Shown: positions 1 through 64,000 of the stretch, piece by piece
How positions within the stretch are numbered: position 1 is the stretch's first letter
How the letters are laid out: the number at the start of each line of letters is the position of its first letter
From: Somniosus microcephalus
Lineage: Eukaryota
Length of the DNA: 64,000 nt
Assembly (NCBI GenBank): GCA_052327205.1
Contig: CM126214.1
Span: forward strand, 174,778,001 to 174,842,000
Reading direction: 5' to 3'
The notes under the pieces: generated by a model
What the model was told of the DNA's origin: nothing
Database searches by the model: none
The model's input: only the letters and a program-made list of their open reading frames with translations
Translations under genes and position numbers: made by a program

Positions 1-63
1 CAGTTTCATTTATGCGTGAAATTTAACATTGAAAAAGCCAATCCCAGGCTGCATGGGACTGGC

Positions 64-665
64 AGAGGGAATGTTGAATGGGAAGAGGCCATTTAGCCCC
101 TCCAGCCACTTCCACCATTCAGTTAGATCATAGCTGATCTGTACCTCAAACCCATTTACTCACCTTTGCTGCATATCGCTGCATATCGGAGAAGCATCCG
201 GGAAGGCACGGAAAACCCCGCGTCTCTTCGCCGGGAGCAAGAGCAAGCAGAAACAGTGCAAGGAGCGCACGTCAGCCCAAGCACCCCACCCACCCGCCCC
301 TTCAACCACCGTCTGCCCCACCTGTGACAGAGACTGTAGGTCCCGCATTGGACTCATCAAATCAAATCAAATCAAATCAACTTTTATTGTCATTGTTAGT
401 GCACAAGTGCAGTACAACGAAATGTAGACTGAGAACTCATTTTTAATGTGGAAGCAAGTCATCCTCGGTTACGAGAGACTGCCTAAGAAGAAGAGGAGGA
501 AGAAGACATCCCTTGATACCATTACCTAACAAAAATCTATTGATCGCAATCTTGCAAGCTTCAACTGACCCCCAGCATCCAAAACCTTTTGGGGGAAGAT
601 AATTCCAGATATCTACTACCCTTTGTGTGAAAAAGTGCTTCCTGAGTTCACTCCTAAATGGCCTC
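64..665 (-). mobile_element. CR1-type LINE 3' end, interrupted by an RTE-like insertion
   Basis: gaggccatttagcccctc...gatcatagctgatct (85-140) and cccttgatacc...gtgaaaaagtgcttcct (510-645) match the other CR1 tails in the window. Confidence 0.8.
188..506 (+). mobile_element. RTE-like LINE 3' end
   Basis: Encodes CPTCDRDCRSRIGLI..LRTH (C2H2-like ORF end), then a short UTR and an (AAG)n tail. Confidence 0.7.
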
Positions 666-3600
666 CTATCTACTTGGGACAGTAAAGCAAAAGAGTGCAG
701 AACAGTTCAGAAAACTGAAATTTACCTCATCGTCAATTTTTCTAAAAATGCAACTGATGATCCGAGGCTTGTGTGCTTCACACTGCAGCCATCCGAGCCA
801 TGTTATACTCTCTGACCAGCAGCAAGGTGCAGCAACAGTGATCCTCTGCACATGCATGCTTCGACACTGCTATCCCAAGCTGTCAGGTTTTAATGTCACA
901 TTAGGGCAGGACAGATGATGCTGCCACTTTCTTAATCCTACGAAGTTACACAAGTTTGCAGGGAGTCCAATGGATCCCTAGCACTTTTAAACTGTGGCTT
1001 GTTACCCAACTAGAGTCATACTGCAACTGATACAAACTCCAACTGCTACAAGATAGCCTCTTGTCATGGTTTCAGCGCCACTTGCCTTTGCAACGCTCAA
1101 AAGGACTTAAACCAATTTAGATCATCTTTTTTCTGCAGCCAAATTATTACCTAATCCTTCGGGATTAATTGGACACCCAATTTATACTGCCACTTTAGTA
1201 CTGATGCCCAACCAAAACGATTGTATATCGATGCGAATGTGGTAGTCTAACTGCACTATCAGTTTACAATCCCATTGAAAACTATTTTAACTGTGTGAGA
1301 AATTAAATCTAAAGTGGCCCAAATGCTCTGCTTGGAGTCAAATTATTATCTGAGTAAATCATGTGGATAACAATATTATCTTGAATGTTGGGGTCTTGCT
1401 AATATTTTATTAATGTGCCGCATTGTATTAGCAGCCAACAGCCTCGCATAAAGAAGCTCAAAATCAGTCTCTAATCAGAATCAAGACATTTTAGATTTCT
1501 CCTTATAACTCGGGGTTTTAAAAAATCTTTTATTTTTGAACCAGCTAATATAATACTGTTTGGCAACAGAACAATAAGATAAAGACTTCTCTAAATTAGT
1601 TGATGTGACATAGAACCTTTTGTTCTATTTAGCTAAAGGGATTGTGAAAGAATTGTTGGTGGATTTCCACGCCAGTTTGAGCATTGTAGTAGAATGCTGT
1701 GACATTAAAGTTAATGTGCAAAAAACAGGGTCAATTCAACGATCTACTTCCCAGTTGGACTGGGATAAATGAAACCCTGCAGGTCCCTTAACATGATCTT
1801 GGACAGTTTGGGTTTCAACAGTATGTTTTATTTTCGCAATCAGCCTTCTAACATCATGCCAACAGAACATCGCCGGATTAAAACTGGCTTCATCGCGAGG
1901 AACTGTGGCTTGGAAGGCCCGGTGTCACCTCGCCCTCCACAAACTGCAGCAATCTTGAGATACGATTCGCTCGCTTTTCACCGTATGCTGTGTCAGTGCA
2001 CCCGAAGGTTCAAGTGTTACCACAGCTTCCGGTGGCATGATGCACAAGCCGGCAGACCTGAGTTATACCGGGGGGGGCTTCGCCTCACACTGAACTCCAT
2101 GGCAACCAAGAAATGTGCATGCATGCTTTAAGTGGACTCTGGAGTCAGATTGCAGCTTAACTCCCAAGTTATGCTACCGTTGTCATCGTTTAAGCGCACC
2201 CAAAATAACACTCCACATTGATGCCAACGTGGAAATATAGCTGCAGTTTCAGAAGCCTGCCGGGCCCCGCTGTGTTAAGGTGAACTGACCCCGAATGAAA
2301 CCGTCGCATTTCCGACTGAAACTGAACATTGTTTATCTACGATATTTGGCGACAAGACTGTGTGTGGGCGGGGGGGGGGGGGGTTATCAAATAAGAACTA
2401 TGGGCTTTAAGACTATCGTATCCCTTAGTATTTAATAATGTATCATTTGCACCACAATTTTTGGAATGTCATCATTTTATTGGTACCCTATTCCTATTGG
2501 CAACATTTTATCTGCCTCCTTCATTTATTGCAATCAACGAATGTGCTCGAATTCAAAACCAATTTATGGCGTTTCAGTCATTTTGAAGAAAGTTGAATTG
2601 GGTGGAGTCCCGGTGGAATTTGTGTCCCGTTTTAATAAAATGTTTTCGGGTGATTATTTGATCGCATTCCTTAAATAAAAACAAATCCAGGCCATCGATT
2701 TGCAAGTTAGTGATGAAGCTGGTCATGTAGATGTCCAATAGTTCCCTGATAGTGTCAAGTAGCTTTCTAAATATTCTCCGTCCAAGACCTGAATTACTGG
2801 CTGCAAACTCTGTTCATTATTGATAGTAAAACGCCACTTAGGTTTCTCGGAGTTAAATACAAACAGTTATTAAGTAAAAGTTCCCTTGGCTTTAGTTTCA
2901 GCACAAGGCCTTTGGACTGGAGAGTGGGGACCACTCGGTAATCGTTTAATTTGTGCTGAGTTGCTGTCGTTTAGCTGATTATTAGGATTTGGGTAACTAT
3001 TTAACAGAGGTGCATGCATTTCTATCGCTGCTTATTTTTTGATTTCTAAAAGACGACGATGCAACGCATATGCACTCTCCCCAACAGCGAGAAAGATGAA
3101 ATATTAAATAGTCCATTGTTGCATCGTTATTTGTATATATCTGTTGTATATCACCCAGAGGTGCAATGGAAGAAATGTGCAAGCAATTTTAATTGAGTTT
3201 TCGAAATGGTCTTCGCCTACATGTGACATAATTCCCATATAAACTGGTTACAGGTGACATTGCTTGAGGCTGTTGCCTCGGTCTATTTCAACACAACTGC
3301 GTTCATTTCTAGACTGTGCCAAAAAGTATTTTAATAATTGTACCTTTTTGCTATGGATTAAAATATTAATTTGCGCACGAAATCTATTACGAGTGAATAA
3401 ATATAAATGCACGCCCGCGGAATATATTGGATCAACAATGTAACTTTTGGTAATATTCGTTTTGTCAATTTCACGTTAGTTTCATAAATCAACTGGAGCC
3501 CCGAATCTATCGGTAACTTTATTACTTTAATAACGTTAAAGTAACTTTTAATAGAAATCAAAATGCGAGTGGGGTTTAAAAAGTTTGCATTATATAAATA

Positions 3601-6372
3601 TTAATATATGTTAATCATGCTAAATTAAAGAGATAACACAGCCCTGAAATCCAAGAGTGACCCTTGTACCCGGTTTTCCCCCAGCTCTATATATTATGTT
3701 TAATTTTCGATGCTAGTGGTATCACCAGAATTGATTGTTGGATGGGAATCTCGTTACATTTGTGTAAGTTTACGATGCCGTCTTGATAAAGGGGCTAGAA
3801 AGGTGTTTCCCTGACAGCCCTGTGGGAATCGCAGTGCTGGAGCAATGGCAGGACTATTCACGGCGACCCTTAGCAAATCTGACCCCCAATATGTCCATAC
3901 CGCTGTAACGAAATGAGTAAGTATTGTCAGTGTACTGGAGCACTCGTTGCTAAATGTAACAGATGTATTGCTCATTCAAACGAGCTATCTTTCCAGTTAC
4001 ATGCGGACAATGCAGATGAATCTGTCGCGTTTGTGCAATGTATTAATTACAACGTTTTGTTCAAATCGTTCCTCTTTTTCGCCGCATTTTTTTCAGAACG
4101 AAACTCTCTTATTAACGTTGAAGGTTTCGGTAACTGTGATGGGAAACCCATTTCACCAATGTCCCGTGAAGGCTAAAACTGAAAAATAACTTCCTCCTAA
4201 GAGTAGTGCATTCTTAGCCCAGACCTTTACCTTACATCACTTGGGAAACGAGAGAATCTGCGGCTTTGCCCCCAAGACAATTGTAAAAAGCCCGCATTGT
4301 TTTTTTTTAAATTATATATAATTTATTCCAATTTTACCAGAAAGGCATATTTTTTTTAGTGAAAAATCCATTTTACATACAGAAAAGTTGGGTTTAAACG
4401 AAAGCGGGGGAAATGTGGCATGTTTCACTCGAATTGATTGCAAGTTCTTTTAAAATGAATTTTGAAAGTATTTTTCGTCGCCAGCGCGCACAAGTTATTT
4501 TCTGTAGCTCAGTGTGATGGTAAGGTTGTTACTGCAATGCATCTACTTTTAGATGTAATATTTATTAGAATAGCATTTAAATGACTATTATAAATGCATT
4601 TTCTGATAAAGCATTGAAATGGCATTGATACCAGTGACGGGCGCATCCCTTTTCAGAAGGTGGCTGGAAGCTATGCTTCCAGTGGCGAGTTGCTATGTCA
4701 AGCTCTCAAATGTCTCAGCTCCCACACGTCTGTAGCTTTTATTAGTCAATATCTGAACAAATCAAAGGAGGTGGGGGAGAATGGGACAAGACCAGGTCCT
4801 GGGGGCGCCGCCAAGTCTGTAACCAGGACAAAGAAAACGCTGCGGAATATATTTATTTAAAAAAAAAGAACCATCAGCCCTTGTCTCGTTATACAGTAAC
4901 TCATCTTTATTCGGCGAAGATTTTACAATCGAATAAAAATTAAGTCAGCCGAACCCCGCAAATTCGGGGGAAATATTTCTGAAGCAATAGAATTTTACTG
5001 AACGAGACACTCGTGTAGACAGTTTATTCTTAAAATACTATTTGAAAATGGTGAAACTAAAGGAGAGATTGACGTTGCAATTGTTTCAGATCCCTTGTTT
5101 TATGTGAAACGGTACCATCAATTAGATTAGACACGACTGTTCCGCCAATAGTTTTCATGCACCGTTCCAAAATCACCTACCAAATCGCGCCTTTCTTGCT
5201 CTCTTGGAGCAGGGAGCTTTGGATCATTTGCTTATTTATTGAATCTAGTTTATTTTCTGAGGCCTCGAGATTGCTGGGCCGACTGATTACCGTTTTCTTT
5301 TCTGATCAAATGCTCCTATTTCTTCTTTGTCCTCGTTCAATATACATTGATCGCACTTCACCTCCAAACACTGCTCATAAGTCAGCTGCACGCTCCCACT
5401 CCGCCTTCTCAACTGTTGACAAAATACCGCGCAAAAGAATCAATTAGGCAAATGGCAAAAGTCTACTCATTTGCTTCATAAGACGCCGATGAGGTTTTCG
5501 GAAATGTTCAGATATTTATAGATGGTTCAAATTAAACGGGTGCAGATTCTTTGCGAACAGCCATCCAACAAGGGGTGTGCGAGTGATATAAAAAATACAG
5601 CTTGCTTTACCTGAAAACTACAACCGCACAAAAAAGGGACATTCCCAGAAAGCTGCTGCTAGGTTAAATATATTGTCGCAAAACAACATACATATCTTAT
5701 ATACTGTGCGTGTAATTATTTACACGAGTATGTATATATGTATATAATATGTGTGTATTTGTGCATGTGTGTACAACAACAATTTGCATTTATATAGCGC
5801 CTTTAATGTAGTGAAACGCCCCCAGACATATATTAATATATGACTATATATGTATATAAAACTTCATAAGAAATTGTCAGTCACAAGTATATATTCTAAA
5901 ATGGGATCATGGGATAATGTTTGAAGAGACATTTACCGCCGGGCTTCCAAACGCTCTTTCAGTGTGTGTGCCCGCCCTCACTCACTCGGCCACTTCCCCA
6001 CCTGTGAGGCGCCATTGGTAAAGGATCACAGGTAACGTTTTATCCAAATGTCTTCTTGTGCTCAGATATTGGAGCTTGGATTTTTTTTTTGTCTAACGCT
6101 AAATTTTAAAGCTGACACTTGGGCGCCGATTGTGCGGCGTTTCCCTGTATCTGAACCATCGTTAAATGGCAATTCGATGCCTTTTGTTTTACACTTTTAC
6201 CAGTAATAAAACTATCGCTAAATATGCCCGTTTAAACGAACGGACGCCTAGCTACAAACAAAGTTTATAACTTTCACTTCCAAATAAAAACGATCGCGCA
6301 ATTTAAATACGGATACTACATAACACACACAATATTAGTGTCACCACAGCGCTTATATATTTTTAAATCCTG

Positions 6373-6478
6373 TTTCCCACATTACAACAGTGACTACACT
6401 CCAAAAGTACTTCATTGGTTATAAAGCGCTTTGAGATGTCCGGTGGTCGTGAAAGGCGCTATAGAAATGCAAGTCTTT
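6373..6478 (+). mobile_element. Deu-SINE 3' tail fragment
   Basis: cattacaacagtgactacact...aaagcgctttgagatgtcc...gaaaggcgctatagaaatgcaag, near-identical to 7770-7875. Confidence 0.8.
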
Positions 6479-7591
6479 ATATTGCGGAGTCCTTTCGAGT
6501 TAACTTGGCTATTTCTAGAAGTGCCGCTCTATTTAAATGCCCTGTGGGTTTCTAGAAGCAGTGTGATTGTGGTGTATAAATCAGTGGGGCGAACAGCTTG
6601 AATTCGCTAACATCGGAGATTGGCCATTAAGTCACTTCTTTATCCTAAAATTAAAACACAGCCAAAGATTTGTATTTGATCTTGGTCAGAACCCAACAGT
6701 AAACCAAAGATATATGCGAATCTGCTGTTTGGTAAGCGAAAGTGCATGACTTACAGAGACAGTCATAAGAGGAGGACAAAGGAAATCTTCAAAATTCAAA
6801 TGGGAATGTTCTGGGAATTGGGAGGTGTCTATCGGGCCAGTGAATGTGGGGCTGTATGAAGTCTTTCCAAGCATGGCCTGTAAAGGCCAACAGAGTTGCT
6901 CCTTTAAGGATAACCTCGGCTCTTCGCCGTCTACTTAGAACATCGGAAGGAATAGACAGATAGTAACATAGACACATAGGATTTTTTGAAATATAAAATC
7001 TCTTTATTTTCAAAGATAATTGACTCCTTTAGATCCTAACACCGACAGAGAGTTATAACAGACATTTAACTGTCCTTGGAATCTGAATTGCTTAAAATGT
7101 GTCAGTTTACAGCTTCAAAGTAGAGGCCACCAAAGAAGCCTTTCACTTTTGAAGAGTATTTGGTTTCTCCGACGTTCCTGGTTTCGATCCATTTGATAAA
7201 AGCTGGCCTTATTTATTTGATTAGTATATATCACTGCAAAGATGCGGGAAAGTTATCCGATCTATACAGTGTGAAGATATGGAGATCCCATAGACCGGCG
7301 AGACGGAGAATAAGATATTTATAGATACAGCACAGAGAATGAAACATCATTCAGATACCAGCACAGAGACTGAGTACAAATAGGCAGTAATACAGAATCC
7401 CCGTACATGGATCAGTACAGAGATGGAGACTCCAGAGAAACATCAATACAGCGAGTTGTTGTTGTATCTTCACTCTCTTTCTTTGGAGAATAGTATATGA
7501 CATAATGGAAGGATTTGTAGAATGATTAACAGTCTGACAGACCAGAATATGAATGCTCCTTCCATGGCTGCAACCATCTTAGTAGCTAGCT

Positions 7592-7880
7592 CTCTTATCA
7601 GGTGGACGTAAAAGATCCCATGGCACTATTTCGAAGAAGAGCAGGGGAGTTATCCCCGGTGTCCTGGCCAATATTTATCCCTCAATCAATATAACAAAAA
7701 AAAACATTATCTGGCCATTATCACGTTGCTGTTTGTGGGAGCTTGCTGTGTGCAAATTGGCTGCCGCATTTCCCACATTACAACAGTGACTCCACTTCAA
7801 AAAGTACTTAATTGGCTGTAAAGCGCTTCAGGGCGTCCGGGGGTCATGAAAGGCGCTATATAAATGCAAGTCTTTCTTTC
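7592..7880 (+). mobile_element. Deu-domain SINE, 5'-truncated
   Basis: caggtggacgtaaaagatcccatggcactatttcgaagaagagcagggg...aaggcgctatataaatgcaag. Confidence 0.85.
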
Positions 7881-8419
7881 TCTGGCAGGAGGTTGTTATG
7901 GACTCCCACAACCCATACAATGAGTATCCCACTGGATACCAATGCAGAATTCAGAGTTGGAACTCCAGTCTCCACTTACCAAGACTGTCTAGGTAGTGTT
8001 TGAACCCTGCACTTTTTAACTCAAAGGCGGGAATATGATGACTAAGCCAAAGGCTTGCTCTTAATACAGAGAGTGAAACTTCACAAAGACACTAACATAG
8101 TGAGTCAGAGTGTTACAGACAGTAGCACACAGAGAGAGTGAGAGACCCCATACAGAGAGTAGGACAGTAAGGTCTCAGAGAAACTCCATACAGATGCCAA
8201 TACAGAGTGACCCATAGATAACAATACAGAGAGAGAGAAAGACCCCATATAGACTCCAATATAAATAGATCCCAAATATAATCCAATAAAGACAGTAACA
8301 CTCCATAGAAATACCAATACAATGAGGCTTCATACATACATAAGTACAGAGAGTAACACTCCATGTACACACCAATATAGGGAGTGCAACATACTGACAC
8401 CAGTAGAAAGAATGAAGCC

Positions 8420-8580
8420 CTACTCCCGCCTGAAAACCTACCTCTATGGCCAAGCTTTTAGTCACGCACCCTAATACCTCCTTCTGTGGCTTGATGTCAT
8501 ATTTTGTCTGATTACGCTCATGTGAAGCATCTTGGGACATTTTCCTACGTTAAAGGCTCTATATAAATTTGATTTGTTAT
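8420..8580 (+). mobile_element. L2-like LINE tail fragment
   Basis: aaaacctacctct...caagctttt...gtgaagcatcttgggacatt...aaaggctctatataaat, as at 56590-56750. Confidence 0.7.
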
Positions 8581-9479
8581 ATTCAGATACCAATACAGTG
8601 TCAACCCACAAAGCTATCAATACAGAGAAATAACACATACATAGACTAAAACAGAAAGAGAGACTCCTAACAGGCACCAGCACTGAGATAGTCTCCATAC
8701 AAACACCAAAAGAGAGAAATAGACCACCTACAGACATCAGTACAGAACGAGATATCACACAGTCACCAATTCAAACAGTGAAGCTGGCCCCATGTCTGCA
8801 GATGAGCAGAGACCTCATACAAATATCAATAGATAGTGAGACTTCATACAGACACTACAGAGATACCCCATGTTGACATCATTATATAAAGAGATAACTC
8901 ATAGAAACAGCAATACATAGAAAGACCCCAACAAAGACACTAGTACAGACTGTGAGATTCAGACATCAGTACAAGGAGAGAGACTCCATAGTGACAGCCT
9001 AGAGAAAATAACACCCCATACGGACACCAATGTAGAAAATCCCAGTCACCAGTGCAGAGATGGAGACCCCATAATGACACAAGGACAGAGAGTGAGACTT
9101 CATACAAACACCAATAGAGAGGGAGAGAGATGCCCTATACAAACACCAAAACAGATAGTAAGACCCCATACAGACTCTAGTACATCAAGTAAGACTGCAA
9201 ATAGAATGAGTACAGAGAGTGAGACTCCCTACAGACATTGGGGGCTGGATTCTCCTCTTAGCAGTTTGACAGCTGAGCAAGACTACTGCTCCCACCGCTA
9301 GCCCACTATACCTTCCTCCTAGGGCCCTCATTTGCTATGCAGAGCAAGTTTGGAGTGGTAATACTGCTCCTAATATGGTTACCAGCCAGTTAAAGGTGTC
9401 ATCAGTTTCTCAGCAGTAGAGAGTGCCAGCTGTCCCAAGAAGCAGCATCCTTGGAGGAGGGAGGGATGGGGGTCAGCAG

Positions 9480-11035
9480 CAGAAATGACTCCCAGATTTT
9501 CAGAGACATCCATGGATGTGTTGCTAACTGAAGTCGAGCTAGAAGGGATAGACTATTGGGCATGACAGGCAGGAAACCTCATAACATGGTCATTCAAGCT
9601 ATAAGGAGTGAGGTGGCAGAAGCTGTCAGTGCAATCTCCACCACTGCAAGAACTATACAGTGCAGGAAGAGGTTCAATGACCTCTCCAAGGTAGCCAAGG
9701 GAAGGCAAAGCATTCTTGCCAATTCACATCTTCTACCACTCATACAGCCTTCACGCAACTCTACTCTGTCAGCAACTGGGTGTCAGGGAAACTCACTTAT
9801 GCAAAAGGAAAGCTCTGAAAACACTCAAGCACCATCTTTACTCAAAATCACTGGCAACTCATTGTGCATGCCACAAGGGCTTCTGCAAGTCTTCAAGTGC
9901 ACTTCATTTAAAGGGACAATACAACTCCAGCTCTCACCATCATGGATGCAGACGCTCATATGGGGAAGTGTCTATGCCACTCATATTGGTTGAGCATTGT
10001 TTTCTCTCCCTCCAAAGGAATAGCTGGTCCATAACCAGTGCCAGAGAAATGGAATCAGGGAAGGGGCACATTACTGAAAGCCCTGAGTTTGCATGAGCAG
10101 GGAATGCTGGAAATCAGAGGCAGAGAATCAGGAGAAGCTGCAGAAGATGGTGAGCTTGGACGTGAGGTGGCAACAGAAAGTTAGTAAAAGCAAGGAAATG
10201 CTCATCATAGGTAGTTTTATTTGCTTACTCAAAAGTTTTGCATTGCCTTAACACCTAAACACTATTTCTTCAAGGGGGTATGCTAATGTGAGCACAGCTA
10301 AACAGATTCATCTGTGATTCACATCATTGGGGATGCCTTGTAGGAAGAGGCCAACCACACCAATGATTACCTTGGCATGTCCAGAGCAGAATTAGTCATC
10401 ATGGCCAGATCTTCAACTACTGACACTTCATTACCACCGCCATCATGGCATTTTATTTACTGCAACATCAGAGCAGAGACAACCACACTGGAGGAAGTAG
10501 TTAGGGAGCCAGAAGTTGTTCACTGAATGGAGCAATGAGAATGAAGACCTGGAAGTGGAAGAAAGGAAGAGTGTCATTTCTCCATGGAAGGTTGAGAGAC
10601 AACCTCCCTTCATGAGCAGCCTGGGGATCCAAATCTCAAATGTTCAGTTTTCAAAAGAGCTACAATTAGGGAGCATCAACCACATGTGGAGGCTGCAGAG
10701 ATGGGTTCTACACATATGGTTGAAAGGCGGACAAATGGGAGGAGTTCACTACCCGCATCAGCAATACATTGCAGGAAATTTCTCATGACCTGCAGAACAA
10801 CCTGGAGAGAGTGATGGTCAAAGAGATTTCTCGAGCAACAAGGCATCAGGAGGAGGTAGTAAAGACATTGGTGGTTTCTGGAGTGGTAACTTCCATTGCT
10901 TCCATAGATGCTTTGTGGGTCAGCCTGATCGCCACATTTACACGGGGCTTCCAAAACCTGAGTGAGGCAATTCTATCTGTAATGACACCTGCCAATAGCA
11001 TACCTGAGCCTTTGTCCAGCATCAGTGAGCTGTAA
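9480..11035 (+). pseudogene. Harbinger Myb/SANT-like DNA-binding protein remnant
   Basis: PRFSETSMDVLLTEVE...EVAEAVSAISTTARTIQCRKRFNDLSKVAK, frameshifted. Downstream coiled-coil-like ORF at 10769-11035. Confidence 0.75.
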
Positions 11036-11559
11036 GGATTGGTTGTAGATGTTGTTGTCTCTCCAGATAGTGGCATTGAGCCTGCTTCTTTCTACAACAG
11101 CAGCAACTTGCATTTATATAGGCTATAAAAAAAGGCCTCGAAGACTCCAAGGGAACCAGCCCAGCCAGCTGCCACTCAAATCTCATCTCACTCAGGGAGC
11201 ACCTTGTAAATCTAGTGGACTAGGAGCTTAACCTAGGAAATTAGATGGCACAAATGGTGGACACGGTGTTAAGGAAAGTAAACATGGCTTGGGCACATTG
11301 CATTCTGAGTTCATTTCTGTGTACCATTGCATTGCAATGTTTTGGAGTAGAATGATGCCATGGGTTTCTTTGAACTTCTGTCTTATGAAGGAAACTGACA
11401 GAATTCTTTGACAGTAAGGGACATCGTAAAGGGTGTTGGAGGAAAATGGGTTGATGTGAAGTGCTTTTATTTGCTGTGTCAACCTTTATTCATTGAATGT
11501 ACTGCGCTAGAAGGTATGTCCTTTCTCTGGTTGCTGGCAGTCTTGGTTCACCTTCTCCC

Positions 11560-12600
11560 CTTCCAGTGCACCCATCTCATGCTGTGGGGATGATGGAAGT
11601 GCTCACCCTTCTATCTACATCATCATCTTCTTCTGCTTCTGGATGCAGCACACCTTTCTTCATTGTGATATTATGTGGAATGCAGCAAGCCGTAATGATT
11701 CTGGATCACTGGTTGGGCTTTATTGCATAGCTTCACCAGATTTATCCAAGCACCTAAAATGAGGCTTGAGCTATAGTCTGCTCAATGATATTTCTTATAA
11801 TTGCATGGCCTTTATTATATCTGTTGTCTCACTCTGTCTGTGGAAGACTTATTGGTAAAATTTGCCCTTATTATGAAGCAACCATCCTCATGCATGGCTC
11901 TGAGTCATGATGGCAGACAAGGCAGCTTGTCACATGAAGAATTTGTCATGATAGCTTCCTGCATATTGGGCACTCACGCAGGATAAGGTGATTGACATTG
12001 CACACTAGTATCACATTAATAGAATTATATGTTTTTCTGTGCATAAAATTAAGGGGGTTATCAAATGGGGCTTTGAATGTATTCTGTCAATTGCTCCTTG
12101 TATCTGTGGAACCCTGCTAGTCTGTAGGACTAGATAGCTCTCTCTGTTTCTCTGGTTCTATTGGAAAGTATATAATTCGTGCAGCCCTCTTGAATAAGCA
12201 TTAGTGACCATGATAATTGTGTAACATGTTAACTGACTAATGTGACAAAGATCACTAAGATCATTAGATGCTGCCTGGGAGGATCCAGTTGCAAACAAAT
12301 TAAAGGCAGTGGTGACCTAGACAGGAACAGGAAATGCTGTGGAAAAGTCCTTCAGGTCTTCAGCCAACAGTTGACATATCTCTCCAATAGGATTTGGGGG
12401 GAGTACAACTTTCTGAGATACTGACTTTCAGAGCAGTCTAAGTAAAATCCTTTTTGATCTGTAAGCTGTAGTGAGTGTGTATCTGTATGTACCAACAAAC
12501 ATCTTCTGTGATGCCTCACTCTGAGAGTAACCAGTCTGGCCTCTTCCATTTCATCATCCTCCTGCGCTTCATTCCATGTCCCAGTCCAAAGCTGTACTTT
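11560..12600 (-). pseudogene. Harbinger (HARBI1-like) DDE transposase remnant
   Basis: The reverse strand gives pieces resembling GF.QIQGAID.IH, RKTYNSINV.LVC, AQYAGSYHD and RYNKGHA..RNIIEQTI..HFRCLDKSG, with stops and frameshifts. Confidence 0.8.
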
Positions 12601-13014
12601 TTACAGCACTACTATAAGTAGCAGCAAAGGTCCTGACAGAACCTCCAAAGCACCAAACAGGTCAATATGCTGCTGAGTAATGCCAACCTTCAATATCAGC
12701 AAAGAAAATGGCCACGTCCAATGGTATCTGCCTTAGGGATACCTTACTGGTGCTCCTATCACCACTTATATAATGGCAGTAATAGTTTGGGATGGAAGTT
12801 GGATAAAATGAGTCAGAGACCCATTTAAATGCAGCAGGATGGACTCCTGACAGTTCTTAAAGAGGACTGGCGATTTTTTTGAGAGGATAATTTGGTGCAA
12901 TATTGGAGCAGTGTTATTCAGGGAGTGGGCATGAAGCATCACAGCCCTGTTTTACTCCATTTATTGTCACAAATACACCCCAAAATGAGCAATAATCAGA
13001 GGAAAATCCAACTA

Positions 13015-13960
13015 CAGTATTAAGTAAGACCCTATACAAGCACCAAAATAGAAAGAGACATCATACAGACACAAATATAGAGAGAAAGACACTAATAAGA
13101 CACAAACAAAGAGAGATAAACCCTATTCAGACAGCAATATGGAGTGGAAACCCTTATAGAGACTGCTGCAGAAACTTAAGTCGCCGTAAAGACACCAATA
13201 CAGAGTAAGACCCCATACAGAACCCATTTCAGAGACTGCATACATATACCAATAATGGGTGACCCTATACAGACACCACTATAGAGAAACCCTATCCAGC
13301 AATTCAGAGATACCATACGCAGACACCTATCTAAAGAGTGAGTCCTCCATACAGACACCAGTAGAGTAAGACCCCAACAGACACCAATAACGTGAAATAG
13401 ACTCCATACAGACATCAATAGTGAGATCCCATACATACATACAGATAGTCAGACTGCATGCAGAACTCTGTATAGAGACCCCTGACAGACACCAGTAGCG
13501 AGATTGAGCCTACAGGCATCAATACCAAGAGAAAGCCAGTACAGACACCAACAATGGGAGTGAATCCCCATAAAGAAACAAGAATGGGACCCAATACATA
13601 CTCCAATAGAGAGACACCATATAGACTATACAAAGAATGAGACCACATAAAGACACTGATATAGAGTGACCCCATTCAGAGAACAGAGAGTGAATCTACA
13701 TACAGATACCCTACATAAATAATGTGAGCACATGAGATACCTATATGTAATGTGCGAGTCCAAGAATGTGACCTCATACAGAAACCAATAGAAAAAGTGG
13801 GAGCCCAGATAGAGGGTGAGACATGATGCAAAAGCCTTACAATTGGAGTGAAGGCCATGCACCTGTCAAAAGAGTGTGAGCTTCTATACAGAAGCCTGGA
13901 CACCCAGAGACCCTTTCTACAGTCTTACCCACTCAGATTGACTCAACATACAAACATCTT
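13015..13960. repeat. Same degenerate minisatellite, right part
   Basis: The same GAGACCCCATACAGACACCAATA-like units resume immediately after the Harbinger right TIR. Confidence 0.78.
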
Positions 13961-15311
13961 ATGAGAGCAAGATCTCAAGTAGTAATCTGTGACCTGTTTA
14001 TATAGAGTGAGAAAGATCTCAAGAAGACCAGTGCAAAAAAAAAGTTTCACTCGTAGAAATTAATATCCTAAACCGAGAACGGCCCTCCGACCGAGATCTC
14101 ATTCAGAGAGTGAGGGAATTGAATGAGAACTACACCGACAGTGAGTCATCGTAGAGCGGAATACGATCCTGTACACTGTGGGATTAACAATGTAGACATT
14201 CTGCTTATTTTAACAGTAAGTTCATGCCAACCTTTTAGTTCAACTACAAATACATAGCTTCAACATTTACTATTAAACTGTAGCCATATGGTTTATATTA
14301 TTTCCATCGAGTATTTACACTTCCCGTGTTTTGATTCTTGACAGAAACTTTATCTAAAGTCGGTAACTTGCCATATTGACCAGACTCAACACACCAGATC
14401 AGTTATTTGTAACCGTTTTGTTAGAATAATAAAGAAACATTAAGTTGGCTTCAATAATAATATACAGAGACATTGTAAAAGTATAACAAATTAAAAATTT
14501 TAATATGACATATCACACTATAAAAACGTTTCTTTTCTATTTAAATCATAAACACAATTTCGAATATAACATCTGCCATCGTACAACAAATCAACTGGTA
14601 TTTATATTTCAAGAACTTTATATATAATAATTAAATATACATACACAATGATATACTACTACTGTTAAAAATCACATCAGTCAGCTCAGCGGCGATAACG
14701 GGACTGAACACAATTATATATAATTAAATATAAATGTGGCTTATCACAACTGCTGTTGATCCCGTCAGAATATGCATTAACTTTAGGGAAATGAATATTA
14801 CATTCTTATGTAAAATGGAGCTGCTAGAAAACAGAGCATTATCCATTCACAATTGAAATTGCCAGTCCTTTGTGTGATTGTTTGAGTCATTGAAGTCAGC
14901 AAAATGAGTTGAAACCTGTTATTTCGCAGTTATGATCTAAAATAAGTCCATTTCTAAAGATACACGCAGAATTTTCAACTTATGCAAACTAATGCTTGTA
15001 AGATAAATGACATCACATCTTTAAATGTACACCATGTGATCAGTTTATTAAAAGTATAATAGAATTATTCTTGTCTGCAATTACTACCGATCTTACACAT
15101 GCTTATTTATTCAATTTAGAATGGGGATGTATGTTTTTTTTAACTTTATTTCGGAATCTAGAAAACATTCCTAATATAATTTCCTTGTAGCTTTGTGTAC
15201 CGTGCTCTTGTGCGCGGGCATTGAAAACACATTCGTTTAACACACACTGTTAAACATAAATGCTGCGTTTTGCTTGTAATAACGAGCAACTCTAAGCACA
15301 GCAACATCCTC

Positions 15312-15350
15312 GCTCTCTCTTTCACACACACACTTACACACACACACACA
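15312..15350. repeat. (CT)n/(CA)n microsatellite
   Basis: Directly visible. Confidence 0.85.
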
Positions 15351-18314
15351 TACTGTTTCTGTCTCCTTTAATTAAGAAGCTATTTACATTATCAGTCGAA
15401 GACAAACAGTATAGGCTGACATTTTCTTTTCACTTGATTGCCCCTCCCTGCAAGCCTCCCCCTCACGTCACAAGTCAGCGAGCTCCACAAGGCATTGTTG
15501 CCCTGAAACGGAACAGACGCGGCTAATGCAATCATCGACCCGATCTAAATTATATTAAAATAATCCAGTAAAGGGGGATTTTACTGTTTGCTGTTTCGAT
15601 ATAATTGAATTTGCGTCTGCTGTCAGGAGCCAGTTATTATTAACCATGGGACAACAAACACCACAACCAATCGCCATACAATGCGTTCATTTTCTCCTCA
15701 TCTCTGATAATTATATCTCAACAGTGTTGTGGTGATATCCCAGTCTATTAATCACGATTCCCTCAGCGCATCAGCAGAAATAATTTGTTTCCAGCATTTT
15801 AAATGAATCAAATGCTAACGTTGTGACTAGATAAAATGAGATTTCCCCGTTTGTGTGCGGCCATTTCACTTAAAACTGAAGTTATGTAACATTTAACAGA
15901 TTGTAAAACAAATTAAGATTGGTTACTACGTCATTGCATTTCTGCAACTAACCTGAAATTGGCAAGTCCGGCGATGGGAAGGAGAAATTACAAGATGTGC
16001 CCCAAACTTACTGAAGCAAAATCGCGCTGCTGCTATCAGAGTCTGGCCAATAAGACACCTTCTGAGTAAAGTAAAATCACTCCACACGTACGTTTTAAGA
16101 TAACCTCTTGCACTGACTGAGGTGCATTTATCTACAATGGAAACTTTTTTTTAATGGGGAAAGGCGGAAAATGTAAAGAAAGGTCGATTAGATAGTTCTT
16201 GAAATTGCTAGGGGACATTTTATGGGTAGCACTGGGAATAAAAGGACATGGGGCGAAGAATGATTGTGTTGTTTCTGTGCCGATTATAACAGTCTCTGAA
16301 ATGAGTAATCCTTATTGGGGAGCACTGGGCAGGTCAAGGAATGGCACTTGATCGGTGCATCTCAACGTTTTAAAAAGACGTGTATGAAACATTTTTTAAT
16401 AACCCAATGGTCCTTTTAGGTCAATGGGATACTGCTTATTAAATCGTTTACAGATTATCCTGCTTATCTGCAATAAGCTATTAATGCCGGAGTGTTCTAT
16501 CAATTATTACATTACAAAACATACAAGGTACCCGGTACTGAGTTAAATGACTTGGTTCAAGCTATTTCCCGGGTCGGGGATGATGAAGGAAGAAAAACAG
16601 CAACAGCTCAGGCTGACCCAAGGGCAGCACAGTTATTTTAAATTTGCTTGAAGTCATGTTCGCTGCTTGAAAATTAGTCTCGGTGAAGAATATCACAAAT
16701 ACATATGTGTTATGAGTAGATATTAAATACATTGATCGCAATCGAATTCCTTACAAAGATTTTGGAAACTGTCAGGTTTGTTAGACAAAATTAGACATTG
16801 TACTAAAAATTAAAGGGGGAAATGAGCAATAGCAAACGAAGTCAAAGTAACAGCCTTTACTTTCTGGTCTAAATTTACAATTCATGCGCTATAATTATTC
16901 CACAGAGGTGACATAAGTGACAATTCTCCTTTTATTTTGGCAGAATCTAAGGCAATGTTTTCAACCTGTTCTTGCTAGTCTAGAAACACAAGGTCCTAGA
17001 GAAACCTGCGCTGATTTTCAAATTGGTAATGTGCTCACTCAGATATTTGTTTTAATCCCGTGGTCAGTGCGGATAAATCATTCCAACACAATCTTGATAA
17101 CTGCATGAGAAGCAATGATACGCTTCTCTTTTTTTCTAAGGTCAGAAACTTGGAACGCACTATAGGTTCAAGAGATAATTAAACCGATTGGAAACGCTTA
17201 CTGTAAGAACATAAGAACATATAAATAGGAGCAGGAGTAGGCCATTTGGCCCGTATGTCAATTGTATGGTCCTACATAGCGCCTTTAAAACCAAATACTG
17301 AAATATTACAAATGATATATACTATCGGTATGACTTTTGTCATATTTGTTTTAAATATATATAATAAAGTCACATCGGGAGTTGTATGCTGTATGTTTAG
17401 ATACATACATATATATACACAGCTTTTTTTGAAAATTATGCACGCTATTTTATAATGTACTCTATGCAAAATGAACGAAAACTCTCACTTCGCTAAAGCA
17501 GAGCGCTCTAAATAGGCGAACTGACTGAGTTTTTAAACATAAACTCGGTGGACTATTAAATGCGTCCATTCTGTAATTAGCATTTACAGAGAATGCTTGA
17601 CTAAGTCGCCGTCTCTGCAAGCACACACTTTCTCTGTTTGTTTAATCTAAGATTGAATTAAACGGCCCCAAAATCAAATCTGCAGTTAACTGGGGAGGGG
17701 GGGGGGGGGGATTTAAATTTGAGGAGTTTTAAACAAGTCTGTTTATAGTAATTTCAGACACGTGTCAATAGATTGCGGATGGACTGTCCAGTTTGTCATG
17801 TTCTGCTAAAAGGACACCCTATACTGAAATGCATTGGAGTGCTTGAGAAAATGCAATAGTGCAGAACCATCCATAAATATAATACCGATCCCTCATAAGC
17901 AGACTTTGAAGCTGCAGCTAGCATTTTGATCCACATTTGTTGCTTTTATTAATGTTAAACCTACAGACCTCGTTTCACAATCATTGACCTTGTAAAACTG
18001 CCATTGTCCTGATATGTTTTTTTTCCTCCTTTGGACAAACGTTTAAACTGATTTCTACAGGCCGTGTCGTAAGCCTACTGGCAGGGAGCGAGCAGGAGGG
18101 ATTCTGAAACATCTCGTTTCAGGAACCCATTCTATTTCATTTTAATTTTTACTGTTTATTTTCCATTTTCCACTGCAGAAAGGGTGAGAAAACGCATGGC
18201 TAATCGGGGTTACCTGCTTTCACATTGTTAACACTCCTCAAATTGGATTATGAAGGCCGACAAATGGGCTCCCTGTCTCTTTAAGAATACAATGTCCTGC
18301 TATGTAAATACTGT

Positions 18315-18440
18315 GGAGGAGGAGTGGGAGGAGGGCCCGCGTCACGTGGGCTCAGGGCTACAATTAGCTCAGTGAATTGGCAGCGTTAAAGCGGAGAAAA
18401 ACACAGGCAGCTTTCTGAAACAAGTCACCAATCAAGATAG
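18315..18440 (+). promoter_or_regulatory. Candidate GATA5 proximal promoter (GA/GC box, USF-type E-box, CCAAT)
   Basis: GGGAGGAGGG 18326-18335, GTCACGTGG (CACGTG 18343-18348), CCAAT 18428-18432, AGATAG 18435. Confidence 0.6.
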
Positions 18441-18626
18441 GAGACAGGTCAGTCCGTATCAGAAACCACCCGGAGCAACAGTTCCTTCACCGAGCACATC
18501 GCACTGACAAATTGCAATCTCCTCCGTGCAATCCTTCTGGATACTTGTGTTTTTTTAAAAAAAAGTTATTCCTAAATATTTTATTTTCACCTCTCCTCCC
18601 TGCGGCGGATCGCTCCGGATTCGATC
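18400..18626 (+). other. GATA5: Probable non-coding exon 1 of GATA5 (start approximate)
   Basis: Consensus donor GTAAGT at 18627 downstream of promoter-like motifs. GATA4/5/6 genes have non-coding first exons. The TSS cannot be fixed from sequence. Confidence 0.55.
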
Positions 18627-19509
18627 GTAAGTAATTTTGCACAAAGTGCTTCTCAGGCCAATGAATCCGTCGGCTGTAGTTCTCCCCCCCCCCCCCCCCC
18701 CCCACCCCGGTCCTTATCTGTCAGGTTACCTTATCTCGCAGATAGAAGATACATGTAAAGCCTTAACTAAAACGCTATTATTGGGGCAGCGCAGTTATCG
18801 ATATTGTTTTGTGATTTGTGTGATCATAGATAATAAAAACTAAATTCCAAGCTAGAAAGTTTTATTGGGCGCCTTCTGTTCAAGACACAGGCGTCTTTGA
18901 CACGCCTTGGATATATATATTCCTTTAATTTTCCGCCTCACTCACGTACACATTCAGCTGGGAGTGAACTGTACGAGTTAGCCGAGTGAGATTCAGATAC
19001 TTGGGGTGTCTGTGCGATTTATCCCGAGGAATATTGCAGGCCGGGACATCAACTTACCTGTATCTTGTGTTTTTTTTGGCGGTATAATGAAATTGCAAAC
19101 TGTATCATGCTGCGTCTGTCTAGAAATTCATTTTAATCAAAACAGGATTGGGAACATTTTCTTCATGCTCGGAATCATTGAACTGTTTTTGATATGGAAT
19201 CGCCCGGCGAAAACATGTCTGTTTTAGAAAGGTACAATCTGCAACTCCGCACGTCAATTACATGTCCATTTCTCCGCTCGAGTCTTTAAATTGCTGGGGT
19301 TTTTTTAAATCAGATTTTATTGCTCCAAATTTAAAATGTTGGAATAAAGTGAAATGGCTGCATAAAAGGCTTTACAGAGTTGAGCGGAAGTTGTCACTTA
19401 GACCAGACCAGGTACTTCACTTTTCTGGATTCCATCAAACTGAATGTGAGCATTGCGTCGGAGATTATCTGTTGGATTATGTGTAACTCGAATCTATTAT
19501 TTGTTTCAG

Positions 19510-19709
19510 GTGAATTTCTTACTTAAAAAAAGAACGCGGATAGACGTGAATTAAAGGTTATCTTCCCTCGCCCTCGTTGTGATCGAATCGCCTTGTTTAT
19601 GAAATCAGCAATGAACTGATATCAAACCGAATTTGCGCATATTCCGAACTCAAAAACGTTCTGTGTGCATTTGTTTCTCAACGCATCGGGGCATCACGTC
19701 GACTAGAAA
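19510..19709 (+). other. GATA5: 5'UTR part of GATA5 exon 2
   Basis: Strong acceptor ttgtttcag|G at 19509/19510, 200 nt upstream of the ATG. Confidence 0.7.
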
Positions 19710-20238
19710 ATGTACCAAAGTCTAGCACTAGCAGCAAACCATGGACAAGCAAGCTATCCCCACGACGCTTCCGGTAACTTCATGCATTCTTCAACGGGCT
19801 CACCTGTGTATGTGCCCACAACTAGGGTCCCCTCCATGCTGCCCAGCATACCGTACCTACAAAACTGTGAATCGGCCCATCAGAGTCATCACCTGAGCAA
19901 TCACACAGGCTGGCCGCAACCAGGTACCGAAAGCTCCGGATTCAACCCCAGCAGCCCTCACCCTTCAACCACCTTCTCTTATTCTCACAGCCCTCCCATG
20001 AGCCACGGTGCTGGGAGGGATGCGGCTTATAGCAACCCTTTAGTCATCAGCGCTAGTGGCAGGGAACAATACGGCAATGCCCTGGTCAGGTCGGTCAATG
20101 GATCCTACTCCAGCCCATATCCTACCTATGTCGGCCCAGAGATGACTTCAGGCTGGCCACCTGGACCCTTCGAGAGCAGCATGATTCACAGTCTACAGGC
20201 CAGACAAGTCTCCATGTCTGGGAGGAGGTCCAGTCTGG
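19710..20238 (+). CDS. GATA5: GATA5 coding exon 1 (gene exon 2), N-terminal activation domain
   Basis: Translates MYQSLALAANHGQASY...SPVYVPTTRVPSMLPSIPYLQ, the GATA4/5/6 N-terminal motif. Donor G|GTAGGT at 20239, phase 1. Confidence 0.95.
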
Positions 20239-23200
20239 GTAGGTAACTGAAATCTATTTTCAAATGTGCCAAAAAGCAGGGAAACTGCTAAATAATCAAT
20301 AATGTTGCTTAATACCAATACATAAGTAATTAAAGTATTGAGCGGAAGAGCAACAGGTTACCTTATAAACCATCCCCTCTCCTCCAAGACGATTAACACT
20401 TGGGAGTAATATTTATCTGGTTACACCAAAAACGGGGTATTTCCATCTGCCTAAGCCAGGTTAGAACTTGGTTTTGAATCGCTGACAGTCCACGTGTGAT
20501 CAGAATTAGTGTCTCGGTCGAAGGGTATGATGATTATGACAAATATGGACAGCAGTGGAGGGCTGAGGCAATAAGGATGACCTCGGGGGCAACAGTGTAC
20601 CTAATGGCTTGAAATTACAGTCAGTATTTGATTTATCATACCCTTGGACTGTCATTTGTTTTAAAAATGGGCCACCTTTTCACCCGTTTTCGGCAGAAAT
20701 AGCCCGGGTTTTGTGATGACGATGAGCAATAGCTTCCACTCCGTATCATTCATCCGAAACTATTGTCCACTGACATCTGGTAATAGTGAAACTATTTCTA
20801 ACTTATGGCTTCAGTTCAGATAATCAGTTAAGGATGTCTTTCAAAGAATGTTCCATGTTCTATCCATTTGTCTTATCTAATCTGTTTCGTGCATATAGCT
20901 AGCGAAACTTAAGTTAAAAGATTCTCATTGAAATTAACAATGTCGTCACTAAAACCGGTCTATGCCTATATTCATTAGACTCTGTTAAGGGATAGGAAAT
21001 TTAAAAAAAATCAAGTTTATTATTTATTAATCCTCATTGTATTAATTGGATCATTTCGGTTACTTTTTTTTGCTCAAATATAATTGTACCGTTTTGACAA
21101 CTCGAATTGCATAGAGGTGTCGCAAGTGTAACCTGTATTCTACAATCGGCCAAACCATGCAAGTTAAGTCACCGCATTAACATTCATGTTATAAGTATGC
21201 AAATTACAAATAACTGTGAATCTCTGTCAAGCCTTGAAAGAAAATGTTTATTTTTGACAAAATGGGATTCACCCAACCAGACATTAACTGCAAACCTTTA
21301 AATTCTATTGGATGTTAAGGCATTACAGAGAATAATTTCGACCGTCTGTCGCCTCAATGATACTTTCAGTTTCTATATATTTCACTTTGATCTTTCTGCA
21401 ATGTATGGTTTCTCCCATTCCTTTCCACACCTAATGTATTGGTATATCTGTTTGACTGCACTGTTTCTGCGCGTGGCTTCTGTATATTCCAAGTAAGGGA
21501 CTAACCTGCCTTTGCTTCTTGCCAGGGGAGAAAGGTGTATGTTTGTGTTTCTAGCATTTGGCCAGTCCCCGGGGAAAATTGAGCTCCAGTTTAACTTTGT
21601 AGCAGTTAACTCAACTAAAAGCCCTTTTAGGCCTTTTATGTTTTCTAATTGAGCATTTGTTTAGCGCTTGTAATACATTTCATGGATATGAGGTAATCAA
21701 GACATTGCAAGAACAAGTGGGAAAGATCAAATCTACTTTATTCCTAGATTCCGCATTAGCAGCAAATAGAAACGTGCATGTTTCATTTCATGTACCTTTT
21801 GACTCAGCTAGATATTCCTATCTGTGCGGCATATTGAACTAAGCCTACAGCATCTGTCTAAAATATAGAGTTAATATTTAGGGATAACATGTTGAAATTA
21901 TCTTTCTGGAGTTGTGTTTACAACAAGAGGGTTTAAAATTCACTTTTATATACGGTGCATTGAAAGGAATAAAGGTTATAAGTTCGATCTGGAGACGTCC
22001 CTGTCATCGGCATATTAAAAATAATAATGCCTCATTTTATTCGGCGTTTTGCAATCCAGTTCGGAGCCTAAAGGGAGTTCTGAAGCAATAAAAATACCAA
22101 GGACAGTCAATTTGATTGGCTGGTATCATGCCTGTTTTACTCAAGTGTCTTTATCTCAACAGATATTCAGTCTAGAAAATGTAAGGCTGTAATTCATGTC
22201 ATTGTCTGATAGCATTGAACAATGGCGATTCGCTGGATCTGGACTCCTGGGTCAGTTTCTAACACTAAACAGTTTTGAGGATGTTTAAAGTAACATTCGC
22301 AATTTATGGTTTGTAAGCCTATTAAGCACTTTACTGGATCACATTAGCTCAGTGCAGACTCTTTAAAAAGTCTAGAAGTGCTCTGGCCCCATCTCCAAAA
22401 CAATCTACAAATACAGCCCCTTATTTACCACAGATGAAGAGAGAGACAGTGAAACTTGATCAACCATTCCAAGTATCAAACACACTTCATTACCTGCTAA
22501 TACTGAACGTCAACTTTAAAGCGTCATAGATCAGAATTAATGGAAGGGTTTGCACAGAGATTTTTTTTATTTTAACAGCCCATGGAAAAAAATGCACCAA
22601 AGATATACACACAATTAATATCTTTAAGTTATTCGATATTCAATTAATTAAATGATAAATGGGCACTGTGATAAGATTTCTCTATCAGGAGTTTTATATT
22701 AAGTGCAGTGGCTCAGATCTTATCCTTCAGACAGAGAGACAACGTTCACAGTCTCGATTTTTTTGTTCTAAATTTATTAATATGAATATTGCGTTCTACT
22801 GATTCAGAACATAGATTTACATTTCTAAATATATTTTCACATTCTTTTCGGTCTGCCCGCAGACTTTTAAAGATTCCCCTCCTAGCAATGTCCTGACTCC
22901 CAACACACACCCAAAGCTATTATTTTAAATACAAATTGGGTTCTCAACACTTGCCGCCAGCACCAATCTTATCAAGATTTTAAATTTGCTGCCCGCGGGA
23001 AAATGTTTTTCAATTGTCGAAAACATAAATATGCTGATATCATTTGGATCAGAGGACTTTGTATAACTCATAGTAAAACCATAGTAAGCAGTCAATTTCC
23101 CGTGAAATTCCTCTGGTAATCAATTTGATGCAAACTTTGCTTTCTGTAGAAGCAGCACTTAATCGGGAGTATAGGAGAATGGGAGATCAATTATTGAATC

Positions 23201-25005
23201 TGCTCCGTTTGAATAGATCCATAAACCGTTTTCTCTCTCTTTAAAAAAAAATTGCACAGCAACCGAGTGGGGGAAAGTATAAAAAGTTTTCTTTCTCTCT
23301 CCTTTATTATATATTTTTTATATATATATATAAGGGGTCTTGTTTACTGCACGTTTTGACATCGGCGGGAATAAATCCAGAATGTTGACCTGTTTTCCGT
23401 CTAAAGGCTGTCATTTGTCACCGAGTGCAATAGGTGTGATTGATAAATCGAGCAGTGGATCACAGAGCGTTCTGTAACACAAATGAGCATTCCATCAGTC
23501 TTGTGAGCCAGTCTCCCTGCCGCCACCAGTCAACATCCAAAAACACTTTGATGAAAAACGGGAAAGTTTGGCAAGGCATTATGATTTCTATCACCAACCC
23601 TCTTCCAAAAAAAAGCCTACAGTATAATCGTTTTTTCCTCTCCTTAGAAATTATTTGTGCCTTCTATTAAACCCTATTTTACAGTGTCTATGTAACAACG
23701 ACCTCCCATAACATTTGGATGCCATTTTTTTTTATCACAAGAAAATTTATCGTTTCCAGAATTGTTCCCTGCCACCAAAGTAACCACTAACTTGGATTGT
23801 CAGACATGTTTCAACCACACAACATACACATATATTTACAGTGTTAACATCAGATGTCTATCTTGGTCACAGTGTTGCATAGTTTCTCAATTTAAAAAAA
23901 AAAGTTTTCAAGGACGTTTCACCGTTTATTTGGAAAACATGCTGAAACGTATATTTCAGAGATGATTATCGTTATTACTGCTCATTGGAAGGGAAAGTCC
24001 AGACTGTTGTCTGAGATTCTGTGTGCCAAACCTTCGTCTTATTTCACAGGCAGGCAGTAAAAGCAAAGACTTATTCCTTCTCCTGCCATGTTCAGATCTC
24101 CTGTTTCCTCGTTTTATTCTAGAAACTTGTAATGTGCATCCTCTTACACAAACAAGCTTGTTCGTCTGTACAATGCCTGGAAAATAGCGCGATAGAGGCA
24201 CACGGGTACTCGAATTCGCTTTAGAATTAATAGGCTTGAATGGTAAAATTTGCCAATGGCCACTCTCTACCCCCGCCTTTCCCCACACTCCCTGATACAA
24301 CAGCGAATCCCCCTTATTGAGTCTTTATCGATTGAAATGTTGAACGAGTTGGAAAAAAACCCTATCTCGAATGCAACGGATAGCTCATTGAGTATAACAA
24401 AATATTTTATTTTTAATCTCATTTTTTTCAAATGACAGAAGGCAACTTTGGTGAAGGAATAAATGTAAAGATGTCCCGCGGGTAAATAAATATTAAAAAT
24501 GTTCACCAGAAATCATGGTGTAATCCGGGATAAGTATGTCAGGAATTTGCAGCGTTTGTTCTGACTGGTGCACAGAATGGATATGAAACGCGAGAGAGAA
24601 TCGTCTTTAATAGTATTTTTTTAGTGGGGTTAGAAATGAAACATCTCGACGCCTTTGCGAGTGGAACCGATGACGTGTAGCTGTTGGTAGAACATCCAAT
24701 AATAACCCAAGAATCGAAGTTAGGGTTCACATCTAAATGAAACAATTTTCCTTTTAATAATAGAGAATTGTGCTCAGTTTAAACTAATATGTTTCTCAAC
24801 CATGAAGTGAACGTAAGATAACATACTCCAGGACCGAGCAGGGCAATAAATAATATAATTTATTAGACGTGGAGCCATTTTTATTTTATTTCTTTAGAAC
24901 ACTTATTTAACAGGATGCATTTTTCTGACAGTCACAACTCTCTTGTATTATGCAAACCAGATGTCACTGATGTCTTCCTTTCCCCCCCTTTTTAAAAAAA
25001 AATAG

Positions 25006-25172
25006 AAATGTTGGAAGATTTCCCCGAGGGCCGCGAGTGTGTGAATTGTGGATCTATGTCTACTCCGCTCTGGAGACGGGATGGGACGGGCCATTATCTC
25101 TGCAACGCCTGCGGGTTGTATCACAAGATGAACGGGATGAACCGACCGCTCATTAAACCACAAAGGAGATTG
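25006..25172 (+). CDS. GATA5: GATA5 exon, N-terminal zinc finger
   Basis: Acceptor TAG 25003-25005. G+AA gives E, then [55 protein letters not shown]. Donor GTAAGC at 25173. Confidence 0.97.
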
Positions 25173-26272
25173 GTAAGCAGCCTGGTGGATCCGGGCTCAT
25201 CAAGAAATGTTCTGGCAGTGCCGAACCTCTCCCAAGCGCCACCCCTTTATCTCTCAAAAAACCCACTGTTTTTGTGAAGTTGAAGACCAGGCGCCCCCTT
25301 TCCACGCCGCCTCTTCTTCTCCACCCATATAAGGCCAAACTCCAGCAAAAATAAAAGCGCTTTGTTCCCGTTTGAATTTCCGTGATTATTTCAACGGATC
25401 ATCTTTCTGTTTTAAAAAAAAAGTGTGACTTCGCCCCTCCTTTTTACTGCAGTAATTTATTTACTGGTGGTCTGGATTGTAAATCAGAATAGAGATCAGA
25501 GCTTCATTGATTTTGGATGTGGAATCTGACAAGAAATTGACAACTGATGGTTGGGGTGGGGGTACTGACTAAACCTTCCATATTGTAACCAAATGCAGCA
25601 CAGCTTTATCTATTTCTCTTCTAGATTAAATGCAATTTACGTTGCACACTCCAATGCTTCAAAAATGTATTTAACTTTCTGTCCTTAATCACCATTCGGC
25701 GTAGAATGGTCTGCAAAACACACTCATAATTTTTATGTCTTAAATAACACTACATCACAATGTTGGGGGTCAACAACTTCCTTGACAAGGTCAGAGTTGT
25801 GAAGAGGCGCCCTTCAGAGGCCCATTCCCCATTCTGAATAAACTACTTAGGCCTTGACGATATAAATTATTTTAGCCTTGTGCCTTTCAATAAGCAAGAG
25901 GGGAACCTTGATCCTTTATCTCAGTGCGAAAACAACACGCACACTTGTGACTGGGCTCATTTCTTTGGCAAAACCTATTTTAGCCGGCGTTGTATATTCT
26001 AATAGTTGATACCATGCAAGTTCAAATTTAGCACTTCTACAAACTGGCCGGTTCCTTTCTCGAAATTGAACATACGGCAATGACACAATGAGAGAAATAA
26101 AGAGCGAGTGAAACACTTTAATACATTATAATAAAATCATTAGATATGTATGTATCCGTGTATAGATATATAGTTATATATACAGTAACACTAAATGCTA
26201 TTGACAGCCGGGGAGGAATCATGAATATGAAATGTTAAATTGCAGCCATAAAAAAGCATGTTGCCACTTGTT

Positions 26273-26904
26273 AAACATAGAAGCTAGGAGCAGGAGTAGG
26301 CCATTCAGCCCCTCGAGCCTGCTCCGCCATTTAATGAGATCATGGCTGATCATCAAAATTCAGTACCCTGTCCCTGCTTTCTCCCCATATCCCTTGATCC
26401 CTTTAGCCTTAAGAAATATATCTAACTCCTTCTTGAATATATTTAATGAATTGGCCTCAACTGCCTTCTGTGGTAGAGAATTCCACAGGTTCACCACTCT
26501 CTGGGTGAAGAAATTCCTCCTCATCTCAGTCCTAAATGGCTTACCCCTTATCCTTAGACTGTGACCCCTGGTTCTGGACTCCCCGACCATCGGGAACATC
26601 CTTCCTGCATCTAGTCTGTCTAGTCCTGTTAGAATTTTATAAGTCTCAAAGAGATCCCCTCTCATTCTTCTAAACTCTAGCGAATATAAGCCTAATCGAC
26701 CCAATCTCTCTTCATATGTCATTCCTGCCATCCCAGTTATCAGTCTGGTGAATCTTCGCTGCACTCCCTCCATGGCAAGAACATCCTTCCTCAGTTAAGG
26801 CGACCAAAACTGCACACAATACTCAAGGTGTGGTCTCACCAAGGCCCTGTACAACTGCAGCAAGACATCCTTGCTCCTGTACTCGAATCCTCTCGCTATG
26901 AAGG
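26273..26904 (-). mobile_element. CR1-type LINE 3' end in a GATA5 intron
   Basis: ORF 26360-26773 MEGVQRRFTRLI...LYSLEFRRMRGDL...FFTQRVVNLWNSLP is the CR1 ORF2 C-terminus, followed by the tail. Confidence 0.92.
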
Positions 26905-26969
26905 AGGTTGCAGCGGTGCTATACTGTTAAGAAATATAATAACTGCATAGCTCATCATAATAAATATAG

Positions 26970-27185
<216 letters not shown>

Positions 27186-28009
27186 TAATAGACCCGATGA
27201 GACAACATGCTGTGAACTGATTAAAGGCAAAAATATAAACATTACACCAGTGTTAGTATCACTTCTATATCACCACCAGTCTTAAAAGTTCTTTAATGCA
27301 CTATTATTTTAAATAGGAGAAACTAAAACTTGTTAAATAGAAACTGTAATGTCCAGCAAACCATTCTCTCTTCTCCACTCAATCACAAGTGAGAGAAAAA
27401 TCAGAGTCCATGTTTTTCGGACTACTTCCAATTACAAATCATAGGCTGGCCGCACCCTGTGCTGCTTTTATTCCAGTGTTGAAGTGATCCCTCAGAACAG
27501 TAGTTAATAGGTAAATGATATTAGATAAAACTCAAGTGAATCCCAGACTCCACACCTGCCTCTGAGTTCATTATTTCATTTGGTTATGTGGCTATTTAAT
27601 AAATGAACTTTGTTCTGTAGCTTTCGGTGAGGTCACCCAGCTTTCAGTCACTAAGTTATCTGGAAGTTGTTCATCAGTAGTCATAAGCAAAGTTGTCGAC
27701 ATTGGGGAAATGATAGGAATGACGTTTACAATCAACAAGTGTAAACCAGTTTGCAAACAAATTTCAATACGTGGAGTTATGTTAACCTCTGGGGTGACGT
27801 ACTTAAAAATTGGTCATATTTCCAAAAGAGTGATTGTTAATTCTACTTGGCAGGTTCTCATAAATTCAGTTTGGATTAACTTTTTTTAAAATAAATTTAG
27901 ATTTAAATCACAGCAAAGATTTGAACTATAAATTTCAGGAAGGCATTATGCCCTGTCCCACATTACAGACTGATTCATACGGTATGTGTCCATGACATAG
28001 CTGCAAAAG

Positions 28010-28985
28010 TATTAGGCTGGGTTGATGTGTGGCTGAAAGGCAGACAGCAAAAATGGTAGTTCATGGGAGATGTCAGAATGGAAACTAGTTGCCATGAAGT
28101 CCCACAGGGGTCAGTGTTGTTTATAATTTTCATAAATTAAATAGAATTACAATAAGTGACTTAGAAGACAGAATATTGTCTTAAATTTGTGGATGACACC
28201 AAACTGAATGGAATGACTCGTGAAGCTAATCAATGTGTGATAATCCAAAGGGATCTAGATCCATAAGCAGAGAGGTGGTAGATGGAGTTCAACATGTATA
28301 AGTGGGAAGTCATGAGATTAGGTGAAAGAAACAAGAATATGGATTACGTAATAACTCTTCTTAAAGTAACCAAGGGGGCTAGGTTATTAAAACGTTGGTT
28401 CAGTGTTTAAAGGTGGTGAAGAAAACAAATAAAATATATAGCTAGAGGTGTGACTTACAAGCAAAAAGAAGTGATATTGAAGTTGTCATAGCTGACCTTG
28501 GTGAGGCCACATCTGAAGTACTGTGTTGAATTTTGATCTCCATATTAAAAGAAAAAGGGAGACTTATTGGAAAGAGTTCAGAGGAAGGTTACAAGGTTGA
28601 TTCCTGAACTCCGAGGCTGAGTTGTGAGGAAAGTTTTGTCTACTGAGATTCTTTACTTTCTGGACAGGAGAATGATGCGAGGAGACTTGATTGAGGGCTT
28701 TCAGGTTTAGATCGAGGGAAGTTCTTCTGTCAAGTGCAGGGTTTAAGGATTATGGGGCACAGTTTTAAGGGGGGCAAAAATAGGAAATTTAGGCAGCCTT
28801 TTTTGTGAGAGGGTGTTTGAAAAGATCATCAGTGGCAGCAGTGGAACAAAAATCCATGGCAGATTATAAAACCGGATTAAATGAATTGTTATTAGGAAAG
28901 GGGGAAGAAAGCCTTAGGTAAGGAAACTGATTGAAGATGTGGAAGGAAGACTAATGATCTCCTCCACCCAAAAGAATGCTATGTT
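28010..28985 (+). mobile_element. Old, degenerate CR1 RT fragment
   Basis: Remnants VPQGSVL (gtcccacaggggtcagtg), KFVDDTKL, LVRPHLKYC and RVQRKVTRLIP, with many indels. Confidence 0.75.
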
Positions 28986-29203
28986 ACTACAGACAGTGCA
29001 GAGGCACCAACACTGATGGTAGATCAAAGGAGAACTCTTACCTCTTGTAGTTTTGGCATATACTACACAACTTGACATTGGTATCAGGCTGGTAGAAACA
29101 GCCTGATGTGAATCTCCTGATATTTTCCAGTAAGCTGAAAAATGCAGTGAAAGTGTCAGGAAGATAACTTAATACCTATCAATGCTTCAACAGAAGTAGA
29201 AAA

Positions 29204-32200
29204 AGAAAGAACAAAATTGCATTAATATAGCACCTTATCATGCCCTCATGATGCATCACATCACTTCACAAGTAAGTAATGACTTTTGAAGTCTAGTTAC
29301 TACTGGTAAGTAGTTAAACACAGTAGACAATTGGTGCACAGCATGGTTCCACAAAAAGCAAAGGGAATACATTTCTCGTTTTGGTGCTGAAGGGGTGAAG
29401 GTTAGCCAGGACATCAGGAGAACTCTCGGCTCTTCTACAAAATGTGCCATGGGATCTTTTATTGCCGCTGGAACAGGTAGACACAGCCTTGGCTTAATAT
29501 TTATCTATAAGACAGCACCGCTGACAATGCAGTTTCAAAGTGATGTGCTCATGTCTTGGAGTAGAGCTTGAACCCATAACCTCCTCACATCTTGGAGTAG
29601 GGATTGAACTGTTAACCTCCTCATGTCTTGAAGTAGGGCTCTAACCCATAACTTCCTCACACCTTGGAGTAGGGCTCGAACCCATAACTTCCTCACACCT
29701 TGGAGTAGGGCTCGAACCCCATAACCTCCTCACGCCTTGGAGTAGGGCTCAAACCCATAACCTCCTCACACCTTGGAGTAGGGCTTGAACCCATAACCTC
29801 CTCACACCTTGGAGTAGGGCTTGAACCCATAACCTCCTCACACCTTGGAGTAGGGCTCGAACCCATAACCTCCTCACACCTTGGAGTAGGGCTCGAACCC
29901 ATAACCTCCTCACACCTTGGAGTAGGGCTCAAACCCATAACCTCCTCACACCTTGGAGTAGAGCTTGAACCCATAACCTCCTCACACCTTGGAGTAGGGA
30001 TTGAACCCATAACCTCCTCACACCTTGGAGTAGGGCTTGAACCCATAACCTCCTCACACCTTGGAGTAGGGCTTGAACCCATAACCTCCTCACACCTTGG
30101 AGTAGGGCTTGAACCCTTAACCTCCTCACACCTTGGAGTAGGGCTTGAACCCATAACCTCCTCACACCTTGGAGTAGGGCTTGAACCCATAACCCCCTCA
30201 CACATTGGAGTAGGGCTCGAACCCATAACCTCCTCACACCTTGGAGTAGGGCTCGAACCCATAACCTCCTCACACCTTGGAGTAGGGCTTGAACCCATAA
30301 CCTCCTCACACCTTGGAGTAGGGCTTGAACCTATAACCTCCTCACACCTTGGAGTAGGGCTTGAACCCTTAACCTCCTCACACCTTGGAGTAGGGCTCGA
30401 ACCCACAACCTCCTCAAACCTTGGAGTAGGGCTCGAACCGATAACCTCCTCACACCTTGGAGTAGGGCTCGAACCCATAATCTCCTCACACCTTGGAGTA
30501 GGGCTCGAACCCATAACCTCCTCACACCTTGGAGTAGGGCTCGAACCCATAACCTCCTCACACCTTGGAGTAGGGCTTGAACCCATAACCTCCTCACACC
30601 TTGGAATAGGGCTTGAACCCATAACCTCCTCACACCTTGGAGTAGGGCTTGAACCGATAAGCTCCTCACACCTTGGAGTAGGGCTTGAACCCATAACCTC
30701 CTCACATCTTGGAGTAGGGCTTGAACCCATAACCTCCTCACGCCTTGGAGTAGGGCTTGAACCCATAACCTCCTCACACCTTGGAGTAGAGCTTGAACCC
30801 ATAACCTCCTCACACCTTGGAGTAGGGCTTGAACCCACAACCTCCTCACACCTTGGAGTAGGGCTCGAACTGTTAACCTCCTCACACCTTGGAGTAGAGC
30901 TTGAACCCATAACCTCCTCACACCTTGGAGTAGGGCTCAAACCCATAACCTCCTCACACCTTGGAGTAGGGCTTGAACCCATAACCTCCTCACACCTTGG
31001 AGTAGGGCTTGAACTGTTAACCTCCTCACACCTTGGAGTAGGGCTCAAACCCATAACCTCCTCACACCTTGGAGTACGGCTTGGACCCTTAACCTCCTCA
31101 CACCTTGGAGTAGGGCTCGAACCCATAACCTCCTCACACCTTGGAGTAGGGCTCAAACCCATAACCTCCTCACACCTTGGAGTAGGGCTTGAACTGTTAA
31201 CCTCCTCACACCTTGGAGTAGGGCTTGAACCCATAACCTCCTCACACCTTGGAGTAGGGCTTGAACCCATAACCTCCTCACACCTTGGAGTAAGGCTTGA
31301 ACTGTTAACCTCCTCACACCTTGGAGTAGGGCTCAAACCCATAACCTCCTCACACCTTGGAGTAGGGCTCGAACCCATAACCTCCTCACACCTTGGAGTA
31401 GGGCTTCAACTCATAACCTCCTCACACCTTGGAGTAGGGCTCGAACCCTTAATCTCCTCACACCTTGGAGTAGGGCTTGAACCCTTAACCTCCTCACACC
31501 TTTGAGTAGGACTTGAACCCATAACCTTCTCACACCTTGGAGTAGGGCTTGAACCCATAACCTCCTCACACCTTCGAGTAGGGCTTGAACCCATAACCTC
31601 CTCACACCTTGGAGTAGGGATCGAACCCATAACCTCCACACACGTTGGAGTAGGGCTCAAACCCATAACCTCCTCACACCTTGGAGTGGGGCTTGAACCC
31701 TTAGCCTCCTCACACCTTGGAGTAGGGCTTGAACCCATAACCTCCTCACATCTTGGAGTAGGGCTTGAACCCATAACCTCCTCACACCTTGGAGTAGGGC
31801 TTGAACCCATAACCTCCTCACACCTTGGAGTAGGGCTTGAACCCATAACCTCCTCACACCTTGGAGTAGGGCTCAAACCCATAAACTCCTCACACCTTGG
31901 AGTAGGGCTTGAACCCATAACCTCCTCACACCTTCGAGTAGGGCTTGAACCCATAACCTCCTCACACCTTGGAGTAGGGCTTGAACCCATAAGCTCCTCA
32001 CACCTTGGAGTAGGGCTTGAACCCATAACCTCCTCACATCTTGGAGTAGGGCTTGAACCCATAACCTCCTCACACCTTGGAGTAGGGCTTGAACCCATAA
32101 CCTCCTCACACCTTGGAGTAGGGCTTGAACCCATAACCTCCTCACATCTTGGAGTAGGGCTTGAACCCATAACCTCCTCACACCTTGGAGTAGGGCTTGA

Positions 32201-35200
32201 ACCCATAACCTCCTCACACCTTGGAGTAGGGCTTGAACCCATAACCTCCTCACACCTTGGAGTAGGGCTTGAACCCATAACCTCCTCACACCTTGGAGTA
32301 GGGCTTGAACCCATAACCTTCTCACACCTTGGAGTAGGGCTTGAACCCATAACCTCCTCACACCTTGGAGTAGGGCTCGAACCCATAACCTCCTCACACG
32401 TTGGAGTAGGGCTCAAACCCATAACCTCCTCACACCTTGGAGTAGGGCTTGAACCCATAACCTCCTCACACCTTGAAGTAGGGCTTGAACTGTTAACCTC
32501 CTCACACCTTGGAGTAGGGCTCAAACCCATAGCCTCCTCACACCTTGGAGTAGGGCTCAAACCCATAACCTCCTCACACCTTGGAGTAGGGCTTGAACCC
32601 ATAACCTCCTCACACCTTGGAGTACGGCTTGAACCCTTAACCTCCTCACACCTTGGAGTAGGGCTCGAACCCATAACCTCCTCACACCTTGGAGTAGGGC
32701 TCGAACCCATAACCTCCTCACACCTTGGAGTAGGGCTTGAACTGTTAACCTCCTCACACCTTGGAGTAGGGCTCGAACCCATAACCTCCTCACACCTTGG
32801 AGTAGGGCTCAAACCCATAACCTCCTCGCACCTTGGAGTAGGGCTTGAACTGTTAACCTCCTCACACCTTGGAGTAGGGCTCAAACCCATAACCTCCTCA
32901 CACCTTGGAGTAGGGCTTGAACCCATAACCTCCTCACACCTTGGAGTAGGGCTTGAACCCATAACCTCCTCACACCTTCGAGTCGGGCTTGAACCCATAA
33001 CCTCCTCACACCTTGGAGTAGGGATCGAACCCATAACCTCCTCACACCTTGGAGTAGGGCTTGAACTGTTAACCTCCTCACACCTTGGAGTAGGGCTTGA
33101 ACCCATAACCTCCTCACACCTTGGAGTAGGGCTTGAACCCATAACCTCCTCACACCTTGGAGTAAGGCTTGAACTGTTAACCTCCTCACACCTTGGAGTA
33201 GAGCTCAAACCCATAACCTCCTCACACCTTGGAGTAGGGCTCGAACCCATAACCTCCTCACACCTTGGAGTAGGGCTTCAACTCATAACCTCCTCACACC
33301 TTGGAGTAGGGCTCGAACCCTTAACCTCCTCACACCTTGGAGTAGGGCTTGAACCCTTAACCTCCTCACACCTTTGAGTAGGACTTGAACCCATAACCTT
33401 CTCACACCTTGGAGTAGGGCTTGAACCCATAACCTCCTCACACCTTCGAGTAGGGCTTGAACCCATAACCTCCTCACACCTTGGAGTAGGGATCGAACCC
33501 ATAACCTCCACACACGTTGGAGTAGGGCTCAAACCCATAACCTCCTCACACCTTGGAGTGGGGCTTGAACCCTTAGCCTCCTCACACCTTGGAGTAGGGC
33601 TTGAACCCATAACCTCCTCACATCTTGGAGTAGGGCTTGAACCCATAACCTCCTCACACCTTGGAGTAGGGCTTGAACCCATAACCTCCTCACACCTTGG
33701 AGTAGGGCTTGAACCCATAACCTCCTCACACCTTGGAGTAGGGCTCAAACCCATAACCTCCTCACACCTTGGAGTAGGGCTTGAACCCATAACCTCCTCA
33801 CACCTTCGAGTAGGGCTTGAACCCATAACCTCCTCACACCTTGGAGTAGGGCTTGAACCCATAAGCTCCTCACACCTTGGAGTAGGGCTTGAACCCATAA
33901 CCTCCTCACATCTTGGAGTAGGGCTTGAACCCATAACCTCCTCACACCTTGGAGTAGGGCTTGAACCCATAACCTCCTCACACCTTGGAGTAGGGCTTGA
34001 ACCCATAACCTCCTCACACCTTGGAGTAGGGCTTGAACCCATAACCTCCTCACACCTTGGAGTAGGGCTTGAACCCATAACCTCCTCACACCTTGGAGTA
34101 GGGCTTGAACCCATAACCTCCTCACACCTTGGAGTAGGACTCGAACCCATAACCTCCTCACACGTTGGAGTAGGGCTCAAACCCATAACCTCCTCACACC
34201 TTGGAGTAGGGCTTGAACCCATAACCTCCTCACACCTTGAAGTAGGGCTTGAACTGTTAACCTCCTCACACCTTGGAGTAGGGCTCAAACCCATAGCCTC
34301 CTCACACCTTGGAGTAGGGCTCAAACCCATAACCTCCTCACAGCTTGGAGTAGGGCTTGAACCCATAACCTCCTCACACCTTGGAGTACGGCTTGAACCC
34401 TTAACCTCCTCACACCTTGGAGTAGGGCTCGAACCCATAACCTCCTCACACCTTGGAGTAGGGCTCGAACCCATAACCTCCTCACACCTTGGAGTAGGGC
34501 TTGAACTGTTAACCTCCTCACACCTTGGAGTAGGGCTTGAACCCATAACCTCCTCACACCTTGGAGTAGGGCTTGAACCCATAACCTCCTCACACCTTGG
34601 AGTAGGGCTCAAACCCATAACCTCCTCACACCTTGGAGTAGGGCTCGAACCCATAACCTCCTCACACCTTGGAGTAGGGCTTGAACCCATAACCTCCTCA
34701 CACCTTGGAGTAGGGCTCGAACCCTTAACCTCCTCACACCTTGGAGTAGGGCTTGAACCTTTAACTTCCTCACACCTTTGAGTAGGACTTGAACCCATAA
34801 CCTCCTCACACCTTGGAGTAGGGCTTGAACCCATAACCTCCTCACACCTTCGAGTCGGGCTTGAACCCATAACCTCCTCACACCTTGGAGTAGGGATCGA
34901 ACCCATAACCTCCTCACACGTTGGAGTAGGGCTCAAACCCATAACCTCCTCACACCTTGAAGTGGGGCTTGAACCCTTAGCCTCCTCACACCTTGGAGTA
35001 GGGTTTGAACCCATAACCTCCTCACATCTTGGAGTAGGGCTTGAACCCATAACCTCCTCACACCTTGGAGTCGGGCTTGAACCCATAACCTCCTCACACC
35101 TTGGAGTAGGGCTGGAACCCATAACCTCCTCACACCTTGGAGTAGGGCTCGAACCCATAACCTCCTCACACCTTGGAGTGGGGCTTGAACCCATAACCTC

Positions 35201-35386
35201 CTCACACCTTCGAGTAGGGCTTGAACCCATAACCTCCTCACACCTTGGAGTAGGGCTCGAACCCTTAACCTCCTCACACCTTGGAGTAGGGCTTGAACCC
35301 ATAACCTCCTCACACCTTGGAGTAGGGCTATGAACCCATAACCTCCTGACTCAGAGATGAGAATGCTACCACCGAGCCAAACTGAC
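29204..35386 (-). mobile_element. tRNA-derived Deu-domain SINE (SacSINE1-like) containing the internal 36-bp array
   Basis: Minus-strand head gtcagtttTGGCTCGGTGGtagcattctcatctctgagtcaggaggttatgGGTTC at 35386-35330. Deu core (aaagatcccatggcac, rc at ~29444-29460) and L2-like tail (gtgctatattaatgc, rc at ~29218) lie left of the array. Confidence 0.85.
29550..35347. repeat. 36-bp tandem array, ~160 copies, unit CCTCCTCACACCTTGGAGTAGGGCTTGAACCCATAA
   Basis: Directly visible. About 5.8 kb / 36 bp. Recurrent variants (ctcga, ctcaa, ctgtt, ccctt). Confidence 0.99.
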
Positions 35387-36527
35387 TGAAGTCTGTAACT
35401 CAGTTCCCTAAGAGATCACATTCACTTCAGATTATCCAGAGCACGTCTTTGCGATTGAAAGTTTAAATGGGCTTTAATGTAGATTTAAAGCATGTGTTTT
35501 TTTTTGGAGGTGCCAAGTTCTTCTATGTGTGTCAGAGGATATACGGTATTATGTAATCTCACCTTAGTTTATTTTGATTTTTAATATGCATCCTTATTAT
35601 GAAAACAGAATACAGAAAATATATCCTCCATTCTCTGAGTCTGATCTTGAAAACAGAACACTTCAATATATAATTCTTAAAGTAGATTAATATTAAGTAT
35701 TAAGAAATGTTACATTCAAAGTAAAATCACTGAACACTAACAGTAGAAAATAGAAAATCAGCCATTAATTCCAACAAATTGTCCAAACATTGACCCATCT
35801 CATACATACATGTTCCTGTTTGCAAACCTTGCTCAAGTTGTATTGAAAATGAATGTATATTGGTTAGATCTGCCAATATTATTTATGTATAATTGTGTAA
35901 TTGTTCCACAAAAAATGATACAAAATTGTAATGAACAGAACCTCAAAACTTTGTTACATCAATACACCAGTAACCATAGAAGTAGCTTCCTGTAAATATC
36001 AGAAGGGTTATCACAGATTGACATGGTGCAAGGAGCGCTATGACAGTTACTGAACCCTGATACATTTGAAAGGGTATTGGGAACAGGTATAGCTGAAAGA
36101 AATGAGCCCCAACTGTACCCACTGTTAACCATAGATGTTCATAATCAGTATCTAGATAACATTTCCAGCACTCTTAATATATTAATATGCCTCAGAATGT
36201 GAGTAACATATATTGAAAATTTAATCTTTTTTTAAATTGTAAAGACAGTTTACATCTACCAGTTCCATAGGGAGATTTTTGTTGCTCATCTGTGTTGATC
36301 TGAACCTTAATAGGTGTGAAAATCCAAGCATCTCCAGGGCACAAAACAGAACAATCAACGAGTGACCATTTGGAGCGGGTTCCACTGAACCTAAAACAAA
36401 ACCACAACATATTTGGTTTTAATCTTGATTCAATGTCGTACTTGGTGCAGCATGCAAAGTAATATCCAATAATTTGTTTTATATATAGGATTGGAGTCAC
36501 AGTTTGTATTGTGTTTTTATCTGGCAG

Positions 36528-36615
36528 GTACCACGCCCACTGGCCATGAAGAAAGAAAGTATCCAGACAAGAAAAAGGAAACCTAAGAATGTTAACAAAT
36601 CCAAAGGTTCCTCAG
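36528..36615 (+). CDS. GATA5: GATA5 exon, basic/NLS region
   Basis: Acceptor ctggcag. Translates [29 protein letters not shown](G). KESIQ distinguishes GATA5 from GATA4/6 (KEGIQ). Donor GTTCGT at 36616. Confidence 0.95.
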
Positions 36616-37869
36616 GTTCGTGGATTACTCGTGCTCTTATTTTTATTAATCCAGTTATTTGCATCCACTCTTTTTTAGGTTTCCCTGTGCTATCCATCCA
36701 GTCTATTACCAAGAAGAAGGTCAGATGGCCAATACCAAGCCAATGGTGCTGGCCAGTAGGAGCAGTGTACTGGGGAAGTGTCTTGCTTTCTCTAGACATG
36801 TAAGAGGTTATAGGCACAAAAACTGTGTCTTCTCACTGTCTGGTACCGTGTGTTGGTGCAGAACGCACTGTACCACCACACTGCGGCATGGTTCTCTCCC
36901 GGTAGAATAACATTGTGCCACAACATTTTCTCAGAATGATGCCTCTGTCCAAGTGTTCTGCCATATTTACCCCTCTCCAAAAGTAATTGTTCTTAATGGT
37001 CTTGAATTCCCCATTCCTCTTGCGTTACCAGTCTGCTTTCTATTTGATTAAATATGTAATAATACATATGTACTAAAGGAATCTCATGCTTCCACATTAA
37101 TGCTGCCTCTGACCTCAAATGTGTGCAAAGCAGCCAGCAGCATACTTCCCCCTAAGCCTCCCATCATTTGCCTGGATCACTCAAAAGAGTCTGAGATACA
37201 GTGGAAATAATGTGTAGCCAGTCAGACATTTGTTAATGTTGAAAAGAGTGAAGAATGGGAACTTATGGTGACCGAAGAAAGAAAGAACATTTAAGCATTT
37301 AAGAAGGTGTTGGAGTGCATAGTATCTTTTTAAGGTGAAGAATGAAATAAAACATGCAGAAAGGGGTTGGGTTCAAACATACCTCAAGAAAATCCAATCT
37401 TATAACTTATCAAACCAAGGATGGATATTTTCATATCTTTTTTAATATAAGAAGGATACTCCCAAACAACTTAGAGAAAGCAGATCTTTTCTAAAACCCA
37501 CTAGCAATTGATTTTTTTTGATAGGCCCTATGATCTAAACACTATTGCTACCATGCCTCCAGCTATAATTAATATTGCTGCAACTTCGCTGGGGTAAATT
37601 TTGAGAGCTTGGATTTGATAACGGGTGAATACCTAATCCGTGTACATGGAAACATGTAAAAAGTTTTTTTCTTGCTTGAGATGACGGGATTGTTTAATAC
37701 TATAGTAGCCCGTCACTATATGCAATCAGTTTAGAAATCTCACTAACGATAGTGCCAAGATTGTCTTGTGACTGCTTCAGGGAACATTTTACTGTTGTGT
37801 ATTTCAGTCGGGTACAAAACAATATTCGTCCCTGCTCCTAATTAATTGTTATGTTGCCAGATTGATTTA

Positions 37870-38190
37870 GTTGCTAGCACTTGTGCCTTCTTGAATCAGA
37901 ACGTTGTGGATTTAAGCCCCAGTTGAGCGCATAATCTATGCTGAGAAATCCGTGCAATATCGAAGGGAGTGCTGAATTGTTGGCGTTACTCTCTTCCATG
38001 GTACTATTTGAATAAGAACAGGGTTTTTTTTTTGCTGATGTCCTGCCCAAGATTCCTGCTTCAACCAACGCCACCAAAACAACTAGTTAATCATTCATCT
38101 CATTTGCTGTTTGTCAGGTCTTGCTATATGCAAAATTGGCTGCCAATGTGCACTTCAGAAATAATTCATTGGATGGGAAGAGCTTTTCCA
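37870..38190 (+). mobile_element. Degenerate Deu-SINE with tRNA-like head
   Basis: tagcacttgtgcctt..gaatcagaacgttgtggatttaagcccc..gagcgcataatc..gggagtgctg..caaaattggctgcc. Confidence 0.6.
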
Positions 38191-38422
38191 CAATGGATAA
38201 GAAAATTCGACGCAGTGTAAAATGGACCGCCGATTCGCTAACAGCCCATTTTGCGCGACAGGCTTTGACCAATTTGATCCCCCGATAATTTGCTGCAGAA
38301 ATGCCAGTTCTTTCTACATTAATTGAAATAAGATTTCAAGAATCAACTGAGGCTTAATTATCTTTGTTATAGTTCATACTGCTAATAAGCTGAATTAATT
38401 ACCAAATTCTGTTTTCTTTAAG

Positions 38423-38547
38423 GCACAACTTCGGGAACCAACTCCCCATCTTCTATATCGAACTCTGAAAATGCATCAACTATTAAAACTGAATCTGATC
38501 TGGCCTCCTCTCCATATGCAGGTCAAACAGTAGTGTCCGTTTCTCAG
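38423..38547 (+). CDS. GATA5: GATA5 exon, Ser/Thr-rich C-terminal region
   Basis: Acceptor ttttctttaag, phase compatible with the previous exon. Translates TTSGTNSPSSISNSENASTIKTESDLASSPYAGQTVVSVSQ. Donor CAG|GTAAAG at 38548. Confidence 0.88.
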
Positions 38548-38903
38548 GTAAAGTAACGAGGAATTGTAACGTCCTTTTGTATTTAATCTAATCAAACATA
38601 ACCTGAGAATTGATTATTTAGAAGTTGGAGTAAAATAAGCAATTAACTGATTCTTTATACATGATAATTGAACAATTCTTAAAGTAATTATTGAATTTAG
38701 TTTCATTTATGGATTTAATACATATAAAAAAACAAAATATGAAAACATGATTGCAGAACAGCAATTTTACAGTTATATAATAAACAACATATTTATTTAA
38801 AAATGCAACAAACACACTTTAGTTGGAAAGGGATAAGTGTAAATATTGTACATAATTTCTTGCGTTACTATTGGAATAAGTTTAGTGATTCTTATTTCTG
38901 TAG

Positions 38904-39068
38904 GCTCCACCCACAGCAATGATAAGCCGAGAAGACTTGAACCCTGGTCCTTCACAGTTGAAATACGTAACTGAAGATTATTCTTATACCTCAGCCAGTG
39001 TGATCCCACAGACTGGAGTTAATGTTCCACTCAGACAAGACTCTTGGTGTGCCTTGGCACTGGCATAA
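38904..39068 (+). CDS. GATA5: GATA5 last coding exon
   Basis: Acceptor tttctgtag. Translates APPTAMISREDLNPG...LRQDSWCALALA*, the conserved GATA5/6 C-terminus. The summed CDS is 1200 nt = 399 aa + stop. Confidence 0.93.
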   Translation, partial: APPTAMISREDLNPGPSQLKYVTEDYSYTSASVIPQTGVNVPLRQDSWCALALA

Positions 39069-40750
39069 AGTATGGTCTTTCTTGCAGCTAATGGTCCAAC
39101 TTTTCTACTTTATCATTGAGTGGACAACCCAGATACCCTAAGGAGTTGAAAGAAATAACTTGAACCCACATATTTGTATTGCGTATTCCTAATTGGTGAA
39201 ATGCCGCAAAAAAACTCACATATCTGATCGTCCCAGCATTTTCTGCAAACACTCTTGATTCCGGATCTGGGTACAAGCTTTATTTGTGAATCAGTAAATT
39301 TCAACATCCCTGGCAACAAGCGATCAAGTGAAACGTATGCTGTTCATCTCAAAAGTATGAATGAAATCAAAACCATTCTTTCAAAGTGACTTCTTGTAAA
39401 CGATTTGTGAGTGCAATTAATTTCATTAGATCAGTAATAACGACTGATCCTGTTAGGCTGAATAACTTAATAATTTAAAGGGAAAGTGTGAACAGAAATT
39501 ATTGTATGTTATGTTGAAATATTGGACTTTCGATGGACCGATATTTCACTTCTGCTTTGAATATTTTAATGTTATACTAAGAATGCAGTCAGTTCCTTTT
39601 TTGTTATAGAACTTTTAAAATATTTTGCCTTTTTAAAAACAGATGAATCAATTCATCTATAATCTATAAATATATATTAAAAAAAATCAAGGCTTCCAAT
39701 CTGTACACAGGAATATACATAGATTGTTAAAGGGAAAAAAAGGATTGAGCAGCATTTGTCATGTATTACATTGTAGAAAGGTTATTTTAATAATGCTAAT
39801 GTTTTGCATATCCAAAAGAATACAGATGAGCTGTATTTACCTTTGAGACACTATTTTAAAATGTGTTATGAATAAAAGTATAACTATGACACAGTTTTCA
39901 GCAATTATTATGTAAGAGATAAACTATGAAACAAACTAGATCACCGGGTGTTTACTATGGATTTATGAACCTGCAAGTTGAGCTTTCTTGAGGTGCAATG
40001 GAGAAATCATTCTGTAAACCATAGACAATATCTCTTAAGTACACAAGATACCTCAAAAGAAATTAAGATAGTTATTCTCCATTATTGATCATTTGTATAA
40101 AAATCGCTTAATTATGTGATTCATGCCTAATGGTTTATTCTGAATATTTATTAGCCAAATGAAAATTGTACAAACCAAAGTTGCCATTAAATCAATGGCA
40201 AATATTACATAATCAGCTTGTGTAACTGGTGCTAATAAAAGAAAATGCTGTAGAAATCAGAGGAATTGTTGTCCCAGCAGTTTGGTAGAAATATTGAACT
40301 GTGGAAAGAACTCTGTATCAACCTAAAATTACATGATGGCAAAGCAATTGAGTTTAAATATGTGTTCTCTTGGGTTACAGATGATGAATGATATGGCAAA
40401 TGTATTTTTTAATTATGCAAAATATGGTGCCTAATTGCGATATACCATAACGAATTTCAACCATATGATAAACTGTAACTGCAAAGAACTAAAAAGAGAT
40501 GATTAGTTTTAGAAAATACATTAGCTGATGAAGTGATTCGAACGTCACAATATGACTCCTGTTATTGATCTTCAATTTACTGACTGTATCACACATTTTT
40601 ATACATTTTATCTAAGTAGAGTATTGTGCACATTTCAAAAGTCTAATTAGTTTATGATTGATATGGACAAGGAAATGATTACTTTCAGTACTTTTGCTGT
40701 CAAATGTTTCATCCTTATAAGGTTGACAATAAATACAGATAATTTACTGA
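39069..40750 (+). other. GATA5: GATA5 3'UTR (end uncertain)
   Basis: AT-rich, apparently repeat-free stretch after the stop. AATAAA candidates at 39871, 40234 and 40728. Confidence 0.55.
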
Positions 40751-41079
40751 ACTCCATTGGGTGTTATATATTGAACATTATTTTTACGTTTGCATACTTT
40801 TTCCATAGTACCGGACATAAATACTTCTTAAAATTAAAGGTCAACTCATTTTCTTCATTACCAAATATCTCTGCAACAGTACTTACAAGACATAAATGAA
40901 TTTTTAAACAATTGTTTAAATTCAGGACTTTTACTCAGAATCTCCTTCAAACGTGGATACTGGTACAGTTTTCCCACAACCTACTGTTGTTCATATGAAC
41001 AATGGTTTTTAAGTTCAGAATATAAATATCAATGAAAGAAACGCAGTACAAAATAAAAAGACCTGAGTCATTCCCACCC

Positions 41080-41395
41080 AAGTCCTCGTGGGTCTGCTCC
41101 TGGGCCGGACCAAGGTGGCCATTGTAGGTCCGGGTTGGATGAGGCCCTCGGGGGTAATCGCTCTGGCTGCCTGCCTCTCTTCTGTGGTCTTGTCCGCGCC
41201 CAGGTGTCCCTGGAGAAGGAGTACGCGGTGTCCGCCAGTACGCTTGATGCCTTCCGCGACCGGTCGGCACCGTAGGGGCTGAGTGCATGAGTTGACACTG
41301 GAAATAATATTATGATTTCATTTATTAAGTTTTTTGTATGATTTGGGTTTTATTAATTGTGCCCCTCTAAAAAGGGGGCACTTTTGTTAGATTTT
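41080..41395 (+). mobile_element. Tx1/L1-clade LINE 3' end
   Basis: GC-rich patch translating LVGLLLGRTKVAI..CLPLFCGLVRAQVSLEKEYAVSASTLDAFRDR, then a T-rich UTR with a GTGCCCC/GGGGCAC hairpin. Confidence 0.65.
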
Positions 41396-42914
41396 TGGGG
41401 GTTGATGACATTGTGGCAACCCAGTGACTCCTTACAGGTAGATTAAAAGAAGCATTCCTACCTGAGTCCTTCCTCGCTTGCTGGTGTTCTCTTTAGCTGC
41501 CTCTGTGTTCAGTTCCTGCCAATTACTATTGTGGGAGATCAGCTAGTATATAACGTACATTTGTTTGCTTTCAAAGTTAACTCAGAAAAAGTTTGAAGAG
41601 TTTATGCTTTACATTGTTCGAATGTTTTAAACTGACACCTACCCACTACTCCATCTGCTAGATCTGCCACAGATCCAAGAAAGCCAATCATGAAAGGAAT
41701 AAACTCCAAAGGCAATTTGAATAAACTTCTAGCAAGTTTCATTATATGTCAAATAATATATATGGCTTGCCTTACACTGAAACTGGATTTGTAAAGTTTA
41801 AACTTTCAAAATAGATGCAAGTTATAACACTCAATCTTATACAGTATCATCAACAAATTCTCACATTACCAGAATGGTTAGTTCCACACATCCCATCTGA
41901 GTAGCATATAATATTATGCAAATTGTACCACTCCTCTATAATAGATCATTATTAATTAGCGTGAGCAACTATGATGAAGAGAATTAAAGGAATTTACAAT
42001 TAAGAGGTCATTAAGCCCATTTATGATCCAGACCATTAGATCCCCTGATACACCCCATTTTCTCATTTTCATTCCAATTTCTACCAACTAAATTATAATT
42101 CTCTGTTTTATATTTTGCTGATCACCTTCTTAGATTCCAAACGGAGGGGCCAATGCATGTAGAATAGATAAATTCACTGTCCGGCTGGACAGATCCCAAG
42201 GTACGCTATTAGTAATTCCCAACTCAACAATTTCTTACTCATGACAGCAGTTTTCACTTTTTCAATCATGTTTTATCCAGCATTTTGGCAAACCTCCAGA
42301 GAGGAACCTCATCTAACATTTTAGAAATATAAATATCTGCTATTCACCAAATCTGCCCTTTACTCACATTTGATAAGACATAAAAAAAAATGACTAACCT
42401 TCCTTGAATTAATTTTGCCTCTTATTTATCAAAGTCTATTTCGACAAGTAGCCTGCGTCTCTTGTTATGGTCTCCTAGCTCCCCTATAGCTAAAGCTAAG
42501 CTGGCCTGTGGTTCCCTGCATTGGGTTTCTACCTCTTCTGCAAATAGTGATAACACATTAGGGTCATCAAACCATTGGAATCCTCCTGGTGTTAAAAAGA
42601 TTTCTGCCAACACTTCCCTATTTTCATCTATGTTTCCTTTAGCAGTCTTAGATTAGGATGAGACGCTTTCTCTTACTCAGTAATGCCAGTTTTACTTGTC
42701 ACTTCAGCTTCTGTTATTGATCTCAACTTAACCCTTTGCTGAAGGACTTGAAATACTCCTTTTGTTCTCCCTAGAAAAAACTGTAAAACACACCTTAGAA
42801 TCTCTGTACTTCTTAGCCCTCTCACATTCTAGACAGATATTTTCATTTTTAAATAGTTTTTAAATTGCATTTTCAATAAGTCCCATTTACATAAAAATAT
42901 TTTACCAGCAAATA

Positions 42915-43133
42915 TGATGATTAAAGGATTTAATAGGGTAGATAGAGAGAAACTATTTCCTCTGGTGGGGGGAGTCCATAATATGGGGGCATAACCTTAA
43001 AATGAGAGCTAGGCCGTTCAGGGGTGATGTCAGGAAGCACTTCTTCACACAAAGGGTAGTGGAAATCTGGAACTCTCTCCCCCAAAACACTGTTGAGGCT
43101 AGGTCAATTGAAAATGTTAAAACTGAGATTGAT
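42915..43133 (+). mobile_element. CR1 fragment
   Basis: RARPFRGDVRKHFFTQRVVEIWNSLPQ. Confidence 0.85.
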
Positions 43134-44316
43134 GAGATGTACTCAAGAGTAAGGTCCCGAATGTCCCTGGTCCTGGGGTGCACTTTCATGTAAATCAGAT
43201 GGAAGCGCAGTGAAGGAGTCTGGAAATGTCAGGTCTCCACTCGGAAGAGCATCGGAGGCCAGTGCCAGAATTCCCACAGCTTCCACCATCTTTCTTTCTG
43301 GAAATCTGGATGCAGAGAAGAAATTGACAACCAGGCTACAGCAGGGATGGAAATGGGGCTGACTGGAGTCCAGGAACATAGGCTACAAGAGTCTGGAATT
43401 GCCTGTTGCAAATTTTTCATTGCCCCTTTTACAAGAGGGCAGAGGCAAATCACACACAAAGATGCGCATTTGGCAGAGCCCCCACCTCTCAACGAGACCC
43501 CCATCCAACCATCCGGCATCTTTTAAAAAATATTGTTTCACACCTGTAACAAACTGTGGCACTTTGAAGTGTGACATTTGGACTGTGACACCTGAAGGAT
43601 ATGCATAAGATGCAAGACTAGAAAATATCCCATGGTGCTGCTTTTGGTAAATCATAGGATGCATTATTTTATAAGGATAGGAAAATTCTATTATATAAAA
43701 TAGAATGTAGGTGCCTGTCCCTTTAAGACTAGAAGAGGTAATTGCTTGGTATTCTTGAAATTAATGGTAGGTTCACTTAGAGTTCAGGTTGCAGATGAGA
43801 ACCCTCACTTTGTTTGAATGACAGGTCAGTTAAGAATTTATAGATATATAATGGAACTGGTATGTTGTTGGAGAATGAAGCAAAACATTTTGAGATTGAT
43901 TTGCATCTGTAAATAAGAGAGCTGAGTGCAGGAGATAGAAAGAATAAGGATACATTTACACTGCTCCTACAGCATGTAAGTATATAGCTGCAACTTGACA
44001 CCAGAACAGAGCAAAGTGAGATTCCCTGAAGGATGGATTCTCACTCTAGTTTGTAGTTAATTCAGGCCTAATCACCAAATTTACACTTCAAGTTACCAAC
44101 ACTAAACTCATGAACTGTGAATGCATAATAAATCATCCCAATTGTAAGAAAGAATGCTTTAAAAAATAGCTTTCCAACATTCCTACTGAGTTTGGAGATG
44201 TTTCATTGATTTCTGTTGGTTTTAACTTCTTTGTGGCCTGCTGTGGCTCTTGGGAAAGTGGGAGCTGGGGAACCAATACTAGGAGTCAATCGTGTGGGAG
44301 GAATGAACCAAACATA

Positions 44317-44932
44317 TGGCCCATTTTCAGACGCGTAACTGGTGTCACACCTCCAGCGCACGTCTGAACCAGGAGGCCCGAGGCTGGTCAGGAATTGGAC
44401 CTCAGGCCTCATTGTAGCAATAGGGGTGAGTTTGCTGGTGCCTGTCCTGCCTCCAGAGGCAGTTCACCCATGTACTTGGCTCAAATTTGAGCTGCATGTC
44501 TTACCGGCAGGGGGCAGGGGACAATGGAGAATGTGAGGGGAGCAATTGCAGGTCCACAGCGACCTCAAGGGTGCCGCTTCCTCTAGCTACACAGGGAGGT
44601 TTAAAAAGAACCAAGTTCACCTTTGGGTGGCAGCCGCTGCTTAGGCCGGGGAAAGCTGCGTGCCAGGGGGCCAAGCGCCTGCTCCGCGTACTGCTGCCCA
44701 AATACCCTGCAGGGGCCTACAATAGGCATTAGATCCCTCATTGACATATGCAAGGGGTCTAATGCCAGTTTCGGGTGGGCACCATAGGTGCCTGGGCAAT
44801 GTTTATGCCAATAGGGCGGCGCTTGTACCCCTGCCGCAGATCGGGCAGGGGACATTGCCCCCTGAAATTGGTCCTGTTTGCGCCTGTTTTATGACCATAA
44901 AATGGGTGCCGCAAGGTTCAATTTCTACCCCA
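44317..44932. mobile_element. GC-rich MITE-like remnant
   Basis: Abrupt GC-rich patch ending CAATTTCTACCCC, a Harbinger-like end. Left TIR unclear. Confidence 0.45.
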
Positions 44933-46774
44933 AAGAGTGCAAACAATGTATTGGGGTTCTTCAACTCTCAAATCAAAAAAAACTTCAGTCTTCCAAGTAG
45001 CACGCACTACTTCTGCTCGGTATCCCAGATCTAAGGGCTCATGGCGTCTTCCCTGTCCTCCGAGCAAAAGTGCATGCATGGAAATGGAGACTGAGATCTC
45101 CCTACGAATCCGTTACACAGTGTAATCATTCTCACCTTTTAATGACCTGACCAATTCTTTAAACGTTTGCTTCCACCAAATATGCCAAATACTAACCTCA
45201 TCATCCTTATATCTTTTTTCTGATTTCTTCTTATTTATTATTTCTTTGTCTCTTTGATTGTCTCCTATACACATTCCATGGTTCTTTCTCCATAATTGCT
45301 TAAAATCTTTGAGGAAAGGTCCCAGAAATGCCACGTGAACATAATCCCAGCAAGTAAGCTGGATTTGCACCTGCTGCGGAACTCCAGCATTGTCCCAGCC
45401 AGAGTGTACAGGTCGGGGGAGGGGCCATCGTCCCGGAACAAGCCATTGGCAATTTGGGAGTGCATCTGCTGTGCCCCACTGCCAAACAACCCAAAAATGA
45501 CAGCAGAAAGTGACTGTCGGTGGGGGGGGGGCGGTGGGGGGGTTTGCAGACTGGGCAAAGGCCATCCCACTGCTAAACTGGTGTGGTTTGCATCCCTTTT
45601 ACACCCGGAAAACAGGCTCAACGCATATCAAATTCTACCCCACTGCCTGTTTCCACGGCTCCCGTACAAAAGGGCCACTTTAAAAAGCGAAACAAAAAAA
45701 ATTCCAGTTCTTTGCACCCTCGGTGGTACAGGCTTTCATCCCACTCTAGGCCCTAGGCGGGCTCCACTTCCACGGGGGTGTCTGGTGACACAAGGCATAC
45801 CTATGCCATCGCTATGCTGGAGTCTGCCAGAATGGCTGAGCAATTTTGGATCAAGATTTTTTGGTGATTTTGCAATCAATCATCTTATCAAATCACATCA
45901 ATCTAATGCTGTTTTCTTAACTCCAAAGGAGATGCATTTCGTGAAGAGCGTTTCATACTTTTAAATTTAAAAATGCATTTTCCATCCACAGACCTCTCCA
46001 ATTTAAACTTCCAACTGGATCATTTAATGATAATTTGCACAGATATGTTCTCCAACCTCCATTTCTCTCATCATTTCTCCATTTCATTGCTAGTTGCTTT
46101 GGTTACCCACTTAATACATTTGTGCTAAGAACCTGTTATGTTGCATATCATTCTGTTTCTTCAGTGAATTGCACCTGTGAATTTTATTAACTAAAGCTTA
46201 AATCACAGCCATTCACTAATGGTGGTATAAAATTTGAACCTGGTTAAAATCAAATAGAGATTCATTTTTTTTACAGTAAACAGCACACATTGATGGTATT
46301 TTTGTCTGTCATTACATATTTTAGTTTAAATTTATGAGGATCCTGTTAAGACAAGCTGTATTTCATTCTGCTTTCCTCTAAAATGTTCCCTGTGGAATGG
46401 TTATTTACAACCGCCAGGAAGTTGTCCAATAATAGTGTCTCAGTACAAAAGGGCATTGGCACAAGATTTCCTTGAATGGCTCTTCCTGTTGTCCATGAGT
46501 GTTACAAAACCAATAAAGACCAAGATGCCTTTTGTTACTGAATAGTGCACGCTATCAATATATTCTTTTAGGTTCTCAGGAGCCAAGGTTCTAGATTTTT
46601 AGTGGAAAAGTAGACATAAGTAAAAAGTGTTGGAATGGAGCACCAGTAATAAGAACTATTTATTTTTTTGATTAGAGCCGGTCATCTAGTCCTATCCCTC
46701 CAAAAATTGATAAACCTTAGCAAAGTGTGTGGGGAGGGGGGAACAATTTAAGATCATTACTGAGGAAGCCGTGC

Positions 46775-47132
46775 ACCATTTGACAGTGGCACTCACACTT
46801 GAGAAGTGCTGCACTGTCGGAGGTGCCGTCTTTCAGACAAGATATTAAACCGAGGCCACGCCTGCCCTCTCAGGTGGGTGTAAAAGATCCCATGGCACTA
46901 TTTCAAAGAAGAGCTCTCCTTGACATCCTGGCTAATATTTATCCCTCAACAAATGCCTAAAAAAAACCATTATCACATTGCTGTTCGTGGGATCTTGCTG
47001 CGTGTAAATTGGCTGCCGTGTTTCCTACATTATAACAGTGACTACACTTCATAAAAGTACTTCATTGGATGTAAAGTGCTTCAGGACATCCTGAGGTCGG
47101 GAAAGTTGCTATATAAATGCAGGTTTTTCTTT
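46775..47132 (+). mobile_element. Deu-domain SINE
   Basis: gtgctgcactgtcggaggtgccgtctttcag...aaaccgagg...gtaaaagatcccatggcactatttc...gctatataaatgcagg. Confidence 0.88.
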
Positions 47133-47671
47133 TTATTGGACATATTTTACAATCACCAAATTGCAATTTGATTTATCTATTTCTGCAGAAAAATGCATGC
47201 ACTCTGTTCTGTTTACTTTTGGACAACTGACACTTTCCTTAACGCACATGAAAAGAAAGGCAGAATGTAAGATATAGTGAAAGTACCTGAATTTTATTAA
47301 ATTATGGAGTGATGCAGCTGAATGTGTCTTGTTTGTTTTGCTTTCTCTAAGCTTTTCATACATGTCCCATAATACTATGAGCTCCCTCAATTTACAAAGT
47401 AGCACCTAGGTGGCTGCACAAATCTGTGCTTATATCTGTTGTTAACCCTCATGTACCTGTCAGAGCCAGGTGTTTAGTGCTGGAGTTGGTGTGGACACCT
47501 TGCCTTCCACAGCGGCACCTACTGTCACTTCTGTAGGGTTATATGATGGCTCAGAACTGCTATTTATGTGACTGCCAACTGGCAGCTTTTGTGCTAGTCC
47601 CCAAATGCTACCGTTGAAGGACATTGCTCATCATGATGAGAATTCTGCATAACCAGAGCATATATCACAAG

Positions 47672-50450
47672 CATAAGACTTAAGAAATAGAAGCAGGAGT
47701 AGGCCATATGGCCCCTCGAGCCTGCTTTGCCATTGAATAAGATCATGGCTGATCTTCTACATCAACTCCACTTTACCGCCCTACCCCCATATCCCTTGAT
47801 TCCCTTAGTGCCGAAAAATCTATCGATCTCAGCCTTGAATATACTCATTGACTGAGCATCCACAGCCCTCTGGGGTAGAAAATTCCAAAGATTCACTATC
47901 CTCTGAGTGAAGAAATTTTTCTCAGATCTGTCCTAAATTACTGACCCCTTAGCCTGAGACTATGCCCCCAGTTTAGGCTCTCCAACCAAGGGAAACAGAC
48001 TCTCAGCATCTACCCTGCCAAGCCCTCTAAAAATGTTATACATTTCAATATGATCACCTCTCATTCTTCTAAATTCCTGAGAGTCTAGGCCCATTCTACT
48101 CAATCTCTCCTCATAGGACAACCCTCTCATCCCAGGAATCAATCTAGTGAACCATCGTTGCACCCACTCTAAGGCAAGTATATCCTTCCTTAGGTAAGGA
48201 GACCAAAACGGTACACAGTACTCCAGGTGTGGTCTCACCAAAGCCCAGTACAATTGCAGCAAGAGTTCCTTACTCTTATACTCCAACCCTAACATACCAT
48301 TTGCCTTCCTAATTGCTTGCTGTACCTGCATGTTAACTTTCTGTGTTTCATGTACTAGGACACCCAAATCCCTCTGAATGCCAACATTTACTAAGCTCTC
48401 ACCTTTTAAAAAATAATCTGCTTTTCCATTCTTCTGACCAAAATGGGTCATTTCACACTTTCCCACCTTATACTCCATCTGCCACCTTATTGCCCAATCA
48501 CTTAACCCGTCTATATCCTTTTGCAGCCTCTTTGCGCCCTCCTCACAGCTTACTTTCCCACCTAGCTTTGTACCATCAGCAAATTTGGATATATTACAAT
48601 CGGTCTCCTCATCTAAGTCATTGATGTAGATTGCAGATAGCTGAGGCTCAAGCACTGATCCTTGCAGCACTCCACTAGTTGCACCCTGTCATCCTGAAAA
48701 TTACCCCTTTATTCCTGCTCTCTGGTTTTCTGTCTGTTAACCAATCCGCAATCCATGCTAATATATTACCCCCAATCCCATGAGCCCTAATCTTGTGTAA
48801 CAACCTCTTGTGTGGCACCTTATCGAATGCCTTCTGAAAATCCAAATGTACTACATCCACTGGTTCCCCCTTATCTACCCTGCTAGTTATACCCTCAAAA
48901 ATCTCTAATAGATTTGTCAAACACGATTTCCCTTTCATAAAACCATGTTGACTCTGCTGAATCATATTATGTTTTTCCAAGTGCCTTGTTACCATGGGCT
49001 AGATTTTCAGTTGCTTGCGCCAGCAGTTAGCGCCTTAAGAGAAGTGATTTTCGGGCGCTATGCGTGTAGCGCCCGGGCGCAGCGCAGTTTGCGCCCCGCC
49101 CCAAATTAAGTTGCCCGTTAGCGCCGGCGCAAAGTTTAGCGGCCGCCCGGATGCGCGCGCAGAAAATGACGTCACATCCTCGTGCAACGCCCTTTGGCCG
49201 CCCCGAATCCAAACTTCAGTCGGACCGCCCGATTGTGCGGCTGGCGTCCAGAGCGTTTGTAAAATGGAACGCAACACACCCTGGGGAGCGCAAATTAAAG
49301 GGCACTCCTCCTGCACTATAAAAGGCAGTCTGCATGTGTTGTGTGGAAGGATCCAGTGTGTTGTTGTGAACGGTTTATTTATGTTTCCGGCCACCACCAC
49401 CACCACCTCCTCCTCCTCCTCCTCCTCCTCCTCCTCCTCCTTCCAGACTCTGCCTTTGAAAAAAACACATGCACCCTTCCCCTTTAAGAGCTCACTGGCA
49501 CCAGAGTGTCTGCCGTGCGCTGCGCCCAAGCGCGGGTGTTACGCTCTGCACCGCCGGCTTAGCGCCTAAAGATAGTAGTGGAACGCCTCTTTTAGCGCTC
49601 CACCAACCTCTTAGGGCGAAGCCACTGAATTTCCGGCAACGGGGCGCTTCTTTGGGGCGGGCGCTAACTTCGGGCGGGCGCTAAGGTTAGCGCCCCAAAA
49701 CTGTCTATACTGAAAATCTAGCCCCATGTCTTTAATAATAAATTCTAGAATTTTCCCTACTACTGATGTCAGGTTAACTGGCCTACAGTTCCCTGTTTTC
49801 TCTTTCCCTCCTTTCTTGAACAGTGGGGTTACATTGTGGACTGTTCCAGAATTTAGGGAATTCTGGAAGATCAAAACCAATGCAGCCACCTCTTTTGAAG
49901 CCCTATAATATAGGCCATCAGGTCCAGGGGATTTGTCAGTTTTTAGTCCCATTAATTTCTCCAGTACTTTTTCTTTACTAATATTAATTACTTTAAGTTC
50001 CTCACTCTCATCAGTCCCTTGGTTCCCCACAATTTCTGGTATGTTCTTTGTGTCTTCTATTGTGAAGACAGGGACAAAATATTTGGTTAACATCTCTGCC
50101 ATTTTCTTATTCCTCATTATAATTTCTCCTGTCTGTGCCTTTAAGGGACCTAGGTTTACTTTTGCTAATCTCTTCCTTTTTACATATTTGTAAAAGCTCT
50201 TACAATCTGTTTTTATATTTCTTGCTAGTTTACTCTCATATTCTATTTTTCCCTCTTTATCAGTTCCTTGGTCATCCTTAGTTGATTTTTAAAACACTCC
50301 CAATCCTCAAGCATACTACTCTCTTTGGCAACATTGCAAACTTCTTTGAATCTAATACTATTCTTAACTTCTCTAGTCAGCCATGGTTGTACCACTTTTC
50401 CAGTGGAGTTTTTATTCCTCCAGGGAATGTATATTCAATGAGAATTATGA
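47672..50450 (-). mobile_element. CR1-type LINE, RT domain plus 3' tail, interrupted by a MITE
   Basis: ORFs containing KSPGPDG, QHGFMKGKSCLTNL, LDFQKAFDKVPH, QGSVL and KFADGTKL, broken by frameshifts. Confidence 0.93.
48996..49724. mobile_element. Harbinger-type MITE (729 bp)
   Basis: Perfect TIR GGGCTAGATTTTCAGT / ACTGAAAATCTAGCCC and 3-bp TSD CAT. Removing it restores the CR1 sequence accatgtcttt. Confidence 0.9.
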
Positions 50451-51725
50451 ATTAACATTTTCATTCATATTAAGGAGCCAATATTAAATAGCTCAAAACA
50501 TTAACAAAGAAAGGCTGCTCTTTCCGAGAGATGGAACAATGGCCATCTATAAGGTCTTTAGAATCTCTCCTTTATAGTTGCTTATAACGGTTCTCCAAGA
50601 AAGTTGAAGGTGACCATGACAAAGCTTTTATATCAACCGTGGGAGCATTCTACTATCCCTATGACCTGTGTAACTCAGGTTGCCATTGCAGATGCTATTA
50701 ATATTGCCATGGTTCTCAAAGACAGCCTTTGCTCTATGACACCACTCACCTGGGAGATCCAAGTGTTGACCTCCTACACACTACCTAGTTCATCCTCCCC
50801 TGTTGTGTTCAAGGAGTCAAGTGATTACTTAATACATTCCTGTTGCTGTACGAGCCGAATCTTGTGTGCGTTCCCAGGATTTTATTAGCGGTTCATTAGT
50901 TTTGACCAAATGCAGATGTTTATCCCATTTTTCAGAAAAATAGGAATTTCTTTATTCTAATTTTCTCTTTGATTACTCTATCTTCTGCTATCAGATATTG
51001 TGCTTTAATCTATACCAAAATCCTTTCATGTGATAGTGTCTCTGGTTATCCAGAATTCTCATCAAGGAATGTTTTAGGACAAAGCCTACATGCCCATTCC
51101 AAGGCAATTTAGAGATCACAATGATCTCTCTCAATAAAGTCACCGACATTTTACGAGTAACTGTCTGGGCCAGTTGTACTTGTACTTACTCCTTATAACA
51201 TTAAAAAATTATTGTTCACAGAAACCTGTTTATATTTAAATAACTAATATAATAATGCTGACTCTATAAAGATCAATCTTATTTTTTACTGTACCTAGTA
51301 AAAATATTGGAAACATTTGGATTTCAATAGCCAGGACACTACTTCCAGTGTGTGCAAAAAAAAATGAAAAGATCAAAGAAGTTACTTCAAAGGGCATGCT
51401 CTTAAAGGGGAAAGTCACATCCAAATGGTTGTTAAGAGTTTTGTCAACCACAAAGAACACACTTTTATCATTTTTAGGTACTGAGAGATTGAATGGTTGC
51501 AATACGGTACTGCAATCATTCTAAACTGGCACTTTCCTTATGTTTAACCCCATCATTCCTCTATGCCCCTAAAATTTCTGAAGAAATATTATAGCAATAA
51601 TTGATAAATGAATTAATAACTAGACATTGTGCATCAAATCAGTCTGCCCCACTGCAAGTGCAGAAAGTTTTATTCTTTTGCCTTTCCATTATATGATACA
51701 GTCAAAAAATAACTGTCATCATATA

Positions 51726-52755
51726 CAGGGAACTTTCGATTTACCGGCACCTAAATAACCGGAAATCTCGGTTAACCGGCAAAATTCAGGAGTAGGTTCA
51801 GGAAGTTGTACTTCATATTACGTGCCTTCCTCGATCTGTTGCTGTGCAATTGGGTGTGGCTGCAGCTGGTGCTAAGCTACAGAGACGCTTGGAACTTGTG
51901 GCCATTGTTCTGCACCTGTTGCTAAGCAACAGGGTTTGTTGTTTTATACGGAGTTCTCAGCTCTCCATGGCCTAGAAATTCAGTGGTGTTAGCACCCACT
52001 TAGCGCCTAAAGAGGTATTTTGCGCCGGCTGTTGGTAGCCTGGAATTCAGTGTAGCGCAAATGGTGGCGTTAGCCGATAGCGCTGCGCCGGCACCGATGA
52101 CGTCATCGGTGTGCGCAGCGCCCCGGTTCCAACGCGATGCCGGCCCGACGCCCAAATTCAGTTGCGGCCGCCTCTCCCGTAGCGGGCGCAAAGAGCGTTT
52201 GTAAAACGGGGCCTTGCAGCTCCGAGAGGCCGGGGCGTAAAGGTGGAGGTGCAGCCGGCCGCTTTCCCGGCGGCCGCTTGGCCGCACCGTCCTCCCCGGA
52301 CTCCCACACCACCCCCCCCGCGGCATTGGCCTCTGACCCCCGCGAGCCCGGCACTTCTCCGTGGTGCCGGGCTCATTTGCCGGGGGAATCCAGCGGCGAT
52401 CTCACGGCTGCAGGCAGCTCCTCCTTAAGAGAAGGAGGAGGCCTGCAGTACCCCAGCCTGCCGCACCGCATCGGGTGGCGCTGCGGCAGCTGGACGCCTG
52501 AAATTGACTTTCAGCGCCCCAAGCGGAGGCGGCCAAACCCTGCAATAGCGCCCGCCTCCGTCTTGGGGCGCTGCAACTGAATTTCAGGCGGGCGCTACGG
52601 GAATCCGGGCGTGCGCTAACTTTCGGGCGCTAAAGACCTGGCGCGGCGATAGCGAATTTCTAGGCCCATATCTTTTACGCTCTCGGTTATCCGGATTTTT
52701 TGATGAACCAGCACCACATCGGTCCCGTTGGAGCCGGATAAAAAAAAGTTTCCTG
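51726..52755. mobile_element. Tigger/pogo-like (Tc1/mariner) MITE
   Basis: TA|CAGGGAACTTT ... AAAGTTTCCTG|TA, with subterminal TTA(A/T)CCGG repeats at both ends. Confidence 0.8.
51969..52666. mobile_element. Harbinger-type MITE (698 bp) nested in the pogo-like MITE
   Basis: TIR GGCCTAGAAATTC / GAATTTCTAGGCC, TSD CAT. Very GC- and CpG-rich. Confidence 0.88.
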
Positions 52756-53999
52756 TATAATGGCCTTGTGTACTCAGCGAACTAAACGTTCATATTTATT
52801 ATCATTCGTTACTTGTTGAATGCTCAAATGGTTTGCATATTACTGCTTCCTTAGGGCAGTACTTATAATTCATCACAAATATTTCATTGTTAAGAAGAAA
52901 CAGAATATAGATCCTCAGCAATAGCATTATAATGCAACAGCTGTTCCAAAAGCCAGCAGCGTTCTTTTTATTTCAGATTTTCTCCCCTCTCCCTCCTCAC
53001 TCTCCTTCTGGCATGGACTCTAAGATTGACTTCGCTTACAAGTATTTGTTATTAGTTAGGCATATATAACATAATGAATTGTTATAAAATGCGCTGCATT
53101 GTTCAGCCCCTGAGTTATGATGGGGCTGAAATTCCAATGGGCCTGCTCCGCTGGTGCACGTGCAGCAGAGTGAGGCTCAGGTCTGCTGACTCCCAGAGAG
53201 ACTGACTCCATCCTAAATTGCGAGGACAGGGTCATTAGCATGATCCAGTGGGCACATCGGTGGCACCCACCCCGATGGAGGCCACAGTGTCGGAGTGGCA
53301 CCATGCCACTCCGACACTGCAGAAGATGGCCACAAAGGCCTGATGGAAACAGTGCTGCAGGACTCTTCAGCTTCCAAAGGAGCTATGGGACCATCCTCTT
53401 ATGTGTTTTGCTTTCCTTAAGCTGGCAAACATAGCAACTTTTTTGATGGTCACTCACCCTAACTGGCATGTCCTCCCCATCTAAACTGTGCTTCTTTGAC
53501 CAATGCCTCTATGCTTGTTGACTCCGCACTGTTAAAGGTTTCAGTGACTTGCCAAATAATCCACATAACGTTGAACATGCTCAACAGGTGAAATTTCTTT
53601 AGCACTTTAAAATACCTTATGTAGTTCACCAAGTTTCATTGCTGCAAAGGAGGAACGCTATCACAATATTATGTAATTTAATTTCATGCCTTACAAGTGG
53701 CCAAGCACTCAACTTGCTTTCTAGATGTATTTCAAGATTTCTTGGGATGACGTGTTTCCTAGCTAAGTGAACTGTTGAACAGCACTTAATTGTCTGGCGT
53801 CAGCAATGATAACTGACGGTGAATGCTGTTTATGTAACGCGGACTGATACAGTTCAATTTTCTTTAGGCAGGAACCAACATTTGACAGAGTCTGGCGAGC
53901 ATCTACGCTGTTGTCAGAGGGGTTGTGGTGCAACTAATGGGGAGTTGTGCATCTCGTCATGCTGCTCAAGAGGAGTTCCTGGTATTACTGTCCACCTAG

Positions 54000-55175
54000 A
54001 GTGGGCTTAAAGCCATGCTTTTAAGTTGTCTAATAACCAGCCAGCTAGTATCTTCCTTTTCAGAGGAGGAGTTGGTTTGGCTCATGGATGACATGCCTGG
54101 GAGATGGGAACTGATTTGATCCTCTGTGACATACATGGTGACCAATGCTTATACCTAAAAAGGTCCATAGAATCCAAATCCCTATTGACTATTGAGCAGC
54201 CACACTTGCTCTTTGATGGGATCTGGAGGAGTGGACATGTTATTTGGGTTGAGGTTCATCTAAATAACTCTGTAGGCCAATGCTCTAATGGGCAAGCAGT
54301 GGGAAGCTTATCAGTGCTCTGCACTGGAAACCTGTGTGGTTTTAGCTGCTAAATTCTATCTATGTTTGGGTATCCCTAAACCTCTGCCTGCATGCTTCAG
54401 CCCTGTCTTTTGCACTCATGTGCTGGGCTTTGCCATCATTGAGGATGGGGATGTTCATAGAGTCTCCTGTTAGTTGTTTAATGGTCTACCACCATTCACA
54501 AGTGCTTCTTCCAAGTGGTGTTCAACATGGAGGAGTACTGATTCATCAGCTGGGGGAGGGTGGTAGTTGGTAATCAGCAGCAGGTTTCCTTGCCAAGTTT
54601 GACCTGATGCTATGAGACTTCATGGGGTCAGGAGTCAATGTTGAGGACTCCCAGGGCCACTCCCTCCCGACTGTGTACCACACTGCAGCCACCTCTGGTG
54701 GGTCTGTCCTGCTGGTGGGGCAGGACATACCCAGGGATAGGGATGCAGGAGTCTGGGACGTTGAGAGTGTGAGCCATTACTCCGCTGAACAGAATCTGAG
54801 CTCATCAACCCATTAGTTGCTGTGGGACAGCTCTCCCAACTTTGGCGCAAGACCCCAGATGTTAGTGAAGAAGACTTTGCAGGATCGACTGGGCTAAGTC
54901 AAAGCCAAGTGGTCCATTTAATTCTTATTATACTTCTTTGCAGTGGGTTGATACAACTGAGTGGCTTGTTAGGCTATTTCAGAGGACAGTTAAGAGTCAA
55001 TCACATTGCTGTGGGTCTAGAGTCACACATAGGCCAGACTGGGTAAGGATGACAGGTTTCCTTCCCGAAAGGATATTAGTGAACCAATTAGGTTTTAATG
55101 ACAATCCGATAGCTTCATACTCATCATTACTGATGCTAGCTTTTTATTACAGTTTTATTTAATGTTTTTAAAACT
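54000..55175 (-). mobile_element. CR1-clade LINE (second family), endonuclease region and 5' part
   Basis: The reverse strand gives HEVS.HQVKLGKE/GNLLLITNYHPPPADESVLLHVEHHLEEAL, an APE endonuclease-like sequence. Confidence 0.7.
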
Positions 55176-56749
55176 ATTTCAACGCACTCCTGGCTGGCCT
55201 CCCACATTCTACCTTGAGGTCATCCAAATCTCGACTGCCCGTGTCCTAACTCGCACCAAGCCCTGTTCACCCATCACCCCTGTGCATGCTGACCTCCATT
55301 GGCTCCCAGTTAAGTAACGCCTCAATTTCAAAATTCCCATCCCTCCATGGCCTCACCCCTCCCTATCTCTGTAATCTCCTTCAGCCCCACAACCTCCTGA
55401 GATATCTGCGCTCCTCAAATTCCTCCCTCTTGAGCATCCCTGATTATAATCATTGAACCATTGGTGGCCATGCCTTCAGCTGCCAAGGCCCTAAGCACTG
55501 GAACAGGAAGATGGTCAATCATCACAGCCCCAGGACATCGCTGCAGGAGTTCCTCAGGGCAGTGTCCTAGGCCCAACCATCTTCAGCTGCTTCATCAACG
55601 ACCTTCCCTCCAACATAAGGTCAGAAATGGGGATGTTCGCTGATGACTGCACAGTGTTCAGTGCCATTCACAACTCAGATAATGAAGCAGTCCATGCCTG
55701 CATGCAACAAGGCCTGGATGATGTTCAGGCTTGGGCTGATAAGTGGCAGGTAACATTCGCGCCACAGAAGTTCCAGGCAATAAGTATCTCCAACAAGCGA
55801 GAGTCTAATCACCTCCCCCTTGACATTCAATGGCATTACCATCACCGAATCCCCCACTATCAACATCCTGAGGGTCACCATTGACCAGAAACTTAATTGG
55901 ACCAGCCACATAAATATGGTGGCAACAAGAGCAGGTCAGAGACTAGGTATTCTGCGGTGAGTGTCTCACCTCCTGACTCCCCAAAGCCTTTCTACCATCT
56001 ACAAGGCACAAGTAAGGAGTGTGTTGGAATATTCTCCACTTGCCTGGATGAGTGCAGCTCCAACAACACTCAAGAAACTCGACACTATCCAGGACAAAGC
56101 ACTCCACTTAATTGGCACACCATCTACCACCTTAAACATTCACTCCCTCCACCACCGGCGTACCGTGGCTGCAGTGTGTACCATCTACAAGATGCACTGC
56201 AATAACTCTCCAAGGCTTCTTCGGCAGCATCTCCCAAACCCGCGACCTCTTCCACCTAGAAGGACAAGGGCAGCAGGCACATGGGAACACCACCGCCTGC
56301 AAGTTTTTCTCCAAGTCACACACCATCCTGACTTGGAAATATATTGTCGTTCCTTCATCGTCGCTGGGTCAAAATTCTGGAACTCCCTCCCTCACAGCAC
56401 TGTGGGAGTACCTTCACCACACGGACTGCAGCAGTACAAGAAAGCGGCTCACCACCACCTTCTCAAGGGCAATTAGGGATGGGCAATAAATGCTTGCCTT
56501 GACAACGATGCCCACATCCCCATAAATGAATTTAAAAAAACTCCCTCCCTAAACCTCTCCGCCTCTCTACCTCTCTTTCCTCCTTTAAGACACTCCCTAA
56601 AACCTACCTCTTTGACCACGCTTTTGGTCATCTGCCCTAATTTCTTCTTATGTAGCTCGGTGTAAAATTTTTGTCTTATAATACTCCTGTGATGTGCTTT
56701 GGGGTGTTTTACTACATTAAAGGCGCTATATAAATACAAGTTGTTGTTG
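55176..56749 (+). mobile_element. L2-type LINE 3' end split by a CR1 insertion
   Basis: tcacccatcacccctgtg..gacctccattggctccc...ggccctaagcactggaa | ctccctccctaaacctctcc...aaggcgctatataaatacaagttgttgttg. Confidence 0.85.
55503..56540 (+). mobile_element. CR1-clade LINE RT 3' end
   Basis: GVPQGSVLGP, MFADDCTVF, IYKAQVRSVLEYSPLAW. Ends in aatgaatttaaaaaaa. Confidence 0.9.
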
Positions 56750-59700
56750 AATTCAAATTTACAAATAACCATGGTGGGATTTGAACTCGCAGATTACATA
56801 TTATTAGTCCAGGTCTCTGGATTAACCAGTACCATTAATATAGCCACTACACTACCGTACCAGTATAGGGATAGTACAGGCAATGGATTTGACACGTATA
56901 TCATCCATTTCTTTTCTTATTGGTTTCTCATTGTTTGGATGTGGTCCAGCAGTCCATTTGATGTGGAAGTTTGCTAATACTGTTTGAAGATGAAAGTAAG
57001 TAATACTGCATAACATAGGTGTGCTAGTGACACGGGATTTGAAAGTATATTAGATCAGATGGCATGAGCCACGCTATTTGTAGATTGCTTTTTAATTGTA
57101 AATTATAGGATGGTTAACTAACATGCATATGCAATATATAGAAATATTTCACTCATCAAATTTGCATTGACTGGAAGTAGCACCTATATATATACTAATA
57201 TAAAGGAGTAGAAACCGTGATGATAGAAAATGCTGAGTTTTGTAAACTCCAGATAAATGTAAGCCAGATAAAAACTCAGCTTCAAAGGTTCATAAATGCC
57301 TATTCTGACATATTTGCTGAAGTAATGTGACCTAAGGCATACCTCCCAAGTGAGCCATTAGATTGCTATGGAACCCATTCCCATTGTTCGACAGGCTACA
57401 CTGTTCCAGTGAGTTAATGGAACATTGTTCATTATAAGTGGCGAAGAAAAAACAAGAAAAAAAAACCAACCATTTGGTTTCTTAAATAATGGCACCAGAA
57501 GAGGAGTCAATGTGCCCGATGCCTTTTGAATTGCTGAAAATTCCTTGACTATGAGAACAGGAGAAAAAAAAATGAGATTATTCAGCGGCCTACTTAGATT
57601 AACAGAAGACCAGACTCCCCCAAGGTAAAATCTATTATTTAGTATGGAGGTCAAACAATACCTTGGAACCGATGATTTACTTTTAATCCATTTCCTATGA
57701 CATGATGGCTAACATCTTGCTGACAAAGGCAGCACATGTAAGTGAATTGTATGGGCTGCTAAATTTAAAACTACTTACCAAACACAAAAAAAATTCAAGT
57801 ATTGAAGTATCTAGATTGAAAAAAGCTTTTTGCACTTTAGATAAATGTAAGTGATAACAGCAAAAGGATTGTTCTTGACCAACCTACTGAGGAAGGAGCA
57901 AAAGGCATGCTTTATTCAAGTCTCCAACTGAAAAAATAGTGAACAGAAGAATGTTATAAAGTAGAAAGAAACACCGTAGATGGTACAAAGATCTTAATTT
58001 GTTGTCTGCATGGAAGATGTTTACAATTATCACTACTTCTTTTACATTACAAGTGAGCACCAAAACTACTGCTGGTTACTGTCTTGTGTTCTGGATGACG
58101 TAACAACAGGCCAAAGCCAGAGATACAATTTAACTGTAACTGATGTTTCACAAAGTTGACCTTATTGCTGCTGTGATCCCAGAAAGATAAGGAGAAAATT
58201 GTACTTAGATGCCAATGGGCACGTCAGAGATTTTGAATGGTTTAATGATTGTTCCAATCGCCCTGGTTCTGCAAATGCATTTGAACTTCTGTATACAATG
58301 GGCACAGTTCTAAACATTGATATTATCTGACAGAAAGATTGTGCATTAAACTTTTGCTACTAGTATTTCATGCAGATTCTTTAGATTAAAATGACGTTGA
58401 GCTGGAGGCACAATAGCTCTTGTATTCCTTGGCATAAATATGAAGCTTTCATGGTATAAATCCAGTCATGATCTGGAGGGGGGCTTGAAAACCTTTTACA
58501 TCACTTCAGTGTTGGGAAATCGGGTCTTCAGCATGGACTAGGCCATTCTTTTCAAATCCATTGATCAGCATAGCTTTAGACTCCACTAATCCCTGACCAG
58601 CAGGACTATAATAACACATTACTAGGTGGCTATTTGTAGAACAGTGAAGATAGTGATAATGATTAAAAAATCTAAGCCGTCTTGAGGATTTCCACCCATC
58701 TCTCCCAGGAGCTTTGCTGTTTTTTTGCCTGAAATTAAGTTATCAAGCCATGGAGTGGAATTTTTGTAACTGAAGAGAGTTTGCAATTTTTAGAAACTAT
58801 TGGACAATATCATAATTCACCTTCTCAACAGAGTTATTGATTTGGTCTTCTCAAACTACCACACTGGTTACAATTACCTGAAGAATATGGCTCAACATTG
58901 GCCTACATATAATCAGTGGTGATACTATGATACCAAATGATGTCATACATATTTTATTTGTGAAAACATCAACTGATCAAGTTAGCTCACCATCAAAGGA
59001 GAATCCATACTCAAACCATTGAAAGTCCAAATGATAAAAGTTTGAGAATGAGTGCATTACAGCTTAAAAAAATGCTACAAGTTTACTCCTTGGTGACTAC
59101 CTACTGGTTATCTGCTAAAATGGTGTGTAACACAGGTGAAAACGCCAATCTTCAGCATCCTGGAAGCACCAGCAACATTGTATGGAGAGAAGAGCTGTCA
59201 TCGTGGTCAGCTCAACCAATCGGAAGAACCGCTCCAAGCCAGCAGAAGGAAGCCAGTCTAACCAATAACGTACAGCTCCAACAGGGCACATCGTGACACC
59301 TCATTGTGCGAGTCACCATTCTCAGCAATTGCTCTGTGGAAGTCAAAAGTGCTGCTCGCAACGGCTGGACAAAAACCTAGAAGCTGCACGAAGATATGTT
59401 GCGGCTGATAAATTCATGCGAGAATTCCAAACTTTGGTGAAAGGGGAAGATGGCGAATCTTTGCACTGAATGTTGGTAGATGTTTGTTAAGTAAATATAC
59501 ACGTGAAGTACATTTACCTGTATTGTGTGTAAATCGCTTTCTACTAAAATTAGTGCAGGTGGCACTGAAACAGTGTTGCTGTAGCCATGCCTTTGGCTAG
59601 TCAGCGATTTCTATTGGACAACACAGGCGTGGAGCAATTTTGCCCCCAGAGAATGGTAATGCAGATGGGTTATCACAATAAGAATGACTGGCAAGGTTGG

Positions 59701-60294
59701 TTCACGTGGGTGTCATGTGCTGGCAACTGTGAGCAATCTCATCCAGAAGGAGAATGATGTCATAAATGTTGAATTTTCATGATCCCTGCTACAATTAATT
59801 AAAGAGAAAATAGAACTTGTTGATTCCAAAAATTCAAATGAAACTATTGACTTGATGCAGTTCATCACAACATTCTTTGATGTGAAAGGACTTATTCTAT
59901 ATGTGAAATAATCCTATGAAATCTTTCCGTCTATCTCATTGTCAAGTCAAATGTTCATCCACTGCCAATTGTTATAATGAAATGCGCTGTCATTAAATAT
60001 CATCTGTGAGATCATGAAACCACCATCTAAATACCTCTTCTATGAGGAATCTCTTACACCTGTTTCATCTGAACCTACTTCAAAGGAAATAATAGGTGTC
60101 AAACTGGAAGGTTTTTCTGTTTAGGAATTCAATCTGCGTTCTGGGACAGAGGGCCTTGGAGCATGAGGCTTACATTATGTATATTAAGTTTCAATTTAAA
60201 TCGAAACATTGATAGTGAGTGTGGTACAAGCAGATGAAATCTACTGAATTCATCTTGTCAGTAACCAGGACATTGTTTCATAAGTCAGCTGTTA

Positions 60295-61157
60295 AGTGAG
60301 TGGGCATAATTTGGCAGACGCAGTATAATGTGGGAAAATGTGAGGTTATCCACTTTGGAAGGAAGAATGAAAAAGCAAATTATTATTTAAATGGAGCGAG
60401 ACTACAAAATGCTGCGGTACAAAGGGATCTGGGGGTCCGAGTACAGGAAACACAAAAAGCTAGCATGCAGGTACAGCAAGTAATTAGGAAGGCTAATGGA
60501 ATGTTGGTCTTTATTGCAACGGGTATAGAGTATAAAAGTAGGGAAGTTTTGATGCAACTTTACAGGGCGCTGGTGAGACCGCACCTGGAGTGCTGCGTAC
60601 CGTTTTGGTCTCCATATTTAAGAAAGGATATACAGTACTTGCATTGGAGGCAGTACAGAGAAGGTTCACTAGGTTGATTCTTGGGATGAAGGGGTTGACG
60701 TATGATGAAAGGTTGAGCAGGTTGGGCCTATACCCATTGAAGGTTAGAAGAATGAGAGGTGATCTTATTGAAACATATAAGATTCTGAGGGGGATTGACA
60801 GGGTGGATGCTGTGAGGATGTTTCCCCTAGTGGGGGTATCTAGAACTAGGGGGCATAGTTTCAGAATAAGGGGTCACCCATTTAAGATAGAGATGAGGAG
60901 GAATTTAATCTCTCAGAAGGTTGTGAATCTTTGGAATTCTCTATCCCAGAGAGCTGTGGAGGCGGAGTCAGTGAATATATTCAAGGCGGAGATTAACAGA
61001 CATTTGAACTACAAGGGAGTCGAGGGGTATGGGGAGAGAGCGGGAAAGTGGAGTTGAGGCCAAGATTGGATCAGCCATGATCTTATTCAATGGTGGAGTA
61101 GGCTCAAGGGGCCGATTGGCCTACTCCTGCTTCTTATCTTCTTATGTTGTTATGTTC
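60295..61157 (+). mobile_element. CR1-type LINE 3' end
   Basis: YNVGKCEVIHFG...LVRPHLE...RRMRGDLIETYKIL, followed by the tail ggcctactcctgct. Confidence 0.92.
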
Positions 61158-61687
61158 TTAAAAGGCAACTTATCCAATATAGCTGTTAATTTATTGATGT
61201 CTGATCCTGTAATGAATAATAGTCATTAAATTCCTTTGATGTTTCATTTTGTAAATAAATGTTTTGGATGTTTTAGCTTGAAAAAGTTCCAGGCCATGAG
61301 TAATATCCGTTTGTTTGAAGCAAGTGCACAAATGACATTGTCATGTTAATCCAGTAAACACATCACTGCAAGAAGGGTAATTGTTAATCTTTGGGGGTCA
61401 TGTAGCAGATTGTCAAAAGAGGTACAGCTTCTGGATCGTAAGGGACAAAGTCCAACTGTGGGAACTGCTGAAAGAGAAAACAGGCCAATAAAAATATCAT
61501 AGCAATCATTTTATATTACTGAGCTCCAAGATTTATTGGTCATAATGTATGATTTTCTGAGTACTTTATATTGTGCTATAGTTTGTCACAATGATGTGGG
61601 AATCAAAGGGACTTATTAGGAGCAGAACACTTCTTTTGGAGTAGAATGCTAGTTGTTAGTAATTTTGTGCAACTCTTAGAAAAAGCT

Positions 61688-62235
61688 TACAACAACAACA
61701 ACTTGCATTTATATAATGCCTTTAACATAGTAAAATGTCCCAAGGTGCTTTGCAGGAGTGTTATCAAACAAAATTTGATAAGGAGATATTAGGACAGGTG
61801 ATCAAAAGCTTGGTCAAAGAGGTAGGTTTTAAGGAGCCTCTTAAAGGAAGAGAGAGAGGCAGAGAGATTTAGGGAGAGTATTCCTGAGGGTCGGGCCTAC
61901 CCAGTTGAAGACACAGCCACCAATGGTGAAGCGATAAATATCGGGGATGTGCAAGAGGCCAGAATTAGAGGAGCGCAGAGATCTTGGAGGGTTGTAGGGC
62001 TGGAGGAGGTTACAGAGATAGGGAGGGGCGAGGCTATGGAGGGATTTGAAAACAATGATGAGAATTTTAAAATCAAGACATTGCTGGACCAGGAGCCAGT
62101 GTAGATCAGCGAGCACAGGGGTGATGGGTGAACAGGACAAAAATTTTGGGTGAGCTAAAGTTTGTGATGGGTGGAAGGTGGGAGGCTGGCCTGTAGAGCA
62201 CTGGAATAGTCAAGTCTGGAGGTAACAAAAGCATA
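61688..62235 (-). mobile_element. L2-type LINE 3' end
   Basis: ORF SPITPVLADLHWL..DFKILI..LAPPYL, with an (ACA)n tail at 61689. Confidence 0.88.
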
Positions 62236-63769
62236 CAAATCCACCATAATCAGCACAAAGCACTAATCCAATCCACGGTTTTATATTGTTGTAGATATAC
62301 TTAAGCATTCCCTTTCACCAACCAAGATAATTGGTATATTCTCATATTTAGTGATTATCATATCATTGACCAGAAATTGCTATTGTTAAGATTAGTGATG
62401 CTATTAAGGATCTTTGATAAGGAAATGGTAAGTCACTGTAAATTATGTCCTAGTCCTCCCTATCAGATCAAGAGCGTATATAACTTTAATTTAGATCAAA
62501 CATCCTCAACGTAATTGAATGGGAAAACAATTCAACTACATACAGTAATATGATTTTATCAATATGTGGCAATGAATGTATTTATTCCACTTACTGTGTA
62601 TATGTTTAATATTCTATACTAGAATATAGGAGCCAACATCAGAGTTACCTTAATACCAATGCAGTGGGTGAGATCACAGTTTTCAAAATGAGTCTAACTC
62701 AACCTTCTGATGACTTTTGAGTAGACGTTGTAAGCTCCAACAGCCATATGATTACTCCAGATAATATACTGAAAGTGTAGCAAAGATTCTATATTGATAA
62801 ATGAACTTACACTTTTATGCAACAAATTGCATTGTGATCTGTCAGAATGTCAATGACAATGCACATACACAGCTTTGGCAAGACCAAAATCTCCACTCCT
62901 TACACATTAAATTGAAGATTAGTGAGTTAAAGTAACTATTGGAGTAGTGACTATCTGAAATCCGCTGGGCTCCGAATGAAGAGATCTGTATGACTGATCG
63001 GTGAGAAGAGCTCTGCATTTTCTGTTTTTATTTTTGAAAACATTTCCCCAAGAATATTCTGAGGTTTATTTTGGACCTTTCAAAAATACAACCAAGAGTC
63101 AGAAAAAAAACAAAAGTCAAAATTTTTGGTGGAAATCAGAGAAAGAAAGTTGTGTTCGCATCAACAATATTAATTTTCAGTGGTATTAGCTGTATTTCTG
63201 TATATATAAGAGTATTACACTAGGACTCCTTAACAATCAGGGTGAAGTGCTGGAAGAGAAGTGGGAAGCCAGGAGCAGCATTTGTAATTCAAATCCTGGT
63301 AAACTAAATTGAAAAATAGGAATGATTGGAATTAAACTGCCCTTCTGATCATAGTTATTAAACAGTCACCTGACTTACACAGTCAGTTTTTCTCAGAATC
63401 TACAGGTTGGTGATTAAATAAAAACTCCCTTAATAAAGGGTTGGTTGTAATTACTCTTAAAAATGATCACTGCACTTGGGTTTGAGTTACATGTATAAAG
63501 TGCCATACATAAAATGTTCATCATGCCCACAATAGCATAAAGAATATGCTTTTGCTTATCCCGCTGGCCTCATAAATCATGCTCAAGAAATTATTTTTCT
63601 CAGTACATTGCATTCCAATCCTTCTCATGCAAGGCTGTTTGATGGCTGGTGAAATGGAATTGGTGCAGGATGAGATGGTACTGAACGGCAGGCCCTGGAT
63701 TCCACTCCAGGGCATCCTCCCAATAATATAGTTTCCCAGCATATCTGGAAGGAGGGGGAAGATGAGGAC

Positions 63770-64000
63770 TATGTTAACAATAGCCTAGTTAACAGCAATC
63801 AACATGGATTCAGAAGGGTCAGATCCTACCTGACTGACCTCTTCAACTTCTTTGAGGACATGGCAACCCAGGGGGTCTGTGGTAAGCCCTATGACGCGAT
63901 GCGCCTTGACTTCCAAAAGACTTCTGGTGAAGTCCCACACTAAAGGTTAGTAATTAAACTCAAAGCTGTGGGAGAATTCATTGGTAAATCCTGGGAATAG
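63770..64000 (+). mobile_element. Degenerate CR1 RT fragment
   Basis: NQHGFRRVRSYLTDLFNFFED...LDFQKTSGEVPH. Confidence 0.7.

Follow-up and report, generated by a model that had tools for sequence, protein, structure and literature searches.

A tandem array inside a GATA5 intron

The window, by which we mean the whole 64-kb stretch analysed, carries on its plus strand a GATA5 gene whose coding span (19710-39068) comprises six coding exons with an intact frame, as judged from Pfam, homologue matches, and exon mapping. The predicted protein has a GATA-N domain and two GATA fingers, and its best 11 homologues are chondrichthyan GATA5 proteins (78-96% identity). Exon mapping places a 9381-nt intron (27147-36527) between the second zinc-finger exon (27021-27146, also assigned by Pfam) and the basic-region exon (36528-36615), the position given in the original prediction, with which Pfam, homologues, and exon map agree.

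Inside this intron, antisense to GATA5 together with the SINE that hosts it, lies a minus-strand 36-bp minisatellite (29551-35348), which unit parsing resolves into 160 full units (29551-35311), each with a B-box and with a T-box octamer across the unit junction, and one 37-nt head-side unit (35312-35348), identified by parsing and spacing, that carries a 1-nt insertion in its B-box. Without the 160 units, the intron would measure 3621 nt. TRF reports a single array (29555-35347, period 36, 160.9 copies, 93% matches) and no second one within the 64-kb window. Unit spacing is 36 in 158 of 159 cases and 37 in the remaining one; mean identity is 96.1% to the consensus and 93% between pairs of units, and 46/160 units equal the consensus exactly. 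The unit covers tRNA positions of about 40-70. Over the whole window, a scan with GGTTCRANNCC returned 116 matches, every one of them within the array and on the minus strand (shuffles expect 0.9), and, because the unit copies are not independent, these represent one event multiplied. The "~160 tandem B-boxes" reported earlier need correction to 116 of 160 units with a strict match to the B-box consensus.

The host SINE and its relatives

The array separates the head and the body of one SINE. The head (35349-35386, minus strand), recognised by sequence, spacing, and the A-box motif of PMC3245943, contains an A-box-like 11-mer (35369-35379) that matches TRGYTYARTGG at 10 of 11 positions, the conserved A having become G, and the B-box of the head-side unit begins 43 nt past the A-box start, which is the tRNA spacing. 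On the other side, the body and tail (29195-29550, minus strand) share 67-74% identity with three sister copies elsewhere in the window (nhmmer E of 1.9e-31, 1.9e-25, and 9.2e-6). These sister copies, all on the plus strand and identified by sequence match to the body, are a body with neither head nor array (46780-47135), a 5'-truncated copy (7590-7885), and a tail only (6370-6480). The host has the features of a tRNA-derived SINE, namely an A and a B box spaced as in a tRNA, three further dispersed copies, and no coding capacity, and both its proposed origin and the placement of the array between head and body are borne out. ARAGORN called 0 tRNA genes and Rfam, run on 35270-35420, gave no tRNA match with E of 10 or less, as is expected of a decayed copy; no target-site duplication flanking the SINE was evident by eye.

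The host SINE likely belongs to the Deu/SacSINE1 family. SacSINE1, a Deu-SINE with a tRNA head described from sharks, rays, and chimaera (PMC5499810), is 463 bp long (PMC2746220), compared with ~437 nt for the host copy with its array collapsed. As far as the published descriptions go (PMC5499810, PMC2746220), the two share a tRNA-type head whose A and B boxes are spaced as in a tRNA, several dispersed copies, a simple-repeat tail, and an elasmobranch host; they differ in the internal 36-bp segment, amplified 161-fold here. The body at element positions of about 118-185 resembles the rows of the bivalve BivaMD-SINE1, a likeness judged by eye only, and Deu hits in SacSINE1 are reported to start at 124-134 (PMC5499810).

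Growth history of the array

The terminal units on the body side (units 157-160; 29551-29694, minus strand), delimited by unit parsing, retain early states: units 158 and 160 have an ancestral tail without the T-box site, and unit 159 is intermediate. Further inside, a higher-order block recurs in ~3 copies (units 8-46, 47-98, and 99-124; 30848-35059, minus strand) that are 98-99% identical. At an offset of 52 units there are 19 informative matches, whereas 1000 shuffles gave at most 11, and the 64 units aligned between blocks are 98.9% identical. When the array is cut into blocks of 20 units, private unit types number 7, 9, and 8 in the first and last two blocks and 1-2 in the five middle ones. 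Growth of the array is recent and proceeded by block duplications of about 40-50 units. Since the host body is more distant from its sisters than they are from each other (82-87% identity), while the units remain 93% identical in pairs, an old SINE copy carries a young array. A single locus preserves a readable history, with the ancestral terminal unit, the intermediate, the swept unit, and the block duplications all in place.

Comparison with SINE-derived satellites

The structure is of a known kind that the original prediction left unnamed, the SINE-derived satellite (sSat) described in squamates (Vassetzky et al. 2023, PMC10702118). As in those satellites, snake sSat3 especially, an internal SINE segment is tandemly repeated, and the snake unit includes box B. 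The squamate arrays reach up to hundreds of units, their long loci are about 91-94% similar with alternating subvariants, and in a minor form the repeats are still flanked by both ends of the SINE (PMC10702118), all of which has its counterpart here. The shark array consists of head-to-tail repeats shorter than the parent SINE, with at least four middle units (160 of 36 bp in ~437 nt), its terminal units run into SINE sequence on both sides, and its units are highly homogeneous (93% pairwise, 96% to the consensus). It differs in its 36-nt unit, which falls outside the reported 67-290 nt, a range that is descriptive rather than a formal criterion (PMC10702118). Unlike the squamate unit, the shark unit is almost without SINE body sequence, and it was seen at a single locus, in the intron of a developmental gene, whereas the squamate sSats form a family of many loci per genome with a shared unit and a subtelomeric bias (PMC10702118). 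Whether sSats are confined to squamates was left open by their authors (PMC10702118); the present array extends SINE-derived satellites to cartilaginous fish, with a shorter unit. The titles and abstract beginnings listed by searches of the openly accessible literature describe neither a SINE-derived satellite nor a tandem B-box array from an elasmobranch. A translation of one array frame, used as a protein proxy for other arrays, gave no match (proteins of 132-420 aa), which is uninformative.

Interpretation of the array

We consider the array to be a SINE-derived minisatellite without a selected function, with a rough probability of 0.72. An old tRNA-headed SINE of SacSINE1/Deu type would have inserted antisense in the GATA5 intron and then decayed, the decay being visible in its divergence. 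A 36-bp stretch comprising the variable loop, the B-box, and the first bases beyond would then have been duplicated in place, probably through replication slippage at short T-x-AG microhomology. The terminal units indicate that the unit tail changed in two steps and that the changed unit took over, after which unequal exchange or conversion may have copied the observed blocks of ~40-50 units. On this reading, splicing removes the array along with the intron; its length is probably polymorphic, and its effect on GATA5 most likely small. TFIIIC or T-box binding, if any, would be incidental. In favour of this reading are the SINE order of head and body, the old copy with its young array, motif alleles that are not depleted, the loss of C56, the intact GATA5 frame, and the squamate architecture. 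Against it, the allele test has low power, and selection may not yet have left its mark on so young an array; 126/160 units retain the TFIIIC-contacted bases together with R57; 103/160 B-boxes are CpG-free at positions 56-57; and each unit could have room for one tauB complex. As reported in PMC13373173, a tandem repeat rich in copies of one motif can, moreover, be a real enhancer.

The most far-reaching alternative, which we regard as unlikely, is that a dead SINE promoter fragment became a new cis-element through a three-base change and amplification, so that 140 T-box sites would alternate with ~120 TFIIIC B-boxes every 36 bp within GATA5, itself a target of T-box factors. Copy number might then adjust the output of GATA5 or its intragenic contacts in the endoderm or heart of the shark, and minimal B-box arrays could make up a genome-wide elasmobranch family. 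Were either the T-box or the TFIIIC cluster active, a regulatory element would have been born by amplifying a transposon promoter fragment within a conserved developmental gene.

B-boxes and TFIIIC

The original prediction saw in the B-boxes a TFIIIC landing pad within GATA5 that could be a boundary or anchor a loop, a function that the presence of the motif makes possible and that we consider quite improbable. Its premise that a B-box alone can bind TFIIIC holds in vitro, where the tauB module shows high-affinity binding to the B-box without an A-box (PMC11811891). The ordered tauB-bound DNA is 35 bp (PMC11811891), so that each 36-bp unit could accommodate one complex. In fission yeast, TFIIIC marks boundaries without Pol III, and in mouse it is found together with cohesin (PMC3245943). 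The array resembles extra-TFIIIC (ETC) sites and SINEs bound by TFIIIC in having B-boxes without a usable A-box (PMC3245943, PMC7014570). By its contacted bases the array would qualify as a putative site of this type in the 126 units with R57 and in only 32/160 when the contacted G57 is required. Few CpGs are open to methylation (55 in the array, o/e 0.15), and CA in place of CG at 56-57 in 103/160 units means that CpG methylation could not block those B-boxes.

The remaining evidence argues against a functional pad. Disruptive alleles number 9 at 9 B-box positions against 20 at the 19 others (permutation P 0.46); B-box positions are thus as rich in variant alleles as others and no selection is visible, in a test of low power (39 alleles over 36 positions). 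C56 is lost in 24/160 units, and a C56-to-T variant has spread to 21. TG at 56-57 is confined to G57 units (21 TG, no TA), a pattern that fits past methylation and possibly arose in one event that was then copied. None of the 160 units matches the human motif GTTCRAWTC or the motif of Pol III-bound SINEs (PMC3245943). In vivo, very few genomic B-boxes are reported to be occupied (PMC3245943, PMC7014570): mouse ES cells have only 2233 extra-TFIIIC sites, although their SINEs run to hundreds of thousands (PMC3245943). In the middle of a gene, moreover, an insulator would more likely hinder than help. Occupancy of the array by TFIIIC is doubtful, though less so than a function, of which it would by itself be no proof. 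The array may nonetheless be a natural tool for testing whether B-boxes in multiple copies are enough to recruit vertebrate TFIIIC on chromatin, the C56 variants being built-in controls. Of the tRNA T-arm ascribed to the unit, the B-box identity stands and the arm itself is degenerate: the consensus T-stem in tRNA register forms 4/5 pairs, one a G-T wobble, all five form in only 3/160 units, and a single unit folds no better than shuffles (z-scores of -0.2 for DNA and -1.0 for RNA).

T-box sites at the unit junction

The junction between units creates a perfect T-box site, TCACACCT, in 140 copies, which the original prediction overlooked. The octamer is a derived state that the terminal units with the ancestral tail lack, and all three bases that distinguish that tail from the consensus fall within it. 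The 140 sites could act as a homotypic, length-tunable enhancer of GATA5 in endoderm or heart, or as an actively repressed one, although this too seems to us improbable. The octamer is a T-box consensus, and Ta/Tbx16 and Eomesa are reported to bind near and regulate zebrafish gata5 (PMC5494305). It occurs in 0.15% of shuffled units, and any of 12 regulator motifs in 3.4%; the motif list was self-chosen, and the site was spotted post hoc. A large cluster of one transcription-factor motif is what characterises homotypic tandem-repeat enhancers, of which the array would be a putative member. The MORC3-repressed tandem-repeat enhancers (PMC13373173) are likewise large homotypic clusters near a plausible target gene, and include an IFNB1 enhancer with 45 PU.1 sites; the shark array differs in its T-box motif, its 140 copies against up to 61, and its SINE origin, and is known from sequence. 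Within that precedent, however, only 2 of 53 MORC3-restricted repeats altered neighbouring genes (PMC13373173). Octamer variants (9 alleles at 8 positions) are not depleted (permutation P 0.65), the unit contains no partner motif from the list of 12, and T-box sites elsewhere in the window show no significant excess (5 observed against 2.1-2.3 expected, P 0.06-0.08). A neutral sweep of a single unit type gives the same pattern.

Remaining alternatives

Very improbable is a head that is still Pol III-active and reads through the array, which would yield an RNA of 5.9 kb running antisense to the GATA5 intron. The A-box matches at 10/11 positions and the first minus-strand run of four T lies at 29442, 5944 nt from the head, but the A-box has lost its conserved A, the insertion breaks the first B-box, and the next B-box begins 80 nt past the A-box start, leaving a 69-nt gap against the 30-67 bp given in PMC11811891; few SINEs, moreover, are reported as Pol III-bound in vivo (PMC3245943). 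We give equally little credence to a real array whose length or block repeat stems from faulty assembly: the blocks are long and near-identical, with 11 consecutive identical units at offset 52, but they differ at 26/2304 aligned bases and by 15 whole-unit gaps, the 160 units contain a single 1-nt indel, and the window is without N.

Several further candidates were rejected. ARAGORN and Rfam returned neither a tRNA gene nor a structured RNA. Hairpin-driven slippage is not favoured by six DNA folds (z -0.7 to +2.3, no better than shuffles) or three RNA folds (z -1.4 to +0.2), and G-quadruplex potential is marginal (the highest G4Hunter window reaches 1.28, and the G-rich strand averages 0.24). 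For cryptic splicing, each sense unit offers one GT and two AG, poor as judged by eye. Two array frames were scanned for a coding role: one had no Pfam match, and the other had two matches with no passing stretch, which we take for repeat artefacts; the stop-free array frames follow from the 36-bp period.

Array structure and host gene

We read the 36-bp array as a recently expanded, neutral minisatellite derived from a SINE, with a probability of about 0.72. The predicted tandem array of about 160 copies is confirmed: TRF finds one long repeat (29555-35347; period 36; 160.9 copies), and on the minus strand parsing yields 160 full units between 35311 and 29551, a single one of which has an extra G, together with a head-side unit of 37 nt (35312-35348, minus strand). 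Identity is 96.1% between units and their consensus, and 93.2% between pairs of units. The B-box consensus GGTTCRANNCC has 116 matches in the 64-kb window, all on the minus strand and inside the array (0.9 from shuffles), a count that measures amplification and is not independent evidence, because the units are copies of each other. The B-box identity of the unit follows from its context, in that an A-box-like 11-mer (35369-35379) lies 43 nt ahead of the first B-box, a spacing as expected for a tRNA. The 11-mer matches TRGYTYARTGG, given as the A-box motif in the available part of PMC3245943, at 10 of 11 positions. The B-box unit of the original prediction stands, but not all 160 units match.

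The position inside a GATA5 intron is confirmed by agreement among Pfam domains, homologues and a tblastn exon map. The first coding exon (178 aa) matches GATA-N and the next two exons match GATA fingers; among the best 120 of 296 homologues, the top 11 are chondrichthyan GATA5 (best 96%, Heptranchias), and non-chondrichthyan matches stand at 69% or below. With three chondrichthyan GATA5 queries, the coding region runs unbroken through six exons, 19710 to about 39068. The host intron (27147-36527, plus strand, 9381 nt) is 61% array, which runs antisense to the gene; 2.4 kb separate it from the donor and 1.2 kb from the acceptor.

The array region is CpG-poor (o/e 0.12-0.19), and CpG-rich domains (o/e about 0.6-0.9) cover 14000-26000, the 5' part of GATA5, and 2000-8000 upstream. 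Between them, 8000-14000 is purine-skewed and CpG-poor, and short degenerate tandem repeats (25-31 bp) lie at 13050-13453. At 24991-25005 the first zinc-finger exon has an unusual acceptor, with an A run directly before TAG and the pyrimidine tract further upstream; the reading frame is nonetheless consistent with homologues. A (CCT)12 microsatellite lies at 49406-49441, just after CCA repeats, and inverted repeats lie at 52495-52590 (GC-rich, about 96 nt) and 53285-53319.

The host SINE

Collapsing the array leaves a head-plus-body element of about 437 nt, for which a search of the window returns three sister copies (E 1.9e-31, 1.9e-25 and 9.2e-6), all of them lacking the head and the array; three more matches, at E 0.8-9.7, were discounted as weak. 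Identity between the host body and the sisters is 67-74%, against 82-87% among the sisters, and neither ARAGORN nor Rfam recognises the head; decay of the copy probably long preceded the growth of the array. The SINE origin of the array was correctly guessed. The Deu label is only likely: a SacSINE1/Deu type is suggested by a by-eye likeness between a stretch of the body and bivalve Deu-bearing rows (PMC4824008 supplement, in part). In cartilaginous fish, SacSINE1 is a Deu-SINE of tRNA origin and 463 bp, according to the portions available of PMC2746220 and PMC5499810, against about 437 nt here.

A weak head match at 7987-8051 (minus strand, E 0.88) is possibly another decayed head. A second dispersed family (5756-5825, 8429-8568, 55262-55491, 56563-56767, 61692-62136) has an end resembling the tail of the array's SINE. 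Another dispersed repeat, in three copies of 73-77% identity (26274-26891, 47678-48506, 60291-61148), gives a weak reverse-transcriptase match in one frame (E 2e-4) and probably represents LINE fragments.

Growth of the array

The body-side terminal units are a record of the array's history. Units 158 and 160, numbered from the head, share the ending that leads into the SINE body; the tail of unit 159 is of an intermediate form found in 7 other units too, and 139 of the 160 units carry the derived tail. At the duplication junction two T-x-AG words, 36 nt apart, are joined, a weak microhomology. A block of 39-52 units, present about three times, makes up units 8-124 (19 informative matches at an offset of 52 units; none of 1000 shuffles exceeded 11), and 64 aligned units between blocks show 26 differences in 2304 bases and 15 unit gaps. 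Per 20 units there are 7-9 private unit types towards the ends of the array and 1-2 in its middle. Blocks and private ends together form the pattern of a minisatellite that would turn over by unequal exchange, and this pattern speaks against an assembly artefact. The growth is not explained by hairpins, since folds are no better than shuffles.

The array falls under the structural definition of a SINE-derived satellite, as far as the available text of Vassetzky et al. (PMC10702118) gives it. That text describes such satellites in 56 squamate genomes, with loci of 320-950 units, similarity up to 94% and alternating subvariants, a minor form with both SINE termini around the repeats, and short internal SINE duplications of about 30 nt cited as known. 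The snake unit likewise includes box B, but measures 67 nt rather than 36 bp; taxon, short unit and intronic site set the GATA5 array apart. Titles and abstract starts of mostly non-subscription papers yielded no elasmobranch example, and the parts available of two shark genome papers (PMC10620051, PMC10468316) mention none. Our reading would extend SINE-derived satellites to sharks.

Candidate functions

The original prediction of a functional TFIIIC landing pad appears unlikely. G57, a TFIIIC contact, is present in only 32 of 160 units, no unit matches GTTCRAWTC, the human motif of Pol III-bound SINEs, and C56 is lost in 24. A C56-to-G change lowers yeast TFIIIC affinity 370-fold (PMC11811891, in part). 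Of the 24 C56 losses, 21 are C-to-T changes; every one of them adjoins G57, as methyl-C deamination would predict, perhaps as a single event. A weak test, counting distinct alleles rather than copies, shows no visible constraint on the B-box (9 disruptive alleles at 9 positions vs 20 at 19 elsewhere; P 0.46). The predicted tRNA T-arm is degenerate, with four of five stem pairs in 123 units and all five in 3. Occupancy in vivo is also selective: according to the excerpts available, mouse ES cells have 2233 extra-TFIIIC sites (PMC3245943), and binding at a subset of Alus depends on ADNP (PMC7014570).

About as improbable is a candidate that the prediction did not raise, in which T-box octamers would act as a regulatory element. 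On the plus strand, the derived-unit junction reads TCACACCT, 140 times over, which the accessible part of PMC5494305 gives as the T-box consensus; there, zebrafish Ta/Tbx16 bind near gata5 and their double knockdown lowers its expression. All three bases separating the ancestral tail from the unit consensus fall inside the octamer, which arises in 0.15% of shuffled units; any of 12 regulator motifs of our own choosing arises in 3.4%, and variants are not depleted in the octamer (P 0.65). A tandem array in which a single motif recurs up to 61 times can be a repressed enhancer, but of 53 such repeats just 2 affected neighbouring genes (PMC13373173, as far as available).

Perfect octamers outside the array occur at 23432, 28446 and 36312 (plus) and at 43545 and 44352 (minus), all five within or just after GATA5 (expected 2.1-2.3, P 0.06-0.08); that at 36312 lies in the same intron as the array, some 200 nt upstream of its acceptor.
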